A stretch of DNA of 64,000 bases from an uncultured Candidatus Sumerlaeota bacterium. GTDB lineage: Bacteria; Sumerlaeota; Sumerlaeia; MVZB01; JAJFLK01. Under the pieces are notes generated by a model, which searched no databases, was not told where the DNA came from, and was given only the letters and a program-made list of their open reading frames with translations. The stretch covers positions 50,595-114,594 of the forward strand of contig CAZRCZ010000016.1 in NCBI GenBank assembly GCA_964598765.1, given 5' to 3'. Below, one piece after another: positions 1 to 64,000 of the stretch (the stretch's first letter is position 1; the number at the start of each line of letters is the position of its first letter). Both the position numbers and the translations under genes were made by a program.

Positions 1-116
1 TCAACTCCGCCAGTTAAACGACGTAAAGGGCGCGAGGATATCATGCAAGGAAGCGCTGAGCTATATGCCCAATGACCGGGCACTGAAGCAATTTTATGAA
101 AATCTTCGGAAGGAGC

Positions 117-1025
117 CTATCGAATGATCGCCGCGTCGAGGTGAGGTTTGAGGATCATGGCCTCGGCTGAGAAATTCATTCCGCGCACGGCAGTCCGCAT
201 GGCGGCGGAAACCTCTTGGGCTTTGGCCTCTCCCCAACAAAAGGCCGCCATCGTCGGTCCGGCTCCGCTCAAATAAACCGCCGAGGCTCCGGCTTTTTTC
301 GCGGCGAACCGGATCGCGTCGTAACCCTTGATGAATTTCTTGCGGTAAGGCTCGTGAAGCCGATCTTCCAACGCCAAGTTCAATTGCGCTTGTTTTCCGG
401 AGGTCAGGGCATCGAAGACCAAAGGAACGCGCGTGAGATTAAAAACCGCGTCGCGGTGAGGAATCATCTTCGGAATCGCGCGTCGCGCCTTCTCGGTCGA
501 AAGCGGATAATCGGGAACCAGCAACGCCACTCGCCAAGCGCGGTGCGGTTTGGCGCGCAGAGCCAACACGCGCGAATCGGTGCGCATCGCCGCCGTCAGT
601 CCTCCCAAAAACGCGGGCGCGACGTTGTCCGGATGCCCCTCTTCCTCGGTCATCAACGCGAGAAGTTCGTCATTCGTGAAGCGGTTTTCCAACCATGCGT
701 TGGCCGTCATGGCCCCCGCGACAATTGCCGTCGCGGAGGACCCCAATCCGCGGGACATCGGGACGTTTCCGCGAACTTCAACCGCAAGAGGCGGCGGATT
801 TTTTTTCGCCGCCGCGAACACCCGGCGATACGCCGAAAAGAAAACGTTTTCGCTTCCCTTCAGCCCTTCGCACGTTCCCGTGCCGCCGATGCGATTGGGT
901 CCCTTCGCCAAGGGCGTGATCTGGAAAACATTGAAAAGTTTCAGCGCCATGCCCAACCCATCGAAGCCGGGACCGAGATTGGCCGTCGTGGCCGGAACGC
1001 GAATGGTCAGGGGACGGAGCGGCAT
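117..1025 (-). CDS. thrB: homoserine kinase
   Basis: GHMP-kinase motif PATTANLGPGFD near the N-terminus and GLGSSA phosphate-binding loop. Start taken at the internal Met (MPLRPLTIRVPATTANLGPGFD), which abuts the hisH stop. Confidence 0.85.
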   Translation of the reverse strand: MPLRPLTIRVPATTANLGPGFDGLGMALKLFNVFQITPLAKGPNRIGGTGTCEGLKGSENVFFSAYRRVFAAAKKNPPPLAVEVRGNVPMSRGLGSSATAIVAGAMTANAWLENRFTNDELLALMTEEEGHPDNVAPAFLGGLTAAMRTDSRVLALRAKPHRAWRVALLVPDYPLSTEKARRAIPKMIPHRDAVFNLTRVPLVFDALTSGKQAQLNLALEDRLHEPYRKKFIKGYDAIRFAAKKAGASAVYLSGAGPTMAAFCWGEAKAQEVSAAMRTAVRGMNFSAEAMILKPHLDAAIIR

Positions 1026-1027
1026 GA

Positions 1028-1633
1028 TTATAATTCCGCGAAATTCCGCAGAAGTTTCAATCCCCACGTCTGGCTTTTTTCGGGGTGGAATTGCGTGGCG
1101 AAGATGTTCCTCTTCTCAATCGCCGCGGGGAACGTCTCGCCGTAATCGCAGACGGCGGCGATCGTTCCGGCGTCCTTCCCTTGAGGGCGGACGTAATAAG
1201 AGTGGACGAAATAAAAATGCGGGTCGTCGGGAATTCCGCGAAAGAGCGCGGAGCCGTTTTCCCGCCGGATCGTGTTCCAACCCATGTGTGGGATTTTGAG
1301 TCCCGGCTTGAACTTCGGCACGCTTCCCTTGACCAATCCCAAACCCCGCTCGTCGGGCGATTCCTCGCTCGTCTCGGCCAAAATCTGCATTCCGACGCAT
1401 ATGCCGAGAAACGGCCTTCCCGTCGCGACGAAATTTTGAATCGCCGACTCCAATCCGCGCGAGCGGACGCCGCGCACACACTCCCCAAACGCGCCGACGC
1501 CGGGCAGGATCAACCGGTCGGCGGTTTCGATTTCGCGGGGATCGCTCGTGATCTTGTTGGGCGCGCCGAGATGATCCAGCGCCTTGGAGACGCTTCTCAA
1601 ATTTCCCATGCCGTAGTCAACAATGGCGATCAT
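1028..1633 (-). CDS. hisH: imidazole glycerol phosphate synthase glutamine amidotransferase subunit HisH
   Basis: MIAIVDYGMGNLRSV N-terminus, catalytic Cys in GICVGMQ, and the HPEKS C-terminal motif typical of class I GATase HisH. Confidence 0.85.
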   Translation of the reverse strand: MIAIVDYGMGNLRSVSKALDHLGAPNKITSDPREIETADRLILPGVGAFGECVRGVRSRGLESAIQNFVATGRPFLGICVGMQILAETSEESPDERGLGLVKGSVPKFKPGLKIPHMGWNTIRRENGSALFRGIPDDPHFYFVHSYYVRPQGKDAGTIAAVCDYGETFPAAIEKRNIFATQFHPEKSQTWGLKLLRNFAEL

Positions 1634-1675
1634 TGGCCGTATCTCCCGCATCCTTCAAATCGAAACCAGTAAACC

Positions 1676-2200
1676 TCAAACGCCATGTTCGCGCAAGTAT
1701 CGCTCCGCTTCATCGCGTATTGCTCGGTCCAATTCTTGTTTCGCGGTCTCGACTACGCCTGCGGGATCAAGCGCATGATAAAGATCGGGAGGACTGGCAT
1801 AGGATAGAGAATTCAAGTCAAAGAGCCGCGCTATGTCCAATGCCTGACCAGCGTAATGTTCGGTCGGGAGAAAGCCAGATGCTTGTTCATAAATCCCGAC
1901 GATTTCTCTCGCTCCCCCTTGCGGGGAGACGTTACCGTCCACAATACATCCCGCCCAAAAGCGGGTGAGAATATCCGCGGCTTCAATCGGTTCGGGTATT
2001 TTTAGATTCAGTTCTTTGAGGGACTTTCTCGCTTGGCTCTCGACTTCAAACACATTGTAGTGATCTGGATTTTCGCCTGCCAGAATTCGGAGGTGAGTCG
2101 AATCGTTACCTTTCTCAAGAGCCTCCATTGCCGCTTCGATTAAGAACGGGCAAGGAGCCAACCCAAGAACGTATGTCGCGTAGTGCTCTTGAAAATTCAC
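1676..2200 (-). CDS. hypothetical protein
   Basis: 174-aa ORF with no recognisable motif. Local GC is slightly lower than the flanks. First gene of a small accessory islet between hisH and hemW. Confidence 0.5.
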   Translation of the reverse strand: MNFQEHYATYVLGLAPCPFLIEAAMEALEKGNDSTHLRILAGENPDHYNVFEVESQARKSLKELNLKIPEPIEAADILTRFWAGCIVDGNVSPQGGAREIVGIYEQASGFLPTEHYAGQALDIARLFDLNSLSYASPPDLYHALDPAGVVETAKQELDRAIRDEAERYLREHGV

Positions 2201-2236
2201 AGGAGCGTTTCCTGTCCCGGGATTGCGAGATTCGCG

Positions 2237-2530
2237 TCATCCCCGCTCGACCAGTTGCCGCGTGACGTATTTGTGGAGCACGCTGGCCATGAGCGTCTGG
2301 TAGGGGATGCCCGCCTCCAGCGCCCGGCTCTGAATGCCGGTCAGGTCGTCGGAGGAAATGCGGATATTGACCCTTTTGTCCTTGGCCATCCGGCGGAGCG
2401 TATTGCGGGCGTATTGGCGGTGTTTCCTGATTTCTTGCTCCTGATTCGGAAGCAGACGCAACTTCCCGCGCTCAAACGCTCTCAAAATGTCACGCTCTTC
2501 GGCGTCCAACCTAAGGTTCCGTTTTCGCAT
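2237..2530 (-). CDS. BrnA-family (CopG/RHH-like) antitoxin
   Basis: C-terminal ...VNIRISSDDLTGIQSRALEAGIPYQTLMASVLHKYVTRQL matches the BrnA antitoxin pattern (IPYQTL...LHKY). Immediately downstream of the BrnT gene with a 1-bp gap. Confidence 0.7.
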   Translation of the reverse strand: MRKRNLRLDAEERDILRAFERGKLRLLPNQEQEIRKHRQYARNTLRRMAKDKRVNIRISSDDLTGIQSRALEAGIPYQTLMASVLHKYVTRQLVERG

Positions 2531-2531
2531 G

Positions 2532-2807
2532 TTATTCCCCTCTCAGATATTTCTTGGTTGCCTTCCGGCTTGGAATGATGGTTTTCAAAAAGCGCTCAAT
2601 CCCTTCTTCCACGAACGGAACGATGTGAGCATATCCTTCTATGTTGACGATCAGAATATGCTGGTTGGGATACTTGGACTGATGAGGATTCTCCGTCGTG
2701 GCGACAACGTTTCCCAATTCGATTTGAATCACCACTTCCTCGAAGCTAATGCCGCGATTCTTCTTCAACCATTCGTTCATTGCCTCATTCCACCGATAAT
2801 GGATCAT
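2532..2807 (-). CDS. BrnT-family toxin (DUF497 ribonuclease)
   Basis: 91 aa, MIHYRWNEAMNEWLKKNRGISFEEV... is a DUF497/BrnT-like N-terminus. Toxin-first gene order followed by a BrnA-like gene. Confidence 0.7.
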   Translation of the reverse strand: MIHYRWNEAMNEWLKKNRGISFEEVVIQIELGNVVATTENPHQSKYPNQHILIVNIEGYAHIVPFVEEGIERFLKTIIPSRKATKKYLRGE

Positions 2808-2846
2808 AGTCTTGAAGGTAATCCAACGTGTGCTTTATGGCAACGA

Positions 2847-3281
2847 TTAGTTTATTGCGGATTCGGAGGGATAAGATTGAATCATGCACGATTTTAATCC
2901 GGACGTGGCCTCATGGTCCAAATCCAAACTGTCCGGGTATTGCAAATAGTAGATTGTCTCCGTCATGGGACCGGAGATCGGCGCGGAGCATTTCTTGCAT
3001 CGCGCCGGATTGGAAAATTTCCACCGGCCTCCGTGGGGCGCCGGTTTCAGCCTCTCCTCAAGCGCAAGCCTTTGCGATTGGGTCAGCGCCCACGGATGTT
3101 TTCCGGGAAACAGTTGCCTAAATTTTGCGTCGAACGAACTCCAGATCAACGTCATTGTTCCGGCGTCGTTGTAGCGAAAACCTTGATTACCAAAACCGGC
3201 GTGAAATGCGTAGGGTTGATCGAAAACGTTTTCGTAACCGCAGGCTTTGCACCGGATTGTCAGCTTCTTCTTCTCGGACAT
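2847..3281 (-). CDS. zinc-ribbon-containing hypothetical protein
   Basis: CKACG ... CKKC cysteine pairs suggest a zinc ribbon. No other homology recognised. Confidence 0.45.
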   Translation of the reverse strand: MSEKKKLTIRCKACGYENVFDQPYAFHAGFGNQGFRYNDAGTMTLIWSSFDAKFRQLFPGKHPWALTQSQRLALEERLKPAPHGGRWKFSNPARCKKCSAPISGPMTETIYYLQYPDSLDLDHEATSGLKSCMIQSYPSESAIN

Positions 3282-3635
3282 GAGAAAAGGATTTCCTTAT
3301 CGGCGAGCCAATGCGATCCCTTCAATATCTCGCTCTTTCCTTTCGGCGAATCGCCGAATACCGTATCATACGGTTTTGTCGGGGAATGACCAAGGGAAAG
3401 AAACGACTTATGTTTGCGATTGTGATTTTCCGAGAATTGAGAAACCGCCAAGCCGCCAAGAACGCCAAGCAAGAGAGCACGGATTTCACGGATGGCACGG
3501 ATCGGACTGAGACGACGTCGTGAGACATTTATCAATCCGCAATCCGCAATTCAAAGTCCGCAACCGATTCCGTTCTTGGCGACCTTGGCGTCATGGCGGT
3601 TGGCTCCATGATGGATCAAATGATGGGGGGATGCG

Positions 3636-4832
3636 ATGACGATGCAACCGCGTTTGCCCGCCGGAATTTATATCCACTGGCCTTTCTGCGCCCGCAAGTG
3701 TCCTTATTGCGATTTCTACACGTTCGGGCGGGAGCATCAAAATTTCGGGAAGGCCGGGCGTTATCTTGAAAGGTTGCTGGAGGAAATCCGGGCATATCCG
3801 AGACAACCGGACTGTGCCGAAGAGCCGGATGCCGAAACGATCTATTTCGGCGGCGGGACACCGAGCCTCATGGAACCGCGCGAATTGGGCGCGATTCTCG
3901 ACGCGTTGCGCGGCGTTTTTTGTCTCGCGCCCGATTCGGAAATCACGCTCGAAGTCAATCCCACCGCCGCCGAGGCCGAACGTCTGGCTCCGGCGTTGGA
4001 GTTGGGCGTCAATCGCCTGAGCGTCGGGGTTCAATCATTCAACGACCGCCTCCTGAAAATTTTGGGTCGCGATCACGACGCGCAATCGGCGCGGCGCGTT
4101 CTGGATTTGATTCGACGGATCGGTTGCGAGAACGTCTCGGTTGATCTGATGTTCGGTCTTCCCGATCAATCGCTCGCCGATTTCCAAGCCGACGTAGAGA
4201 AAGCGTTGTCGTTCTCACCGGAGCACTTGTCAGTTTACGGTTTGACCCTGCACGAAGGAACGCCGTTCAAACGATGGCGGGATGAAGGCAAATTGAATTT
4301 GCCCGATCCTGAAATCGAAGCGGCGCAACTTGAGTGGTTGATCGGGCGCATGGAAAATGCGGGTTATGTTCACTATGAAATTTCAAACTGGGCGCGATCC
4401 GGGCGCGAGAGCCGCCACAATTCCAAATACTGGCGGCAATGCGACATTCACGCTTTTGGGGTTTCGGCGCACGGCGTCCGAAGCGGACATCGCTACGCCC
4501 ATGCCCGCGATCTTGACGCTTATCTTCGTGGGAAAATCGCCTCCCAACCTTACGAGATAACTCAAGAAAACGGATCGCGTTCGGTCCGTTCCGTTGCGGG
4601 GGAAGTAATGATGCTCGCCCTGCGGCGAATCGGCGGAACGACTTGGTCGGAACTGGACGCATGGATCGAGGCGACGGCCAACCCGTGGCCGACGGACGGG
4701 ATTCGATCCTTCTACCAAAACGAATTGAAGCAATTGGAAGAGATCGGTTGGATCGAAACCGACGCCGATCGGCTTCGTCTGAGCCGCCGGGGAATCCTGT
4801 TTGCCGACAGCGTCATGGAGAAATTTTTTTGA
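3636..4832 (+). CDS. hemW: radical SAM heme chaperone HemW (oxygen-independent coproporphyrinogen-III oxidase-like)
   Basis: IYIHWPFCARKCPYCDF has the CxxxCxxC radical-SAM motif preceded by the HemW-type IYIH motif. Also YFGGGTPS, and the ~400-aa length. Confidence 0.85.
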   Translation: MTMQPRLPAGIYIHWPFCARKCPYCDFYTFGREHQNFGKAGRYLERLLEEIRAYPRQPDCAEEPDAETIYFGGGTPSLMEPRELGAILDALRGVFCLAPDSEITLEVNPTAAEAERLAPALELGVNRLSVGVQSFNDRLLKILGRDHDAQSARRVLDLIRRIGCENVSVDLMFGLPDQSLADFQADVEKALSFSPEHLSVYGLTLHEGTPFKRWRDEGKLNLPDPEIEAAQLEWLIGRMENAGYVHYEISNWARSGRESRHNSKYWRQCDIHAFGVSAHGVRSGHRYAHARDLDAYLRGKIASQPYEITQENGSRSVRSVAGEVMMLALRRIGGTTWSELDAWIEATANPWPTDGIRSFYQNELKQLEEIGWIETDADRLRLSRRGILFADSVMEKFF

Positions 4833-5968
4833 ATCCCCGCTCCCCGACTTCGATTTCCAAGCGAATTCTTTTTTCCGTCCTCGCCTGCGTTTTGTTTCTG
4901 ATTCTTCTGGAGGGACTATGTGGTTGGGCGTGGTTGCCTTGGGATTACATCGCTTGGCGCAAAAGCAAACCTTCCGCCGTTTCCTTTAAGGAAGATTACC
5001 ATTGTCGCTACGATTCGGAAATCGGATGGGTCCAAATTCCCGGCAAGAAGATTCCCGATCTTTACGGTCCGGGCAAATCCGTCACGATCAATCAAGCGGG
5101 CTTTCGCGGGTTGCGCGACAACCCGATCCCAAAACCGCCGGGCAAATTTCGGGTCGTTTGCCTTGGCGATTCCTTCACGCTCGGATACGGCGTGGACGAC
5201 GCGAATAGTTATCCCGCCCAACTTGAATCGCTCCATCCAGAAATCGAGGCGATCAACATGGGCCAAGGGGGCTATTCGATTGGGCAATGTTGGCAGTGGT
5301 TCAAGCGTGACGGCGAAAAACTCGACGCCGATCTTCTCCTTTTCGCCTTCATCGTGGATGACATCAGCCGGATGTTGAACGACCGGACCGCCAACGGCTA
5401 TTGGCTTCCCAAGTTCCACCTGAGGGAAGGCCACATCGTCGTGGAAAATCTTCCGATCCCTCCCAAAACCAAAACCGGCGGCCGGATGTTCGTAACAGGG
5501 GAAACGCTTCAGTTCCTCGGCGAACATGGCGGATTTCTGCGCGCCGTGGCAAAGCTGGTCCCTTCGCGCAAGACCCATCCGGACGAATTGAACGACGAGC
5601 GCTTCAAGGAGTTGATCGAATTGACGCTGGCGTTCTTCGGCGAATTGGACCGGATGCAAAAAGCCAAGGGAAAAAGCTTCGCGTTGGTCCAAATGCCGGA
5701 ATTGCGCGATTTTTCCGACGAGGGAAGCGTCAAGACTTATCTTTTTATCGCGGGCGTTGTGAAGGATTTCGCGACGACGAACAACATCCCCTATCTCGAT
5801 CTGCGCGAGGCCTTCGAGGCCGTTGGGCTGGACCGGATTCCGGCTCTCTATCTCGATGAGCCATGGCATCATTTCAGCGAGAAGGGAAATCGGCTTGTCG
5901 CGGAAACCATTGCCAACCGACTGCTTTCAGACGAAACGGCTGTTGCAAAGGGAGGGAAAACCCCTTGA
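4829..5968 (+). CDS. membrane-anchored SGNH/GDSL hydrolase family protein
   Basis: N-terminal TM segment (ILFSVLACVLFLILLEGLCGWAW), GDSL block FRVVCLGDSFTLGYGV, and C-terminal D..HH block. Start proposed at TTG 4829, overlapping the hemW stop (TTGA). Confidence 0.7.
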   Translation: MNPRSPTSISKRILFSVLACVLFLILLEGLCGWAWLPWDYIAWRKSKPSAVSFKEDYHCRYDSEIGWVQIPGKKIPDLYGPGKSVTINQAGFRGLRDNPIPKPPGKFRVVCLGDSFTLGYGVDDANSYPAQLESLHPEIEAINMGQGGYSIGQCWQWFKRDGEKLDADLLLFAFIVDDISRMLNDRTANGYWLPKFHLREGHIVVENLPIPPKTKTGGRMFVTGETLQFLGEHGGFLRAVAKLVPSRKTHPDELNDERFKELIELTLAFFGELDRMQKAKGKSFALVQMPELRDFSDEGSVKTYLFIAGVVKDFATTNNIPYLDLREAFEAVGLDRIPALYLDEPWHHFSEKGNRLVAETIANRLLSDETAVAKGGKTP

Positions 5969-7083
5969 GTCTCAAAAAGCGGTTTCTCTTCAGCATTGTC
6001 GCCGTGGCGATGGGATTGGTTCTTCTCGAAGGAATATGTCGCCTCATCTTTCTTATTCCGGACTACCGCACTTACCGGCAATCGAAACCGCGCGCGATTG
6101 AAATGAAGGAAGACCGTCACACGCGCTACAATTCCGAGCTGGGGTGGGAGCATATTCCGGGGAAGAGAATCCCGGATTTTTACGGCGAGGGACGAAACCT
6201 CACGATCAATTCACAGGGGTTTCGCGGACTGAGTGAAATCTCCCCTCAAACACCGCCCGACAAGTATCGGGTTGTTTGTCTCGGAGATTCCTTCACGCTG
6301 GGCTACGGTGTCGGCGATGAAGACACGTATCCCGCGAAACTAGAGGGAATCAATCCCGCCGTTCAGACGGTCAACATGGGTCAGGCGGCATATTCCGTCG
6401 GTCAATGTTTCCTTTGGTTGAAACGCGAAATCACGCGGATGGACTCCGATTTCATTTTGTTCGCATTGATTCCCAATGACCTAGACCGCATGGCATCGGA
6501 CCGGCTTCCCAATGGATACGCGACTCCATCGTTTAAGTTGCGCGAGGGGCGAATTGAAGTGGGCAATCAGCCGATTCCGGCCAAGATCGAAACCAACGCC
6601 CCGATGCTCCAACGCGGGGACTTCTTGCGATTTCTTGCACAAGATGATCCCGTCGCGCGTTCCGTGGCCTTGGTGATTCCGCGAGACGTTCGCGGAGGAA
6701 ATTCCGCTTTCGTCCAAAGCGAGGAGTTGATGAACGTGTCGCTGGCGATATTCGCCGCAACGCGCGATCTCGCGCGTGAGGGCCGCGCGGGATTCGGCGT
6801 GGTTCTCTTCCCCACGCTTGACGACATCCGAGAATCCAACAATCAATCCTCCTACTTCTTCCTTGCGGGAAGGATCCGGAGCTTTGCGAGGGTGCTAAAT
6901 ATCCCCTTTCTTGACATGCGCCCCGCCTTCATTCGGGAGGGAAAGGAAAAGGCCGCAGGGTTTTATTTGGACGAGGAATTCCATCACCTCAATCCGGCGG
7001 GGACGGCCTTCGTTGCCGGGCAAATCAATCAATGGCTCAAGGAATCGGTTCCCGGGTATCCCGGTTCAGGCGGAAAAAAATGA
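5965..7083 (+). CDS. membrane-anchored SGNH/GDSL hydrolase family protein (tandem paralog)
   Basis: Same architecture and about 50% identity to the preceding gene (YRVVCLGDSFTLGYGVGD; EEFHHLNPAG). Start proposed at TTG 5965, again a TTGA start/stop overlap. Confidence 0.7.
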   Translation: MSLKKRFLFSIVAVAMGLVLLEGICRLIFLIPDYRTYRQSKPRAIEMKEDRHTRYNSELGWEHIPGKRIPDFYGEGRNLTINSQGFRGLSEISPQTPPDKYRVVCLGDSFTLGYGVGDEDTYPAKLEGINPAVQTVNMGQAAYSVGQCFLWLKREITRMDSDFILFALIPNDLDRMASDRLPNGYATPSFKLREGRIEVGNQPIPAKIETNAPMLQRGDFLRFLAQDDPVARSVALVIPRDVRGGNSAFVQSEELMNVSLAIFAATRDLAREGRAGFGVVLFPTLDDIRESNNQSSYFFLAGRIRSFARVLNIPFLDMRPAFIREGKEKAAGFYLDEEFHHLNPAGTAFVAGQINQWLKESVPGYPGSGGKK

Positions 7084-7116
7084 TTTCCATTCCGTCGTGA
7101 GATAGTCTGGCTCGCG

Positions 7117-7890
7117 ATGACCGAGGCTATAGTTCTCAGGACTTCTCCCTACAGCGAATCCACGTTGATCGTCTGGCTCCTGACGCGCGACGAGGGAGTC
7201 GCGCGCGTTCTGGCCAAAGGCGCGCGAAGACTGAAGGGGCGGGTCGCCGCCGCGCTCGATCTCTTCGCCCGCGTCCGGGTCTCGTTGCGCCTGCCCGCCG
7301 CATCGGATGCCTTGGGGATTCTGCGCTCGGTGGATTTGGAGGAATCATGGCTGTATCTGCGGCGCGATTTGAATCGGCTGGCCTTTGCCTCTCTCGGACT
7401 CGAAATCCTTGGCGCGGTGGCGAGTGCCTCGCCACCGGAACCCTGTTTCTTCGAGGAAGCGGCGGATTATCTTGCCAAGCTTGAAACCTCTTCCGCGCCC
7501 GGGTCACTGACGGCTTGCCTGCTTCTGCGCCTTCTTCATCACGCGGGTTACCCTCCGCGATTGGCTGACGTTCTGCGAGGCAAGTCTCTCCCTGCGAAAC
7601 TGGCCTACGATTTCAATGAAGGGACCGTCATCGAGCGAACGCCTTCGGGCGGCGCGGATCGAAGCATGGCCTTACCCCGCTCGCTCGTGGAGCGATTGGT
7701 TCCGTCGCTGGAAACTCCCCCCCGATTGGATCACGGTTTTGTCATCCCATCCAAAGAAGGCTCCGCGCTGTTGCGCTGGTTGATTCGGATTTGGGAGGAC
7801 CACCTCAATCAAAAAATTCAATCCGCCGAATTTATGGAGAAGACGATTTTGAATTCCGCTCCGACGGTTCCGCGATCCGGCGATGAATAA
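7117..7890 (+). CDS. recO: DNA repair protein RecO
   Basis: N-terminal OB-fold signature EAIVLRTSPYSESTLIVWLLTRDEG and ~250-aa length typical of RecO. Confidence 0.8.
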   Translation: MTEAIVLRTSPYSESTLIVWLLTRDEGVARVLAKGARRLKGRVAAALDLFARVRVSLRLPAASDALGILRSVDLEESWLYLRRDLNRLAFASLGLEILGAVASASPPEPCFFEEAADYLAKLETSSAPGSLTACLLLRLLHHAGYPPRLADVLRGKSLPAKLAYDFNEGTVIERTPSGGADRSMALPRSLVERLVPSLETPPRLDHGFVIPSKEGSALLRWLIRIWEDHLNQKIQSAEFMEKTILNSAPTVPRSGDE

Positions 7891-9439
7891 CGAAGCTAAA
7901 AAATCGGGCGGCGCATTCGCGACGTTCGCCCGCCGCCATTGGTTGACGGCGGCGTTGATCGTCGAGTTCGCGGTGGTCGTCGTTGTCAACGCATGGGTCT
8001 GCGACGACGCCTACATCAGCTTCCGCACCGTGGATAATTTCGTTCACGGCCGCGGCTTGCGATGGAACATTGACGAGCGGGTCCAGACTTACACGCATCC
8101 TCTTTGGATGTTGCTGGTGTCGGTCTTCTATTTTTTCACCCGCGAGCCTTATTTTACGAGCCTCGCGCTTTCGTTCGTCTTTTCAGTGGGCACGGTTGCT
8201 TTGGTTGCGTTCGCAATCGCGGAAACGCCGCTCTCGACCATCCCCATTCTTCTAATCCTGACCGTCTCCAAGGCGTTCGTGGATTATTCGACTTCCGGAT
8301 TGGAGAACGCCCTCACCCATTTTCTGCTCGCTCTATTTTTCTTCGGACTGTTGAGGTTCCGCCCGCGAATCAAAACCCTTTTCCTTCTTTCAATAATCGC
8401 CTCGCTGGCGGGGACGAACCGGATGGACGCGCTTCTCATTTTTCTGCCTCCGGTGATCTATTCATTCGCGCGGATCCGTTCCTTCAAGGCTTTTGGCATC
8501 ATGACTTCGGGTTTCGTTCCCTTTGTCGCGTGGGAAATCTTTTCTCTCATTTATTATGGGTTCCCATTTCCCAACACGGCTTACGCGAAACTTGGCGCGG
8601 GAATTCCGGCGTTGGAGCTGGCAAATCGGGGGCTTTATTATCTTCTGAATTCCATTCGCCTCGATCCCATCACGTTGCTTGCCATCGTGGGAGGAATGAT
8701 CGCCGCGGGATTAAGCGGCGACGGCCCGGCGCGGTCCCTCACGCTTGGGATCATACTCCATCTGCTTTACGTCGTTCGGATCGGCGGGGATTTCATGAGC
8801 GGGCGATTCCTTGCGGCTCCGTTGCTCTGTTCAGTCATCCTGCTTTCCCGGCGGGAACTGTCGGCGCGGACCTGCGTCGTCGCCGCGACTGCCGTCGCAA
8901 TTCTCGGATTGCTCAATCCTCTTTCCCCGATCCGAAGCGGTCCGAATTATCCTCCAAGCCGGGACCGCCTCATTGAGGCGCGGGGCGTATCCGACGAGCG
9001 GGGCTATTACTATCCGATGACCGGATTGTTGCGCTTGGGGCCGGAGTTTGAAATGCCCAAGCTTGTCCGTGCCGCCGCCCTGCATCAATCCCGCCGCGAA
9101 CCAAGGAAAGTCGCCGTCGAGTCCGCCATCGGCTTTGCCGGCTACAACGACGGTCCGTGGGTTCATCTGATTGACCCATGGGCGATTGCCGATCCGCTCA
9201 TGGCGCGATTGCCCGCCGTCGCGGGTGAAGTTTGGCGCCCGGCTCATTTTCGGCGCGAAATTCCGACCGGATACCTAGAAACCCTAGAATCAGGCGAGAA
9301 CCGAATCCAAGTCGCAAACTTGGCTCTCTATTACGACAAGCTTAGGTTGGTTACCCAAGGTTCGTTGTGGAATCGGGAACGTTGGATCACGATTGCCAAG
9401 TTGAATTTTGGAGCCTTTGACCGGTTTCTTACGGAATGA
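7883..9439 (+). CDS. polytopic membrane protein, GT-C-type glycosyltransferase (arabinofuranosyl/mannosyl-transferase-like)
   Basis: About 10 predicted TM helices. A DD motif (VCDDAYISFR) in the first extracytoplasmic loop right after TM1 is the hallmark of GT-C glycosyltransferases. Confidence 0.55.
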   Translation: MNNEAKKSGGAFATFARRHWLTAALIVEFAVVVVVNAWVCDDAYISFRTVDNFVHGRGLRWNIDERVQTYTHPLWMLLVSVFYFFTREPYFTSLALSFVFSVGTVALVAFAIAETPLSTIPILLILTVSKAFVDYSTSGLENALTHFLLALFFFGLLRFRPRIKTLFLLSIIASLAGTNRMDALLIFLPPVIYSFARIRSFKAFGIMTSGFVPFVAWEIFSLIYYGFPFPNTAYAKLGAGIPALELANRGLYYLLNSIRLDPITLLAIVGGMIAAGLSGDGPARSLTLGIILHLLYVVRIGGDFMSGRFLAAPLLCSVILLSRRELSARTCVVAATAVAILGLLNPLSPIRSGPNYPPSRDRLIEARGVSDERGYYYPMTGLLRLGPEFEMPKLVRAAALHQSRREPRKVAVESAIGFAGYNDGPWVHLIDPWAIADPLMARLPAVAGEVWRPAHFRREIPTGYLETLESGENRIQVANLALYYDKLRLVTQGSLWNRERWITIAKLNFGAFDRFLTE

Positions 9440-9506
9440 GCATCCCCATTGCTGTAGGGGATTCCCTGACACGCCAATGAGGACAATATACTACACTTAA
9501 AATATA

Positions 9507-9535
9507 ATTATCGGCTTGACAGGGGATAAACTTTA
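9507..9535 (+). promoter_or_regulatory. conserved promoter-like motif TTATCGGCTTGACA-N6-AAACTTTA upstream of giant gene 1
   Basis: 14+8 nt identical, with identical 6-nt spacing, to the motif at 14655-14683 upstream of the paralogous giant gene. Contains a perfect TTGACA -35 hexamer. Confidence 0.45.
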
Positions 9536-9674
9536 AGCCACAATCCCCTTCCTCTTAGGGGACGAATCGCGCGTTCAGTTTCCGCGCGGCTAAAGATTCG
9601 AGTAGTGACGAGAAGAGTTTGCTTCTTTCGACCATAGCTATTTTAGAAGGACTTCCCGTATTGGGAACAGGGGT

Positions 9675-12600
9675 TTGTTGATTTTGAGTATCGCATCCGG
9701 AAATACCGCTTGGAAGCGAAGGGCATTGGGGTGGTTTGTTGCCTCTTTAGCCTTTTCTTTTGCCGCTTGGCCTTCCTCCGTACAAGCCGCCGCCGTCCTC
9801 ACCATTGATCCCATCACTTTCAACGTCGTCGGGCTTGACAGCAACGACGTCACCACCGGTCCGAACATCTTTCTGGTCGGCGGGCGCGTCACGAACACCG
9901 GCGATGCGACGGCCACCAACGTCGTCGTCACCTACGTTTGGGATACCTCGGCCACTTACATCAACCTCCAAACCGGTTCCCCTTCGGTGATAACACAACC
10001 ATCGCTGGCGGCCGGGGCGTCGGCCGATTTCTATTTCAATATTGAACTCACCCGAAACGCCGCCGCCTACGATACAGCCCGCCGATACCATATCGAGGCC
10101 ACCGCCGACACGCTGGGAACGGTCAGCACGCCGACCCCCCGCGAAATCTACGTCGAGCACCTTGTTTCACAGAACCGGAACAGCGTTTATTCCTTGACCG
10201 GTCCCACAAGCGTCCTTGTCGGTTCGACTTACACGTACACCTTGAGCGCCGCAACGGCCACCCAAGGTTACGAACAGATTGAAGACTTCGTCAACTTCCC
10301 CAATATCCTCTTTCAAGTTATTTCAGTTTCAACGACCTACACGGTCTCCGCCATCGGTTCGCCGATTGACAAGATTTACGGAGACGCATGCGGTTGGATC
10401 AATGACCCGACGAACATCAATTACAGGAAATGCGGCGGGAGCGGCAAAGCCGGCGGCGATCCGATCAGCACGACGTTCCAAGTGAAAATTCTCTCCGCGG
10501 GCACCGCGACGGTCGAAAGTCTGATTTACGACTTTTCGGGAAGCAGTTACCATTACAATACCGACTTTGGAACGAACGGGGTGTTAACAATCATCGCTGT
10601 GACGCCGACGCCCACGCCGACCGAAACGGCCACCCCGACGCCAACCCGAAGCTCCACGCCCACTCCAACCACGACCGCAACTCCTTCCCCCACCCGGACG
10701 GCGACGCTCTCGCCGACGCGTACCGCAACTTTGTCTCCCACGCGGACTGCTTCGCTAACCGAAACCAGCACGGGGACCCCGTCTCCAACGCGGACAGCGA
10801 CGCTCTCCCCCACGCGGACGGCCTCGCTGACCGAGACTAGAACGGCCACGCCATCTCCCACGCGGACGGCGACGCTTTCGCCGACGGCCAGCGCGACGGA
10901 GTCTCCAACGCGCACGGCTACCGAATCCCCCACGCGGACGGCAACACTCTCCCCCACCCGAACCGCCTCGCTAACCCCGACCGATTCCTCCACGCCCAGT
11001 CCGACCCGGTCAGCTACTCCTTCACCAACCCGCACGGCTTCTCTGACTCCGACCGACACCCGGACCGCGACCCCCTCGCCGACTCGCACGGCGACGCTTT
11101 CGGCAACCCAGACCGCAACCTTGACGGTGACCTTCACCGTCACGCCTTCTCCGACGCGCTCGGCAACCGAATCTCCGACGCGCACCGCGACGTTGTCTCC
11201 CACGCGAACCGCGTCATTGACCGCGACGTCCAGTTCCACGCCCTCGCCTACGCGTACGGCAACCTTGTCTCCGACAAGGACGGCTTCGTTGACGGCGACC
11301 TCCAGCTCGACGCCATCCCCGACGCGCTCGGCCACTTTGTCCCCCACGCGAACGGCCTCGTTGACCGTGACCAACACTGCTACTTCCTCACCGACGCGAA
11401 CGGCGACGGAGTCCCCCACACGCACCGCCTCCTTGACCGCCACGTCCAGTTCGACGCCTTCGCCCACTCGAACGGCGACATTGTCTCCTACCCGGACCGC
11501 ATCCTTGACTCCCACGGATACGGCCAGTCCCTCGCCCACGCGCACGGCCACCGAGTCCCCAACCCGAACCGCTTCCTTGACGGCAACCAGTTCAGCCTCG
11601 CCTTCGCCCACGCGAACGGCGACCTTGTCTCCAACCCGGACCGCATCCTTGACTCCCACGGATACGGCAAGTCCCTCGCCCACGCGCACGGCCACCGAGT
11701 CCCCGACCCGAACCGCTTCCTTGACGGCAACCAGTTCAGCCTCGCCTTCGCCCACTCGAACGGCGACTTTGTCACCGACTCGAACCGCGACTCTTTCTCC
11801 GACCCGCACGGGCACGCTTTCCCCGACGCGTACGGCCTCCTTGACCGCCACCCGAAGCTCAACGCGCACCGCGACTCGCACGGCCACCGGTTCCCCCACG
11901 CGCACGGCCAGCGGCTCGCCGACAAGAACGGCCACGCTTTCGCCCACTCGAACGGCAACATTGTCACCGACATCCTCGGCCTCCGCTTCGCCCACCCGAA
12001 CCGCGACCGCCACGCCGACGTGCACACCGTATACGGCTCTGGATCGCGCCAACGCCGACATTCCGGTGGTTGGCACGGTTACGGGGGATTACACCGACAC
12101 TTGGGCGAGCGACAATGTTTATGAGTCCATCAAGGAAGCCTTCACGGGCGGCATCAATCGGGCGATCCACAAGTGGACCATCCCGGTCACGCCCGGCGGC
12201 CAGAACTATGTCTTCTCCGTTGAGGGCTATCACGATACGAATGGAACCGACTATTTCAGCGTCGAGTATTCGACGGACGACGTGACGTATATTCCGATGG
12301 TCACGATCACCAAAACGGCGGATGATGACGCGCATCAGACGTTCGCTCTTCCGTCGGTGTTGCCTTCGGTTGTGTATATCCGCATTCACGACAACAGTCC
12401 TCCGTTCCCCGCGACGGCGCCGACGGCCACGACCGATAACCGAACGGCGCTCTTCATTGACGATATGTTTATTTCGTCGGATTTCCCGTGCCCGACGCCG
12501 AGTCCGACCCAGACTGCTACCCCGACGCCGACGCGCACCGCGACGCTTTCGCCGACGCAATCGGCGTCTCCCTCGCCGACCCGGTCGGCCACGCTTTCCC

Positions 12601-14498
12601 CGACTCGCACGGCCAGTTTGACGCCAACCCGCTCGGCCACGGCTTCGCCGACGCGGACCGCCACGCCGACGTGCACTCCGTATACGGCTCTGGATCGCGC
12701 CAACGCGGACATTCCGGTGGTTGGCACGGTTACGGGGGATTACACCGACACTTGGGCGAGCGACAATGTTTATGAGTCCATCAAGGAAGCCTTCACGGGC
12801 GGCATCAATCGGGCGATCCACAAGTGGACCATCCCGGTCACGCCCGGCGGCCAGAACTATGTCTTCTCCGTTGAGGGCTATCACGATACGAATGGAACCG
12901 ACTATTTCAGCGTCGAGTATTCGACGGACGACGTGACGTATATTCCGATGGTCACGATCACCAAAACGGCGGATGATGACGCGCATCAGACGTTCGCTCT
13001 TCCGTCGGTGTTGCCTTCGGTTGTGTATATCCGCATTCACGACAACAGTCCTCCGTTCCCCGCGACGGCGCCGACGGCCACGACCGATAACCGAACGGCG
13101 CTCTTCATTGACGATATGTTTATTTCGTCGGATTTCCCGTGCCCGACGCCGAGTCCGACCCAGACTGCTACCCCGACGCCGACGCGCACCGCGACGCTTT
13201 CGCCGACGCAATCGGCGTCTCCCTCGCCGACCCGGTCGGCCACGCTTTCCCCGACTCGCACGGCCAGTTTGACGCCGACCCGCTCGGCCACGGCTTCGCC
13301 AACTCGGACCGCATCGCAGACCCCGACCCCCTGCGTGCCGGGAATCTTCAATGATTACGCGGTTTCCGATATTCCGGTCTCCGGCGTGGTCAGCGGCGAT
13401 TACACCGACACGTTCGCCAGCGACAACGTCTATGAAGGAATCAAGGAAGTTCTGATCGGCGGCGTCTGGCAGTTGGAGCACAAGTGGAGCGTGGGGATCG
13501 CTCCGGGTTCCGATGTTCACACCTTCTTTGTCGAGGCGTTCCATCAGGTTCAGGTTGGAAACGACGCCTTCGTCTTCAGCTACTCGACCGACGACGTGAC
13601 TTATACGCCGATGCTGACCGTCACCAAGACGGCGGACGACAACGCGACGCAAACGTTTGATCTTCCGTCCTCCTTACCGCCGGTGATTTATATCCGAGTG
13701 GTTGACGACTTCCGTCTGACCACGCTGGCGAGCAACTCGGCCGACACGATCAACATTGACTGGATGTTCGTCAAATCCACCCGCACCTGCGGCCTGACCC
13801 CGACCCCGACGCGCACGTCCACGCCTTCGCCCACTTCCACGGTTTCACCCTCGCCGACGCGGACGGCCACGCTTTCGCCCACGCGGACCGCAAGTTTGAC
13901 GCCGACGGCTTCATCCACGCCTTCACCGACGCGCACCGGCACCCCGTCTCCCACTCGGTCCGCGACGGCCACGCCATCGCCGACCCCGTGCGAACCGGCG
14001 ACCTACATTGACCGCGCCAACGCCGACCTCCCCGTCGTCGGAACGGTCACGGGCAATTACACGAACACCATCGGAAGCGACAACGTCTATGAAGGAATCA
14101 AGGAAGTCTATAGCGGCGGGATTTGGCAGTTGGAGCACAAATGGACGATCCCGATCACACCGGGCGCCAATCAGCACGTCTTCTCCGTCGAGGCGTTCCA
14201 CACGGCCAACGGTCTGGACGACGTGACGTTTAGCTATTCGACCGACGGCACGACCTTTATCCCGATGCTGGTCGTGACCAAGACGGCGGACGATAACGGG
14301 ACGCAGACCTTCCTGTTGCCGTCATCCCTGCCGTCGGTGATTTACATCCGTGTCCGGGACAACAAACCCGCCCGAACCGGAGATTTGACCGCCGATCATG
14401 CCATCACGATCAACGTGGACGACATGTTCGTCGCGTCGAGCATCGTCTGCCCCACCCCGACGCCCAACGCCGTCAGAGATTGGGAACTCTTCGACTAA
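9675..14498 (+). CDS. giant secreted repeat protein: signal peptide, DUF11-like N-terminal region, long Pro/Thr/Ser linker, 4 copies of a ~190-aa Cys-bounded domain, conserved C-terminal tail
   Basis: 1607-aa ORF (TTG start) with a signal peptide (KRRALGWFVASLAFSFAAWPSSVQA|AAV). N-terminal VTNTGDATATNVVVTY is a DUF11-like signature. TPTPTPTETATPTPT...SPTRTATLSPT low-complexity linkers follow. Four domains each start CTPY/CVPG/CEPA...DRANAD and end ...DDMF(I/V)SS..C. The protein ends PTPTPNAVRDWELFD. Confidence 0.8.
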   Translation: MLILSIASGNTAWKRRALGWFVASLAFSFAAWPSSVQAAAVLTIDPITFNVVGLDSNDVTTGPNIFLVGGRVTNTGDATATNVVVTYVWDTSATYINLQTGSPSVITQPSLAAGASADFYFNIELTRNAAAYDTARRYHIEATADTLGTVSTPTPREIYVEHLVSQNRNSVYSLTGPTSVLVGSTYTYTLSAATATQGYEQIEDFVNFPNILFQVISVSTTYTVSAIGSPIDKIYGDACGWINDPTNINYRKCGGSGKAGGDPISTTFQVKILSAGTATVESLIYDFSGSSYHYNTDFGTNGVLTIIAVTPTPTPTETATPTPTRSSTPTPTTTATPSPTRTATLSPTRTATLSPTRTASLTETSTGTPSPTRTATLSPTRTASLTETRTATPSPTRTATLSPTASATESPTRTATESPTRTATLSPTRTASLTPTDSSTPSPTRSATPSPTRTASLTPTDTRTATPSPTRTATLSATQTATLTVTFTVTPSPTRSATESPTRTATLSPTRTASLTATSSSTPSPTRTATLSPTRTASLTATSSSTPSPTRSATLSPTRTASLTVTNTATSSPTRTATESPTRTASLTATSSSTPSPTRTATLSPTRTASLTPTDTASPSPTRTATESPTRTASLTATSSASPSPTRTATLSPTRTASLTPTDTASPSPTRTATESPTRTASLTATSSASPSPTRTATLSPTRTATLSPTRTGTLSPTRTASLTATRSSTRTATRTATGSPTRTASGSPTRTATLSPTRTATLSPTSSASASPTRTATATPTCTPYTALDRANADIPVVGTVTGDYTDTWASDNVYESIKEAFTGGINRAIHKWTIPVTPGGQNYVFSVEGYHDTNGTDYFSVEYSTDDVTYIPMVTITKTADDDAHQTFALPSVLPSVVYIRIHDNSPPFPATAPTATTDNRTALFIDDMFISSDFPCPTPSPTQTATPTPTRTATLSPTQSASPSPTRSATLSPTRTASLTPTRSATASPTRTATPTCTPYTALDRANADIPVVGTVTGDYTDTWASDNVYESIKEAFTGGINRAIHKWTIPVTPGGQNYVFSVEGYHDTNGTDYFSVEYSTDDVTYIPMVTITKTADDDAHQTFALPSVLPSVVYIRIHDNSPPFPATAPTATTDNRTALFIDDMFISSDFPCPTPSPTQTATPTPTRTATLSPTQSASPSPTRSATLSPTRTASLTPTRSATASPTRTASQTPTPCVPGIFNDYAVSDIPVSGVVSGDYTDTFASDNVYEGIKEVLIGGVWQLEHKWSVGIAPGSDVHTFFVEAFHQVQVGNDAFVFSYSTDDVTYTPMLTVTKTADDNATQTFDLPSSLPPVIYIRVVDDFRLTTLASNSADTINIDWMFVKSTRTCGLTPTPTRTSTPSPTSTVSPSPTRTATLSPTRTASLTPTASSTPSPTRTGTPSPTRSATATPSPTPCEPATYIDRANADLPVVGTVTGNYTNTIGSDNVYEGIKEVYSGGIWQLEHKWTIPITPGANQHVFSVEAFHTANGLDDVTFSYSTDGTTFIPMLVVTKTADDNGTQTFLLPSSLPSVIYIRVRDNKPARTGDLTADHAITINVDDMFVASSIVCPTPTPNAVRDWELFD
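10600..12018 (+). repeat. Pro/Thr/Ser-rich low-complexity linker coding region (SPTRTA(T/S)L(S/T) units)
   Basis: About 470 aa of iterated [ST]PTRTA[TS]L[ST] units. This accounts for the long spurious antisense ORFs rich in VRVGE. Confidence 0.7.
12019..13320 (+). repeat. near-identical 651-bp tandem duplication (2 copies) inside giant gene 1
   Basis: ORF-track peptides at 12070-12285 and 12721-12936, and at 12322-12621 and 12973-13272, are identical at a 651-bp offset. Only one nucleotide differs (12025 a vs 12676 t). The copies diverge after about 13292. Confidence 0.9.
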
Positions 14499-14654
14499 AC
14501 GGGGCGGACGGATTTGGGGGCTGAGCAAGCCTTTTCCGTTTCGCGCCGAAAGCATGTTGCCTAGGTTTCTTCCCAAGCGGGATGGGCTTCACAGGCGTAC
14601 CGCCTGAGCCACGGGGACGGCACGGGGAAGCGTCGGATTTTACCCCAATTAGTT

Positions 14655-14683
14655 TTTATCGGCTTGACATGCATGAAACTTTA
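14655..14683 (+). promoter_or_regulatory. conserved promoter-like motif TTATCGGCTTGACA-N6-AAACTTTA upstream of giant gene 2
   Basis: Same motif as at 9507-9535. Lies 98 nt upstream of ATG 14781. Confidence 0.45.
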
Positions 14684-14780
14684 GCGCAAAGTGAGGCTCG
14701 CCGACGAATTCATCCGAATTCGACCTCGGAGCCAAGGTTGACGAGGCTTCCAGAATCACATCCGCAAGGGGGTTTTGGCC

Positions 14781-17700
14781 ATGACCGGGAAAAACTTTCG
14801 CAGACACACGCTCGTGAAGGCATCCAGTCTCCAGTGGGTTCTGAAGACCCTTTTCGTCTGCTCCATTTTCGGTCAGGCAACCCTCGGCCTGCCGCAAATT
14901 AATCTTACGTTGGACGTCACCTCCACCGCCGGGCATGAGGGTTACGTTTCGGGCGACGCCACCAACGGAAACCTCAACGCCACCAAAGCCAACACCAGCA
15001 ATACCGCGTTGCGAATCGGAGACTTGGAGGACGGTTCCCTCCCTGATCGGGGTATTCGCTCGATTCTTGATTTCAACACCACGTTCATACCTTCCAACGC
15101 GACCCTCAGCACCGCCTCGCTGATCTTGACGCGAGGAGGCGCTCAGGGAAGCATTGATCCCGGTTTTTCCCCTCCTCCCATCATGGAGGTCAATACGGGG
15201 CTTTATGGAAGGCCCGTCGTAAAGACCGACGATTTTGCCGTCGTTTCCACCGTTTCCAACGCGGGAGATCTGATTGTAGGCGCTTTTGACGGCGACACAA
15301 CCCAAAGTCCCCTCAATCCCTCCGGCGTGGCCGCGATCAACCGCGCCGGCGGACCGGGCCGGGGCAGAACGCAAATGAAGTTTCATTATACCCCCTTGTC
15401 GGATGACGACGGGGTTTCCGATTACGTCGGGTTTTATTCCACCAAGAACGGCAACGCCGCCTATCATCCGATCCTGCGCGTCGCCCTCACCGTTCCCGCC
15501 TCCAACATTGTCGTCTTGCCCGGAGCCTTGGATTTCCTGAGTCAGGATGTGGACGCCGGCCAAACGGCCTCCCAAACGATCACGATCCAAAATCTCGGCA
15601 CGGCCAGTTTGACCATCAATTCGGTGTCACTCACCGGGACCAACTCTTCGGAGTTTGCGATCGTCTCGGACACCGGCGAGACAACGCTGGCGGTCAGCGC
15701 CACGCGAACGATTCAGATCGCCTTTGATCCGAGCCTGCCCGGTGGAACCAAGACGGCGAGCCTCACCATTTCCTCCAGCGACACCCTTGAGCCGATCGTC
15801 AACGTGGACCTTACGGGAGACGCGGTGGATCAGGAGATTGACGTTGTTCCTGACACGCTCAATTTCGGTTCGCGGCTTCTCGGCTCCGGTCCCAGCGCCA
15901 GCCAGACGGCCAACGTCAGCAACATCGGATTTGTTTCGATTTGGGGCGGGGGGGACCTGAACATCGGAAGCGTTTCTCTTACCGGAGCCGACGCCGGCGA
16001 CTTCAACATCACCGCCGATTCGGGCGAAAATCCCATCCTTGCGGGGGCAACCCGAACCGTTGACGTGGCGTTCAATCCCATTTCGTCCGTCGGCCCGAAG
16101 ACTGCGTATCTGACGATTACCTCGGACGACACGAATGAGCCGACCACCAATGTTTTGTTGCTCGCGACGGCGATTCTGGCGACGCAGACTCCAACTCCGA
16201 CCCCAACGCAATCGGCTACTTCCACTCCGACCGGCACCGCCACCCCTTCGCCAACGATGAGCGCCACACCGTCGCCGACGAGAACGGCGACCCCTACGGC
16301 AACCGATACCGCCACGTCCTCCCCGACCCGGACGGCCACGCCCAGCCCGACGACCTCGGCCACGCCGACGCCAACGACGACCGGAACGCCTTCGCCGACG
16401 CGCACGGCGACGCTCTCCCCCACCATCACGGCCACGCCTTCGCCCACGCGCACGGCGACACCTTCCGAAACGCAGACCGCGACGGCCTCACCCACTCGCA
16501 CGGCCACTCTGACGCCAACCCCGTGCGTTCCCGGAACTTTCACGGACCGCGCCAATGCGGACGCGCCGTTCCTGACGGGCACGGTCGTCGGCGACTACAC
16601 GAACACGCAGGTCAATGACGGCGTGTATGAATCGGTCACGGAAGTTTATTCCGCGGGACATTGGCAACTGAGATACCGATGGACGATTCCGATCACGCCG
16701 GGTTCGGACGTTCACACTTTCGCGGTCAAGGCATTCCACGACGTCGCGGTGGGCGCGCCGGATGACTTTGAGTTCGGTTATTCCTTGGACAACAGCAACA
16801 GCTATATCCCGATGTTCACCCTAACCAAGACGGCGGACGATGGCCAGTATCAGACCTTTGTCTTGCCTTCGGCATTGCCGCCTCTGGTTTACATTCATGC
16901 CGTGGATACGATCCAGTGGGACACCAATCCCTCGTCCGACCGCGCGACGACGCTCAGCGTGGATGACATGTTCATCACCTCGACGATCACCTGCGGCCTG
17001 ACGCCCACGCCAACGCAGACCGCGACGGCCACCCCGACCCGAACCGCGACGGCGAGCCCGACGGCCACGCGAAGCTCGACCCTCACGCCGACTTTGACCG
17101 CCACGCTCTCCGCGACGCGCACGGCCACACTCTCGCCTACCGTTACGGCGTCGGCCTCGGCTACCCGAACTTCCACACTTTCGCCGACGCGAACCGCGAC
17201 GTTGTCTCCGACGCGCACGGCAACGGCTTCGCGGACCGGCACGGCGACCACGTCCCCCACGCGAACGGCCACGCCTTCGCCGACTCGGACGGCGACCAAA
17301 ACTCCGACCCGCACGGCCTCGGCGACGCGGACAAGTTCGGCGACGAAGTCTCCCACCCGGACAGCGACGCCGACGGCCTCAAGCTCGGCGACGCTGACAC
17401 CGACACCCACGCGCACAGCCACGACCACGCCGACGCCGTGCGTTCCGGGCTACTTCATTGACCGCGCCAACGCCGACGCGCCGCTGATCGGCACGGTAGC
17501 GGGCGATTACACGGCGACATTGGCGAGCGATGACGTGTATGAAATGCTGACCGAAGCCTACAGCGGCGGATACTGGCAGTTGAAGCACAAGTGGACGATC
17601 CCGATCACCTCCGGTTCGGACATTCACATCTTCTCAGTCGAGGCGTATCACGGGACCAATACGACCGGTCAGGATGACTTTAGCTTCAGTTATTCAACCG

Positions 17701-17957
17701 ACGGATTGAGTTGGACGCCGATGGTGACGATCATCAAGGCGCGCGATACCAATGAGCCTCAGACATTCGCTCTTCCGGCGTCGTTGCCCTCGGTGATCTA
17801 CATCCGCGCGACCGACACGGTGAATTGGGACACCGATCCCAATCCCGACCGCGCGACGTGGCTGAAGGTGGACGACATGTTCATCGCGTCATGGATCAGT
17901 TGCGGTCAGCCGACGCCGACGCCCAACGCCGTTCAGGATTGGGAACTGTTCGAGTAA
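14781..17957 (+). CDS. giant secreted repeat protein paralog: signal peptide, two ASH/Hydin-like (choice-of-anchor-D-like) beta-sandwich domains, Pro/Thr linker, 2 copies of the Cys-bounded domain, conserved C-terminal tail
   Basis: ATG at 14781 is preceded by AAGGGGG. Signal peptide present. Two ~100-aa repeats (LDFLSQDVDAGQTASQTITIQNLGTASLTINSVSLTG...FAIV... and LNFGSRLLGSGPSASQTANVSNIGFVS...SVSLTG...FNIT...) resemble ASH/Hydin domains. Two C...DRANADAP...DDMFI.S..C domains are about 60% identical to those of gene 1. The protein ends PTPTPNAVQDWELFE. Confidence 0.8.
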   Translation: MTGKNFRRHTLVKASSLQWVLKTLFVCSIFGQATLGLPQINLTLDVTSTAGHEGYVSGDATNGNLNATKANTSNTALRIGDLEDGSLPDRGIRSILDFNTTFIPSNATLSTASLILTRGGAQGSIDPGFSPPPIMEVNTGLYGRPVVKTDDFAVVSTVSNAGDLIVGAFDGDTTQSPLNPSGVAAINRAGGPGRGRTQMKFHYTPLSDDDGVSDYVGFYSTKNGNAAYHPILRVALTVPASNIVVLPGALDFLSQDVDAGQTASQTITIQNLGTASLTINSVSLTGTNSSEFAIVSDTGETTLAVSATRTIQIAFDPSLPGGTKTASLTISSSDTLEPIVNVDLTGDAVDQEIDVVPDTLNFGSRLLGSGPSASQTANVSNIGFVSIWGGGDLNIGSVSLTGADAGDFNITADSGENPILAGATRTVDVAFNPISSVGPKTAYLTITSDDTNEPTTNVLLLATAILATQTPTPTPTQSATSTPTGTATPSPTMSATPSPTRTATPTATDTATSSPTRTATPSPTTSATPTPTTTGTPSPTRTATLSPTITATPSPTRTATPSETQTATASPTRTATLTPTPCVPGTFTDRANADAPFLTGTVVGDYTNTQVNDGVYESVTEVYSAGHWQLRYRWTIPITPGSDVHTFAVKAFHDVAVGAPDDFEFGYSLDNSNSYIPMFTLTKTADDGQYQTFVLPSALPPLVYIHAVDTIQWDTNPSSDRATTLSVDDMFITSTITCGLTPTPTQTATATPTRTATASPTATRSSTLTPTLTATLSATRTATLSPTVTASASATRTSTLSPTRTATLSPTRTATASRTGTATTSPTRTATPSPTRTATKTPTRTASATRTSSATKSPTRTATPTASSSATLTPTPTRTATTTPTPCVPGYFIDRANADAPLIGTVAGDYTATLASDDVYEMLTEAYSGGYWQLKHKWTIPITSGSDIHIFSVEAYHGTNTTGQDDFSFSYSTDGLSWTPMVTIIKARDTNEPQTFALPASLPSVIYIRATDTVNWDTDPNPDRATWLKVDDMFIASWISCGQPTPTPNAVQDWELFE

Positions 17958-18142
17958 GAGTCCGACGACAGCGCGCGGCCGACGTTTGTCTTGCGGTCTC
18001 GGAATAATACTTGACGGCTTCGGGCGACGGGAATAATTTTGAGGCGTTCTATCCGTGATGGATTGCCTGCGGGAATTTGAGATTACTCGAAGACCCGCGG
18101 GATTTCTTCCTCAACCTGCGCTCAGAGGGGACTTAAACTGCC

Positions 18143-19582
18143 ATGATTGCCACCGCCGCCTCTCCCATCGCCCTTGCCCGCGAACTGGGCCAGACGGGCG
18201 ATTATCAGGGCGCGATCAACGCGCTGAACGACGTTCTGCGGGGCGATCCCTCCAACGTCGAAGCGTTGTTCCTCATGGGAGCGTCGTGTTTCAAGCTGAA
18301 TATGTTCAGTCGCTCGCGGGAATCGTGGACGCGCGCGCTCAAACTCGATCCGAATTTCACCAAAGCTCAAAATTGGCTGAACAAACTTCCGGCGGCGGAG
18401 ACCGCCTATCTCATGGATCGCGCGCGGGCGCTCGGCCAGACGGGGGATTACCGGAGCGTTCTTCGGACGTGCAACGAACTGCTAAGCCTTTATCCCGATC
18501 ATATCGAGGCAAATTTCCTGCTGGGCGCGGCGTGCTTCAAGCTGGGCAATCCCGACCGCGCCGGCGAGGCTTGGCGCAAAGTTCTGCAACTCTCCCCCAA
18601 TCATGACAAGGCCAAACGGTGGCTTGCGAAGTTGCCGCAGGAGGAGCCGAGTGTGGCGCGGCGACCGGAGGCTATGGAATTTCCCGCCACGCCGGGGCAA
18701 ATTGACATCAGGCATCGTGAAAGCGGCGAGGTTTTGCGCACGGTCAAACAGGAGACGCTCGAAAGCGCGGACTTGGCCGGATGCGATCTTCGCCACGCCG
18801 AACTGCGCAAAGCGAACTTGAAGCGCGCCAATCTTTACGCCGCCGATTTGACCCGCGCCAATCTTCCCGACGCGGACCTGACCGACGCCAATTTGCGAAG
18901 CGCGGTTTTAACGGATGCCTGCCTCGCCGGAGCGAACTTAAAGGACGCCAATATGATCAGCGCATTTCTTCGCTCGGCCACGGCGTCGGACGCGAACTTG
19001 GGCGAAGCCAATCTGACACGCGCGATTTTAACCAATGCCAATTTGGAGGGATCGAATTTCCATGGAGCGACGCTGGTGGACGCCGATTTGGGGAACGCGG
19101 TTTTGACCGACGCCAACATGGCCGGAGCAAATCTGGAGGGAGCCGGGCTGGCCAGCGCGTTTCTGCGCTCCACGAATCTTGCGGGGGCGAACCTCGCGGG
19201 AGCCGACCTGCGGCGGGTCAACTTGAGCAACGCCAATTTGGAGGGGGCAAATCTGGAAGGCGCGCGAATGACCGGCGCGTTTCTGCGCGCGGCCAATTTG
19301 ACCAACGCCAATTTGTCGGGAGCCGTGCTGACCCGCGCCAACCTCAGTAGCGCGAATTTGGAGGGAACCAGTCTCGCCAACGCCGACTTGACCGACGCCG
19401 ATCTGGGAGGGGCGTTCCTGAGCGGTTCGTCTTTGGCCGGAGCGAAGGTCGCGGGCGCGAATTTCACCGGAGCCAACTTGGCTCAAACCAACCTTGAGGG
19501 AACCAATCTGGTTTTGGCCGGAACCAACGGCTCGGGCGCGGAAAAGAATTCCGAGGCCCTTACTCAGGTTCCTTCCGAATAA
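18143..19582 (+). CDS. TPR repeat plus pentapeptide-repeat protein
   Basis: N-terminal TPR-like repeats (two copies of LGQTGDY...EA.FL.GA.CFKL...W...L.L.PN). The C-terminal ~260 aa are uninterrupted A(N/D)L..A(N/D)L pentapeptide repeats. Confidence 0.8.
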   Translation: MIATAASPIALARELGQTGDYQGAINALNDVLRGDPSNVEALFLMGASCFKLNMFSRSRESWTRALKLDPNFTKAQNWLNKLPAAETAYLMDRARALGQTGDYRSVLRTCNELLSLYPDHIEANFLLGAACFKLGNPDRAGEAWRKVLQLSPNHDKAKRWLAKLPQEEPSVARRPEAMEFPATPGQIDIRHRESGEVLRTVKQETLESADLAGCDLRHAELRKANLKRANLYAADLTRANLPDADLTDANLRSAVLTDACLAGANLKDANMISAFLRSATASDANLGEANLTRAILTNANLEGSNFHGATLVDADLGNAVLTDANMAGANLEGAGLASAFLRSTNLAGANLAGADLRRVNLSNANLEGANLEGARMTGAFLRAANLTNANLSGAVLTRANLSSANLEGTSLANADLTDADLGGAFLSGSSLAGAKVAGANFTGANLAQTNLEGTNLVLAGTNGSGAEKNSEALTQVPSE

Positions 19583-19780
19583 CTGTTGTTCCAGCCTCCG
19601 GGTAGCTCGTTTCTCCGTGAAGATTAGGATCGGCTCGATAAATTCAGCTCGACCGTTACAGGGTCGAGCTGGCGGGAGACGTTGTCCACGGATTCCGCCT
19701 TCGGCTCCACCCGTGGCTACCTTCCTTCGTTCCCTACGGGATTAAGATAAAGACAACGGTCGGATGAATCTTTGGGCTGA

Positions 19781-20245
19781 TCAGCAATTCTTCTCTCCCG
19801 GCTCCTCTTCGGCAAGATTTAACATCGCCGCGGCGACGTCGGTATTGTCCACCACCGTGGCGGCGTTGACGGCAAACGCCACGCCGACCGATTCCTTGAT
19901 TTCGTCCATCGTGGCCCCCAGCGCGCGCGCCTTGCGAATGTGCCCCATCAGGCATCCCTGACAACCGGTGATGGCCGAGGCGGCAATCGCGATCAATTCC
20001 TTGGTTTTGCGGTCCAGCGCGCCGGGATCGAAAATTTCCTTATACGTGCCGTGGTAGCTTCGCCGCGTGGATTCCTTGATGAGAGCGAGAGAGGGAACAT
20101 CCTGCGGGCGTCCTAGCCGGGAACGCCGCGCGGGCGTTTCCTTGGGAGCCGACGCGCTGTCAGTCTGTCCCGTTTCGTGAGGATGGGATGTTGGGATTGA
20201 TTTGGTGTGGCTCATATGCCCCGGATACCGCCATGAATCCAGCAT
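19781..20245 (-). CDS. carboxymuconolactone decarboxylase/AhpD-like family protein
   Basis: CxxC-H core (ITGCQGCLMGH) typical of the AhpD/CMD fold. Confidence 0.65.
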   Translation of the reverse strand: MLDSWRYPGHMSHTKSIPTSHPHETGQTDSASAPKETPARRSRLGRPQDVPSLALIKESTRRSYHGTYKEIFDPGALDRKTKELIAIAASAITGCQGCLMGHIRKARALGATMDEIKESVGVAFAVNAATVVDNTDVAAAMLNLAEEEPGEKNC

Positions 20246-20409
20246 TTTCCCGCTCCGCTTCGTCTGGTGTCAAGGATGATCCGGCTTCGTATCGGACTGG
20301 AATTTCAAAAAATTCATTTTTTCTTATTCTTCCGCTTGCTCCCGCCGAAAAAACTTGTAAAAGTATGCGAAATCCATTCGGACACTGATTTCCCTTCAGG
20401 AGGACTCTC

Positions 20410-21435
20410 TTGATCCCTCAACGCCTTCTTCGCGCTTCCTTCACCGGGTTGGTCCCGATTCTTTTCGCGTTTGCGGGTTGCGCCGCTCGGACCGTCCAGC
20501 ACGGCTCAACCACGCTGAGCGATCCGACGATCAAATATGAGCTCGTGAAAAGTCCTTCGGTTCAGATTCAATGGGGAGCCGGCGAGGAGCAAATGCTTCA
20601 TGCGGCATTGGCGGGCAATGATGCCGTGGGAACCGCGCACAAGGCGGGATACAACGGGTTGGCCGAACTTCATTATGGCAATCGACCGAGTCCGTTTGTT
20701 CAGTCTTATGCCGGATTGAATCTGGAGCACGTTCTCAACGGCAAGAATCCCGAAACGGACGATCTGCGTTTTGAACCGCGCCGCCAGCCGATGGAAATCC
20801 GGAAAATTGACGACCAAACGTATGAGTTGTATCAGGCGGCGTTGCCGGAAACGGGATTGGAAAGTTGCGTGAGATTTGAATTCCATGCTCCCCATTACAT
20901 TGATGTCACGTTCGAGTGCGTTCCGCGCAAGGATAATTTTCCCCATGGCTATTTGAACGTATTTTGGGCGAGCTACATCGCCCAACCGAGAGACCCGGCG
21001 ATTTATTTCACCGGACGCCTCAAGGGGGATTTGGTTGAGCGATGGATCAGGGCGCACTCGCCCAAACACGGCGAAGCGGCGACGCATCGGGGTTCCACCG
21101 ACCGCCGGGACTTCGAACACGACACCCCGTTTGACCTCACGCTTGTTTTCAATGAGTCGGAAGATGAATACACGCGCCCCTTCTATTACGGACGATTCGA
21201 GAAATTCGTTTGGGAAGTCATGTTTCACCAAAAGGATTTGGTGCGGTTGACGCAATCGCCGTCGGGCGGCGGAGAGGGCAACCCGGCGTGGGATTTTCAA
21301 TGGTTCATCGAACATCCGCGCAAGGACCAACTTTATCGTCTCCAGTATCGCGCCCTCTACAAACCGTGGCTTGGAGTCGAGGACGTCGTGGACGAATACG
21401 AAAAATTCAGGCGGGAAAGCGCATCGGTTCACTAG
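20410..21435 (+). CDS. lipoprotein of unknown function
   Basis: Signal peptide with lipobox (LFAFAG|C). No recognised catalytic motif. The overlapping antisense ORF 20506-21432 is judged spurious. Confidence 0.6.
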   Translation: MIPQRLLRASFTGLVPILFAFAGCAARTVQHGSTTLSDPTIKYELVKSPSVQIQWGAGEEQMLHAALAGNDAVGTAHKAGYNGLAELHYGNRPSPFVQSYAGLNLEHVLNGKNPETDDLRFEPRRQPMEIRKIDDQTYELYQAALPETGLESCVRFEFHAPHYIDVTFECVPRKDNFPHGYLNVFWASYIAQPRDPAIYFTGRLKGDLVERWIRAHSPKHGEAATHRGSTDRRDFEHDTPFDLTLVFNESEDEYTRPFYYGRFEKFVWEVMFHQKDLVRLTQSPSGGGEGNPAWDFQWFIEHPRKDQLYRLQYRALYKPWLGVEDVVDEYEKFRRESASVH

Positions 21436-21479
21436 ACGGACGTTCCGGCCGCGTGGCGCGGGCGACTCACGCGTAAGAT

Positions 21480-22421
21480 TTATTTTTCAATCATTTCAAG
21501 TTTGACGTCGAGGTTCTCGGGGATGGAAGTTCCCTTGATTGCTTCCATCGCTTTTTCCACCGCGACGCGCCCCATTTCCGCCGGATTTTGAGCGACGGAA
21601 CCGAGCATGGCTCCCTTCTTGATCGCGGCTCGCGCGTCCTCAATCGCGTCGAATCCGACGACCTTGATTTGCCCCGTCTTTCCCGCGCCGGCAATGGCTT
21701 CAACCGCGCCAAGCGCCATCAGGTCATTGCAAGCGAAGAGGCCGTTCACGTCCGGATGGCTCTGTAAAATGTTTTGAAAAACATTGAACCCTTGATCGCG
21801 CTCCCAATTCGCCGTTTGCGACGCGACGATTTGAACGTCGGGCGAACCCGCGATTCCGTCCTTGAATCCCCTTAGGCGGGCGTCGCCCGTCTCATGACCG
21901 GGAATGCCCTCGAGAACGGCCACCTTCCCCTTGCCGCCGAGCGCCTTGGCCATGAATTCTCCCGCGATTTTGCCTCCCGCGTAATTGTCCGACCCGATGA
22001 ACGTCGTCGTTTTTGCTCCGGCGGCCTGAGCGGTCTTGGCGTCCACGCGGGCATCCACGATGAGGACCGGAATTCCCGCTTGGTTCGCCTTTACCACGGC
22101 CGGCACAATTTCCTTGGAGCCGCTGGGCGTGATGCATAGGGCGTCAACCTTGCGTTGAATCAAATTTTCGACGATCTGCATTTGTTTTTCGATGTCAAGT
22201 TCGCGCTCGGCCGCTTGGACGACGAGCTTGACCCCCGATTTTTTTTCTGTTTCCCGCGCTCCCTTCTCCATGTCAATGAAGAACGGATTGTTGAGAGTCT
22301 TCATTACGAAACCGATGGTCGGCTTTTTTTCCGCCGGTTCTTCCTTGCGTCCGCACGCCGACAAAACGAGGCCGAGCGTGGACAAGGCAAACCCGAATCG
22401 AATCCCTTTCGATAATTTCAT
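21480..22421 (-). CDS. sugar ABC transporter periplasmic substrate-binding protein (RbsB/ribose-xylose family)
   Basis: Lipoprotein-type signal (LSACG). GFVMKTLNNPFF..., DALCITP and ACNDLMALGA are blocks typical of periplasmic-binding-protein type I sugar binders. ATG at 22421 overlaps the upstream gene stop (ATGA). Confidence 0.8.
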   Translation of the reverse strand: MKLSKGIRFGFALSTLGLVLSACGRKEEPAEKKPTIGFVMKTLNNPFFIDMEKGARETEKKSGVKLVVQAAERELDIEKQMQIVENLIQRKVDALCITPSGSKEIVPAVVKANQAGIPVLIVDARVDAKTAQAAGAKTTTFIGSDNYAGGKIAGEFMAKALGGKGKVAVLEGIPGHETGDARLRGFKDGIAGSPDVQIVASQTANWERDQGFNVFQNILQSHPDVNGLFACNDLMALGAVEAIAGAGKTGQIKVVGFDAIEDARAAIKKGAMLGSVAQNPAEMGRVAVEKAMEAIKGTSIPENLDVKLEMIEK

Positions 22422-25400
22422 GCGCGCATCCTTTCGGTCACGGATCGTAACAAATCGGTCGTCTTGTTCGATTGGAGATTTGGCGATGCTTCGGTTTCCG
22501 TCCAAGGCTTGGCAAGAATTCCGAGCCATTTGTCCATTTCCCTGCCGGGAGACACGCGCGAAAAAATTGCCTCGCCGATGTGTTCACCCAACTCACGGTA
22601 GCTCTCCCATTGCGCCTCGTCGAAATCCTGATCCACCGTCGGCTCCTGCGGAAAAGTCTCCATCGCGCTCTTGTAATTCAGCAGGTCCTCGGTTTCGTTG
22701 CCGCTCAGGCTCGGCTTGACGACCAAAATGACCGAAGCGGGCGCGCCGTATTTTCCGGTGAATTCCATTTCTTTTCCGCATTCCACCGGATAGAAGACCC
22801 AAGCCAGCGCGGCATGAGGTCCGATGGCGGCGCCGGTTGGAATCCCCTCCAAGTTACGCTCGCGCAATTGCTCCAATGTTCCAATGACGGAACGGAAGTC
22901 GTGATGGACGTAACGACGAATGTCATCCTCGTTGAAGAATCGAATCTCCGCTCCGAAATCGAGCCGCGCCTTGCGCACAAGATTTGCCAGATCGGCAAAT
23001 TCATAGGCGGGATCCATACCGTCGTCCAGAATAACGATGAAGGGGAGTCGGCGGCGGATCAATTCGTACGCTCCCGTGTTTTCAAAGTGACCGCCGTCGG
23101 AAAGGTTCCAATACTTGCGGGCCGGACCGTGGAAGCGTCCGAGAAATTCGTCAAGGAGATAGGACTGCGCGGGGAAGAGCGCGCTGAATCCCTCGCCGAT
23201 TTTCCGGCTCCAACCGATCGGCGTCCGGATGCTCCGCGAATGGGGCGCGATGCCGCTGTTCCACCAGTAGCCGAGCCGAAGGTTGAAGTAGGCGTGGAGC
23301 AGACTCACGGCGGGATTGGTGGCCGGTCCCATTCCCGTCGAGAAAGCCGCGCCCGAAACCGACATCCATGATCCAAGCGAAAGCGTTTCCACGCGGTTGA
23401 CCGTATTGAATATTTGAAATTGACCCCGTTTGGATTCGGAGTCGGCGCGATAAACGACGTCGCGTTCCGGCAACCATCGCTCCAGATATTCCACGAACCA
23501 ATCGTCCCGAAGGTCCGCGACCATTTCGCTTTCGGTCGTCCTTCGGTCAACCCGCGAGCCGGGAGGATGTTTCCAGACGGCGTGGTCCGACTTGCCGACG
23601 CTGATGCCGCAGGGTCCGACGGTGAGACCCAGTCCCTTTCGGTCCCGCCATTCGATTTGGGATTTGCCGCTCACCGTCTCGTTGAGGGTGATGTTGAGAA
23701 GATGAAGCGGGCCGCCCCGTCGCTGAGGCGCGTAATCGTGGAAATAAACCTGATCCCCTTGAATGATGTCGGTGACGTTTTGTCCTTCCGGTTTCCATCG
23801 TCGGCGGTTGGACGCTCCGAGATAAGCGCGGGTAAGTCTCGCTCCGTAGAGCGCCTGCAACGAGGAAAGATTGACGAAATTCACGAAGAGACCGACCAGC
23901 AATCCGCAAAACGCGAAGGCGAAGAAGAAGAAAAGAATCGCCGGAAGGCTTCTTTCGCCTAGAGGCAGGCTTTCAATCCTGCCCGCTGGATTCGGTTGCT
24001 GTTCCGCGCTTGCCTTGACCCCCTCATAAAGCACCCGACCCAAATCCCCATGAGGCGACTTCCACCGCCACGCGAAACCGTGTCCCAGCGCGTTGACGGC
24101 GACCAACGTGAAGAGCACGCACGACACCGCCAATATCCAGACGAAAGCGGTCCTCAAAATGCTTATCCACGAATGGGTCAACGACCCCGACAACAAAGCT
24201 TTGATTTGATGCGCGAGTCCGGCGAGCAGAACCAAAAGACTGAGCGCAAGGAAGGATTTCAGATTAAAGAGAAAGGCCGTCGCGCCGACGTGATGGACCA
24301 CCGCATAAACCGTTTGGCCGAGGGAATCAATCACCGAAAAAATCCAGAGCGAAGCCGTGACGATCAATCCTTCCGCGAGGGCCGTCGTCAAATTTCGGCG
24401 GATGCGGGAGGCGGTTTCCTGCGGCGAAAATTCCTGCGGATTTCCCGATGCGGCCTGCGCGATGAAATAGTACAGCGCACCGAAACCCGCGACGATCACC
24501 ATCGTCAATCCCGCCAGATAGACGAGCGGTTGGTCGGCGCTTCCGGGAACGTAGGGAAGCGCGATCCAATAAATCAATCCCAGACCGACGGTCAACCAAA
24601 ACGCCAATCCCAGCCGCCAATTTCTTCGGTGAAATCGCAGGGGCGTCAGCCAAAACGCCCAACCCATCGGCAAGACCCAAAAGATGAAGGGAAGCAAAGG
24701 GGTCCAAACCCATGGACTCCACCAAATTCTCGATCCCGCATGAGGGGCCGGAAGGGGAAACCGCGCCAGAATTTCGCGCAATGGCCCGACGTGGCTCAAT
24801 ACCTCCCGAAGCGCGTCGGCTCCCATGAAGACCATCAGGAACAGGACGCAAAGGGTCAAGTGGATCGTCACCCAGTTGCGGAGTTGGAACGCGACGCCGG
24901 TCCAGAGGTCCGCCGTTCCGTTGGGCGAAAGGTAGCGTCCGTTCTCGCGCAAGAATCGCACCGAAGGGGAGCGTGAATCGGCGAGCGTCGCCTCCACCTC
25001 CTCCACGCGCCGATTGTCACCCGCGCGCTTTTTCTCATGATTGCCCGATTCCCGATCAATCCGCGAACGGGTGAAGAGGCTTCCCAAGAATCCTCCGAAA
25101 TAGCCGCCGCCCGAAACCGTGGAAAGGTAATCAATTCTGCGGATCAGGCCGCGCCGCGCCAGCGATTGAAAAAGCCCCAGCGAAAAAGTCGCGCTCCGTA
25201 TGCCTCCTCCCGAAAGCGCGACGCCAAGGCGGTTGTCTTCTTTCTCGGCGGATGGGAGTCCGGCCGCTTTTCGACGCTCCGCGAGTTGATGACGTTCCGC
25301 TTCGCGGAGTTGGTCAGGATAATAGCGATCGGGCGGGTGCGGGGAATGATCCCTCGTTCCGCGGGCGCGGGGAGGCGAAGATTTTTTGAGGATGCGTGGC

Positions 25401-25459
25401 TGGGGCTTCCACGCGCCATTGCCCCGATTCGAGGAGCCGTTATTGGATCGTTTAGCCAT
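22418..25459 (-). CDS. patatin-like phospholipase domain protein with large polytopic membrane insertion
   Basis: Patatin oxyanion motif GVALSGGGIRS and serine-hydrolase block STVSGGGYFGG lie near residues 80-125. The catalytic Asp block LSDGGHFENTG lies near residue 770. Between them are about 8-10 predicted TM helices (residues ~190-560). Confidence 0.7.
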   Translation of the reverse strand: MAKRSNNGSSNRGNGAWKPQPRILKKSSPPRARGTRDHSPHPPDRYYPDQLREAERHQLAERRKAAGLPSAEKEDNRLGVALSGGGIRSATFSLGLFQSLARRGLIRRIDYLSTVSGGGYFGGFLGSLFTRSRIDRESGNHEKKRAGDNRRVEEVEATLADSRSPSVRFLRENGRYLSPNGTADLWTGVAFQLRNWVTIHLTLCVLFLMVFMGADALREVLSHVGPLREILARFPLPAPHAGSRIWWSPWVWTPLLPFIFWVLPMGWAFWLTPLRFHRRNWRLGLAFWLTVGLGLIYWIALPYVPGSADQPLVYLAGLTMVIVAGFGALYYFIAQAASGNPQEFSPQETASRIRRNLTTALAEGLIVTASLWIFSVIDSLGQTVYAVVHHVGATAFLFNLKSFLALSLLVLLAGLAHQIKALLSGSLTHSWISILRTAFVWILAVSCVLFTLVAVNALGHGFAWRWKSPHGDLGRVLYEGVKASAEQQPNPAGRIESLPLGERSLPAILFFFFAFAFCGLLVGLFVNFVNLSSLQALYGARLTRAYLGASNRRRWKPEGQNVTDIIQGDQVYFHDYAPQRRGGPLHLLNITLNETVSGKSQIEWRDRKGLGLTVGPCGISVGKSDHAVWKHPPGSRVDRRTTESEMVADLRDDWFVEYLERWLPERDVVYRADSESKRGQFQIFNTVNRVETLSLGSWMSVSGAAFSTGMGPATNPAVSLLHAYFNLRLGYWWNSGIAPHSRSIRTPIGWSRKIGEGFSALFPAQSYLLDEFLGRFHGPARKYWNLSDGGHFENTGAYELIRRRLPFIVILDDGMDPAYEFADLANLVRKARLDFGAEIRFFNEDDIRRYVHHDFRSVIGTLEQLRERNLEGIPTGAAIGPHAALAWVFYPVECGKEMEFTGKYGAPASVILVVKPSLSGNETEDLLNYKSAMETFPQEPTVDQDFDEAQWESYRELGEHIGEAIFSRVSPGREMDKWLGILAKPWTETEASPNLQSNKTTDLLRSVTERMRA

Positions 25460-25474
25460 GATGACGATTCTCCT

Positions 25475-26311
25475 TCATGCGCGCTCGGCCTCGCGCACCC
25501 AGCCGATGATACGTTCGGCGGTCGGCTCCGGATGCGACGAAATAATGACATGGGGCGCGCGCGGGATCAAATGGCTTTCAAATCGGCACTCGCCGGGGAG
25601 GATGGAAGCCAGCGTTCCGATTTCGCGTTTCACGGGCACGATCCAATCCCAGTCCCCGCCGACGTAACGCACCGGGACGCGAACCTCCGACAAACGTCCG
25701 CGATAATCGGAAGATTGAATCAGCCGCAAACGATTGACAAGGGCGAGTCGGCCCTTGCGCGTCCGCGAGGCAGGATAGAGAACGCCGTTCGATTCGACGG
25801 ATTCGGCTTTTTGGGGCGACGCCGGTTTCTTCCTCCGATTTCGTCCGCGCAAGACGGTGTAAAGATCAATGCCGCTTTCAAAAATTGGCGTTGGCAACGC
25901 GCTCAATCCCCACCGCGCCAGACCGACCTTGGGAACGCCGGGGGGTTGGACGAATCCGCCGACGAGAGTCAACGATTTTACCCGCCGAGGTTGACGCAAC
26001 GTCAACTCCCATCCCACGAGCGAACCGAACGATTCGGCGACGACGTGAACTTGATCGGCCTTGATCTCATCGAGGATCGCTTCGACCGCCCGGACGAAAT
26101 CCTCGATCTCCCAATCGGCGATGCGCGGATACGCAATCTCAACCAGATTCAAACTTTGAGAGAGCAATGGACGCGCTCGGCCCAAATGCGTCCAATCACC
26201 GTGAATGCCGGGAAGAAACAGGACGGCCGGTTTGTCCCGGTTAATCTTCCCGCGATAACTCAGTCGGTCTTCCTGATAAGAGCCTTCCACGGATATCGCG
26301 CCTCGTTCCAT
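25475..26311 (-). CDS. alpha/beta hydrolase fold protein
   Basis: Nucleophile elbow VVAESFGSLVG (GxSxG). About 280 aa. Located 16 bp upstream of the patatin-like gene on the same strand. Confidence 0.7.
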   Translation of the reverse strand: MERGAISVEGSYQEDRLSYRGKINRDKPAVLFLPGIHGDWTHLGRARPLLSQSLNLVEIAYPRIADWEIEDFVRAVEAILDEIKADQVHVVAESFGSLVGWELTLRQPRRVKSLTLVGGFVQPPGVPKVGLARWGLSALPTPIFESGIDLYTVLRGRNRRKKPASPQKAESVESNGVLYPASRTRKGRLALVNRLRLIQSSDYRGRLSEVRVPVRYVGGDWDWIVPVKREIGTLASILPGECRFESHLIPRAPHVIISSHPEPTAERIIGWVREAERA

Positions 26312-26497
26312 TCCTTATACCCGAAATCCGGGGGCATTGCGCGGCAAATCGGTTTGCGCGGATCAAAGAAGAACTTTCAAGCGGAGTCGCGGCTCGGATG
26401 GCGTCAGTTTTGATGGCTAATTACCTGTCGGGAAATTCGGAGACCGGCTCACGGGGGTTCGTTCGCATGCCTGTCCCGCGAATTTTCCGAAGAGCAT

Positions 26498-26950
26498 TTA
26501 CTTTTTTGCGCTCCCCGGCCAACAGACGGGACACGGCCCTTTTCCGCGATACTTGTGTCCGCGACTGCACGTCTTCCATTCCCTCGCCTTCTCTTTCTCG
26601 TCGTTCCTCTTCATTCGCGCCTTGATCAGTTTCTGGATGAGCGCGGCGGGAAGTTTTTGGTCCAGCGGGAATCGGATGGTGGCTTTGGTCGTTTCATATT
26701 TCGCCAGTTCGCGGCGGTGTTCCTCGATGGTCGGCGTCGGGAGATAAAATCCGATGTGCGATTTCCAGAGACTGAAATACGCCAGCCGCCCCTTGTAGTG
26801 GTAGTAGGGCATTTGGTAGCTGATGCGCTCGGCGGCCTTCGGCGCGGCTTTGCGGATGACCGCCCGAAGCTCTTGGAGTTTCTTCCGTGCTTCCCTCGGA
26901 GCCGCGGAGATGTAGGCGTCAACGGTTGGGGCTTTGATCGGTTTTTTCAT
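26498..26950 (-). CDS. DUF1801 (YdhG-like) domain protein with Cys-rich C-terminal tail
   Basis: N-terminal ~110 aa resemble DUF1801. C-terminal CSRGHKYRGKGPCPVCW suggests a small zinc-binding extension. Confidence 0.55.
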   Translation of the reverse strand: MKKPIKAPTVDAYISAAPREARKKLQELRAVIRKAAPKAAERISYQMPYYHYKGRLAYFSLWKSHIGFYLPTPTIEEHRRELAKYETTKATIRFPLDQKLPAALIQKLIKARMKRNDEKEKAREWKTCSRGHKYRGKGPCPVCWPGSAKK

Positions 26951-27106
26951 GGTTGGATTGATGGGGTATTTGCCTTTGCGCCACCCTACTCGCTCCTTGT
27001 TCTCCTTGCCATGATTTAAGGAGAACTTTGTTGACTTCGACGGAGAACAGAGCCATTTTTGCGGACGCGGAAATGATCCGTGGCGGGACAGGCGGGGCGT
27101 GTGGCA

Positions 27107-27397
27107 ATGTCCGAGTTGTTATTCGAATGGGACGGGCAAAAGGCGGAGAAGAACAAACTCAAACACGGCATTTCCTTCGAGGAAGCCAAGGCGGTTTTCA
27201 ACGATCCCTTTGCCATCACCATTCCCGACCCGTTCCATTCCGAAAAGGAAGACCGGTGGGCGGACATTGGCCTCGCCGGCAATGACAAACTTCTCGTGGT
27301 ATGGTATGCTGAGCGTGGTGACCGCATCCGCCTGATCGGAAGCCGACGCGCGACACGGAGGGAACGAAGGATTTATGAAGGCGAAGAAGAGCGATAA
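27107..27397 (+). CDS. BrnT-family toxin (DUF497)
   Basis: MSELLFEWDGQKAEKNKLKHGISFEEAKAVFNDPFAI...RIRLIGSRRATRRERRIYEG is a classic DUF497/BrnT sequence pattern. Confidence 0.75.
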   Translation: MSELLFEWDGQKAEKNKLKHGISFEEAKAVFNDPFAITIPDPFHSEKEDRWADIGLAGNDKLLVVWYAERGDRIRLIGSRRATRRERRIYEGEEER

Positions 27398-27632
27398 GAA
27401 TACCGATGAAATGAAACGGGAATACGATTTTTCGGGCGGCGTCCGGGGAAAACATTATCGCGCCTACCGCGCCGGCCACCGCGTCCGGATTACCCGGAAG
27501 GACGGCTCCGTCGAAGAGCATCGCTTCACTCTCGAGGATGGCGCAATTGTGCTGGACCCGGATCTCCGCTCCCGATTCCCCAATTCGGATTCCGTGAACC
27601 AAGCCCTCCGTTCTCTTGTCGTCCTCCGTTAG
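27375..27632 (+). CDS. putative BrnA-like/CopG-family antitoxin
   Basis: Overlaps the 3' end of the BrnT gene. The EYDFSGGVRGKHY motif is typical of small antitoxins encoded downstream of DUF497 toxins. The C-terminal part is divergent. Confidence 0.5.
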   Translation: MKAKKSDKNTDEMKREYDFSGGVRGKHYRAYRAGHRVRITRKDGSVEEHRFTLEDGAIVLDPDLRSRFPNSDSVNQALRSLVVLR

Positions 27633-27727
27633 GAACAATCGCCTTTTCCGAATCAATCCTTTGCCGGATCGTAGGTCGGGTCTCCAGACCCGACACCAAT
27701 CCGCAAGACGACCGCGAAGCGGTCGAA

Positions 27728-27890
27728 TGTCAATAGCCGTGGGTAAAACCCACGGACCCCAATCCCCCCGTTTTTATTCCGACCCTGCAGGGGTCGAACC
27801 AAATTTTTGCATTCCCGATTTATTCGACCCCTTCAGGGTCTTCCCTTGTTGCGCGCCTGTTTCCGTGGGTTTCACCCACGGCTATTGACA
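27728..27890. mobile_element. MITE-like nested palindromic element (28-bp terminal inverted repeats GTCAATAGCCGTGGGTnAAACCCACGG)
   Basis: Left end tgtcaatagccgtgggtaaaacccacgg (27728-27755) and right end ccgtgggtttcacccacggctattgaca (27863-27890) are inverted copies. Each contains its own hairpin. Two further internal hairpins (cgaccctgcaggggtcg; gaccccttcagggtc) are followed by T-runs. Confidence 0.5.
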
Positions 27891-28095
27891 TTGGACACCT
27901 TCGGCGTCCCAACCGCGTTTTATGGTATGGGCAAGAGAGGGGTCGTGTAAAATTCGGACCTGCGCCCGCCGCAAAGAACGCCAAGGAAAATTCTCACGCA
28001 GACGCGCGGAGATCGCGGGAGAGGTATCGGATTTCACGGCATTTTTGTTTGCGCGTTTCTAAATCACGACATGGACAGGTGGAAAGGCAAAGGCA

Positions 28096-28800
28096 CTATT
28101 TGGCCCAATTTCCTAAAGGATTGCGCGATGGGGGATCCAAGTCGGGGAAATAGGCTCGAAAAATGGTCAAGAGGTCGTTGTGCAACCCATCTATGTCAAT
28201 CTCATACTTTTCATGAACCACGCCATCGTTGATCTGCATTTTATCGCAACCAAAACAGAAAAGCAGATCATAGTGACTGCCATACTGGTCCAAAATGTGG
28301 ACGACGATATCGGCCTCGAACACACAGGCTTTAATCACGTTGTCCTCGGGGAGGCCGCCGGGGGATATTCCGTACAAGATCGAATTGGAAAGAACTTTGG
28401 CGAGATCAAGACCTGACTCCGCCGACATTTTGACGGGACCCTTCCGAACTCTGAGATGCTTCAGCATCCACGCGTCTTGTCCCACCTCGATGGCTTTCAG
28501 GCTTTTTTGATCAAGGGTATTTGTCGTCCTATCATCATCCAATTTCCGAACACGATAAACGCTCAATTCGCGAGCTTTTCGGATGTCCAGCGGCTCGAAA
28601 TCGCCGTAAAATCGGCGGAAAAGATCGCTTCGGCAATCTCTGCAGATCCTGTTCTGGGATCTTTTGGCTGGTCTCGTTAGCGGGCTGAAGTTGATCCATC
28701 CTGCTTCCGTCATTCCGAGAGCAACGCCCAATCCAAATACAATCACCAGCAGGAGAAAATTAATCGCTTTGCGGTTGGCCCTCTTTTCAAAACCACTCAT
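28096..28800 (-). CDS. single-pass membrane protein of unknown function (low-GC cassette gene 3)
   Basis: N-terminal TM (AINFLLLVIVFGLGVALGM) followed by a ~200-aa domain with no recognisable motif. GC is clearly lower than the surrounding genome. Confidence 0.55.
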   Translation of the reverse strand: MSGFEKRANRKAINFLLLVIVFGLGVALGMTEAGWINFSPLTRPAKRSQNRICRDCRSDLFRRFYGDFEPLDIRKARELSVYRVRKLDDDRTTNTLDQKSLKAIEVGQDAWMLKHLRVRKGPVKMSAESGLDLAKVLSNSILYGISPGGLPEDNVIKACVFEADIVVHILDQYGSHYDLLFCFGCDKMQINDGVVHEKYEIDIDGLHNDLLTIFRAYFPDLDPPSRNPLGNWAK

Positions 28801-28842
28801 GCGAAGCTGAACCCTTCCGTTTGTTCGGAGAGGTATTGATCA

Positions 28843-29415
28843 TCAAACAGATTTTTGTGCCTGAAAAAGTAAATCAATACCTTCATCAAGACTGTTCAGA
28901 CGCTTCTTGAGCGCAATGGATCGGTCAAAACTCACTACGTCTTCGGGCGCGCAATCCCGTAGAAGTTTCTTCAAGTCGGCGAGAGATTTGACGGTGTAAA
29001 ATACCCCGCGAGGCGAGAGGTAAACTAGCGCCTTCTTCCCTTGCTCGACGAGTTTCACGACGCTGTTCAGCGTTCCTTTGCTCTTGCCGTCCCATATCGC
29101 AAATCCGCAATCCGCCTCGTCGCACATTCGTGAATCCTTCTGGCTGTAGAACGCGAAATCCTTCTCGGCACGCTCCGATTTCACGGCGACGACTTCCCAA
29201 TGACCGACATTGTTTCGAGGGTCGCCGTTCATGCAGTAAATCCTTACGTTTGCATAACGCCTACGCGCGAAGTATTGTTGAACAATGCGGTCCGCTCCAT
29301 TGGCGTCGCCGACCAAAACTGTCATACCCCGCTCAATAATGTTGTCCAATCTTTTTTGGGACTCAGGACTCAACCTTGAAATCCGCCTCGATCCCTGAAT
29401 GAAAACGCGCTTCAT
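28843..29415 (-). CDS. SLOG-superfamily (DUF2493/YpsA-like, DprA/LOG-type Rossmann) protein
   Basis: MKRVFIQGSRRISRL...GMTVLVGDANGADRIVQQY...AIWDGKSKGTLNSVVKLVEQGKKALVY follows the DUF2493 pattern (VxxGGARGADRLA...PGGRGTADMVRRA). Overlaps the upstream gene by 4 bp. Confidence 0.55.
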   Translation of the reverse strand: MKRVFIQGSRRISRLSPESQKRLDNIIERGMTVLVGDANGADRIVQQYFARRRYANVRIYCMNGDPRNNVGHWEVVAVKSERAEKDFAFYSQKDSRMCDEADCGFAIWDGKSKGTLNSVVKLVEQGKKALVYLSPRGVFYTVKSLADLKKLLRDCAPEDVVSFDRSIALKKRLNSLDEGIDLLFQAQKSV

Positions 29416-30083
29416 CGTTTGCTCCTCGTGTGCGTCAGGGCAAGGAAATATACGGAGGATGCTCTCCCCTGATTCAAAATAGTAGCGGTGGCGGATCGTG
29501 CGGTTGCTCCGGATCGGTAAAGATCGTCGAAAAGGAGGATTTGCCTTCCCTCCATCAATTCCTTGGAGGCGCGAAAGGCGTTCTTAAGAAGCTCGATCCG
29601 CGCCTGAAAATCAAGAATATCCTTTAGCTGGGGAGTGTCCTTGATCTTGATGAGACATTCGACGCAACAAGAAACGGCAAGTCCCCTTGCCAAACGATCC
29701 GCGATGAGCGAGACAGGCTGAATATTTCGGAAGGGATTGGAAGGGGGCACGGGTACGACGAGATCGGGCCGCCAATTCCTCCTTACACAAAACGCAACGG
29801 CGGATTCAACGATTGCGCCGACGACCGAGAAGTCCCCCTTATACTTCAACCGATAAAGCGCTTCGCCGATCTCGCTTCGTTTGGTGTCGAACATTTCGTG
29901 TCCAAACTCATCGTAGCCCAAAAAACCACTTGAGATCGTATGAACGTCAAGAGCGAATCCCTCCCTCCATTCGCCCGCACGAAGTTTCCTTTCCGTGTGG
30001 TTGAGCATACTTCTTTTTCGCGCTAGGTATCCTCGTTGCATCCGGAATATAGGCAGTTTCGCGGAAACAGGGCGATCAGCCAT
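29412..30083 (-). CDS. ComF-like type I phosphoribosyltransferase domain protein
   Basis: PRPP-binding loop ILLFDDLYRSGATARSATATIL (cf. type I PRTase VLLVDDVLTTGATL). ComF-like upstream block DLVVPVPPSNPFRNIQPVSLIADRLARGL. Lacks a ComF N-terminal zinc finger. Confidence 0.65.
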   Translation of the reverse strand: MADRPVSAKLPIFRMQRGYLARKRSMLNHTERKLRAGEWREGFALDVHTISSGFLGYDEFGHEMFDTKRSEIGEALYRLKYKGDFSVVGAIVESAVAFCVRRNWRPDLVVPVPPSNPFRNIQPVSLIADRLARGLAVSCCVECLIKIKDTPQLKDILDFQARIELLKNAFRASKELMEGRQILLFDDLYRSGATARSATATILNQGRASSVYFLALTHTRSKR

Positions 30084-30120
30084 TGGGCGGGATGCAATCC
30101 CGACCTAATAAGTTTTTAAA

Positions 30121-31563
30121 TTACTTTGCCTGTTGAATCTTATTCAACTCCGCCTTGACCTTGTCCACGTCCGCCACCATCGGTTGGTCCACGAGTTTGC
30201 CGTCGGCGCTGAGTTTTTTGGCCATCAGGGTCTGGAGAATGACCGGATGCGGTTTTTCCTGCGCGTCGGGGAATTTGCCGAGCACGTGGCCGTCCTTGAT
30301 GTTCAATCCCAGTTTCTCATCCGCGATGACGCAATGCGACCAAGCGTTCAACATTTCGTTCTCGGTCCATTCTCCCCTCCGGACTTCCAAATCGGGATGT
30401 TTGACTTCCGGGTTGCTGGCGGAATTGTTGTAGTGCGCCGTCGTGCGGATGCCGGAACCCTTCGGCGCAAAGATCGGCTCGGCCAGCCAGTAATTGGATT
30501 GCCACTGCCAACTGTAGCGCGGAACGTCGGTGATGAGTTTCTTCGTTCCGTCGGTCAGGACGTTTTCCATCGTGTATTTGAAACCGCGCAGATGCATGTG
30601 CGCGCCACTGCTCAGGATGAGCGTGTCGTAGAGGAGATTGGCTTCCGCCGAGAGGACGTAATCCTCCTGATTCGGCTTGATGTCAATGTCGTTGTCCACG
30701 CCGATCAAGCCGACGATCCGCACGCGCTTGTCAATCCGTCCTTGCGCGAATTTCACACCGAACATGATGTGGTCGGTCATTTCCTTGTCCCTGCCGTTGT
30801 AGTGGACCTGAATCGCCAGATTCGATCCCTTGGGAAGAAGATACGCAGTCCCATCGGGATAGCGCATCGGACGGCAACCGGGAAGGAAACTGCCGATGTA
30901 ATCGCCGCCGGGAGTCGCCGCCTGTCCGATGACGTCGCCGGAGCCGTTGTTCTTGAAGGGCTTGGGGGAAAGGGCGAGGTTGGCGTGGTGGATGACCCCC
31001 TGCGCCGTGCCGCGAATTTCCCACTCTTGGATCCACAGGTCTTCGGTCAGCGCGGAAGTGTCGAAAACAAATCCCTTGTAGCCGATGTCAATATCCCTTG
31101 CGTTGGCGGGGATTGTAAAATCTTGCGTGGCGTGGAAAATCAAATCGGGCTTGCCCATCGTCCAAGTCTCCTTGTATTCGGGAGCCTTGGGGGCGTCGGT
31201 GAGGTTGCCCAGCGGGGAACCTTGATCCACCCACTTGGCGATGGTTTGAATTTGCGCCGAACTGAGGCTTCGGTCCTCCTTGTATTTCATCTTGCTTGAG
31301 TCGGGATGCCACGGCGGCATGGTCTTATCCAACACGGCTTTCTTGATGGATTTCGCCCAAGGACGGACCTCTTCGTAGCTCATCAGCGACATGGGGCCGA
31401 TTTCGCCCGCGTGGTGGCATGAGGCACAGTTGTTGTAGATAATCGGCGCGACGTCCTTGGCGAACGTGACTCCCGCCGGGGCGTTGTCATCGGCCTTCGC
31501 CAGCGTGGCGGCGAACAAGATGCCGGCGGTCCCGATCCAATTTTTCAATTTCATGGTCCTCAT
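30121..31563 (-). CDS. secreted PSCyt1-type cytochrome c domain protein with possible copper type II monooxygenase-like C-terminal region
   Basis: Signal peptide. FAKDVAPIIYNNCASCHH heme-binding CxxCH in a PSCyt1-like context. Downstream His clusters (VIHHANL, HYNG, AHMHLRG, NEML) resemble the CuH/CuM sites of DBH/PHM-type monooxygenases. This assignment is tentative. Confidence 0.5.
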   Translation of the reverse strand: MRTMKLKNWIGTAGILFAATLAKADDNAPAGVTFAKDVAPIIYNNCASCHHAGEIGPMSLMSYEEVRPWAKSIKKAVLDKTMPPWHPDSSKMKYKEDRSLSSAQIQTIAKWVDQGSPLGNLTDAPKAPEYKETWTMGKPDLIFHATQDFTIPANARDIDIGYKGFVFDTSALTEDLWIQEWEIRGTAQGVIHHANLALSPKPFKNNGSGDVIGQAATPGGDYIGSFLPGCRPMRYPDGTAYLLPKGSNLAIQVHYNGRDKEMTDHIMFGVKFAQGRIDKRVRIVGLIGVDNDIDIKPNQEDYVLSAEANLLYDTLILSSGAHMHLRGFKYTMENVLTDGTKKLITDVPRYSWQWQSNYWLAEPIFAPKGSGIRTTAHYNNSASNPEVKHPDLEVRRGEWTENEMLNAWSHCVIADEKLGLNIKDGHVLGKFPDAQEKPHPVILQTLMAKKLSADGKLVDQPMVADVDKVKAELNKIQQAK

Positions 31564-31723
31564 CTCCTCGTCCTTAAAGACTCCGTCAATTGCCCAACAC
31601 GGCGGGGAAAGTCAAGAGCCATTTCCCTTGCAATTCCAATTTCCCAATCTACCCGCAGACCGGCGGTTTTGGCAATGGGAAAACAGTGATCAAAGCAGAC
31701 GGAAATTAGAACGCAACCCAAAT

Positions 31724-32527
31724 TCAAGTGGAGATGAATTTTGGCGATTGGCCCAGAAACCGGCAGGGATTGCGGAAAATCAACCGCTCAATCGCGTCGG
31801 CGGTGTGGCCGCGCCGCTTCATTTCCAACGCGAGTTTGGGAACGGCCAGCGGATCGCTTACGCCCCAATCGCAGGCGGAGTTCGCCCAAATCCGGTCCAA
31901 GCCGTAAATCTCGATCAAATCCACCGCGCGGGGTTGGGTGCATTTGGTTTCGGGATAGAGCGTGATGCCCCCCCAAAGTCCGGCGTCTAGGACCATCCCC
32001 GCCGTGTGTTCCTCTATGTGGTCAATCAGAACTTTATCGGGCGAAATCCGCGAATCACGTTTGATAATGTCCACGATCAGGCGCGTCCCCTTGTGCTTGT
32101 CTTCCAGATGCGGCGTGTGAACAAGAACAAGACAACGAAATTTGGCGGCAAGATCGAGGTGTTCCTGAAAAACGGTGATTTCATTCCGGCTGTTTTTGTT
32201 GAGGCCGATCTCGCCGATGCCGAGAACGTTCGACTTGCCCATGAATTCCGGGATGATCCCCATGACCTCGCGCGCCAGACCAACGTCCTCGGCTTCTTTC
32301 GGATTGATGCAGAGCCACGTATAATGATGGATTCCGAACTTAGCCGCACGCGTCGGCTCGTATTCGGTGAGCAGGCGGAAATAATCGTAAAACCCCTTAG
32401 CGGAACTCCGGTCGTATCCCGCCCAAAACGCCGGTTCGGTCACCGCCACACACCCCGCCACCGCCATTTTTTGGTAATCGTCGGTTGTCCGCGAAACCAT
32501 GTGGGCGTGGGGTTCGATGTAGCGCAT
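31724..32527 (-). CDS. TatD-family/amidohydrolase-fold metal-dependent hydrolase
   Basis: N-terminal YIEPHAHM (HxH metal-binding motif) and TIM-barrel hydrolase-like length (267 aa). Confidence 0.65.
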
Positions 32528-32536
32528 AGGCTAGAG

Positions 32537-32564
32537 GGATGAAGGATGAAGGATGAAGGATGAA
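32537..32564. repeat. heptanucleotide tandem repeat (GGATGAA)x4
   Basis: ggatgaaggatgaaggatgaaggatgaa lies directly upstream of (10 bp from) the TatD-like start codon, on its 5' side. Confidence 0.8.
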
Positions 32565-32607
32565 TTAGGAAGAAGCGCGGAGCCTTTCGCTTGGCGGGCG
32601 TCGTTCT

Positions 32608-32970
32608 TCATTGTTTTGCCTTCCGACTTTGTGGTTCGGATTTTCGTCGAGAATCGTAGGCTCCCACGGCTCCCTTCATTCCCGCCGCCGATGCAAGCGG
32701 CGCTTCGGTCGGATCGCTGAAGATCATCTGGACGGCTTTGGCTTTGTCTTTGGTTTTGCCCGCCACGAGGGCTAGGCCCTTCTTCAAACTCTCCATGCGG
32801 AAATCCGGGGCCGATTCGCCGTGAACGGCGGCGGCGCGCTCGACACGATCCAAAAACGCGGCGATTTCGATTAATTTGGCTCGGGCGTCAAGGAAATAGA
32901 GATCAACGATTCCCCTCGAAGGGAGAGGGGAAGAATTGATTTTTCCATTGCGGCTCGGTGGTCGGGACAT
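32608..32970 (-). CDS. hypothetical small protein (start uncertain)
   Basis: The C-terminal 100 aa of ORF 32608-33075 look protein-like (VDLYFLDARAKLIEIAAFLDRVERAA...). The N-terminal extension is probably not translated. Confidence 0.3.
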   Translation of the reverse strand: MSRPPSRNGKINSSPLPSRGIVDLYFLDARAKLIEIAAFLDRVERAAAVHGESAPDFRMESLKKGLALVAGKTKDKAKAVQMIFSDPTEAPLASAAGMKGAVGAYDSRRKSEPQSRKAKQ

Positions 32971-33059
32971 CATGTCGTTCCTTGTTGTTGGGGTCGGGAT
33001 TTTGCCATGCGGCAAAAATATCCTTGGGATTCTATCACTTCCTCTTGGAGTCTTCACCC

Positions 33060-33938
33060 TCATCGTTTGGAACATTTTAGAATTGCGGAAATCACGGCGT
33101 CGGGGTTTTCCATCGGGAGAAAATGGGAACTGCGCGGAACCACGCTCAATTCGGCGTCCGGCAGGGCGTCGCGGACTTTTTCAAGCGGCGCGAGCGTCTT
33201 TTTGACTCCTTCGGGCGCATCGTGTGAATCGCCGCGCAACAAAAGAATCGGAATTTGGATTTGCGACAAGAGCGGCCACGGGTCCAAGGCATGGCTTCCG
33301 AGATAACATTGCGCCTCGGTCTCCGGAGGGCACTTTAGCTTGACGCCTCCCTCCGGTAAATTCTCCGTTCCGCGCTCGACGAACAGCTCAAGTTGGTCCT
33401 TCCGCCACGTCTTGAACGGAAATTTCTCCCGATAGGAAGCGATCATTTCCTCGCGGGAATTCCACACCGCGCGTCGCTTGAGCGCGCCTGCGGCCATCGG
33501 ATGGGTTTGACGGTTCGGCTGAATCCGATACATCGCCGGCTCCAAAATGATGGGGTCAATCAGGACGGCGCGTCCGATAATACCCGGATGGCGGCCTTCG
33601 GCGAGAAGGATCGTCGTTGCGCCCATCGAATGGCCGACGCAGAGCGGTTTTGAGAGATGAAGGGTTTGGATGAACGCCGCCAAATCGTCGCCCAGCGTCG
33701 GCCAATCAAATCGCCCGGAGGTTTTGTCCGAGTCGCCATGCCCGCGCAAATCCAATGCGTAGGAATGAGACCGATCGCGCAGGGCTTCGGCGTAGGGAAG
33801 CCACATCGAAGCCAGCAGGCCGGTTCCGTGGATAAAAATGATCGGCGACAGATCGTCTCCGCCGAAATCGAGATAATGGTGGCGCGAGCCATTGAGTTCG
33901 AGAAAGCGGCTATAGGGTTGCAGTGGAGCTGGGTTCAT
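33060..33938 (-). CDS. alpha/beta hydrolase fold protein
   Basis: HGTG oxyanion region (IIFIHGTGLLASMW) and nucleophile elbow CVGHSMGA. Start taken at the internal Met (MNPAPLQPY) to avoid a 32-bp overlap with the upstream gene. Confidence 0.7.
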   Translation of the reverse strand: MNPAPLQPYSRFLELNGSRHHYLDFGGDDLSPIIFIHGTGLLASMWLPYAEALRDRSHSYALDLRGHGDSDKTSGRFDWPTLGDDLAAFIQTLHLSKPLCVGHSMGATTILLAEGRHPGIIGRAVLIDPIILEPAMYRIQPNRQTHPMAAGALKRRAVWNSREEMIASYREKFPFKTWRKDQLELFVERGTENLPEGGVKLKCPPETEAQCYLGSHALDPWPLLSQIQIPILLLRGDSHDAPEGVKKTLAPLEKVRDALPDAELSVVPRSSHFLPMENPDAVISAILKCSKR

Positions 33939-33960
33939 CGCGGAGTTCGCAAGTCTTGCA

Positions 33961-35517
33961 TCAATCTGGCAGAGTGCCGGAGATCGGCTCAAGAATCACC
34001 ATATATTTAATCCCCGAATCCATCGTCTTACTGACACGATAATTGGAAAACAGGGCGTCCACCATGGGTGCGGGTAGTGGATTTTCCTTTGAGCGAGCCA
34101 ACAGATTCGATTGAAGGATGGCCAGTTTGAACTCTCTTTTTTGCAGGCGCTCAATCACTTCGCCGTCCCGAATTCGATCCCGGATGCTCAATTCGATGAA
34201 CTGCGCAAAGTCGTTCAAGGTAGGGGGCGCGGGCCGCGCGACGGCCAAATACGGATAAGAGGTCAGGATGGGCGCTTCGTAGGTCTGAAGGAAGGCCATG
34301 ATTTCCGGCGTCTTCCATGATTGAACGACGTTTTGAGAATTGAGAACCACGCTCCGCGTTCCATAGAATCCGTCCTTGAGGACAATGAAATAGATGATCA
34401 AGGCAAGCACGATTTCCCGCGCGATTCTCCATTTCTTTCCGCGCGCGTACCATAGTTGACGGCATCCCAACGCGAGCGCGATACAAGCCAAGGCATAACT
34501 TTCCAAAAAATAGCTCGTCCCCGCGCCGACGTTCAGACATTGAATCAACGTCATCCCCAAGCCGATCAACACGGCGAGGGAAAATAGACTCTCATTGCTT
34601 TCATCCGAACGGCGAACGAGTCTTCGCACCGACAGCGCGACGGCCAAGAGAACTACGATCATGGGAACAGGCCCGATGCGCCGCAAAATTTCGGCCAGAT
34701 TTTGCCAACGCATCCCGTTGGCCGCGCCGGAAACGACGTTCAGAAACAGCATCCCATTTGAAATGTGATTCAAGACAATCGCCAGAATGAGATTGAACGC
34801 GAAAAAAACCGACAATGCTCCGAGGGCTTGACGCCATCCTCTCCCGCGCAATATCCAAAATCCCAAGATGAAACACATCCCCAAACTCGCAGGCTTGAGC
34901 CAAAGCGAGATTGAAAGACAAAGCAACGCGAACGCAACGCGACGAAGCGTTGGTGGTCCTCCCAAGGCGATCCAAAACGCGAGGAGAGAGAAGAAAACCT
35001 GCGGCGCGTCGGGACGGTAACTCGCGGCAAATTCCGCGTTGGTTTCCCAACCGAAAAAAAGCGCGACCGCCGGAATTAGCCAAAGCCCCGACATTCCCAA
35101 CCGCCGTTGAATCCCGGCGATCAGAACCCCGATCCCGGCAAGGTTGAGCAACGATTGAAGCCGACCAATGGAATAAATTGACCGAGGATGGGGATGGGAC
35201 GAAATCAACCGCGCCGCCCATCCCACAGGATAATAGGTCAGCGGCGCGTAGGGCGCAAAGGCATGAGGCCAATGCCTCCAATTCTGATAAACCGGCTTGC
35301 CTTGTGCGGCGTCATAAGCCCGCGCGACGACCGCCCCTTCTGGATACGAAAAATCCACGGCGACCGGAAGATGCAGAAGGAGCCAAACCCAAACGCATAC
35401 CAATCGCGCCGCCAAAAGCAAAAGAAGAATCGGCCCCAAATATCGGCGGCGAAAATCTTTCCACCCATTGACGAATTTCGAGATTCCGAATCGAGTTGAG
35501 GAAGCGGAGGTTGACAT
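33961..35517 (-). CDS. polytopic membrane protein, putative GT-C-type glycosyltransferase
   Basis: More than 10 predicted TM helices with large extracytoplasmic loops. Architecture is like ArnT/PMT-type GT-C enzymes. No unambiguous catalytic motif identified. Confidence 0.45.
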   Translation of the reverse strand: MSTSASSTRFGISKFVNGWKDFRRRYLGPILLLLLAARLVCVWVWLLLHLPVAVDFSYPEGAVVARAYDAAQGKPVYQNWRHWPHAFAPYAPLTYYPVGWAARLISSHPHPRSIYSIGRLQSLLNLAGIGVLIAGIQRRLGMSGLWLIPAVALFFGWETNAEFAASYRPDAPQVFFSLLAFWIALGGPPTLRRVAFALLCLSISLWLKPASLGMCFILGFWILRGRGWRQALGALSVFFAFNLILAIVLNHISNGMLFLNVVSGAANGMRWQNLAEILRRIGPVPMIVVLLAVALSVRRLVRRSDESNESLFSLAVLIGLGMTLIQCLNVGAGTSYFLESYALACIALALGCRQLWYARGKKWRIAREIVLALIIYFIVLKDGFYGTRSVVLNSQNVVQSWKTPEIMAFLQTYEAPILTSYPYLAVARPAPPTLNDFAQFIELSIRDRIRDGEVIERLQKREFKLAILQSNLLARSKENPLPAPMVDALFSNYRVSKTMDSGIKYMVILEPISGTLPD

Positions 35518-35543
35518 GTATCTCGGACTGATCGCGAAATGGC

Positions 35544-37202
35544 TTAAAGCCCGCTCGCCTCAATCCAACTCCACGGAATCGCGCCGAAGCCGAGAACCCA
35601 ATCGTTGAATTTTTTCAGACTCCAACCTTCCTGTTCGATCTTCCGTCGTTTCAATCGCAACAGTTCCATTTTCCCCAGCAAATAGCTCATCGGGATCGTC
35701 GGTGAGAATGAATACCAATTCACGTCAATCCGCGCGCGCGAGGGGGTGAATCCGACTTCACGCTGGAGAAGTTCGCACGCTCCTTTGAAGCTCATCGTTC
35801 CGGCGTGGAGGCCGCAATCAATCATGATCCGACAAGCGCGCCAAAGCGCGTCGTGGAGTTGAATCAGACGCAAATAGGGATTATCCGAAACCTTCAAATC
35901 CACACACATCTGCTCGCACCAGAGCGTCCAGCCTTCGTAGTAGATTGCGTGGTGGGTCAGCTTGCGGACCAAACTCGGATGGCGGTGTTGCATGACGAAT
36001 TGAAGATGATGGCCGGGATAAGCCTCGTGCGCGGCGGTCAGTTCCAAGCCGAAATGTTGCTCGATCTCCAATCGCTTTTCCCGCTCCGTTTCTTTTCGCA
36101 GACTGAGATCGTTGACCCAAAAGACGCCGGTTTGGTCCTTGGAGAGCGCACCGGGACTGTGATAAGCCGCCGTCGGAATTTGGTGGGCGAGGAAATCGGG
36201 AACCGGCTTGACGAGCAGGCGATCCCCTTCGGGGAACGTCATCGCGCCGGCCTCCTGAAACCGCGCTTTCATCGTCGCCATTTGTATTTGATAGGCGTCA
36301 AGCAAATCCTTGCCGTCGAAGCGCCATTGATGCGCGGCCTCCTCCAAAATCTCGTGGGGCCTTTTTCGCGAATGAAATCGCCGCGCTTCGATTTGAAGCT
36401 CGCGTTTAAGTTTGTCGGCCAATCCATGAGCCGAGGAGACTGCTTCGCGCGCCGTCCAGTTCAACCCCAGCCGGTGACGGATCAACGCCTCGAATCGCTC
36501 GCGCCCGATGGAATATCCGGTCGGCGATCCCGGCTTGATCCGCAGGACTCTTTGAGCATAGTTCTGAACCGCTTGCTCGGCGGCGATTACCCAACGCTCG
36601 AACGTTGCGCGGTTCTGTCCCGTGGCCTTGGCGAGCGGTTCCGGCAATGAACGCAACAGCGAGCACACGCCCGGCGCGGATTGTTGCGCGAGATGCGTCC
36701 AAAGCGGAACGGGATCGCGAAGACATTCCACGGCTTCATCCAAATGGCGGGGCACGGCGCGAATGCGGGAGATGATCGCCGGAGCGACGGGTTTCAAATT
36801 ATCCGCGTGGCGCACGACCAACGAATGAATCGCCTCGGCGGCGCGGTCGAGATGGGACAACGGATTCGTCCGCCATGTTTTCAGATCGTCCAGTTCCATG
36901 AGTTCGGTGAGAAGGTGCGAGCGGAGCGTCAGGCGGTCGAGCCATGCGTTCCCCTCGAAGTCGTGTATCGGCATTTCCAGAAGGGAATCTAGCGTCCTTC
37001 GCGTGAGTTTGGCTTGCGCTTCAAAGATTTTCGGCGTGGCGCGCCCCAACTCGGAATCGAATCGCGCCAATCCCGCGCCGCTTCCGGAGACCGGAAATCG
37101 CTCGAATGATTCCGCGTAATAATCCTTGGCCACCGTTTCAAACGCGCGGACAGTTGGATTGTTTTGACGATTGGGTCGGGACATACTTAAACACCCTTGC
37201 AT
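35544..37202 (-). CDS. DUF885-family protein (putative zinc metallopeptidase-like)
   Basis: HEAYPGHHLQ motif and ~550-aa length typical of DUF885. Alternative start at MSRPNRQ. Confidence 0.7.
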   Translation of the reverse strand: MQGCLSMSRPNRQNNPTVRAFETVAKDYYAESFERFPVSGSGAGLARFDSELGRATPKIFEAQAKLTRRTLDSLLEMPIHDFEGNAWLDRLTLRSHLLTELMELDDLKTWRTNPLSHLDRAAEAIHSLVVRHADNLKPVAPAIISRIRAVPRHLDEAVECLRDPVPLWTHLAQQSAPGVCSLLRSLPEPLAKATGQNRATFERWVIAAEQAVQNYAQRVLRIKPGSPTGYSIGRERFEALIRHRLGLNWTAREAVSSAHGLADKLKRELQIEARRFHSRKRPHEILEEAAHQWRFDGKDLLDAYQIQMATMKARFQEAGAMTFPEGDRLLVKPVPDFLAHQIPTAAYHSPGALSKDQTGVFWVNDLSLRKETEREKRLEIEQHFGLELTAAHEAYPGHHLQFVMQHRHPSLVRKLTHHAIYYEGWTLWCEQMCVDLKVSDNPYLRLIQLHDALWRACRIMIDCGLHAGTMSFKGACELLQREVGFTPSRARIDVNWYSFSPTIPMSYLLGKMELLRLKRRKIEQEGWSLKKFNDWVLGFGAIPWSWIEASGL

Positions 37203-37249
37203 TGAATTTGGCTTGACGAAAGACCGTTCATCCCGTTGGATTCGGCGGT

Positions 37250-39040
37250 ATGGCGGACGAACGGCGAAAAAAATTCCTCCGGCTTAATCTCGCCCTCATC
37301 GCGGCGTTGATCCTCGGCCTCTTTGCCGACCGACAAATCCGCCCCAAATCGGGCTGGACCGCCCATTATTTCAACGCCGACGGATCAGGCAACGAAAATC
37401 CGATCTTCGTCCGCTACGAAGTCCCGCCGACCGATTGCAAATTCGCCGATTTGCGCAAGAGTCTCCCTCCGAAATTCAAAGTCCGATACCTCGGCAAAGT
37501 TCGTATTCTCTATTCGGGAACTTATTTTTTCGACGTTGCCGCGGCGGAGGAATCGCGTCTTTGGATTGACGAAAAACCGATTGCCGGACGGGGAGCCGAG
37601 AAGGATTTTCCGATGGTCGGCGCCACCGAACTCGCGCCCGGACTCCACGACGTCAAACTGGAATACACGCACGATTCGCTCACGACCGCCCCGTTGCAAC
37701 TGGGCTTGATGTGGTCCAAAGAAATCGACGTTGAGCGTCCCTTCCCGGCCAGCGCCGCGTATCCTCCCGACACGAGGCAATGGCGATTCACGCTCTCCGC
37801 CGCGTTGCGGTTTTTGTTGGTCGTGGATGGCATCGCTTTGCTCTTGGGGTTTGCCGTGATGATGATGACTCCGCGTTCGGCGCGGCGATTTTATTTTGGC
37901 GTCGCCACCGCTTTTTTGAGCGTCTGCGCGATTGTGGCTCTCGCGGAAATCGGTTTGCGCCTCGCCGGAATCGGTCCGAGGGAATACGTGCCGGGCAACA
38001 TCTGGCTGAAATACGATCTGAAAACTCCCGGCTCCGTCACGCAATACATGGGCTATCTTCCCTACAACGTGAAGGATTTTGAGGTTCCGGTCCGGATCAA
38101 TTCCAAAGGTTGGCGCGACGCCGAATACGACGAGAAAAAACCGGACGGCGTTTATCGGATTCTCGTCATCGGCGATTCCTACGTCGAGGGGAAGGAAGTC
38201 GCGCTGGAAAAAACCTTCCATAAACTTCTGGAAAAGAAACTCAACGCGACCCTCGGCGGACCGAATCGCCGATTCGAGGTCATGGCGCTGAGCAGGGGCG
38301 GAATCGGGACGGGGATCGAACTCAATTATCTCCGCGACCCCGGACTGAAATACTCCCCCGACATGGTGGTTCTTTCGGTTTTTCCGGGCAATGACGTTCG
38401 CGAAAATTCGCCGCCGCTGAACGACCGGTATTGGGCGTGGTTCAACGGCGTTTATCGCGCGCACGTCGTCACGGCGCGTATTCATTTCTTGGATGTTTTT
38501 CTACGCTTCAAGTGGTCCTACCTAAACCATTTTCTCGCCGACCGTCTTTGCGATTATTACGTTGGGCATCTCTATCTTTTTCACAGGGGATTGAAAAAGG
38601 AGGAGATGATTTCCAACGACGCGGAGGTTTATCGCCGGGGTCCGTATTCCGAGCTTTGGAACAACGCTTGGGACTACACGAAGAATTTTCTGCGGGAGTT
38701 CAAGGGCGAAACCGACGCGCGTCATATTCCGCTCAAGGTCATGCTCTCCCATTCGGCGCAAGTCTCCGGTCTGAACAGCGAGGATTTGATTCGCGGCGGA
38801 AAATCAAAATACGATCTTCAAAAACCCTTCGAGATTCTTTCCGATTTTCTTGACGGAGAAAAAATCGAATATCTCAACCTCGAACCGATTCTGACGCGGT
38901 ATGAGTCTCAAACCAGAAAACCTTATTATTGGCGCCACGACGCCCACTGGAACGAAACCGGCCACGCGGTCGTCGCCGACGCGCTGTATGATTTTCTTTT
39001 CCCCCAACTGAAATCGGAAAATCTCCCCCATGAGAAATAA
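37250..39040 (+). CDS. PA14 domain plus membrane-anchored SGNH/GDSL hydrolase
   Basis: N-terminal PA14-like beta-barrel (GWTAHYFN...YSGTYFFDVAAAEESRLWIDEKPI). TM segments around residues 195-240. GDSL block YRILVIGDSYVEG and C-terminal DAHWNETGH. Confidence 0.75.
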   Translation: MADERRKKFLRLNLALIAALILGLFADRQIRPKSGWTAHYFNADGSGNENPIFVRYEVPPTDCKFADLRKSLPPKFKVRYLGKVRILYSGTYFFDVAAAEESRLWIDEKPIAGRGAEKDFPMVGATELAPGLHDVKLEYTHDSLTTAPLQLGLMWSKEIDVERPFPASAAYPPDTRQWRFTLSAALRFLLVVDGIALLLGFAVMMMTPRSARRFYFGVATAFLSVCAIVALAEIGLRLAGIGPREYVPGNIWLKYDLKTPGSVTQYMGYLPYNVKDFEVPVRINSKGWRDAEYDEKKPDGVYRILVIGDSYVEGKEVALEKTFHKLLEKKLNATLGGPNRRFEVMALSRGGIGTGIELNYLRDPGLKYSPDMVVLSVFPGNDVRENSPPLNDRYWAWFNGVYRAHVVTARIHFLDVFLRFKWSYLNHFLADRLCDYYVGHLYLFHRGLKKEEMISNDAEVYRRGPYSELWNNAWDYTKNFLREFKGETDARHIPLKVMLSHSAQVSGLNSEDLIRGGKSKYDLQKPFEILSDFLDGEKIEYLNLEPILTRYESQTRKPYYWRHDAHWNETGHAVVADALYDFLFPQLKSENLPHEK

Positions 39041-40367
39041 AGCGAACTTAGGGCTAGCATGGTTATGGTCCCTATTTAATTTCTTTATAATCAATACGAG
39101 GCTTCCTGCCCTCGAACCGAACCAAGTTCTCCTTGTCTATAACCACTTCGACGCCGATTCCAAGGCGATCCGCGATCATTACCTTCAATCGCGCCCGGGC
39201 GTCGCGGAGTTCGATCTGGCCGAGCGCGAACTGGTCGGACGTCACACCGTTCCCTACGATTTTTACCGTCAATTCATCCGATTTCCCCTGCGCCGGTTAC
39301 TCGCCGCCAATCCGGGCATGGCGGAGCGGATTATCTGCATCGTCCTGACCAAGGGCATCCCGCACCGGATCGAGGACATGAATCATCCGCTCATTGGCGA
39401 CGACGCGGGGGGAATGCGCGCCGAGTGGATCGACCGCGGCGACTTCACCGCCGCGTCGGTGGACTCCGAGATGACGCTTCTTTGGCAAGATTTGGAGCGG
39501 AACGAATCCGGCGGCGCGTTTGACAGCAAAGCCGACGGTTTCATCGTCAATCCCTACTACGGCAAAACGGAACCGATCGCGCAATTTGACCGCCACTTCA
39601 TCACGCAACCGAAACAATTCGGCGACATCGTCAAGGTCGGCTCCGATTCCGAGACCGCGCAGGGAGGATGGGAGGCGGTTTCGGCGAAGCTTCCCTCGGC
39701 GAGGTTGACGCCGGGGGACATTTATCTTGTCGCACGCCTGGACGGCAAAACGGCGCAGGACGTCATCGCCGCGATTGACCGCGCGCATGAAATCACGGCG
39801 GACCCGCAAACCGCGCGGATCGTTCTGGACGCGAACGCGCAAGGCGATTTGGATAAAGGGGATTACGAGCGGACGGCCGATTTGCTCAACGCCGCCGGAT
39901 GGAAGGCGATTTATGATCGAAGCCCCAAATTTCTGACCGGCGACAAGGTGGGCGGTCCGGTTCTCGCTTATGCCAGTTATGGCCTCAACGACCGCGACCC
40001 GAACATGCCTTCGTCGGGAGCGTATATTTCGACGTTTCGATTTCTTCCGGGGGCGATTTTCAACACGTTGGAAAGTTTCAGCGGTCGGGATTTCGGCGGC
40101 GCGGGGGACCGCGCGGGACACGAGCAAACCCAACTTGCCGAATTCATCCATGCTGGAGGGACGCTCGGCGTCGGCAATGTTTGGGAGCCGTTTTCGTTCA
40201 CCGCCGCGAACAATGAACTTTTGTTGGGGGGATTTCTTCTGCGTGGAATGAGTTTCGTCGAAGCCGCTTACGCTTCGCTTCCGGTTCTTAGTTGGCAACA
40301 GATCGTCGTCGGCGATCCGCTGGCGCGGTTGATTCGTGTTCCTCCGCATCCATCCGCGTCCAAATAA
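39030..40367 (+). CDS. exported hypothetical protein
   Basis: N-terminal hydrophobic signal-like segment. 445 aa. No motif recognised. Confidence 0.55.
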   Translation: MRNKANLGLAWLWSLFNFFIINTRLPALEPNQVLLVYNHFDADSKAIRDHYLQSRPGVAEFDLAERELVGRHTVPYDFYRQFIRFPLRRLLAANPGMAERIICIVLTKGIPHRIEDMNHPLIGDDAGGMRAEWIDRGDFTAASVDSEMTLLWQDLERNESGGAFDSKADGFIVNPYYGKTEPIAQFDRHFITQPKQFGDIVKVGSDSETAQGGWEAVSAKLPSARLTPGDIYLVARLDGKTAQDVIAAIDRAHEITADPQTARIVLDANAQGDLDKGDYERTADLLNAAGWKAIYDRSPKFLTGDKVGGPVLAYASYGLNDRDPNMPSSGAYISTFRFLPGAIFNTLESFSGRDFGGAGDRAGHEQTQLAEFIHAGGTLGVGNVWEPFSFTAANNELLLGGFLLRGMSFVEAAYASLPVLSWQQIVVGDPLARLIRVPPHPSASK

Positions 40368-40385
40368 GTCTCACTCAATGTCCCC

Positions 40386-41117
40386 CTACAGCCCGAAATG
40401 CTCCATCAAGTAGGGAGGCGTGCCGTCCAATCCCCTTCCGCTGTCATAGATGTTGCCCTTGGAGAGCATCCCGTTGGTTGGGTCATAGACGACGTAAACC
40501 GTTCCCAAATAATCGAGGGCATTGCCGTAAGGTCGCGGCCAACCGTATAAGTTTCCCGAAACGGGACCCATGTAGCCGTCCGGCCCGACGCTGACCACGA
40601 GATAGCCGATCTCGCCGGGGATGACGCGGCGCGGATCGTTGATCGTGTAACGGCTGTTAACGAGCCACGAAGCCTGTGTCGGGTCCCAATAATCTATGAC
40701 GTCGTTGGGAGGCGGGATGGTCGTTTCAAAGACGTCCACGGGCAAGGAGGTGATATAGGCAATCGGCGTCGTCAGGACCGACATTTGCTCGAGCCGATTC
40801 CCGACTTCAGGAACCGAGGGCTTCATGCTGGCCTGAATGATGTTGTGGCGGATCGGGGGCGCGTTGTTGTCCACGGTGTAGGCTTCAATGGCGGTGACCA
40901 GCGCGCGCATGTCGTTTTTAACTCGACTGACGCGGGCGCGGGTTTGCGCCTCGAGAAAATTCGGCACCGCAATCGCCGCCAAAATGGCGATGATCGCCAC
41001 GACGATCAGCAATTCAATCAGCGTAAACGCTCGCGGGAAGGGGGAGGGAAGGGGTGTTTCCGGCTTCAAAGGGGACAAACTCCAAGCCGCGCCAACCGGC
41101 GGAAATTTGGGGCGCAA
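40386..41117 (-). CDS. prepilin-type N-terminal cleavage/methylation domain protein (type IV pilin/pseudopilin-like, DUF1559-like)
   Basis: RAFTLIELLIVVAIIAILAAIAVPNF is a canonical class III signal and N-methylation site. The true start may be internal. Confidence 0.65.
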   Translation of the reverse strand: MRPKFPPVGAAWSLSPLKPETPLPSPFPRAFTLIELLIVVAIIAILAAIAVPNFLEAQTRARVSRVKNDMRALVTAIEAYTVDNNAPPIRHNIIQASMKPSVPEVGNRLEQMSVLTTPIAYITSLPVDVFETTIPPPNDVIDYWDPTQASWLVNSRYTINDPRRVIPGEIGYLVVSVGPDGYMGPVSGNLYGWPRPYGNALDYLGTVYVVYDPTNGMLSKGNIYDSGRGLDGTPPYLMEHFGL

Positions 41118-41232
41118 ATGAAGTTTATATCCCCGGTCCCAATGGTGTCAACTTATCGGACCGATCCACGTTGGTGGCGGACTTGCTTCCCGCTCATTTC
41201 AAGCGCATACTGAGCGGAAAACGGAAACCACT

Positions 41233-42207
41233 TTGGATCCTGCCGACACCCAATCCTCTTCCGTCGCGGACTCCGATCCGGCGCCGGAGCAAGAGCGTCC
41301 GAAGGGATCATCACCCTCCTGTGGGCTTTTCCGCGCCGGCATGGGATCCCGCGCGTTGGCGGCGATCAACCGATTTCCCATCGGCATTCGGGAAGTGCGA
41401 ATCGGCGAGGATCGGCTTTATCCCTTCACATTGGACCGGTATCTGACCGCCTTGACGTGGAAATTCGGTCTGTTGGGAAGGACGGTCCGCAAATTCATCG
41501 CAAACGAAGTGAAACCGGGCATGGTCGCGGTGGACGTGGGAGCCAACATTGGATTTCAGACCATCGGTTTGGCGCGCCTAGTCGGACCCAAGGGGAAAGT
41601 CCATGCCATCGAGCCGGAACCGCGCAATTTTCAGGCCTTGGCCCGAACTGTGGACTGCTCGAAGTTTGCCAACGTACATCTCCATTCAGTCGCCGCTTGG
41701 GAAAGCGAAGGAGTAATATCCCTGCATCTTTCCGGCTTTCATGGGGGGGATCATCGAACAAGCCGTCGTTTTGCGCCCGACAAAATCACCCCGTTGTTCG
41801 ATGGTCTTCCCCGAACCTACAAAATGGTGGGTTGGCTCTTCTTTCCTCCGGACGAGCGTCGAGATTCCATCAAAGTCGCGGCCCGGAGCTTGGATGCGCT
41901 TTTGGCGGACGAGCCGCGGATTGATTTTGTCAAGATGGACGTGCAGGGAGCGGAGATTTCGGTTCTTCTTGGCGCGCGCGAGATGCTTCGGCGCAATCCG
42001 CAAATCCGAATATTATGCGAGTTTGTTCCCGAATTCATTCGCCGCGCCGGTGGCGATCCGCGTCAACTGTTCGATTGCATTGCGGAAACCGGGCTGTCCA
42101 TCCATTGGCTTAATTCCCGGGGAAAACTGATCCCAATCGAACCTGAACCGGCGTTGGCTCTCGCCGAGCGCGCCGGCTCAATCAATCTTTATCTGCGCGG
42201 ATTGTGA
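41233..42207 (+). CDS. FkbM-family methyltransferase
   Basis: AVDVGANIGFQT (SAM-binding GxGxG) and IDFVKMDVQGAE blocks are characteristic of FkbM. The start is probably internal (MGSRALAAIN). Confidence 0.7.
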   Translation: MDPADTQSSSVADSDPAPEQERPKGSSPSCGLFRAGMGSRALAAINRFPIGIREVRIGEDRLYPFTLDRYLTALTWKFGLLGRTVRKFIANEVKPGMVAVDVGANIGFQTIGLARLVGPKGKVHAIEPEPRNFQALARTVDCSKFANVHLHSVAAWESEGVISLHLSGFHGGDHRTSRRFAPDKITPLFDGLPRTYKMVGWLFFPPDERRDSIKVAARSLDALLADEPRIDFVKMDVQGAEISVLLGAREMLRRNPQIRILCEFVPEFIRRAGGDPRQLFDCIAETGLSIHWLNSRGKLIPIEPEPALALAERAGSINLYLRGL

Positions 42208-42234
42208 TTGGATTGTCGGATTGGCTCCGGCCAA

Positions 42235-42756
42235 TCACTCCGGCGCGTTGGCCAGAAGCGCGAATTGTCCCCGATGGTGGCTGTCATGGATGATGTTCAG
42301 CGTCACGCAATCCTGAACGGTGGAGACCAACTGCTTGAGCGGCTCGGGCAATTTTCCCAGTGGAGGACCGAGGAGTTGCTCGTCGCTGAGCTTGGCGACG
42401 CTTTGGGCCAGACCCGCCATCACTTTGGAATAGGCTTGAACCACTTCGTCCCACGCGGGATAATCGGCGGCATTGGTCGTGATTTTGTCCCCCCCGAAAA
42501 AGTCCGGGCTGAATTTCTTGCGCCACGGTTCCTTGACCGCGCCGGTCGGCGCGCCCATGCCGATCGAATTCCCGATGAACTCGGCGGTGTTCGCCATGTG
42601 GCCGATGAGCCAGAGTGGCGTGGCCTTGTTGACGGCAACCTGATGAAATCGTCTTTTTTCGGCACAACTTTTGACGCACTTCTCCGTCTGCGCTTGGCAG
42701 GCTGAAAGCAGGCGCGACAACGTCGCGGCGGCGGTGATGGACTTATTATCCGACAT
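42235..42756 (-). CDS. DinB/YfiT-like (DinB_2) family protein
   Basis: Histidine triad-like signature (LIGHMANTAEF ... IIHDSHHRGQ) of the DinB_2 four-helix-bundle family. Confidence 0.65.
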   Translation of the reverse strand: MSDNKSITAAATLSRLLSACQAQTEKCVKSCAEKRRFHQVAVNKATPLWLIGHMANTAEFIGNSIGMGAPTGAVKEPWRKKFSPDFFGGDKITTNAADYPAWDEVVQAYSKVMAGLAQSVAKLSDEQLLGPPLGKLPEPLKQLVSTVQDCVTLNIIHDSHHRGQFALLANAPE

Positions 42757-42980
42757 GGGTTGATCCTTTCATCTTCTGAATTTCGGGATCAACTTTAGAA
42801 ATGTTTGGGATGAAACTCCATCTTAATTTGTACCGCCAAGACGCCAATCTGCGTCATCCGCGAAATCCGAGGATATATTTTCTTCTTGGCGTCCTGGGCA
42901 GTTCGACCGGATTTTCTTGAAGGCGCGCAAACCATTCTTCTACAGTGGATTCGAAACTTGTTTCTTAAAAGGCCGGAATC

Positions 42981-45572
42981 TTGGGTTTCCTTTCAATTCA
43001 TCGCTCGCGAGGGAGTGATTCGGGAATGAGGCGCGTTGCTTTTTTCGCCGGTCTGATCATTTGCTGGGCAACCGCGACCGTCGGTTGGAGCAAGGTGGAA
43101 ATCGCCGGATTCAATTTGGGATTTGGAGCAACGTATGCCTCCGGGACTTGGACTCCCCTGCGGATCGTGCTGACAAATCTTCCCGACACGCAACATGGCG
43201 GCGAGAAGCCCCGCGATTTCAAAGGGGAAGTCCACGCCATCGTCACCGACAACAACGCCCAAGCGGTCCGCTATGCTCAGGCGGTCGAGCTTCCGTTTCA
43301 ATCAAGCAAGCAGATCGAGTTTTCGGTTCAACTGGCCGACAATCCCGCGCCGCTGATCGTGGAAATGAACGATGAGAAGGGGCGACTGTTGGCCCGGACG
43401 GAAATTCCGCTGGGGGCGCGTCAAGGCCAGAATCTGCGCAACAAGCTATTCGTCCCGCCGACGGTTCTCTTGGAAAAAGACCCGAACCAAAACGTGAATT
43501 TTCCTTGCTGGGTTTCCCATTCGGCCAACATTCAAAGGATCGGTTTGGAGGAATTGCCCTCGGACGTGAAAAGCTATTCGACCGTGCGGGTCGTCGTTGC
43601 GCGGGATCGGATTCACAACAAATTGAGCGAGCCGCAACTGAAGGCGTTGGAGGAGTGGATTGCGTCGGGAGGCCAATTAGTCGTCATACTCCCGCGCAAT
43701 TTGGAGGGGATCAAGCTCGATCCATGGTTGAAACCGCGATTGCCGGGGATTCCAGCAACGACGCGCGAAGCGCGGCTGGAGGAAATTTATCCGGGATCGG
43801 GAAACGACAAAACACTCATCGCGCAGTGGGAAAAGATTGATCCGTCGGCCCGCACGTTCTGGAATTCGTCGGTTGGTCCGATCGCGCTGGCGCGACCGCT
43901 GGGTCAAGGGCAAATCATCGCGCTGGGGGTGGACCCGGCGGCGCTCGGCGGCAACTCGATGGGAACCCCGGTCGGAATTCAAATGCAACGGGTTCTCGAA
44001 TCCTGCCTCTTGGCTCCCGCGCCGGAGGATTTGCGCGCGCGGCATTATTGGTCCACGTCGGAGATCAATCCGCCGTTTGAAGTCCCGATGCTTCCCCGGC
44101 TCTGGATGGTGACCGGATTGATCGCGCTTTTTGTGATCGTCGTCGGTCCGGTCAATTTTTACATCCTGCGACGCAAACGGCGATTGGAATTGGCGTGGGC
44201 GACGATCCCCGGATTGTCCGTTTTCTTTTTCGTCGCGATTTACGTCTATGGAATCCTCTCCAAGGGAAGCGATCATCTTTACGCGTCGGCGGAAATCCTT
44301 CAATTGCGATCCGCCGATTCCAAGGGATTGTTGCTGTGGACGGCGAGCCAGTTTTCTCCGGCGGGGAGAAATTACCGATTCTCGGCTCCCAACGGAGGAA
44401 CCGTCCTGCCGCTCTTGCATTACTACGATCCGCCCGATCCGGGGAAATTCCAGTTTTTGAAAAACATCGGCATGATCGGACCGAACGTCGCCGCCGAAAC
44501 GTCAAGCGCGGCGCGAGCCTACGCTCGAAAAGACGGCGGCTACGATCTGATCAACCGAGTCGAGCAATGGACGACGGCCTTTTATCAGGGGGAGCGACCG
44601 GTGGAAATCAACGGAAGCGTGATCGGTCGGGTCACGATACTGGCGGGCGACGGTTCATCGGTCCGTCTTCATGCTGAAAACAAGACCGAGGCCGACTTGT
44701 CCGACGCGACGCTTTACGTGGGACAAGAAAAATTCAGACTGGGGGACATTCAATCGGGTGCGAGCGTGGATCGGACCTTCAACGGGTCATCAGGCGTGAA
44801 AAGCAACGTCCCCGCCGATCCGCCGAAACAGCCGCTCGAACTGGACAAATATCAAGTGGACGCCTCGGATAAAATTCGTGACGGAGCTTACTCGACCTAT
44901 CCGATCCTGCCGCTTCAAAATCCCCAGCGGCGATGCAGGATCATGGCGCGGCAATCGAAATGGACGAGCGAGGTCAAAATCGAGCCGGAGCCGAATTTCA
45001 AAAAAGTTTGTTCGTTGGTGGAAATCGAATTACCGGTGGAAATCGAGGGACAAGTTACTTTTTCCTCCGATAAGACATTGAGAAGGGAGGTTTACGACTT
45101 TGATTCCAACGGCACGACCTTTTACGAGCGCGCGGATCAGTTCTGCGCGCTCAGCGATTCATGGATCGAAGTGCTTTTCGCTCCTCCACCGCTGGTCTCC
45201 TCGGCCCGATTCACCGACGGGGAGATTCACGGAAATTTCGTCGGCTACAATTATGATTTGACCGCGCGGGCATTCAATTACGAGACCGGCGCGTGGGACG
45301 CGGCCTCGGAGCAGACCGGCGCCGACAGCGGCATGAGCGCCAAATTGAAATCCATTCGGGTGAAGCCGGAGTGGGTCAATCCTTCGGGGCGTCAAGTCCG
45401 CCTGCGCTTGGAAGCGCGCGATCCGCAAGGGGAGAAACAAACGACGATGGGGAGTTTCCGCAGTCTCAAAGGGGCAAGGGTGGCGATCGGCTCCTTGGAA
45501 GCGAGCTTGAGTTTCGTCGGTTCTCCGGCGCAGAATGAGGCGGCGTTGGAAGGCAATTCAAAAGGCAACTGA
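42981..45572 (+). CDS. large exported/membrane hypothetical protein
   Basis: 863 aa with a signal-like N-terminus and two central TM helices (LWMVTGLIALFVIVVGPVNFYIL; IPGLSVFFFVAIYVYGIL). Located upstream of an ABC-2 transporter pair. Confidence 0.6.
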   Translation: MGFLSIHRSRGSDSGMRRVAFFAGLIICWATATVGWSKVEIAGFNLGFGATYASGTWTPLRIVLTNLPDTQHGGEKPRDFKGEVHAIVTDNNAQAVRYAQAVELPFQSSKQIEFSVQLADNPAPLIVEMNDEKGRLLARTEIPLGARQGQNLRNKLFVPPTVLLEKDPNQNVNFPCWVSHSANIQRIGLEELPSDVKSYSTVRVVVARDRIHNKLSEPQLKALEEWIASGGQLVVILPRNLEGIKLDPWLKPRLPGIPATTREARLEEIYPGSGNDKTLIAQWEKIDPSARTFWNSSVGPIALARPLGQGQIIALGVDPAALGGNSMGTPVGIQMQRVLESCLLAPAPEDLRARHYWSTSEINPPFEVPMLPRLWMVTGLIALFVIVVGPVNFYILRRKRRLELAWATIPGLSVFFFVAIYVYGILSKGSDHLYASAEILQLRSADSKGLLLWTASQFSPAGRNYRFSAPNGGTVLPLLHYYDPPDPGKFQFLKNIGMIGPNVAAETSSAARAYARKDGGYDLINRVEQWTTAFYQGERPVEINGSVIGRVTILAGDGSSVRLHAENKTEADLSDATLYVGQEKFRLGDIQSGASVDRTFNGSSGVKSNVPADPPKQPLELDKYQVDASDKIRDGAYSTYPILPLQNPQRRCRIMARQSKWTSEVKIEPEPNFKKVCSLVEIELPVEIEGQVTFSSDKTLRREVYDFDSNGTTFYERADQFCALSDSWIEVLFAPPPLVSSARFTDGEIHGNFVGYNYDLTARAFNYETGAWDAASEQTGADSGMSAKLKSIRVKPEWVNPSGRQVRLRLEARDPQGEKQTTMGSFRSLKGARVAIGSLEASLSFVGSPAQNEAALEGNSKGN

Positions 45573-45845
45573 GGTCGAGGAAGTTTTCGAAACCATGAAT
45601 TCATCGGAAAATTCGCCACGGGGGCACAGAGAGGTCCCCGATTCGATTTAAGTAAGAGGGAAAATTAGCGTACTGAAATCAAAAGAATCACTTTTTGAAG
45701 GTAAATTGCAGATGCTTTTATTTTTTCCAGATGCCGACCGTGCGCCGATTTCCTCTCCGAGTTTCTGTGGTAATTCTAATAAAATCTCAACTTCATCGTC
45801 TCATAAAAAGGGGAATCTCTAACCCGGCGAAGGGACAAAAGAACC

Positions 45846-46772
45846 ATGATCCGAACTTATAACCTCACCAAACGCTTCGGCAGTCTGACGGCGGTGGACA
45901 ACCTGAACCTCGAAATCGGGACGGGCGACATCTTCGGCTTCATCGGTCCCAACGGCGCGGGCAAGACGACGACGATCAAGATGCTCGCCACGCTCACCCG
46001 GCCGACCGACGGCTACGCCGACATCTGCGGCTACAACATCGTCAGGGAACTGGACGACGTGAAGCGGGTGATCGGCTACATGCCCGATTTCTTCGGCGTC
46101 TATGACGACATGAAGGTCTGGGAGTATCTCGATTTCTTCGCCATGGCCTACAAGATTCATCCCTCCCAGCGCGTCAAGATCATTGACGACGTTCTGCAAC
46201 TGACCGATCTGATGGTAAAGAAGGAGGACTACGTGGAGTCGCTTTCGCGCGGAATGAAGCAACGGCTTTGCCTCGCCAAGACGCTCGTCCACGATCCCAA
46301 GGTTTTGCTCTTGGACGAGCCGGCCAGCGGGCTGGACCCGCGCGCGCGGATCGAACTGCGCGAGTTGCTCAAGGAGCTTCGCAAGATGGGCAAAACGATT
46401 TTGATTTCGTCGCACATCCTCACCGAGTTGGCGGACTTCTGCAACACGATTGGAATCATCGAGCAGGGAAAACTGCTTGTGGCCGGTCCCGTCGCCGAAA
46501 TCACGCAACAACTCCAAGGGGCGCGGGTGGTCGAGGTGCAGATCAAATCGGACGTGAATCAGGCGACGGACTTTCTGAGCGCGCTTCCCGGCGTCCAGAA
46601 GGTCGAGGGCGACGGCGAAATCTTGCGCGTTTCCGTCGCGATCGAGCTGGAGGACGTCAGTTCGCTCATGGAGGAATTGGTCAAACGCGGCGTCAAGGTC
46701 GCGTCGTTCCGCGAGGTCGAGGTGAACCTTGAGGATATCTTCATGAAGATCACCAAAGGGGCAGTGCAATGA
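45846..46772 (+). CDS. ABC transporter ATP-binding protein (ABC-2 type)
   Basis: Walker A GPNGAGKTT, ABC signature LSRGMKQRL, Walker B LLLDEPASGLD. Confidence 0.85.
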   Translation: MIRTYNLTKRFGSLTAVDNLNLEIGTGDIFGFIGPNGAGKTTTIKMLATLTRPTDGYADICGYNIVRELDDVKRVIGYMPDFFGVYDDMKVWEYLDFFAMAYKIHPSQRVKIIDDVLQLTDLMVKKEDYVESLSRGMKQRLCLAKTLVHDPKVLLLDEPASGLDPRARIELRELLKELRKMGKTILISSHILTELADFCNTIGIIEQGKLLVAGPVAEITQQLQGARVVEVQIKSDVNQATDFLSALPGVQKVEGDGEILRVSVAIELEDVSSLMEELVKRGVKVASFREVEVNLEDIFMKITKGAVQ

Positions 46773-46823
46773 GATCGCTCTGGCGGCGCAAGGAAGATTG
46801 TGATCTTCTGCAGAGTTTGTTTA

Positions 46824-46985
46824 CCACCAAGTCACCAAGACACCAAGGATTCCATGGATATTTTTGAGAGGGCTTCGAGTCACATTGGTTTCGATCTGGA
46901 ATTTCGCGACCGCAGAGTTGAATTAGAACAATCAGAATTGAACATTTCTCTATTGCAAATCTTGGTGTCTTGGTGCCTTGGTGGT
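46824..46985. mobile_element. inverted-repeat-flanked AT-rich insert (MITE-like) between ABC ATPase and permease genes
   Basis: ccaccaagtcaccaagacaccaagg (46824-46848) and cttggtgtcttggtgccttggtggt (46961-46985) are 24/25 inverted repeats. They flank a 112-bp ~40% GC core containing a TCCATGGA palindrome. Confidence 0.45.
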
Positions 46986-46989
46986 GAAT

Positions 46990-48621
46990 ATGTCGCCTGA
47001 AGGACCCGTTGGCCTATACGCTCGCGCTCGATCCTCCATCTGGCTGTCGTGGTTGTTGGATAATCCCCTGCTCGTGCGGGAGATTCGGCGGCGGATGCGG
47101 GGAAAACTTTTTTCGTGGTCGCTGATCGCCTACCTCGCCGCGCTCGGCGGAGTCAGTTGCGTCATCATGTTTCTGCAATATCCGATGCGGTTTCAGAACC
47201 TCTCGTGGCGCGATCAAATCCAACAAGTCGGCAAGATCGGCGGCTCGATTTTTCAGGGGATGTGCATCGTCGAGGGATTCATCGCGCTTTTCATTGCGCC
47301 GATGCTGACCGCCGGATTGGCGACGGCGGAAAAGGAAAAGGACACGTTCGATTTCCTCCGCGTGACGACGCTTCACGCGCGGACGTTCGTCACGGGTTGC
47401 CTGCTCACGACCGCCTGTTTTCTTCTTCTCATCTTCGCATGCACGCTACCGATTTTGGGGCTGACGTTCATCTTCGGCGGCGTCTCGTTGCGCGACATCT
47501 TGGGATTCAACGGCCTCCTTTTCATGGCGGCGATGGCGGTTTCGGCATGGGGAATTTTCAACTCGACCAACTACAAACGCTCCCGCTCGGTTCACGGCTC
47601 GCTGATCGGCGTGCTGTTTCTGATTTACTTCTTCACCACCTCGGTCGTCGGATCGTTTTATCGCCGGATCATTCCCTCGCTGTCGCTCGCGGTCGGGGGA
47701 ACGTGGTTGCAGGGTTTGATCATCGCCAGCCCGTTCGCGGCGGCCATCGCGGTTTTTTCCATCGCCGCCTCGCGCCGGCTCTACGAGCCGAACAACCGGC
47801 TGTTCAATTACGCGCAATACACCATTTTTTACGCCCTTGCTCTGGCCGTCGTCGCCGGGACGCTCGCGTTTCGCATGTCGGCGTTCAACGTCATTTTGAT
47901 CACGCCTCCGCAAATCGTCGCCATGCTGGACATCTTCTTTTTCTTGGGATTGATTCTGAACGTGGCGGGAATCTTGATCTTTTCGGCGGGACGGATCGAG
48001 CGCGGCGATGAAGTCTGGCGAATCCGCCAACAATTTCCCATTTTTCGCCGCGTCCATGAAAACTATTTGATCCATGCCCTTTATATCGCGTCATGGCTTT
48101 TCCTCGGCTACGGCATGGGAGCGGCGTGGGAGGGGACGAGCAAATTCCTTCCGCACTTTTGGAGCGGGCTTCCGGTCGTTCTCGCGGGATTGTTCTTGAT
48201 GATCGCGCTGACGCGGATCGTGAATCTTTTTGTCGAGCAACGCAACCCCGCGACCATCGGTTTGTTTCTGACCCTTCTCCTGCTGTGGGGCGGCGCGCCG
48301 ATTTTGGGTTACACGTTGGAGGCGGTCGCGTCTCCCGGTCGGGATTATCCCGTTCCCGGTTTGAGCGACCTTGCGGACATTCTCATGGACGCCTCGCCGG
48401 TTCCGGTTCTCTATCACATCTGGAGTGACGATCCGAATCTCGACCTCATTAGCCCGCCTTGTATTTTAGGGGGATTGGCAATTTTGCTTCTCATCCCGAC
48501 GCTTCTTCCTTGGTGGCGGAGACGCATGGCGATTTCCTATGAGTGGTCGCTCGTCGCGGATCAGCCGCGCCCCGATCCGATGGAGGCGATTCGCCGGTTC
48601 CGCGAACAAAACAATAAATGA
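46990..48621 (+). CDS. ABC-2 type transporter permease
   Basis: About 12 predicted TM helices immediately downstream of the ABC ATPase. Start uncertain (ATG 46990, or GTG/TTG at 46978-46984). Confidence 0.65.
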   Translation: MSPEGPVGLYARARSSIWLSWLLDNPLLVREIRRRMRGKLFSWSLIAYLAALGGVSCVIMFLQYPMRFQNLSWRDQIQQVGKIGGSIFQGMCIVEGFIALFIAPMLTAGLATAEKEKDTFDFLRVTTLHARTFVTGCLLTTACFLLLIFACTLPILGLTFIFGGVSLRDILGFNGLLFMAAMAVSAWGIFNSTNYKRSRSVHGSLIGVLFLIYFFTTSVVGSFYRRIIPSLSLAVGGTWLQGLIIASPFAAAIAVFSIAASRRLYEPNNRLFNYAQYTIFYALALAVVAGTLAFRMSAFNVILITPPQIVAMLDIFFFLGLILNVAGILIFSAGRIERGDEVWRIRQQFPIFRRVHENYLIHALYIASWLFLGYGMGAAWEGTSKFLPHFWSGLPVVLAGLFLMIALTRIVNLFVEQRNPATIGLFLTLLLLWGGAPILGYTLEAVASPGRDYPVPGLSDLADILMDASPVPVLYHIWSDDPNLDLISPPCILGGLAILLLIPTLLPWWRRRMAISYEWSLVADQPRPDPMEAIRRFREQNNK

Positions 48622-51194
48622 GCGAACAGAACGACGATCCGGCGGACGAAGTTTTTCAGGATTTCGTTGTTCCCGACACGGGCGCTCCGCTGGAACGCGA
48701 GCGACCTTGGATGATCCGTCCAATGGTTTTCGTCGCGCTGGCCCACGTCGCGGGATTGGTCGTGGGACGGCAAATTTTTGTTCCGTGGTGGAGTTTGATT
48801 CTTCCAGCGGGATTGATCGCGCTCGCGGTCGTCGGCGCGTTGATTTGGAATCGGCGCCAGCATCACTCCGCCTCGAACGCCGCTTATCTGATTTTTCTCG
48901 TCCTTGCGCTTTTGGGTTGGGCGAGTTCGAACCGCGTCCTCCGCGCCGATTCCTCGGCCGAAGCTGTCGCCCGGCAAATGGAGAAATTCGCGCTGGTCCG
49001 GGTCGAGGGACGGATCGCCGAATGGCCCGACCGCCGGGTCAACGGCTTCACTCTGCTTTTAGATCACGCCTTTCTTTCAGCCGCTCCTTTGGAAGGCGAT
49101 GGAGTCCGGTTCCCGCTCAAAGTCTCGGTCATGGTTTATTCCAGTCATTCTGAAAAGGGAAATTCCGCCTCTGCGAATCCTCCCGTTCAAGGATCGCGGG
49201 TCGTGGCATGGGGACGAATCCTTCGACCGCAACACGCGACTTCGCCCGAAGATTTCGATCAGGCGGATTATCTGAGCGGGCGCGGCGTTGGGGCGATGCT
49301 CAAACTTGCCGGGCCGAATGATCTGGAAATTTCGGAAGGACAAAGAGGCTGGCGAAACCTCTTTTACAGTGCTGTGGATCGCGTCCATTCGTGGATGCGC
49401 GCCAATCTCAACGCCGCTCTATCCAAGCCGCAAGCCGACGTGGCGCGCGCGCTTTTTCTCGCCGAGCGCGACGGAATTTCCAAATCAACCAACAACGATT
49501 TTGTTCGGACCGGACTGGCGCATCTCCTGTGCGTGTCGGGACTTCACACCGGATTCATTTTGTTGATGGTTTTGGTTTCGGCTCGGTTGATGGGTCTGCC
49601 TCCCCGATGGTGCGCTCTAGCCGGAATCCCCGCGTTGGCGGCTTACGCGGCTCTGACCGGATTTCATCCCGCCGTTCTGCGCGCCTCGATCATGGGGGCA
49701 TTTCTCATGGGGGCATGGGGATTGGGGCGAACCACTTCGATACCTTCGGCGCTGGCAACTTCGGCATTTTTTACACTGGTCCTCGATCCGCGCAATTTGA
49801 TTCGATCGGATTGGTTGCTGAGCTACCTTTGCGTCGGCTCCGTTACGCTCTTTGTCTCGCCAATCTATGAAATTCTCATTCCTTCCGGCCGGACTCCGAA
49901 AGATCCGGGACTCGATGACCCAACTCCACCTTGGATGAAAAAATTCTTCCTTCAATACATTTGGCTGGCTTTTGCCACCGTCACCGCTGTTCAAATCGGT
50001 CTTCTTCCGATCACGGCGGCCATTTTTCACCAAGTCAGCCTAATTGGTTTTTTGATACAGCCCATCGCTATCTTTCTCGGAATGTTGATCGTCATGGGAT
50101 CGGTGTTGATCGCATTGCTCGGTTGGATTGCTCCGGTGGCGTGGATTTTGGGACACGCCTTGAATCCAGTCATCGTTCTCTTCAATCAGTTCGTCGCGTA
50201 TTTCAGTTCCCTTCCTTGGGCGTCGTTTCGCGTTCATCCCCTCCCGATTTGGCTGATCGCGCTTTATTATCCCGTTATGCTTTGGGGGCCGCATTTGCTT
50301 CGCGGACGCGGCGCGTTTTTCCGATCCAGCCGGCGCCAAAAAGTTCACGCCGTTGCGCGCGTCGGACTTTTTATCGCCGTCATCGTTTGGCTTCCGGTTC
50401 TCGGCGGTTCGGCCCCGACGGGAGCATTGGAGTTCTATATGCTGGACGTCGGACAGGGAGATTGTCTGGTTCTAAAATTTCCTGATGGAAAAATTGGCGT
50501 CGTGGATGGCGGCAAACACAACAAGGGGGACCGCGTGGTTTCGTTTCTTCGCTGGCTCGCAACGGATCACGTTGACTTCGCTGTTTCGACGCACGCCGAC
50601 GCCGATCACATCGGCGGGTTGATCGCGGTGTTGGAAAATTTCAGAGTGAATCTTTTCATCGAAGGCCCCGACACCGCCGAGACGGACGATTTCCGCGAGC
50701 TTCAGCAACTCCTCGTGGAGAAAAAAGTGAAGGTTCATCACACGCGCGTCGGCGAGCGAATCGGCGGATTGAAGGGAACGCGGATTGACGTGCTCAATCC
50801 TTCCGACGGCGAAGACAACAACGACGCTTCGGTCACGCTTCTGATGGATTATGGAAAGATCGAATTTCTTCTGACCGGCGACATCGAGGCTCCGGCGGAA
50901 AGGGAAATTCTTCGACGCGGACTCGCCCGCGACATTGACGTTCTCAAGGTCGCGCATCACGGAAGCGCGACGTCCAGCGGCGAGGAATTTCTGGACGCCT
51001 TCACTCCGGAGATCGCGCTCATCAGCGTCGGCGCGGGGAATCCGTATGGGCATCCCTCGCCGAAAGTTCTTCAACGGTTCCAAGCTCGCAAGATCGCCGT
51101 CGAACGAACTGACCAAATCGGAACTCTGCGCCTGACGACCGACGGGGAACACATTCAGCTCGATCACTTTTCGGAAGGGAATTCGCCGAAATAA
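48618..51194 (+). CDS. comEC: DNA internalization competence protein ComEC/Rec2
   Basis: Polytopic competence domain (LLCVSGLHTGFILL). C-terminal metallo-beta-lactamase domain (YMLDVGQGDC; HADADHIGG; VAHHGS). Confidence 0.85.
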   Translation: MSEQNDDPADEVFQDFVVPDTGAPLERERPWMIRPMVFVALAHVAGLVVGRQIFVPWWSLILPAGLIALAVVGALIWNRRQHHSASNAAYLIFLVLALLGWASSNRVLRADSSAEAVARQMEKFALVRVEGRIAEWPDRRVNGFTLLLDHAFLSAAPLEGDGVRFPLKVSVMVYSSHSEKGNSASANPPVQGSRVVAWGRILRPQHATSPEDFDQADYLSGRGVGAMLKLAGPNDLEISEGQRGWRNLFYSAVDRVHSWMRANLNAALSKPQADVARALFLAERDGISKSTNNDFVRTGLAHLLCVSGLHTGFILLMVLVSARLMGLPPRWCALAGIPALAAYAALTGFHPAVLRASIMGAFLMGAWGLGRTTSIPSALATSAFFTLVLDPRNLIRSDWLLSYLCVGSVTLFVSPIYEILIPSGRTPKDPGLDDPTPPWMKKFFLQYIWLAFATVTAVQIGLLPITAAIFHQVSLIGFLIQPIAIFLGMLIVMGSVLIALLGWIAPVAWILGHALNPVIVLFNQFVAYFSSLPWASFRVHPLPIWLIALYYPVMLWGPHLLRGRGAFFRSSRRQKVHAVARVGLFIAVIVWLPVLGGSAPTGALEFYMLDVGQGDCLVLKFPDGKIGVVDGGKHNKGDRVVSFLRWLATDHVDFAVSTHADADHIGGLIAVLENFRVNLFIEGPDTAETDDFRELQQLLVEKKVKVHHTRVGERIGGLKGTRIDVLNPSDGEDNNDASVTLLMDYGKIEFLLTGDIEAPAEREILRRGLARDIDVLKVAHHGSATSSGEEFLDAFTPEIALISVGAGNPYGHPSPKVLQRFQARKIAVERTDQIGTLRLTTDGEHIQLDHFSEGNSPK

Positions 51195-51313
51195 TCGGAC
51201 GCGGACGAATACGGACACACACGGAGAAAATTCCAAGAAAAAAGTTTTTGTCTTCTTTGCGTTCTTTTGCGGCAGATCGCTCTTTCTGGTCCGTGTCCGT
51301 CCGTGTCCAAAAT

Positions 51314-52309
51314 CTACATTTTTTCCCGATAAGCCCAAAGGATCGTCCTCACCACCTCCAGCGCCTCTTGCGGCTTGACGAGCGGCTCGCGGCCTGTTCG
51401 GTAAGCGTCCAAAATGTCGAGGTATTGACGCTGAAATTGAACCAGTTTGGAGTTGAGATCCGCGGGATGGGGGGCGTCAAACGTTGCGTCCGGTTTGGGA
51501 GCGTCGTTCTTATGTTTCCAATAGACGATTTGCCCCTGCTCCAAAACGCAACTTCCGAGTGTTCCGTGGATTTCCATTCGCTCGGGAAAACCGGGATAGG
51601 CGCTGGTCGAGGCCGAAATCGTCGCGATCGCGCCTGATTCGGTTTTCAAGAGAACAGCGGCAACGTCCTCGGTCTCGATGATGTCGCGCGAGGTGCGGGT
51701 TAACGATTTGACGGCTTTCGGCCCGCCAAAATACCAAAGCAGAAGGTCGGTGTAATGAATCCCCTGATTCATCAGCACGCCGCCCCCTTCGCCGGATAAT
51801 CGCCCGCGCCAATCGCTTTTGGCATAGTAGGCGTCGTCGCGATGCCACTTGATCGAGACGTTCACCAAAAGCGGATCCCCGAGCAATTTCTCGTCGAGCG
51901 CCTTCTTCAAAGCAATGGCTCCCTCGTAAAAGCGATTTTGCGAAATGATCGTCAGCAAAACCTTGTTCTTCTCGCAAGCGGCGATCAGGGCTTGTCCCTT
52001 TTCGATGGATATATCAATCGGTTTTTCGCAGATGACGCTCATTCCCGCTTCGGCGGCGCGGATTCCGTAATCGGCGTGCATCGAACTGGGCAGACAAATA
52101 ACGACGCCATTGACGTCCTTGCGTTTCAAAACCTCCGCGTAATCGAAAACCGCCTCGACGCCGAGCTTTTTGCCGAGCGCGCTCGCGCTTTCCTTCACCG
52201 CGTCGCAAACGCAGACGCACTTGTAGCCTTCGGTTAGTTGGATCGTCTCGGCGTGACGCGCGCCCATCAGTCCGCAACCGATGACGGCGCAGTGGAGTTC
52301 TTTGCTCAT
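51314..52309 (-). CDS. Gfo/Idh/MocA-family NAD(P)-dependent oxidoreductase
   Basis: N-terminal Rossmann AVIGCGLMGARHA, EKP motif (VICEKPI), and ~330-aa length. ATG at 52309 lies immediately after the upstream gene. Confidence 0.8.
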   Translation of the reverse strand: MSKELHCAVIGCGLMGARHAETIQLTEGYKCVCVCDAVKESASALGKKLGVEAVFDYAEVLKRKDVNGVVICLPSSMHADYGIRAAEAGMSVICEKPIDISIEKGQALIAACEKNKVLLTIISQNRFYEGAIALKKALDEKLLGDPLLVNVSIKWHRDDAYYAKSDWRGRLSGEGGGVLMNQGIHYTDLLLWYFGGPKAVKSLTRTSRDIIETEDVAAVLLKTESGAIATISASTSAYPGFPERMEIHGTLGSCVLEQGQIVYWKHKNDAPKPDATFDAPHPADLNSKLVQFQRQYLDILDAYRTGREPLVKPQEALEVVRTILWAYREKM

Positions 52310-52311
52310 GT

Positions 52312-52611
52312 TCAATGCCCTCCTCCGCTTTCGAGCGCTTTTTTGTGGCGATGAATCAGAATCAGATTGCGCGTGTAGGGGATCAGGTTGGGTAGATAAC
52401 CGAGCGTCCCGACGGGATTTCGGATGCCGATGAAATAGACGAGAAGAATCGAGGAGCCGAGAATGCTCAACCACCAAAACGATATCGGCACGACGCTCCT
52501 TTTTGCCCGCTCGCTGGCGATCCATTGCACGAAAAATCGCGACGTGAAGGAGATGGTTCCCAAAAACCCGAACGCATCCCACCAGCCGACGTCAAATCCC
52601 AAAATTCTCAT
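52312..52611 (-). CDS. lipid-A-disaccharide synthase N-terminal domain (LAB_N) family small membrane protein
   Basis: FDVGWWDAFGFLGTISFTSRFFVQWIASERAKRSVVP matches the LAB_N family. Strong AGGAGG RBS upstream. Confidence 0.65.
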   Translation of the reverse strand: MRILGFDVGWWDAFGFLGTISFTSRFFVQWIASERAKRSVVPISFWWLSILGSSILLVYFIGIRNPVGTLGYLPNLIPYTRNLILIHRHKKALESGGGH

Positions 52612-52667
52612 CTTACTCCTCCTTCTAAAATCAACAGGGTCTCCCCATGTCCATGCCTTCCCTTCTC

Positions 52668-52806
52668 ATTAACCCCGCGATTGATCGCGGGGTTGCGGAG
52701 GCGCGCTCTTGTTGGAACCGTTTTAACGGTTTTTAATGGGAAAAACCGTTGAAAACGGTTGGGGAAAACCGTCCGTTCGTCGTTCCCCGCGATGAATCGC
52801 GGGGCC
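52668..52806 (-). promoter_or_regulatory. structured intergenic region with duplicated GC-rich palindromes
   Basis: Two copies of CCCCGCGAT(TG/GA)ATCGCGGGG (52668-52687; 52787-52806) flank CCGTT-based palindromes (ccgttttaacgg; aaccgttgaaaacggtt). The region lies in the 254-bp gap between the GT2 and LAB_N genes. Confidence 0.4.
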
Positions 52807-52865
52807 AATGAAAATATGCCGAGCGGTGAGATCGTATCGCTCCTAAAACGTCGCTCAATTCTTTT

Positions 52866-53570
52866 TCAACGATTCGGCGGTATGAATCGCTTGCGGAACC
52901 ACCGCATTCCGAAAATGTCGCTGATCCCCACCCACAGCCGATTCATCGTGCCGTATTTGGAAACGCCCTTGTGCCGCGGGCGATCATTGATCCGGACTTC
53001 CTTGACCTTGAATCCCTGCCATCGCCAGATCGTCGGGAGAAACCGGTGCATTCCCTTGAAGGGCACGACGCAACGGGTTGTTTTCCGGCGAAGCGCGCGG
53101 AAGGTGCATCCGGCGTCGTGAACGTCGTCATTCAGCATGAAACCGCGGAAACGATTGGCGATGCGCGAGGAGATTCGTTTGACCCATGTGTCCTGCCGTT
53201 TGCCGCGCACGCCGGCGACGGCGTCGCAGTCCTCCAATTCGCGCAGGAGCATCGGAATATCGGCCGGATCGTTTTGAAGGTCGGCGTCAATCGTGACGAT
53301 GATCTCGCCCCGGGCGTTCTCGAATCCGGTTAATTCTCCCGCGCTTTCGCCGCAATTGAAACGATGCTCGGCCATCCGCAGTTCAGGATACTTCGTCATC
53401 GCCTCCTTGAGGCGCTGAACCGTGCCGTCCGTGCTGGCGTCATTGACGTAGATGATCTCATACGGCTTGCCGATTTGCTTCATCACCGGATCAAGCTCGG
53501 CCAATAAGGGGAAGACGTTGTCCTCCTCGTTGTAACAGGGAATCACGACGCTGATTTCAGGATTCGTCAT
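52866..53570 (-). CDS. family 2 glycosyltransferase (polyprenyl-phosphate sugar transferase, ArnC/GtrB-like)
   Basis: ISVVIPCYNEE, YVNDASTDGT and TIDADLQNDP (DxD) blocks of GT2 polyisoprenyl-phosphate glycosyltransferases. Confidence 0.8.
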   Translation of the reverse strand: MTNPEISVVIPCYNEEDNVFPLLAELDPVMKQIGKPYEIIYVNDASTDGTVQRLKEAMTKYPELRMAEHRFNCGESAGELTGFENARGEIIVTIDADLQNDPADIPMLLRELEDCDAVAGVRGKRQDTWVKRISSRIANRFRGFMLNDDVHDAGCTFRALRRKTTRCVVPFKGMHRFLPTIWRWQGFKVKEVRINDRPRHKGVSKYGTMNRLWVGISDIFGMRWFRKRFIPPNR

Positions 53571-55056
53571 CCTCTTCCCTTTCTTCCTTAAACTTTGATG
53601 ACACTCGAAAGACGCGCTGGAGCCGGGGATAATCGGCGAAGAGTTTATTCCAATGCTCGGCGCGATAATACGGTTGCCGATAGATTTCCCCCGTATTGAA
53701 TTGCGTCGCCCAAATGTTGAAACCCGAATAGAAGACCATCAAGACATACCACCACAGCGCAAGCCCCGCCGGAAAAAGGTAGCGAACCGCCCGCCGGTAG
53801 GAAAGCAGAATTAGAACGACGCCGAGGATTATCGGAATTATCGGAACAAGGATCGCAAGAACCGGACGCTCGACCACAACCTCAAAATACCCAAAAAAGA
53901 GCGCCGAGAAGACCAACGCGGCAACGGACATTGCATAGCCCGCGATTCTCGAACAGAGCAATTCGAGCGCGTTCCAATCTTGAGCCGCAAGCGCTTCGCC
54001 GAAAAGCAAGGCCAGATAAGGAAGAATGACGGTCATATAATTGATCTGTTTTTGCGGAATCAGCGAGAAAACGAGAACGATGGATCCCAACGAGGCAACC
54101 GCCCACCGCAGGGTTGGTTTCTCCCGATACAGCCGGCCCCGCGCGGCCCGAATGACGAGCAAGGGAAGAAAGATGATCGTCGGCAAGGCGATTTTGAAAA
54201 GATTCAAGAAGTAGAAGAAGAAATTCCTGTAGTGCAACGCCGTATGATGCTCCTCATCGGCAACGCCGAAGGGAAGCAGGGCTTCGTCGTGAAAAGATTG
54301 TCTTGCCTCCGAACTGAAGGAGAGCATGAGAATCTCCCATGAAAATCCCAGAAGCACGGGAATCAAGAATGCGTAAATCGAGAAGGACGGCTTTCGGAAC
54401 AAAGCCGTCTTCCCCTGAAACATCAGAAGCAAAAAAGAGGGCAGGGTCACGGCGGCAAACGCGGGCGTCGCTTTGGTCAGGAGCGCGGCGGCAAAAAAGA
54501 ATCCGGACCAAAGGAGCCAATGAAACCTTCCGCTCTTCAAGTAGGCGCGCAGGCTTGAAACCGAAGCGAACGAGACCGTTCCCAAGAGCATGTCGAAATT
54601 GGCGATCCGGGCGTTGGCCGTGAAAAGCATCATGGCTGAAAGCGAAAGCGCCGAAACCGGCGCCGCCTGCTCGAGTCCTGCGGAACGGCAAAACAAATAG
54701 ACGCAAAGCATCATGCCCAATCCGGCCAAAACCGACGGCAACCGATAAGCGACGCGGTCCGGAAGCCGCGTCGCAAGCTGGGCCGCCGCGCCGAGCCAAT
54801 AGTAAAATGGAGGTTTGTTGAACCGCGCCCGTCCATGAAGCCGCGGCGTGAGATAATCGCCGGACTCGATCATCCCGGAGATGACGTTCAGAATGCGGAT
54901 TTCCCGGTTCTCAACCGGCGCGGTTTCACGTTGCCCGATCAATAAAATCATTCCCATGACGGCGAGCGCCAATGAGAGAAAAAGCGCGGGGGAGGAAGAT
55001 GACGGAGAAGGCGATGCTCCGCTTTTATTTTCCGATGAACGATCGGACATGCTCAC
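53557..55056 (-). CDS. ArnT/PMT-family (GT83/GT39-like) GT-C glycosyltransferase
   Basis: FNKPPFYYWL motif and about 12 TM helices characteristic of 4-amino-4-deoxy-L-arabinose transferase/dolichyl-phosphate-mannose transferase-like enzymes. Confidence 0.7.
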   Translation of the reverse strand: MSMSDRSSENKSGASPSPSSSSPALFLSLALAVMGMILLIGQRETAPVENREIRILNVISGMIESGDYLTPRLHGRARFNKPPFYYWLGAAAQLATRLPDRVAYRLPSVLAGLGMMLCVYLFCRSAGLEQAAPVSALSLSAMMLFTANARIANFDMLLGTVSFASVSSLRAYLKSGRFHWLLWSGFFFAAALLTKATPAFAAVTLPSFLLLMFQGKTALFRKPSFSIYAFLIPVLLGFSWEILMLSFSSEARQSFHDEALLPFGVADEEHHTALHYRNFFFYFLNLFKIALPTIIFLPLLVIRAARGRLYREKPTLRWAVASLGSIVLVFSLIPQKQINYMTVILPYLALLFGEALAAQDWNALELLCSRIAGYAMSVAALVFSALFFGYFEVVVERPVLAILVPIIPIILGVVLILLSYRRAVRYLFPAGLALWWYVLMVFYSGFNIWATQFNTGEIYRQPYYRAEHWNKLFADYPRLQRVFRVSSKFKEEREEDDES

Positions 55057-56128
55057 AGACGTATTCGACTTCCTGCCGCGTCAGATGCGGATACATCGGG
55101 AGAGAAACGATCTCCTCGACGATTTTCTCCGCGACGGGGAACATTCCCGCCTTGAATCCATACTCGCGGAAGGCGGGCTGAAGGTGTAGCGCAATCGGAT
55201 AATGAAGTCCCGTCGAAATTCCCTTTGCGCTCAAGTGTTCCATCAACTTGTCGCGGTTGGCGAGACGGATGACGTAAAGATGCCAGCAGGGAGTCGCTTC
55301 GGGAATCGCCCGGGGCAATTTGATTCCTTCCACGCCGCCCAACAATTCCTCATACCACCCGGCGACGACCCTTCGCCTCGCGTTCCACTCGTCCAATTTT
55401 CTTAGCCTTTCGCGCAAGATGGCGGCGTGGAGCGAATCAAGCCGGTCATTGGAACCGAAAATTTCGTGGGTGTATTTTTCGAGCCGCCCGTGGTTGGTGA
55501 ACATGCGAACGTATTTGTCCACCGCGGGATCGTCGGTGACGACCGCGCCGCCGTCGCCGAACGTTCCCAAATTTTTTGAGGGGAAAAACGAAAGGCAGGC
55601 GGCCAGTCCGAATGTTCCGACGGGCTTGCCTCGATAAGCCGCGCCCTGCGCCTGCGCGCAATCCTCAATCAGCGGAACCCTGTGTTTTTGCGCGATGGCC
55701 GTCAGCGCGTTGAGTTTGGCGGGCAGGCCGTAGAGATGGACGGCAATGATCGCGCGCGTTCGGGGGGTAATCGCCGCCTCGACCGCTGAAGGGTAGATCG
55801 TATAAGTTTCCTCGATGTCGCAAAAAACAACCTTGGCTCCCGCTTGGTGAATCGCCTCGGCGGTTGGAAACGCCGTGTGAACCGTGGTGATGACTTCATC
55901 CCCCGGAGAAATCTTCAACGACCGCAGGGTCGTGGAGATTGCCGTCGTACCGTTGGCGACGCCGCAGGCGAACTTGCGCCCGAAACTTTGCGTCAGAGCC
56001 TGCTCGAAATCCTTGACCGGCTTCCCGCCGATGAACCACGAATTTTCAATGACGGTCCGCATCGCGCCGTCAATTTCATTTTTGATTTCCTCGTATTGAG
56101 GTTTGAGGTCAACAAACTGAACTTTCAC
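55025..56128 (-). CDS. DegT/DnrJ/EryC1/StrS-family PLP-dependent sugar aminotransferase (ArnB-like)
   Basis: VKVQFVDLKPQYEEIKNEI N-terminus (GTG start proposed at 56128) and the PLP-lysine region FFPSKNLGTFGDGGAVVT. Confidence 0.75.
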   Translation of the reverse strand: MKVQFVDLKPQYEEIKNEIDGAMRTVIENSWFIGGKPVKDFEQALTQSFGRKFACGVANGTTAISTTLRSLKISPGDEVITTVHTAFPTAEAIHQAGAKVVFCDIEETYTIYPSAVEAAITPRTRAIIAVHLYGLPAKLNALTAIAQKHRVPLIEDCAQAQGAAYRGKPVGTFGLAACLSFFPSKNLGTFGDGGAVVTDDPAVDKYVRMFTNHGRLEKYTHEIFGSNDRLDSLHAAILRERLRKLDEWNARRRVVAGWYEELLGGVEGIKLPRAIPEATPCWHLYVIRLANRDKLMEHLSAKGISTGLHYPIALHLQPAFREYGFKAGMFPVAEKIVEEIVSLPMYPHLTRQEVEYVCEHVRSFIGK

Positions 56129-56247
56129 CGCAAAACTCCCGGTTGATTCGGAGATAAGAATGATCCGTCCGCGCGGCGAAATTTGCCCGAATCCACGCCG
56201 CGCTTGCCGAAATATAAACCCGATGAGCAAGATTGGATAGGGATAAT

Positions 56248-58143
56248 TCAGGATTTTGGACCGCTTTTTTTCTTTCCGTCCACGGCCTTTTTCAGATTGT
56301 ATTCGACGTCCTGATTGCCGGGATCCAGCTTTCCCGCCACCTGAAACTCAGTGATGGCCTCGTCGAACCTCCCCAGACGAGCCAAAGCGACGCCCAGATT
56401 CAGGTGGAACGAAGCGTTGTCCGGCTTGAGTTCTATCGCCCGGCGGTAGGACTCAACGGCCTCCGCGAATTTCTCTTGATTGATGAGCGTGTTGGCAAGG
56501 TTGAAATGGGCGTCGGCAAACTCGGGACGCAGGCGCGCCGCCTCGCGGTAGTTCGCCACGGCTTCATCCATCTTCCCTTTTCCTCCCAATACCGTTCCGA
56601 GATTGTAATAAGCGTTGGCGTGGTTAGGTTTGTATCGGATTGCCAGACGATATTGTTCGATCGCTTCGTCAATTCTATCCATCTCGGTCAAAACCACGCC
56701 AAGGTTAAAATGGGCGTCAGGATATTCGGGACGCACCTCCATTGCCCTCCGGAACAGCTCGGCGGCTTTGTTCCGTTCTCCCTTGCGGCTGAAACCAACT
56801 CCGAGACCCGCGAGCGCCTCGGGGGAATCGGGCAATTTATCAGCCGCGTTCCCGAAGTATCGGATGGCCTCGTCGTTCTTGTTCTCTCCGAGCCGTATGA
56901 ATCCCATTTGAAGGTTGGCGTTAAACGCTTGGGGATCGGTATGAAGCCATTGTTCATGAAAAGCGAGATCGGTCTTGAAATAGGTCGCGCGATGGAAGGA
57001 AATGACAACACACGTCCAAGCAAGAATCCTACCCAACCAATCGAAGCCGGAATGGAAGCGCGAGTGGGGAATGAATTCCCCATGGAGCGACGCGGCCAAG
57101 GCGAACACGGCGAAAGACGACAGAAAAATATAGCGCTCGTCGTATTGGGCCTCCTGCCGCAGGAGGTTGGACGTCGGCAGGAGCGCGAGGAAAAACCACG
57201 AGAGCCAAAAGAATGCGACGGATCGTTTTTGTTTGCCGGAGCGGATCGCCAAATAGGCAAGGAGGAGCGTCGCCCCGTCCGCAAGGATCAGGCGGGGAAC
57301 CGACGGCCAGCGCGCAAGCGTCGGCTCATAGACCAATTCCCATGTCGGCGCGAAAATGGTTTGCAACGCATAGGCCGCGGCCAACGGCGGTCCCCAGAGC
57401 GTTCCGAACAAAAATTCGCCTCCACCGAAAAGTTTCCGGCGAATGGCGAAATATAGAATTAGAATCGGTCCCAGCGCAATATAACGCCGAACCCACCCGC
57501 CGACGCTTTTGCCGGGGGGATCGGGCGTAAGTTTCAAGAGATCGGCAAGAACGAACAGCGCGGGAACCACGACCGCCTGCTCCTTGCTCAAGAGCGCTCC
57601 GGTGAAAGCAAGGATAGCGACGCCGCGCCATTTCGCGCCGCCGTTCAAGTGCGCGGCCATCGCGCCCAGAATCCATACCGCCGGCATGAGAGTCTCGCGT
57701 CCCGACGAAATTGGATACACGCACGATGACGCGACCGGGTGAATCGAGAACAGGACTGCGACGGCTGTCGCCTCGGCTTTGCCCAGTCCAAAAACGGGAC
57801 GCCGCGCGAGGGCATAACCGAGCGCGGCTCCCAAACCCATCAAAACGGCGTTGAAAACATGAAATGGCCCCGGCCGCTCGCCGTGAATTGTCTTTTGCAG
57901 AAGAAGCGTCGTCCGCGTGATGGGACGGTAATAGGGGAGATTGTAGAAATGCCGCTCGGCGAAAATCCGCGCCACGTCGGAAACCGAATGAGGCGCGGCC
58001 TGCGCCTCGATCACTTCGTGGTCGTCGTAGATGAAGCCATTGCAGTAAGAGAGAATCGAATAAAACAGGGCTACCACGGCGAACAAGATCAGAGCCGTAA
58101 AGGAACCCCGCCGCTCAAATTTGTCCCTGATCCCCAATTCCAT
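56248..58143 (-). CDS. TMTC-like membrane protein: N-terminal polytopic GT-C-like domain plus C-terminal TPR repeats
   Basis: About 10 TM helices with DD/DHE near TM1 (NGFIYDDHEV). About 7 C-terminal TPR units (AIRYFGNA...; AAELFRRAMEVRPEYPDAHFNLG...). Confidence 0.7.
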   Translation of the reverse strand: MELGIRDKFERRGSFTALILFAVVALFYSILSYCNGFIYDDHEVIEAQAAPHSVSDVARIFAERHFYNLPYYRPITRTTLLLQKTIHGERPGPFHVFNAVLMGLGAALGYALARRPVFGLGKAEATAVAVLFSIHPVASSCVYPISSGRETLMPAVWILGAMAAHLNGGAKWRGVAILAFTGALLSKEQAVVVPALFVLADLLKLTPDPPGKSVGGWVRRYIALGPILILYFAIRRKLFGGGEFLFGTLWGPPLAAAYALQTIFAPTWELVYEPTLARWPSVPRLILADGATLLLAYLAIRSGKQKRSVAFFWLSWFFLALLPTSNLLRQEAQYDERYIFLSSFAVFALAASLHGEFIPHSRFHSGFDWLGRILAWTCVVISFHRATYFKTDLAFHEQWLHTDPQAFNANLQMGFIRLGENKNDEAIRYFGNAADKLPDSPEALAGLGVGFSRKGERNKAAELFRRAMEVRPEYPDAHFNLGVVLTEMDRIDEAIEQYRLAIRYKPNHANAYYNLGTVLGGKGKMDEAVANYREAARLRPEFADAHFNLANTLINQEKFAEAVESYRRAIELKPDNASFHLNLGVALARLGRFDEAITEFQVAGKLDPGNQDVEYNLKKAVDGKKKSGPKS

Positions 58144-58227
58144 CCCTCTCCCCGAACGAATCCGCCATTAACAATAGCCGCCGATCCGCGCCGATTCACG
58201 CTGATTCTTGCAAGGTCGGAGTAAAGT

Positions 58228-59421
58228 TTGACCCCATTTCTCGATTTAGTTAGGCTTGAACCAATGATTCTCGCTCCCACATTGACCACACCGTCCACTT
58301 CGTCCACTGCCGTTGAATGGAACAGCTTCGCCGATCCTTTTCTTGAAACGATCAACGCGAAACTAGACCGGAAGGAGAGGCTCACGCTCGACGACGGCGT
58401 CCGATTGTTCCGGACGCACGACTTGCTTGGACTCGGCGCGTTGGCCAATCGCGTCCGCGAGGCACGCCACGGAAACAAGACCTACTACAACGTCAACCGC
58501 CACATCAATTACAGCAACGTTTGCGTGAATCACTGCCGGTTCTGCGCGTTTTACCGCTCCGACGCCAACGCCCCCGGCGCGTGGACCTACAAGCTGGAGG
58601 AAATTTTCGCCAAGGCGGTGAACGACATGCCTCCCGACGGCGACGAATTGCACATCGTCGGCGGACTTCATCCCGATCTTCCCTATGAATACTACCTCGA
58701 AATGCTTCGCGGCCTGAAACAACGCCTGCCGCGCGTTCACCTCAAAGCCTTCACCGCCGTCGAGATCGCGCATCTTTCCAAAATCGGCCACAAACATGTC
58801 AAGGCAGTCTTGGAGGATTTGATTCAGGCGGGACTCGGTTCGCTGCCCGGTGGCGGCGCCGAAGTCCTCACGCCGAGCAGTCGCAAGGAAGTTTGCGGCG
58901 AGAAATTGACCGGCAAGGGATGGCTTAATATTCACCGGATCGCGCATCAGCTCGGCATCAAGAGCAATTCCACGTTGCTCTACGGCCACCGCGAAACGAT
59001 CGAGGACCGCGTGGATCACATGATCCAACTCCGCGATTTGCAGGACGAAACCGGAGGTTTTCAGGTTTTCATTCCGCTGGCGTTTCATCCGGAAAACACC
59101 GAGATGAGCGAAATCCGCAAGCCGAGCGGCGCGACCGATCTCCGCATGGTCGCCGTCGGACGGCTCATGCTCGACAACTTCGACAACATCAAGTCGTATT
59201 GGATCATGGTCGGGACCAAGATCGCTCAACTCGCCCAGCATTTCGGCGCGAACGACGTGGACGGGACGGTCGTCGAGGAGACGATTTATCACATGGCCGG
59301 AGCAAAAACGCCCCAAGGCATGTCGGTCAAGGAACTGCAAAAACTGATCCGCGAGGCCGGCCGAATCCCCGTCCGCCGCGACACGCTCTACAACGAAATC
59401 CGAACTCCGGATGCGGCTTGA
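58228..59421 (+). CDS. radical SAM menaquinone (futalosine pathway) enzyme, MqnC/MqnE family
   Basis: NYSNVCVNHCRFCAFYR has the CxxxCxxC motif. Length and overall pattern are typical of MqnC/MqnE. Start may be the internal Met at 58264. Confidence 0.75.
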   Translation: MTPFLDLVRLEPMILAPTLTTPSTSSTAVEWNSFADPFLETINAKLDRKERLTLDDGVRLFRTHDLLGLGALANRVREARHGNKTYYNVNRHINYSNVCVNHCRFCAFYRSDANAPGAWTYKLEEIFAKAVNDMPPDGDELHIVGGLHPDLPYEYYLEMLRGLKQRLPRVHLKAFTAVEIAHLSKIGHKHVKAVLEDLIQAGLGSLPGGGAEVLTPSSRKEVCGEKLTGKGWLNIHRIAHQLGIKSNSTLLYGHRETIEDRVDHMIQLRDLQDETGGFQVFIPLAFHPENTEMSEIRKPSGATDLRMVAVGRLMLDNFDNIKSYWIMVGTKIAQLAQHFGANDVDGTVVEETIYHMAGAKTPQGMSVKELQKLIREAGRIPVRRDTLYNEIRTPDAA

Positions 59422-59504
59422 GCGCCGGTCCGATCTGAGTCGAACCCGAAATGTGGATTGACTCTTAATCCGTTTCGAGAGGCACGTCCAATCCTTCGAA
59501 AGGA

Positions 59505-61016
59505 TCACGAGTCGAGATGAGGAACAAGGTAGCGGCGCAACCGCGCACGACGAATGGACCAACCCCGCCAATCGGCCAAATTATTCTTCAGAATATCTTC
59601 GACCCTCACCAAAGCTTGGTTCGTTTGATGCCGACGATGGGGATCAAGGATTAGTTCATCTACACGATGAAGGGCCGGCAAGGCTTCCTCGCCCAATTCC
59701 GCCAAGTATAAAACATCTATGGAAGGACCTTCGCCGCGCATCTCCTTGCAGTGATTTACATTGTAATTTGCGATGTATGCTTCCAAGTTGATGAAGGAGC
59801 AAAGATACAAGACAGCGAGGAGGGTCAGGGCATTGACCTTTAGTAGCCAGCCGTTATCGCGCCCCGTAGCGAGCCGAATGATGATCCAAATCAAGCCCAT
59901 CGCCACAATCAGCATCCAAATGCCCGCCGCCAAACGAAGCCGCGTCAACGTATAAACGGCGACGTACAGGTGCAATCTCCACGCGGCGGTGAAGGTGAGA
60001 AAAACATTTTGTCCCAGCCAGACGAACACGAGGCGGTGGGCGAGACGAATTTTGTCGCCGCGTTCTCCCGGGCGAAACGCGGCCAGCACAAATCCCGCGG
60101 CAAGGAGCGCCGTCGCAACCAAAGGATACGCTCCCCGGTGCGCGTATTCCGCGTGACTCAGACCCTCGGGGAGCCGCCGACCGGAAAACAGATAAGTTGC
60201 GTCGAGGAGCGTTTGAACGGCGAAAACCAAGTTAAACCACGCAAGACACCGCACAAGCGTTGCGTTCAGGAGAGAATCGCCGGGGGAAATTTTTGGTTTC
60301 AGGCCCATCGAAGAAACCGCCCGAGTCCACCCCAAGTCGAATTTTAGGCGAAAGGGACGGCAACGAAGCAATGTCCAAATAAACGCGGACCAAACCATCC
60401 ACCACACCATACGATCAATGCCGGGCAAATCAAACCCCCGTAGGAAATCTCTGACGAGATCCATTTGCCGTTGGACCCAGATATCAATGATTGGATTGGC
60501 CATCGAGAATAAACCTACGAAGACCATGCTAAGCAAAATCGGAATCATCCAAAGGAAAGCGAACCGTTTGAGCGGGCGTGACAAATCCCACTCTTTGCCG
60601 GCTCTGCGCTTCCATGTTTGCCAATCCCTGATCGGACGCAAGATCATCTCTCGCGCAAAGCCCCCATACGCCGCGATCCATGATCCAAACCCCGCAAACC
60701 ATCCGAGCCGACCCGCCAAAGCAAGCGTTATAATCCCCATCCCTCCCAGCAGGGTTGAGATCAGTCCCGGCTGGAGAACCATGGCCACCGCCAAGCCGGC
60801 AAGCCCATTTAGAATGGCTATTCCAAGGCGCTTAAACGCAGTTCGGGGCCAACGCAAGACGGTGAGTGACGTGATGAGGATCAACCATGCGCCCGCACTC
60901 CATCCAACGGGATGATGATAGAATAGGAAGTCGGCTCCCACGGCTCCAAGCAAAGTGAAAGCCGCCTGTCTCTTGGAACTCCAAATGCTGTTTCGGCAAT
61001 TGGAAGCAAAGCTCAT
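59505..61016 (-). CDS. polytopic membrane protein of unknown function
   Basis: 503 aa with about 12 predicted TM helices. No motif recognised. Confidence 0.55.
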   Translation of the reverse strand: MSFASNCRNSIWSSKRQAAFTLLGAVGADFLFYHHPVGWSAGAWLILITSLTVLRWPRTAFKRLGIAILNGLAGLAVAMVLQPGLISTLLGGMGIITLALAGRLGWFAGFGSWIAAYGGFAREMILRPIRDWQTWKRRAGKEWDLSRPLKRFAFLWMIPILLSMVFVGLFSMANPIIDIWVQRQMDLVRDFLRGFDLPGIDRMVWWMVWSAFIWTLLRCRPFRLKFDLGWTRAVSSMGLKPKISPGDSLLNATLVRCLAWFNLVFAVQTLLDATYLFSGRRLPEGLSHAEYAHRGAYPLVATALLAAGFVLAAFRPGERGDKIRLAHRLVFVWLGQNVFLTFTAAWRLHLYVAVYTLTRLRLAAGIWMLIVAMGLIWIIIRLATGRDNGWLLKVNALTLLAVLYLCSFINLEAYIANYNVNHCKEMRGEGPSIDVLYLAELGEEALPALHRVDELILDPHRRHQTNQALVRVEDILKNNLADWRGWSIRRARLRRYLVPHLDS

Positions 61017-61185
61017 GGCTGAATGTCAATCTATCACAAGCGCTCCCAACTTCACAAGATCGCGCCAACGCCGCATCTTCCCTCAACGCGGGCTTGACTC
61101 CACCGTTCCGCTCGCCGAAACTTGGGGCGCAGATGAATCGAACCGTAGCGTCCCGGAGGGCGCGAAGATCAGGAAAGGAATTATC

Positions 61186-62022
61186 ATGAATTGGAAAAAG
61201 ACTTCCGCATTGCTTGCGGGAATGGCGATTCTTGCCGCGACGCTCATTCCCAGCCTCGGCCATGCCGCCGACGCCAAGAAAGCCAAAATTCTCATGCTCA
61301 CGCATTGGGAAAAATTCAAGCATCCGTCGCTTCCCGTCGGCGAGAAGATTTTGAAGGAAATGGGCGAAAAGAGCGGCGTTTTCGAGGCCGTTTGCATCGA
61401 AGGATACAAACAGGACCCCAAGAGCGCCGATCTCTCGATCATCACCGCAGATTATCTCAAGCAATTCGACGCCATTGTTTTCTTCACGCAGGGCGATCCG
61501 CCGCTGACCGACGCCCAAAAGAAAGCGATCCTCGATTTCGTCAAGGGAGGCAAGGGAACCGTTCACATCCATTGCGGAACCGATAGTTTCTACAAATGGC
61601 CGGAATACGGCGAACTCCTAAGCGGAGCGTATTTCAAGACACATCATCCCAACGACAAGAAGCTCACCCTCAAGGTTGAGGACCCCAATCATCCCGCGAC
61701 GAAAATGCTCGGCGGAAGCTGGACGCTGGCCGACGAGTTTTATCAATATCGCCCCGAATCCTTTTCGCGCGACCGCGTTCACGTCCTCTTGAGCGTGGAC
61801 ACCGACAAGAGCGATCTCGCGCCGCAACAGATGGAAAAGGGAGGGGATTATCCGTTGTCGTGGTGCCGGATGGTCGAGAAGGGGCGATCCTTCACCACCG
61901 CGCTCGGCCATCGCGACGACGTCTGGACCGATCCCACGTATCAAGCCCACCTTCTCGGCGGAATCAAGTGGGTTCTCGGCCTTGAGCCGGGGGATGGCAA
62001 ACCATCCGGCGCGAAAAAATAG
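61186..62022 (+). CDS. ThuA-domain (class I glutamine amidotransferase-like) protein
   Basis: Signal peptide plus KILMLTHWEKFKH...AIVFFTQGD...TVHIHCGTDSF, typical of ThuA family. ATG at 61186 has an AGGAAAGG RBS. Confidence 0.75.
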   Translation: MNWKKTSALLAGMAILAATLIPSLGHAADAKKAKILMLTHWEKFKHPSLPVGEKILKEMGEKSGVFEAVCIEGYKQDPKSADLSIITADYLKQFDAIVFFTQGDPPLTDAQKKAILDFVKGGKGTVHIHCGTDSFYKWPEYGELLSGAYFKTHHPNDKKLTLKVEDPNHPATKMLGGSWTLADEFYQYRPESFSRDRVHVLLSVDTDKSDLAPQQMEKGGDYPLSWCRMVEKGRSFTTALGHRDDVWTDPTYQAHLLGGIKWVLGLEPGDGKPSGAKK

Positions 62023-62122
62023 ATAGGATCAACAATGGACAGGCTTAACAGGATTGACAGGATTTCCGCATTTTTGATCCTGTCAATCATGTAAATCCTG
62101 TCTAAAAACAATTACGACCCTC

Positions 62123-63670
62123 ATGTTGAAAGTCGTCACCGCCGCGCAGATGAGACGGATTGATGCCGTTGCGATCCGCGAGCGGGGCATTCCGGGTCTG
62201 GAATTGATGGAACGCGCGGGAGAGGCTGTCGCCCGCGAAGTTGTCGAACGGTTCGAACCTCAATCCGTCGCCGTTGTCACCGGCAAGGGCAACAACGGCG
62301 GCGACGGGTTCGTCGCGGCGCGTCTTCTTCATCAGCGAAACGTCAAGACGACGGTCTTTGCCCTTTTCGGCGCGGACCAACTTTCCGGCGACGCGCTGGA
62401 CAATTCCAAAAAGCTTCCGGGCGATCTTCCCGTCGAGATCATTTCGACCGCGGATTCCCTGCGCGAGCCACTCCGCGGCTTTGATGTAATCGTGGATGCC
62501 ATCTTGGGAACGGGATTGAAGGGACCAGTCACCGGATTCCTCGCGGACGCGATTGAAGCCGTCAATTCTACTCGAATTCCCGTGGTGGCCGTGGATATTC
62601 CGTCGGGTTTGCTTGCCGATTCGCAATCGGTCGCCGCGCCGCTTGGTCCGCACATCCGCGCCGCGCTAACCGTCTCGATGGGGCTTCCCAAAATCGGAAT
62701 GGTTCTCGATCCGGGGATGCGCTCGGCGGGAGTCGTCACGGTTGCCGACATCGGCTTTCCCGACGATCTTTTGAGGGACCCCGCGATTTCAGCAAGCGTC
62801 ATGGAAATCCAAGACGCCAAAGCGATGTTGCCTCCTCGTCCGCCTTGGGGAAACAAAGGGACGTTTGGGGGCGCTCTGATTTTAGGAGGAAGCGAAGGAA
62901 TGACCGGCGCGGCGATTTTGGCCGCTCAAGCGGCCTCGCGGTCCGGCGTCGGGCTGGTTTACTCCTCCTATCCGCGACCGCTCGGCGAAATCTTTGAATC
63001 GCATTTGATCGAGCCGGTCAAACGTCCCTTGCCCGGGGGCGAGCGATGGTTCACGGCTACTCACGTTAAAACCGCCTTGCGCGAATCGGAAAATGTTCAA
63101 TCCGTCGCGCTGGGTCCGGGCATTGGTCAGCGTCCTACGACGGCAAAATTTGTTTCCGCCATGATTCGTGGAATTCAAGCGCCGATGGTGTTGGACGCGG
63201 ACGCGATCAATTTGCTCACGTCTGATGTGAACGCTCTCAAATGCCGCGCGGGACCGACGATCCTTACGCCGCATCCGGGCGAACTGGCCCGGCTACTGAA
63301 ATCTTCCGTCGCGGAAATCGAATCCAACCGGCTCGATGCGTGCATTTCTCTTTCCCGCGAGTTCAAGGTCGTCGTCGCGCTCAAGGGTTCGCAAACGATC
63401 ATCACGACGCCCGACGGCCAACGGTTCATCAATCCCAGCGGCAACAGCGGTCTTGCCAAAGGGGGAAGCGGCGACGTGCTGACCGGCCTGCTCGCCGGAT
63501 TGCTTGCTCAAGGTTGCCCCATCGCCGATGCCTCGCGACTGGGAGTTTTCCTTCACGGCCTTGCCGCCGACCGCGCCGCGGCTAAACTCGGCGTTCGCGC
63601 CATGACGCCAAGCGACGTCATCGCAAATCTTGGCAACGCATTTCTTTCTTTGCGGAACGAAGCCAATTAA
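62123..63670 (+). CDS. nnr: bifunctional NAD(P)H-hydrate repair enzyme Nnr (epimerase + ADP-dependent dehydratase)
   Basis: N-terminal YjeF-N (VVTGKGNNGGDGFVAARLL). C-terminal carbohydrate-kinase-like dehydratase (GPGIG...; LKGSQTIITTPDG; GGSGDVLTGLLAGLLAQG). Confidence 0.85.
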   Translation: MLKVVTAAQMRRIDAVAIRERGIPGLELMERAGEAVAREVVERFEPQSVAVVTGKGNNGGDGFVAARLLHQRNVKTTVFALFGADQLSGDALDNSKKLPGDLPVEIISTADSLREPLRGFDVIVDAILGTGLKGPVTGFLADAIEAVNSTRIPVVAVDIPSGLLADSQSVAAPLGPHIRAALTVSMGLPKIGMVLDPGMRSAGVVTVADIGFPDDLLRDPAISASVMEIQDAKAMLPPRPPWGNKGTFGGALILGGSEGMTGAAILAAQAASRSGVGLVYSSYPRPLGEIFESHLIEPVKRPLPGGERWFTATHVKTALRESENVQSVALGPGIGQRPTTAKFVSAMIRGIQAPMVLDADAINLLTSDVNALKCRAGPTILTPHPGELARLLKSSVAEIESNRLDACISLSREFKVVVALKGSQTIITTPDGQRFINPSGNSGLAKGGSGDVLTGLLAGLLAQGCPIADASRLGVFLHGLAADRAAAKLGVRAMTPSDVIANLGNAFLSLRNEAN

Positions 63671-63700
63671 CCAACCGCCAAGAAAATTCCGAGCCGCGCC

Positions 63701-63997
63701 TCATTTCGCCGATGCGGTCTTGAGCGATCCCCCTTTTTTCACGCCGACAAATTCGACGTGCCGGTTCACGCGGTCGCCTCGATTGCCGAAGACGTTGTCG
63801 GTCTCCATTTTGCCGGCGATCTTGCCGTCCTCCTTGAGGGTTCCGCTGAAGATGATCTTGCCCATCTCGCCGATGGGAATGGTCAGACGGAAATCATTCC
63901 CTTTCCATTCCACGGGCACGGGAAGCGTCGAGATGACCTCGCCGGGCAGAGCCATGAAATCGGCCCCTTTGCCCTCGCGGGGCAAATTCAAGACCAT
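63701..63997 (-). CDS. hypothetical protein (may extend beyond window end)
   Basis: 98-aa ORF at the window edge. No motif recognised. Confidence 0.3.
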   Translation of the reverse strand: MVLNLPREGKGADFMALPGEVISTLPVPVEWKGNDFRLTIPIGEMGKIIFSGTLKEDGKIAGKMETDNVFGNRGDRVNRHVEFVGVKKGGSLKTASAK

Positions 63998-64000
63998 CGG

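Follow-up and report, generated by a model that had tools for sequence, protein, structure and literature searches.

Two adjacent genes for putatively exported proteins carry jelly rolls of an unnamed galactose-binding-domain-like family on regular Thr/Pro-rich stalks

The window analysed here, a 64-kb stretch of DNA, contains two adjacent plus-strand genes (gene 1 and gene 2; Table 1) whose large products carry four and two copies, respectively, of a β-jelly-roll domain. This domain represents a new, unnamed and divergent family of the galactose-binding-domain-like superfamily, which includes discoidin and F5/8-type-C domains and many carbohydrate-binding modules (CBMs). The claim of an unnamed family survives our analysis, whereas that of a new kind of domain or a new fold does not. 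The best explanation, and a reasonably probable one, is that both genes encode exported beads-on-a-string proteins with heads, stalks and jelly-roll binding modules. The finding is useful but unsurprising, as it places a new, widespread family inside a well-known fold class.

Table 1. Features of the window, numbered from its first base.
Feature	Positions	Strand	Description
GT-C-type membrane glycosyltransferase gene	7883-9439	+	directly upstream of gene 1
Promoter-like motif	9508-9535	+	TTATCGGCTTGACA-N6-AAACTTTA; upstream of gene 1
Gene 1	9675-14498	+	1607 aa; intact ORF
Putative Sec signal peptide, gene 1	9675-9788	+	aa 1-38; KRR, hydrophobic ALGWFVASLAFSFAAW, VQA/A; read from sequence
Head module, gene 1	9786-10595	+	aa 38-307; two Ig-like β-sandwiches, probably DUF11/CARDB type
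Main stalk, gene 1	10596-12020	+	~475 aa; 8-aa units [ST]PTRTA[TS]L; 24/72/144-nt periodicity
Jelly roll copy 1, gene 1	12021-12491	+	aa 783-939; HMM i-E 1.3e-51
Jelly roll copy 2, gene 1	12672-13142	+	aa 1000-1156; protein identical to copy 1
Jelly roll copy 3, gene 1	13332-13790	+	aa 1220-1372; i-E 2.1e-55
Jelly roll copy 4, gene 1	13989-14450	+	aa 1439-1592; copy used for structure model
C-terminal peptide, gene 1	14451-14495	+	PTPTPNAVRDWELFD
Second copy of promoter-like motif	14656-14683	+	upstream of gene 2; all 22 specified bases identical
Gene 2	14775-17957	+	1060 aa from TTG; intact ORF
N-terminal module, gene 2	14892-15494	+	aa 40-240; weakly DNRLRE/CBM96-like, tentative
Two choice-of-anchor D / HYDIN-VesB-type Ig-like domains	15495-16169	+	gene 2 aa ~241-465
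Jelly roll copy 1, gene 2	16524-16994	+	aa 584-740; i-E 2.7e-47
Jelly roll copy 2, gene 2	17439-17903	+	aa 889-1043; i-E 1.4e-51
C-terminal peptide, gene 2	17904-17954	+	GQPTPTPNAVQDWELFE
PMT_2 gene	53557-55056		same window

Both reading frames are intact, with no stop codon within 4.8 kb (gene 1) or 3.2 kb (gene 2), in agreement with an earlier, sequence-only reading that had reported two large neighbouring genes. The product of gene 1 consists of a putative signal peptide, a DUF11/CARDB-like head of two β-sandwiches, a long stalk, four jelly rolls and a C-terminal peptide. That of gene 2 begins with a putative signal peptide, a DNRLRE-like module and two choice-of-anchor D Ig domains, followed by a stalk, a jelly roll, a second stalk, a second jelly roll and a C-terminal peptide. 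The two had been described as paralogs, which holds only for their C-terminal halves. The likelier start of gene 2 is ATG 14781, with an AGGGGG ribosome-binding site ahead of it (1058 aa), and the true start of gene 1 may sit 1–3 codons further downstream. Signal-peptide-like N-termini, also proposed earlier, are visible by eye in both proteins; that of gene 2 is weaker than that of gene 1 and is clear in the gene 2 ortholog P0004 (972 aa), from another NCBI genome. Read by eye, P0004 has the same order of regions as gene 2, and the domain copies of the two proteins are 53–67% identical, depending on pairing. The sole called gene for gene 1 in the public collection, P0002, corresponds to its C-terminal 810 aa, which suggests truncation by automatic gene callers.

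The promoter-like motif upstream of each gene holds a TTGACA −35 element with CACAAT 17 nt downstream. No further site was found in the 64-kb window at ≤3 mismatches, with 0 expected by chance. As each gene is preceded by its own motif, separate transcription of the two seems likely. The product of the glycosyltransferase gene upstream of gene 1 matches the NCBIfam beta-arabinofuranosyltransferase model over its N-terminal 250 aa (E=1.5e-16, far below the equivalog cut-off) and Pfam GT22 (E=0.0012), and is not recognisable as a GT39 PMT. This enzyme might add glycans to the stalks or to the cell envelope, a link made through adjacency alone.

At the N-termini, the DUF11-like assignment of the gene 1 head is supported, the module probably being of DUF11/CARDB type (PF01345/PF07705; TIGR01451). 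The two ASH/Hydin-like β-sandwich repeats described for gene 2 belong to the choice-of-anchor D family, with NF012200 matching two stretches above its cut-off (E=1.1e-23, 83.8 bits versus 45). PF22544 (HYDIN_VesB_CFA65-like_Ig) is also matched (E=1.6e-12, 48 bits versus 25.5), as is DUF1573 at aa 413–458. The DNRLRE-like module of gene 2 adds to the earlier description. It matches NF033679 at E=4.7e-4 over aa 60–118 only, and its 20.3 bits lie under the cut-off of 34, so that membership of the DNRLRE/CBM96 domain (NF033679, PF24517) was rejected; aa 40–240 gave no Pfam match at E≤10 and no PDB sequence match.

Long [ST]PTRTA[TS]L linkers are present as first described, with 39 occurrences of SPTRTA in gene 1 and 10 in gene 2. 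The composition of the stalks (T 31–39%, P 12–22%, S 11–19%, A 7–16%, R 4–8%) would fit O-glycosylated PT linkers, the adjoining GT-C gene providing a hint in this direction. The 39 copies in gene 1 are written in 36 different DNA versions, and this scrambling of synonymous codons points to selection on the stalk peptide. Stalks of the SPTRTA type were found only in the window's sublineage, where the peptide is conserved across species.

A six-frame HMM scan of the window identified exactly six domain copies, all inside the two genes and all scoring as full-length domains, in line with the four and two copies counted previously. Their pairwise identity is 54–100%. Copies 1 and 2 of gene 1 form a 651-nt tandem duplication (12005–12655 versus 12656–13306) with 5 mismatches (99% identical). 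The domain is shorter than the ~190 aa first estimated, measuring 153–157 aa from Cys to Cys, and the repeats are spaced 217–220 aa apart, of which ~60 aa are linker. The motifs noted earlier (DRANAD, KWTIP.TPG, YSTD, TKTADD..QTF.LP, YIR and DDMF) are present in the copies, and all six do begin and end with Cys.

An exhaustive profile search recovered 1434 representatives (clusters at 50% identity) at E≤1e-3, 1004 at ≤1e-10 and 182 at ≤1e-30. Related proteins match the domain profile at E values down to 5e-146, a relationship far beyond chance. The phylogenetic distribution is wide: archaea as well as Planctomycetota, Verrucomicrobiota, Acidobacteriota, WOR-3 and KSB1 contribute members, which turn up both in named MAGs from numerous bacterial phyla and from archaea and in JGI metagenomes. 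The sequence-only reading could not assign the domain to a known family, and this stands insofar as no curated model of the Pfam and NCBIfam releases tested reaches its threshold on the window copies, and no established Pfam or CBM family was matched with confidence in profile searches. It does not stand at the superfamily level, where weak matches to F5_F8_type_C (PF00754) allow assignment to the galactose-binding-domain-like superfamily. Such matches occur in 27 of 51 diverse family members (E<0.1, best 1.1e-6). The best window copy reaches 14.6 bits (E=0.036), below the gathering cut-off of 28.2 bits, and the window copies were not accepted as F5_F8_type_C/CBM32 members by sequence. Among the same 51 proteins, six match Reelin_subrepeat-B and nine weakly match NCBIfam choice-of-anchor J (NF038128; best 2.4e-7), a family rejected for the window copies, which show no match to it at E≤0.1. 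Searching PDB sequences with the family profile returned nothing meaningful. As the window copies go unrecognised by the Pfam and NCBIfam releases tested, such proteins are now annotated as hypothetical.

Structure prediction for copy 4 of gene 1 yielded, with high confidence, a β-jelly-roll of the galactose-binding-domain-like fold. Its structural neighbours, mostly CBMs at the top, share 5–17% sequence identity with it, and no solved structure is closer than the superfamily level. Comparison with the CBMs of CAZy likewise revealed fold-level similarity only, to CBM29/16/22/4/61/32. Four positions are invariant across the family (E39, W52, D124 and D144) and would fit the structural Ca2+ sites or ligand sites often seen in this fold. 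The loop most conserved family-wide, DTDRxxGN...DT, is replaced and variable among the window copies, and the ligand site may therefore be changed or lost there.

The Cys residues at both ends had been taken to indicate a disulfide-closed β-sandwich. Among 128 copies from outside the window, 7 contain both Cys, 111 neither and 10 only one; this joint gain supports a closing disulfide, and the predicted jelly-roll fold agrees with the proposed sandwich. The bracket does not define the family, however. It was found only in the window's sublineage and is an add-on of that sublineage rather than a family trait. In canonical eukaryotic discoidin domains (PROSITE PDOC00988), a disulfide joins the N- and C-terminal residues. 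The C domains of factor VIII have one disulfide each (PMC3695351).

We propose that gene 1 and gene 2 are separately transcribed and encode Sec-exported, extracellular beads-on-a-string proteins, in which a different Ig-like head is followed by an extended Thr/Pro/Ser/Arg stalk bearing four or two jelly rolls of ~155 aa. The jelly rolls would provide multivalent binding, most likely to a glycan or other polymer, and the two proteins together would serve as adhesins of the surface or matrix or would capture polymers. A disulfide between the first and last residues may staple each jelly roll of this lineage shut, as in canonical discoidin domains; a pull on the stalk would then bypass the fold. 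The C-terminal peptide PNAxRxWE[LIV][FY][DE] could act as a recognition motif, specific to the lineage, by which proteins are retained or sorted. The partner domains found in 55 family proteins (fn3, 15; Calx-beta, 12; also Big_9, cadherin-like, PKD, subtilase, beta-helix, LamG, GDSL and T9SS tail) are typical of extracellular modules and count for extracellular binding; some members end in PEP-CTERM-like or T9SS C-termini. In this sample of 55, glycoside hydrolases or lyases rarely accompany the domain, and a classic role as a CAZyme-appended CBM is thus not indicated.

That most partners are adhesin or matrix repeats, not CAZyme catalytic domains, would also suit a structural or self-assembly module which, instead of acting as a lectin, makes protein–protein contacts in an S-layer, sheath or matrix, the proteins being scaffold or matrix components. 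The fold class has protein-binding members (MAM, ephrin-receptor ligand-binding domain, IFT25 and reelin), and the variability among window copies of a loop conserved family-wide points the same way. This account is unlikely, given that CBMs prevail among the top structural neighbours and that the wide taxonomic spread and many partner domains favour a generic ligand over a lineage-specific protein partner. A T9SS CTD-like secretion or anchoring domain at the C-terminus, in place of a binding module, would explain why the last copy lies ≤6 aa from the C-terminus in 59 of 148 related proteins and why the end is uniform (...TVYIRVxDTDRTxGNxxxDTIYIDHMFIRSE). We consider it quite improbable, as the domain is internal and repeated in the window, is present in 1–4 copies per family protein and is carried by phyla and archaea whose envelopes and secretion systems are unrelated, and as several members have the domain internally and, in addition, a genuine T9SS sorting domain or PEP-CTERM-like anchor at the end. 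A small metal-dependent enzyme could be read from acidic and His residues that vary little or not at all (E39, H50, D124 and D144, with D31 near-invariant). This has very little to recommend it, since no similarity to a catalytic jelly roll ranks above the CBMs and the window copies remain under constraint despite having lost the conserved DTDR loop; to our knowledge, 155 aa is also below the size of known catalytic jelly rolls. Finally, that the giant reading frames stem from faulty assembly or annotation (repeats collapsed or expanded in a short-read MAG) or are pseudogenes in decay is hardly credible: the region is highly repetitive, same-organism metagenome contigs break just before the repeats (L082 ends ~110 nt past the upstream gene), the public call is short and two copies are nearly identical, yet the stop-free frames, full-length copies, confident fold prediction and matching order of P0004 oppose it, and the scrambled synonymous codons of the stalk repeats help unique assembly and show peptide selection. 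Only the repeat numbers are at risk from the repeats, not the existence of the genes.

Within the preferred reading of stalked, exported binding proteins, the C-terminal peptide is the most novel lead. Both proteins end in PTPNAV(R/Q)DWELF(D/E), which had not been flagged earlier. The motif also ends L001, P0003, P0004 and P0019, with a variant in P0029. What precedes it varies: gene 1, gene 2 and L001 have a jelly roll there, P0004 has a PT linker, P0003 a cupredoxin-like end, and P0019 and P0029 another sandwich. As all these proteins were found via the jelly roll, the motif is shown only in part to be independent of it. The tails PTPNAVRDWELFD and PTPNAVQDWELFE contain no hydrophobic stretch, and the full proteins match no sorting-domain model at E≤1; the tails lack the signatures of LPXTG, PEP-CTERM, GlyGly-CTERM and T9SS CTD and were assigned to none of these. 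No cognate sortase-like gene was identified. The peptide, which has no transmembrane segment and was seen only in the sublineage of the window, is a candidate signal for sorting or anchoring.

The Cys clamp, SPTRTATL stalks and C-terminal peptide co-occur only in this sublineage, possibly one of Chloroflexota. That together they mark an undescribed, lineage-specific system for surface display is unlikely and offered tentatively; in it, the 11-residue peptide would be a novel type of sorting or anchoring signal that a partner recognises, and the jelly roll would be a new carbohydrate-binding module family with >1000 members across bacteria and archaea. Extracellular proteins of Planctomycetota, Verrucomicrobiota, Acidobacteriota and others would be better annotated once the family, a candidate new CBM family, is defined. 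In the window's sublineage, the domain comes in a version that is naturally multivalent, putatively disulfide-clamped and set on unusually regular stalks, and the conserved C-terminal peptide there could reveal a new sorting or anchoring mechanism. Current understanding is not overturned, as the fold and the modular logic are familiar.

Several known systems resemble parts of these proteins. F5/8 type C domains (PF00754, including bacterial CBM32) share the ~150-aa β-jelly-roll superfamily, with 8–16% identity to solved members, whereas the window family has its own motifs (SDxxYE, LEHKWT, TVTKTxDD, YIRVxDTDR and VDxMFI). Canonical discoidin domains and the window copies both have Cys as first and last residue, in contrast to most family members elsewhere, which do not contain the pair. 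Type-B β-sandwich CBMs (CBM29, CBM16, CBM22, CBM4 and CBM61) and recently described marine CBMs (PDB 8xmz, 8zqf and 8jiy) are 6–15% identical and share no sequence family with the domain. Choice-of-anchor J (NF038128) and D (NF012200) are extracellular modules with varied C-terminal anchors, and the jelly-roll family likewise occurs with a T9SS tail, a PEP-CTERM-like end or no anchor, its relation to choice-of-anchor J staying below threshold. Long Thr/Pro/Ser-rich spacers between folded modules are also known from cellulases and cellulosomal scaffoldins (Pro/Thr-box linkers) and from actinobacterial secreted proteins (O-mannosylated PT linkers), from which the window stalks differ in their regular 8-aa unit with Arg and Leu (SPTRTATL); GT-C glycosyltransferase genes lie nearby, by adjacency only. 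Like LPXTG, PEP-CTERM, GlyGly-CTERM, PGF-CTERM and the T9SS CTD, the C-terminal peptide is a short conserved motif at the extreme C-terminus of differently built secreted proteins of one lineage. Its 11 residues are the last of the protein, carry charges and finish with Asp, Glu or Gly; it has neither a hydrophobic transmembrane segment nor a basic tail, and it is much shorter than the T9SS C-terminal domain. As in known sorting signals, it usually sits just after a Pro/Thr-rich spacer.

The domain repeated along the two window proteins is, with near certainty, a jelly roll, and it constitutes a new, unnamed sequence family inside a very well-known superfamily, not a new fold. No Pfam or NCBIfam model matches the window copies at its cut-off; the top sub-threshold scores are 18.3 bits for DUF6727 (cut-off 22.3) and 14.6 bits for F5_F8_type_C (cut-off 28.2). 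Across 51 diverse family members, F5_F8_type_C gives weak matches to 27 (best 1.1e-6), NCBIfam choice-of-anchor J matches nine (best 2.4e-7), Reelin_subrepeat-B six and F5_F8_type_C_2 four. These links agree with Foldseek, which relates the domain to MAM, CBM61, CBM16 and CBM32 with a probability of 1.00 (TM-scores 0.45–0.64) at sequence identities of 5–17%. A search of PDB sequences with the family profile retrieved no chain, only spurious matches with E>0.1. The sequence-only reading had regarded the domain as unassignable, which holds for models at their cut-offs, but the weak F5_F8_type_C and choice-of-anchor J matches and the structural neighbours place it in a known superfamily.

Word-indexed homolog searches returned a single match with one copy of the domain and four with the 51-sequence alignment. 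To see the family, a profile therefore had to be run exhaustively against 1.84 billion cluster representatives, and this retrieved 1434 proteins with E≤1e-3, 1004 with E≤1e-10 and 182 with E≤1e-30. Scanning species-representative genomes with alignment A3 detected the domain in MAGs from a broad set of groups, including Planctomycetota (Phycisphaerae, Pirellulales and Sedimentisphaerales), Verrucomicrobiota (Luteolibacter and Pontiella), Lentisphaerae, Acidobacteriota (Bryobacterales), WOR-3, KSB1, Calditrichota, Gemmatimonadota and Dehalococcoidales, as well as the archaea ANME-2c, Argoarchaeum and Thermoplasmata. A scan of JGI metagenomes with the window copies gave distant relatives only (≤52% identity), none of them Cys-bracketed.

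From the cysteine positions and the composition, gene 1 divides into four blocks and gene 2 into two, with Pro/Thr/Ser-rich stretches between them. The six segments cut at these cysteines are mutually alignable, with 46 invariant columns, and the fourth copy of gene 1 shares 54–61% identity with the others. A six-frame HMM scan of the 64 kb identifies exactly these six copies, as had been counted by eye, and all of the domain motifs quoted at that stage are present in them. The size of ~190 residues proposed earlier is wrong, since the Cys-to-Cys segments measure 153–157 residues. The initial observation is confirmed apart from size, and its overall interpretation is borne out in part.

The N-terminal modules (heads) of the two proteins differ. 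The gene 1 head is predicted by AF2 to form two β-sandwiches (pLDDT 85.6); Pfam DUF11 and CARDB match it only below threshold, and no Pfam model corresponds to the second sandwich. Its 661 homologs, in Chloroflexi and Acidobacteria MAGs, are 55–63% identical to it along its whole length. Most of these are proteins of ~430 residues from Chloroflexi, Pyrinomonadaceae and Thermoanaerobaculia annotated as "uncharacterized repeat protein (TIGR01451 family)", in which a DUF11-type domain follows the head module. The top homolog, from a "Chloroflexi bacterium" MAG, likewise runs on into a TPTPTP...ATRT linker, a faint hint that the window sequence could come from Chloroflexota. This head family is very abundant and unusually conserved, with invariant motifs that include GLDSN, RRYHI, TPTPRE.YVE..SQNRN, DACGW...NYR.C and DFSGSSYHYN; such strong sequence conservation hints at a specific function. 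Gene 2 begins with a module weakly resembling DNRLRE/CBM96 (E=4.7e-4, sub-threshold) and contains two bona fide choice-of-anchor D/HYDIN-type Ig domains, in keeping with the ASH/Hydin-like repeats first recognized there. P0004, a protein from another NCBI genome, has the same order of regions as gene 2 when read by eye, and its jelly rolls are 53–67% identical to the gene 2 copies, depending on which are paired.

We consider it fairly probable that these are exported modular proteins with polymer-binding jelly-roll beads and a retention or sorting tail. Both would be exported through Sec, with Ig-like heads followed by multivalent beads kept apart by stalks that are stiff and possibly glycosylated. 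These beads would bind a glycan or another polymer, a function for which we see the chances as evenly balanced, and the terminal peptide would serve in retention or sorting. Alternatively, the jelly roll could be a structural or self-assembly module, which we regard as unlikely. Among 148 related proteins, the domain is present once in 93, twice in 50, three times in three and four times in two. The partner domains identified in 55 proteins are extracellular modules: fn3, Calx-beta, Big_9, cadherin-like, PKD, subtilase, β-helix, LamG, GDSL and T9SS tails. In 59 of the 148 proteins the last copy stops within 6 residues of the C-terminus, typically ending in ...TVYIRVxDTDRTxGNxxxDTIYIDHMFIRSE, and some family members terminate in T9SS or PEP-CTERM-like anchors; that the jelly roll itself is a secretion or anchor domain seems improbable. 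Four positions are invariant throughout the family (E39, W52, D124 and D144) and nine are nearly so (G18, G22, T27, D31, H50, A69, F79, S84 and L110). The acidic ones would suit a structural Ca2+ site of the kind often seen in this fold, and a role as a small enzyme is quite improbable.

The stalks are built from an 8-residue unit of the [ST]PTRTA[TS]L type, with periods of 24, 72 and 144 nt, and consist of 31–39% Thr, 12–22% Pro, 11–19% Ser, 7–16% Ala and 4–8% Arg. Gene 1 contains 39 copies of SPTRTA, written in 36 different DNA strings, and gene 2 contains 10, each with a DNA version of its own. As nearly all of these codon strings differ, the peptide has been kept by selection and does not reflect recent slippage. 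The same type of unit is also present in relatives from other genomes. The Thr/Pro codons explain both the high GC content and the negative GC skew of the region, so horizontal transfer is not needed as their source.

Coordinates of the principal features are listed below. For gene 2, an ATG at 14781, preceded by an AGGGGG ribosome-binding site, is a likelier start than the TTG. The repeat spacing of 651–660 nt corresponds to one domain plus a linker of ~60 residues. In gene 1 the first two copies, each with its linker, form a 651-nt tandem duplication (12005–13306) with five mismatches. The duplication either arose very recently or has been homogenised, and copies of this unit may not be counted reliably when the assembly is from short reads. 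In the public protein collection gene 1 appears solely as P0002, an 810-residue entry beginning within the first jelly-roll copy. The ORF has apparently been truncated by automatic gene callers, probably because the stalk gives long spurious reverse-strand ORFs (10553–12076 and 11964–13652); these and others over the stalks were rejected as genes, being mirror images of the repeats. This truncated call and the breaking of metagenome contigs at repeats would favor an assembly or annotation artefact as the origin of the giant ORFs, an explanation to which, with both frames intact, we give very little credence.

Features of the jelly-roll locus and C-terminal peptides of related proteins (coordinates refer to the window unless a contig is named)
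Feature	Coordinates	Strand	Description
GT-C-fold membrane glycosyltransferase gene	7883-9439		directly upstream of gene 1
Promoter-like element	9508-9535		TTATCGGCTTGACA-N6-AAACTTTA, upstream of gene 1
Gene 1 ORF	9675-14498	+	intact, 1607 aa
Gene 1 head	9786-10595 (aa 38-307)	+	two β-sandwiches
Main stalk segment of gene 1	10596-12020	+	SPTRTA repeats
Gene 1 tail	14451-14495	+	...CPTPTPNAVRDWELFD
Promoter-like element	14656-14683		TTATCGGCTTGACA-N6-AAACTTTA, identical, upstream of gene 2
Gene 2 ORF	14775-17957	+	intact, 1060 aa from TTG
Gene 2 tail	17904-17954	+	...CGQPTPTPNAVQDWELFE
Second GT-C gene, PMT_2	53557-55056	-	
L001 tail	L001 660-698		...PLPNAVKNWDLYE; relative, same metagenome
P0003 tail			...IPLPNAARNWEIYE; preceded by cupredoxin-like end
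P0004 tail			...PTPNATRDWELYG; preceded by PT linker
P0019 tail			...TPNAARGWEVYE; preceded by different sandwich
P0029 tail (variant)			...TPNTARNWEIYE; preceded by different sandwich

The promoter-like element comprises a TTGACA -35 and, 17 nt downstream, a CAnAnT -10 element. No further site occurs in the window at ≤3 mismatches, with none expected by chance. Its presence before each gene implies separate, probably coordinated transcription, and suggests from sequence that the two genes share a private regulatory signal. The glycosyltransferase gene preceding gene 1 is AftB-like over its N-terminal 250 residues (E=1.5e-16) and GT22-like (E=0.0012), with no Pfam family above threshold; its product might add sugars to the Thr-rich stalks or to the envelope. 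Hints of stalk glycosylation are limited to the two GT-C genes. Just upstream of recO (7117–7890) and this GT-C gene, two GDSL-like lipase/acylhydrolase paralogs adjoin at 4643–5968 and 5863–7083, and a metagenome contig (L082) has the same GDSL pair/recO/GT-C arrangement. The gene directly downstream (18143–19582) encodes a TPR and pentapeptide-repeat protein (Pentapeptide E=2.3e-74) with no evident link to the jelly-roll proteins. The window contains no tRNA or Rfam match, and its sequence has a counterpart in Logan runs SRR12313479/80.

Both window proteins, and relatives with differing last domains, end in a peptide with the consensus PNA[VAT][RQK][DNG]W[ED][LIV][FY][DEG]. Sorting-signal models applied to both window proteins do not match this tail, and it is without a hydrophobic segment; WxL-domain, LPXTG, PEP-CTERM and T9SS readings were ruled out on these two grounds. 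A degenerate DNA pattern of the peptide matches nothing in JGI metagenome contigs, in viral contigs or in the 80 named-MAG loci, which means that these collections rarely include the lineage; apart from L001, none of the 83 loci retrieved has a match. L001 (Logan SRR12313479, 1–698) represents a third locus with a stalk, a Cys-bracketed jelly roll and the tail. It is 60–63% identical in protein and about 70% in DNA to the end of gene 1, with different flanks (a GFO/IDH/MocA gene), and is either a further paralog or from a related strain. All tail carriers were found via the jelly roll, so that independence of the tail from this domain is only partly shown; we tentatively propose the peptide as a possible retention or sorting motif.

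The leads that most deserve pursuit are this tail and the architecture of clamped beads. The window proteins and their closest relatives are set apart from the rest of the family in four linked ways: the Cys bracket, the PT stalks, a changed loop and the C-terminal peptide. Cysteine occupies both the first and last residues in seven of 128 full-length copies from outside the window, all in this sublineage, one of the two positions in 10 and neither in 111. Long PT stalks are confined to the sublineage among the 150 best matches. The most conserved loop of the family, DTDRxxGN..DT, is replaced in the window copies by sequences that differ from copy to copy, and the predicted model has its lowest confidence there too. 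The Cys bracket plausibly clamps each bead, such that tension on the stalk would bypass the fold. In canonical discoidin domains (PROSITE PDOC00988), a disulfide ties the N- and C-termini together, and the bracket of the window copies therefore fits the superfamily assignment. The C domains of factor VIII contain one disulfide each (PMC3695351). Compared with ordinary PT linkers, the stalks are unusual in the regularly spaced arginine of SPTRTA.

Follow-up and report, generated by a model that had tools for sequence, protein, structure and literature searches.

A pair of overlapping minus-strand genes in the window (the whole stretch of 64,000 nucleotides analysed here) encodes a type I phosphoribosyltransferase (PRTase) and a SLOG-fold protein, which together form a widespread, mobile two-gene module whose PRTase is homologous to the toxins of PsyrTA (RqlHI) and ShosTA. 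We conclude that this module probably acts as a toxin-antidote pair, serving addiction or abortive infection, of the design known from ShosTA and PsyrTA/RqlHI. The window holds one acquired toxin-antitoxin (TA)-like cassette adjoining a BrnT module, and not a new multi-gene defence system. The original prediction had described a three-gene cassette, membrane protein included, as a candidate undescribed conflict or defence module; a conflict-system or addiction role is likely, and the two-gene composition and the known design of the pair are documented below. The features concerned are:

29412-30083, minus strand: PRTase open reading frame, 223 aa as listed; type I phosphoribosyltransferase, putative toxin/effector
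28843-29415, minus strand: SLOG-fold protein, 190 aa; putative antidote/regulator
28096-28800, minus strand: orphan single-pass membrane (TM) protein, 234 aa
29412-29415, minus strand: ATGA overlap of the PRTase stop and SLOG start, read off the sequence
29502-29537, minus strand: PRPP-binding loop LLFDDLYRSGAT, PRTase residues 183-194, with the acidic pair D186/D187
27710-27908, no strand: palindromic element of 47-nt inverted arms and an inner 18-nt inverted repeat, at the boundary of the low-GC patch
27080-27397: BrnT (PF04365, E=1.5e-26)

The three open reading frames and the ATGA overlap lie exactly where the original prediction had placed them, and the motifs it quoted (ILLFDDLYRSGATARS, GSRR, VLVGDANGADR and WDGKSKGT) were all found in the translations. 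The PRTase start as listed is probably 25 codons too long, with the true start at M26 (position 30008) and a product of 198 aa, because homologues are ~197 aa long, their alignments start near PRTase residues 26-37, and pLDDT in the AF2 model is below 50 over residues 1-21. The composition of the cassette is foreign: GC is 50.5% against a window mean of 56.7% (SD 2.6%, 2-kb windows), the lowest of any 2-kb stretch in the 64 kb (bottom 0.24% of windows), and GC3 is 0.56-0.58 in the cassette genes versus 0.64-0.76 in flanking genes. The cassette is thus the lowest-GC patch in the window, as predicted, although the predicted value of ~45% was too low. Flanking direct repeats, tRNA genes and Rfam families were sought at the patch and none was found, so that integration hallmarks and boundaries are not definable. 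Promoter and terminator scans gave predictions no higher than the shuffled expectation.

Fold assignments of the two proteins

The PRTase assignment is upheld by PADLOC toxin models, by fold matches and by an invariant PRPP loop. The window protein matched the ShosT model at E=1.5e-7 and the PsyrT model at E=3.7e-16; in the latter match its residues 68-222 cover positions 536-687 of the 689-position profile. Both models were matched by all 112 family PRTases (best PsyrT 2.4e-23, best ShosT 5.6e-12), ~24 of which also matched the PADLOC PRTase_III-A retron effector models (best 1e-5). The AF2 model (pLDDT 87.7) has the Rossmann-like PRT fold, and PRTases (ComF, PurF, OPRT, APRT and ShosT) account for essentially all of its 64 PDB matches at E<=1e-3, including in Foldseek the Helicobacter pylori ComF (7p0h, E=3.4e-7) and ShosT (8zvc, E=7.5e-5, TMq 0.50). 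The hallmarks of type I PRTases, an acidic pair in the PRPP loop and after it a phosphate-binding turn of small residues, Gly and Thr, are both present: D186, D187, S191, G192 and A193 are invariant across 112 homologues, and of 146 distinct PRTase-SLOG pairs 145 still have the acidic DD. The zinc finger of ComF is missing, as the original prediction held, in that the N-terminal region contains no conserved Cys; the two Cys columns that are >30% conserved (residues 140/143) form a CxxC inside the PRT domain.

In the SLOG protein, residues 2-142 form a Rossmannoid core, and the ~45 aa after it make up a helical tail at the C-terminus. Structural comparison of its model places the fold nearest to YpsA, DprA and ShosA, and does not separate the DprA, YAcAr and YpsA clades. 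The Gly-rich loop G8-S9-R10 and the motif G36-D37-A38-x-G40-x-D42 are invariant in 114 sequences; the latter contains the GxD/E signature, a substrate-binding motif in SLOG proteins (PMC6459960). The predicted SLOG fold is present; the Pfam gathering scores of the specific SLOG families (PF02481, PF10686 and the YpsA family) were not reached. On YAcAr the window protein obtained 15.5 bits, where the cut-off is 28.2, and within the family there were weak matches to YAcAr (45/114, best E 1.6e-5) and DprA (44/114, best E 7.5e-4). The PRTase likewise fell short of the PF00156 gathering score and had no Pfam match at E<=1, while a precomputed PF00156 match exists for a minority of its homologues. 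Structural comparison was needed because sequence-only PDB searches, run with the SLOG profile and with the PRTase as both single sequence and profile, linked the proteins to none of ShosA, DprA and ShosT and returned only generic PRPP-loop matches at E ~0.01-1.

Relatives of the SLOG protein carry domains typical of conflict systems. A C-terminal antitoxin-type HTH is fused to SLOG in some (PF21716 "addiction module antidote", 3e-20; HTH_37, 5e-17), and RefSeq names relatives "addiction module antidote protein" adjoining "ComF family protein". Other fusions in the same SLOG family are to NADAR (2e-23), DUF488-N3a (3e-8), DUF4326 and, in rare relatives only, Abi_alpha (2e-14) or HEPN_AbiU2 (4e-5). 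Two apparent PRTase-SLOG fusions, P0049 and P0347, were left out as true fusions because their PRTase parts have the look of remnants, frameshifted or truncated, that gene callers had joined on.

Pairing, decay and mobility of the module

The original prediction proposed examining gene-neighbourhood conservation of all three genes; the PRTase-SLOG pair proved nearly invariant, while the TM gene is absent from every related locus. In 73 of the 81 loci anchored on SLOG, the gene directly upstream, in the same orientation, is the PRTase gene, and an identical 4-bp overlap is present in 52 of those 73. Among metagenome loci anchored on the PRTase and with room for a neighbour, SLOG is directly downstream in 72/72, and the PRTase is upstream in 20/20 viral or prophage contigs with room. 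The two proteins have co-evolved: over the 146 distinct pairs the correlation between their distance matrices is r=0.83, where the best of 1000 permutations reached 0.12. Two neighbouring genes that point the same way, are coupled in translation and are passed on together are a generic trait of TA systems.

Decay of the pair is asymmetric. Intact SLOG accompanied by a decayed or absent PRTase was observed in 16/74 loci and the reverse in 1/68 (p=1.5e-4), in two anchor sets that come from different collections and each comprise the best 80 matches. A conservative count in the same sets gave 8/74 versus 1/68 (p=0.035); some "fragmented" PRTases may be long-read frameshift errors. A PRTase without SLOG is essentially never found, and SLOG often outlives the decay of its PRTase, a pattern generic to TA systems and consistent with the PRTase as toxin and SLOG as its antidote.

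The family is large (526 clusters at 50% identity, E<=1e-30) and its spread is mobile and patchy, extending to plasmid maintenance regions, which is a further generic TA trait. The pair occurs in at least 280 species genomes from many phyla and on 101 plasmids, of which 56 are conjugative; it is also carried by prophage-like contigs in IMG/VR. Plasmid homologues of the PRTase include HV202_30855 (Klebsiella, IncFII) and LIN_RS15545 (Listeria, pLI100). Neighbours on plasmids are rep, ParA/ParG, ParDE and resolvase genes or, on some plasmids only, defence genes (CBASS, SIR2, VapC). Most copies are stand-alone chromosomal cassettes whose flanks are unrelated between loci: the 136 nearest chromosomal neighbours match 137 unrelated Pfam families, mostly housekeeping, and in 80 loci no gene besides the SLOG partner recurs near the pair.

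This distribution bears on the predicted defence-island signature, which is weak. PADLOC matched 0/10 flanking proteins in the window, and recognisable defence islands are lacking both there and around the chromosomal relatives, an observation that counts against the toxin-antidote reading. The predicted BrnT neighbour is genuine, as its PF04365 match shows, and the open reading frame at 27375-27632 taken for BrnA had no match in Pfam, PHROG or PADLOC.

Relation to named systems

ShosTA, whose other name is the DprA-PRTase system of P2 hotspots, shares with the window pair a two-gene layout and the combination of a type I PRTase carrying the PRPP-loop Asp-Asp with a SLOG-superfamily partner. 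The ShosT model is matched by the window PRTase and all its relatives, structural searches with the two models place ShosT and ShosA among their best matches, and both systems are mobile, in plasmid or prophage settings. They differ in size and domain content. ShosT has 424 aa and carries a pyrophosphatase-like hydrolase domain at its N-terminus (residues 1-164), and ShosA has >313 aa and carries a SAM domain at its N-terminus and a degron at its C-terminus (PMC11961720), whereas the window PRTase of ~198 aa and SLOG protein of 190 aa are without these. There is no room for a hydrolase domain of 164 aa, because residues 37-223 make up the PRT domain with its N-terminal strands, and none for a SAM domain, because the SLOG fold begins at residue 2. 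The proteins are 12-15% identical in sequence to ShosT and ShosA as solved structurally, and the ShosA model gave no PADLOC match to the window SLOG protein at E<=1 and matched 5/114 relatives (best E 0.008).

Among the HMMs, PsyrT gives the PRTase its best match, in the window and in the family. In RqlHI, the PRTase domain is where toxicity resides, and the partner protein binds that domain directly (PMC4670107), and by analogy RqlHI offers the most plausible model for the minimal pair. The window protein differs in having no RecQ-like helicase domain, as it comprises at most 223 aa and matches only the last ~150 of the 689 profile positions; the PsyrA model did not match the window SLOG protein and matched 1/114 relatives at E=0.048. 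Because SLOG misses both antitoxin models, PADLOC 2.0 cannot call the pair as ShosTA or PsyrTA. Given the missing accessory domains and the unmatched ShosA and PsyrA models, the pair is an unnamed compact variant of the ShosTA/PsyrTA design, and the kind of system to which it belongs is not the undescribed one that had been proposed.

Three further comparisons place the pair among known PRTase and SLOG proteins. Type III-A retrons also use a ComF-like PRTase as an abortive-infection effector, and part of the family matches the corresponding models as noted above; here, however, no reverse transcriptase or msr/msd ncRNA lies nearby, no Rfam family was matched, and the partner is a SLOG protein. 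A Thoeris-like arrangement of signal maker, sensor and membrane effector, the analogy drawn in the original prediction, was rejected: the window SLOG protein carries no effector domain, the neighbourhood contains no conserved TIR gene, and the module includes no conserved effector. A gene pair of YpsA-family protein and PRTase is already in the literature, where the relevant line of Brzozowski et al. (2019; PMC6459960, citing Burroughs et al. 2015) mentions it as context, without name, experiment or mechanism. That pair may not be the exact family found here, as the best partial matches of the window SLOG protein are to YAcAr and DprA and not to YpsA.

Under the toxin-antidote reading, the PRTase would use PRPP through its Asp-Asp loop to cause harm, by analogy through disturbance of the nucleotide pool or of DNA integrity. 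SLOG would restrain it, either by binding to the PRTase, in the way RqlI does with RqlH's PRTase domain, or by acting on DNA or on the nucleotide product of the PRTase. The toxin would then be freed when the module is lost or when a phage shuts off host synthesis; for ShosTA, T7 Gp0.7 is such a shut-off trigger. We infer from the characterised relatives that the PRTase is toxic, that SLOG neutralises it in one of these ways, and that an anti-phage effect may follow. In those relatives the PRPP-loop Asp is needed for toxicity, as demonstrated by ShosT D331A/D332A (PMC11961720) and RqlH D663A (PMC4670107), and a DprA-like partner neutralises each of ShosT and RqlH (PMC11961720, PMC12961424, PMC4670107). 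The PRTase domain of RqlH expressed alone was insufficient for toxicity (PMC4670107), so the stand-alone 198-aa PRTase may not be toxic.

ShosTA and PsyrTA are validated anti-phage TA systems for which the acceptor substrate of the PRTase and the logic of neutralisation are still sought (PMC11961720, PMC12961424). The family described here cuts their design to two core domains of ~198 and 183 aa and, being free of the accessory domains, could be the simplest system for finding the acceptor substrate of a toxin PRTase. It is also carried on clinically relevant conjugative plasmids, 22 Klebsiella plasmid records among them. If the pair is a true TA or abortive-infection module, the PRTase-SLOG toxin-antidote theme would gain a third lineage, a minimal system for biochemistry, and a link in evolution to the ComFC-DprA competence pair.

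Alternative readings and neighbouring features

The two genes could instead have an enzymatic relationship. The PRTase would make an unusual nucleotide and SLOG, as a LOG-like N-glycoside hydrolase, would destroy it, giving a minimal "write/erase" pair in the style of DarT/DarG (DarTG); alternatively, ligand binding by SLOG would release the PRTase as a nucleotide-gated switch, a signal/sensor version that keeps the two-gene module and changes its mechanism. We regard a SLOG enzyme or sensor of this kind, acting on the N-glycosidic bond made by the PRTase, as rather unlikely. The catalytic Glu site of the LOG motif PGGxGTxxE is Asn in this family (WDGKSKGTLNN; N118 >=90% conserved), and in the two relatives that have been characterised neutralisation is not catalytic, as ShosA acts through DNA/RecA binding and RqlI through direct binding. 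Both proteins are basic (median pI 9.4 and 8.95), which is also in keeping with nucleic-acid binding. A role as counter-defence cargo of plasmids or phages, in which SLOG (with the PRTase) would degrade or sequester ADP-ribose-derived or nucleotide immune signals of the host, would suit the plasmids and prophage-like contigs that carry the pair, the NADAR and DUF4326 fusions, and the proposal that viral YpsA-like SLOG domains counter ADPr signalling (PMC9503650). It is nonetheless improbable to a marked degree, given that most copies are stand-alone chromosomal cassettes, that tblastn with SLOG found no match among 50,697 sequenced phage genomes, and that the obligate partner is homologous to proven toxins and decays in the manner of a toxin with its antitoxin.

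A housekeeping role was also weighed, either in DNA uptake and recombination, as a couple resembling ComFC and DprA, or in nucleotide salvage. ComFC is the closest solved fold to the PRTase, whose N-terminal beta-strands similarly extend the PRT sheet; "ComF family protein" is its NCBI family name; and in competent bacteria ComFC physically interacts with the SLOG protein DprA (PMC9005727), which the window SLOG model resembles. We nevertheless consider this role very improbable: the 4-Cys zinc finger of ComFC is missing, and the PRTase scores 43.3 bits on TIGR00201 (ComF) against a cut-off of 233.55. Among the 80 loci no competence genes (comFA, comEC and others) or salvage genes recur near the pair. 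Nor does the pair behave as a core gene set, being patchy across phyla and present on conjugative plasmids and prophages, with antitoxin-type HTH fusions in relatives and frequent decay of the PRTase. The three-gene reading, a nucleotide-signalling defence system with the TM protein as third component or effector, is in our judgement the most doubtful of all. The TM gene does share its strand with SLOG and lies 42 nt downstream of the SLOG stop, a gap that holds no predicted terminator, so it is possibly co-transcribed with the pair here, and its GC3 (0.566) is like that of the pair. However, a search of 5.8 billion clusters found only the TM protein itself, a homologue is missing from the 80 related genomic loci and from all ~180 related loci overall, and beside the pair there is no conserved third gene, whatever its type. 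As originally predicted, the TM protein has no known domain (no match in Pfam, PADLOC, NCBIfam, PHROG or PDB).

The toxin-antidote reading thus concerns the PRTase and SLOG genes, and the TM protein, which has one hydrophobic segment at ~residues 12-36, is an orphan specific to its lineage, a passenger in the acquired low-GC patch that also holds the pair, and not a conserved part of the module. The palindromic element is likewise context, outside the PRTase-SLOG module. Its arms (27710-27756 and 27862-27908) are 87% complementary. The element is single-copy within the window, where chance would give zero matches, which leaves its earlier "MITE-like" label unproven; it may be a terminator or a remnant of a mobile element.

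Gene content of the low-GC cassette

Three minus-strand ORFs lie in the low-GC cassette at exactly the positions originally predicted, and the motifs quoted in that prediction, together with an ATGA stop/start overlap common to the first two genes, were all read in the sequence.

Features of the cassette and its adjoining region (window coordinates)
29412-30083, minus strand: phosphoribosyltransferase (PRTase), 223 aa as annotated
28843-29415, minus strand: SLOG-like protein, 190 aa
28096-28800, minus strand: membrane (TM) protein, 234 aa, whose single hydrophobic segment is N-terminal
27710-27908: nested palindrome, the 47-nt outer arms (87% complementary) enclosing an 18-nt inverted repeat
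27080-27632: BrnT and an overlapping 85-aa ORF in the BrnA position

At 50.5%, the GC content is higher than the ~45% first proposed, but this is indeed the lowest-GC 2-kb stretch of the 64 kb (window mean 56.7%, SD 2.6%), and GC3 is 0.56-0.58 in all three ORFs versus 0.64-0.76 in flanking genes. Translation of the PRTase probably begins at M26 (30008), since homologues are ~197 aa long and align from residues 26-37 onward, and the structural model is disordered over its first ~21 residues. The product of the gene directly upstream (30121-31563) has 480 aa, looks secreted, and carries a CxxCH haem motif and a weak Cytochrome_CBB3 match (1.8e-4). This gene ends 38 nt from the annotated PRTase start; a start at M26 would widen this gap to ~112 nt, leaving space for the PRTase's own promoter.

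The cassette had been proposed as a three-gene system, of which two genes are conserved together. A PRTase homologue lies directly upstream of the SLOG gene, on the same strand, in 72 of the 80 best species-genome loci, spanning many phyla; with the window contig added the count is 73/81, and 52 of those have the identical 4-bp overlap. The SLOG gene is next in all 72 PRTase-anchored metagenome loci with downstream room, and both genes are present in 20/20 IMG/VR loci with upstream room. Pairwise distances among the PRTases track those among the SLOG proteins (matrix correlation r=0.83 over 146 distinct pairs; at most 0.12 in 1,000 permutations), and mean divergence is the same for both proteins, which indicates that they are inherited and exchanged as a single unit. 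The TM protein is without a homologue in 5.8 billion clusters and is absent from related loci, and across 80 related loci no further gene is repeatedly found next to the pair. The TM gene is an orphan passenger in the low-GC patch, whose low GC3 it shares, and may be co-transcribed with the pair.

Protein folds and relation to known PRTase toxins

Fold assignments were decided by structure prediction from deep alignments. The PRTase has no Pfam match; its model (pLDDT 87.7) has H. pylori ComFC as best structural match (3.4e-7) and ShosT as highest query TM-score (0.50), and upholds the predicted type I PRTase fold. The ComF zinc finger is missing, as anticipated: the conserved cysteines amount to one CxxC pair inside the PRT domain, too few for a zinc finger of this type, and the protein scores 43 on the ComF NCBIfam model, whose cut-off is 233. 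This CxxC (window 29655-29666, PRTase residues 140-143) is kept in ~73% of the family, with consensus CxDC. The SLOG protein has only a sub-threshold Pfam match, to YAcAr. Its predicted structure agrees with the SLOG assignment and gives no placement in the DprA clade over the YpsA or LOG clades. The family is large and unannotated, with 316 clusters in a word-indexed search and, by exhaustive profile search, 526 representatives (50% identity) at E<=1e-30 and 2,790 at E<=1e-3. The SLOG protein also matches positions 22-138 of PHROGs phrog_289 (E=9.6e-11), a phage family of 500 positions that carries the label 'GTP-binding domain'; a SLOG domain probably makes up its N-terminus, and the name may mislead.

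ShosTA and PsyrTA/RqlHI are anti-phage toxin-antitoxin systems in which the PRTase domain is the toxic part, the PRPP-loop aspartates are needed, and a DprA-like SLOG protein neutralises (PMC11961720, PMC12961424, PMC4670107, PMC9122126, bioRxiv 10.1101/2022.05.11.491447). In PADLOC the window PRTase aligned to PsyrT (3.7e-16), within the C-terminal PRTase part of that 689-position profile, and to ShosT (1.5e-7). Both models were matched by 112/112 of its relatives, some of which also match PADLOC retron type III-A PRTase effectors, and the PRPP-loop Asp-Asp pair is kept in 145 of 146 PRTase-SLOG pairs. With its PRTase recognised by these models and its design already known from both systems, the pair is not the undescribed kind of system originally envisaged. 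It appears to work in the same way as ShosTA and PsyrTA while belonging to neither, because it lacks the N-terminal pyrophosphatase-like domain of ShosT, the SAM domain of ShosA and the helicase of PsyrT, and because the antitoxin HMMs are unmatched. The window SLOG protein matches neither the ShosA nor the PsyrA HMM, so PADLOC would call the pair neither system; among SLOG relatives, 5/114 match ShosA (best 0.008) and 1/114 matches PsyrA. Neither a name for the PRTase-SLOG pair nor an experiment on it was found in the literature. We conclude that the pair is a compact variant of the PRTase-toxin/SLOG-antidote design, widespread and as yet unnamed.

The SLOG protein as probable antidote or regulator

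Four independent lines support an antidote or regulator role for the SLOG protein: fusions to antitoxin-type domains, fusions to effector-type domains, asymmetric gene decay, and genomic contexts that match addiction and defence. In many relatives an HTH domain of antitoxin type follows at the C-terminus (PF21716 'probable addiction module antidote protein', 3e-20, 4e-18 and 2e-13; HTH_37, 5e-17), which is why RefSeq names plasmid copies 'addiction module antidote protein'; these adjoin a 'ComF family protein'. In the plasmid homologues L184 (5001-5861), L186 (5001-5846) and L188 (5001-5840), 'addiction module antidote protein' or 'HTH regulator' likewise describes the C-terminal domain, and the N-terminal SLOG domain of about 160 aa is unannotated by RefSeq. 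Other fusion partners of the family are Abi_alpha, an abortive-infection effector domain (2e-14), HEPN_AbiU2 (4e-5, sub-threshold) and three domains that process N-glycosides or ADP-ribose, NADAR (2e-23), DUF488-N3a (3e-8) and DUF4326 (5e-5, just under cut-off); the proteins concerned are P0316, P0338, P0303, P0361, P0326 and P0310. This variety of partners suggests that the SLOG domain serves several effectors besides PRTases as a portable regulator or sensor.

Of 74 SLOG-anchored genomic loci with enough room, 13 carry a fragmented PRTase and 3 none, whereas the SLOG gene is fragmentary in only 1 of 68 PRTase-anchored loci (p=1.5e-4); some frameshifts may be long-read errors, and the sets come from different collections, with the best 80 matches each. 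Counting clear truncations and absences only, the comparison is 8/74 versus 1/68 (p=0.035). Upstream of several 'solo' SLOG genes (L015 7903-8001; L046 3456-3560; L020, L032, L056) lies a short PRTase remnant that aligns with just the final ~35-70 positions of the profile for this protein. At these loci the putative toxin gene was deleted from its 5' side, with the overlap junction and SLOG gene retained.

By analogy with the named systems, we consider it fairly likely that the PRTase is a PRPP-dependent toxin which the co-translated SLOG protein would restrain, and which module loss or phage-induced shut-off would free. Neutralisation could possibly proceed by direct binding, as RqlI acts on the RqlH PRTase domain, a route favoured by the tight translational coupling and co-evolution of the two proteins. 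The basic character of both (median pI 9.4 and 8.95) is consistent with another possible route, linked to DNA and RecA as for ShosA. In the classic SLOG ligand loops 20 residues, most of them polar, are invariant, which points to sensing of a ligand or enzymatic undoing of the N-glycosidic bond as also possible; where LOG proteins have their catalytic Glu, however, this family has Asn.

Mobility and genomic context

The pair is carried by 101 plasmids, including 56 conjugative ones. It adjoins rep on Listeria pLI100, ParA/ParG, ParDE and a resolvase on a Klebsiella IncFII plasmid, and a resolvase on Xanthomonas pXAM48; it lies among CBASS, ImmA/IrrE and VapC genes in Agrobacterium and among NTase, HNH and SIR2 genes in Sinorhizobium. 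Two entries filed as PLSDB plasmids (NZ_CP119142.1 and NZ_CP119140.1; H20/H21) are clearly Neisseria gonorrhoeae chromosomes of about 2.17 Mb; their 42%-identical SLOG match has no annotated feature beneath it and may be an unannotated gene or pseudogene.

The defence-island signature claimed for the window is weak, as PADLOC matches 0/10 flanking proteins; the flanking genes encode hydrolases, a DUF1801 protein, TatD, a cytochrome-c-like protein and a binding protein. Around the pair in 34 chromosomal relatives, the 136 closest genes match 137 different Pfam families, mostly housekeeping, none in more than three loci. The context is therefore variable rather than a conserved housekeeping one, which favours a mobile element, and follows the stand-alone-cassette pattern typical of toxin-antitoxin modules rather than defence-island residency. 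The low-GC patch shows no hallmarks of integration at its borders: no direct repeats, tRNA or Rfam element were found there.

Of the BrnT/BrnA module predicted alongside, BrnT is secure (PF04365, 1.5e-26), but the 85-aa ORF in the BrnA position has no Pfam, PHROG or PADLOC match; their GC3 (0.64-0.67) is native-like, unlike that of the adjoining cassette. A 1013-aa protein of unusual architecture (22418-25459), without a PADLOC match, has a long hydrophobic central region and, at its N-terminus, a weak sub-threshold similarity to patatin-like phospholipase (E=2.4e-5; 25.1 bits versus a cut-off of 27.7). The palindrome is real and sits on the border of the low-GC patch, with the BrnT module on one side and the TM gene on the other; its proposed MITE nature is unproven, given its single copy in the window, and it could serve to terminate transcription in both directions.
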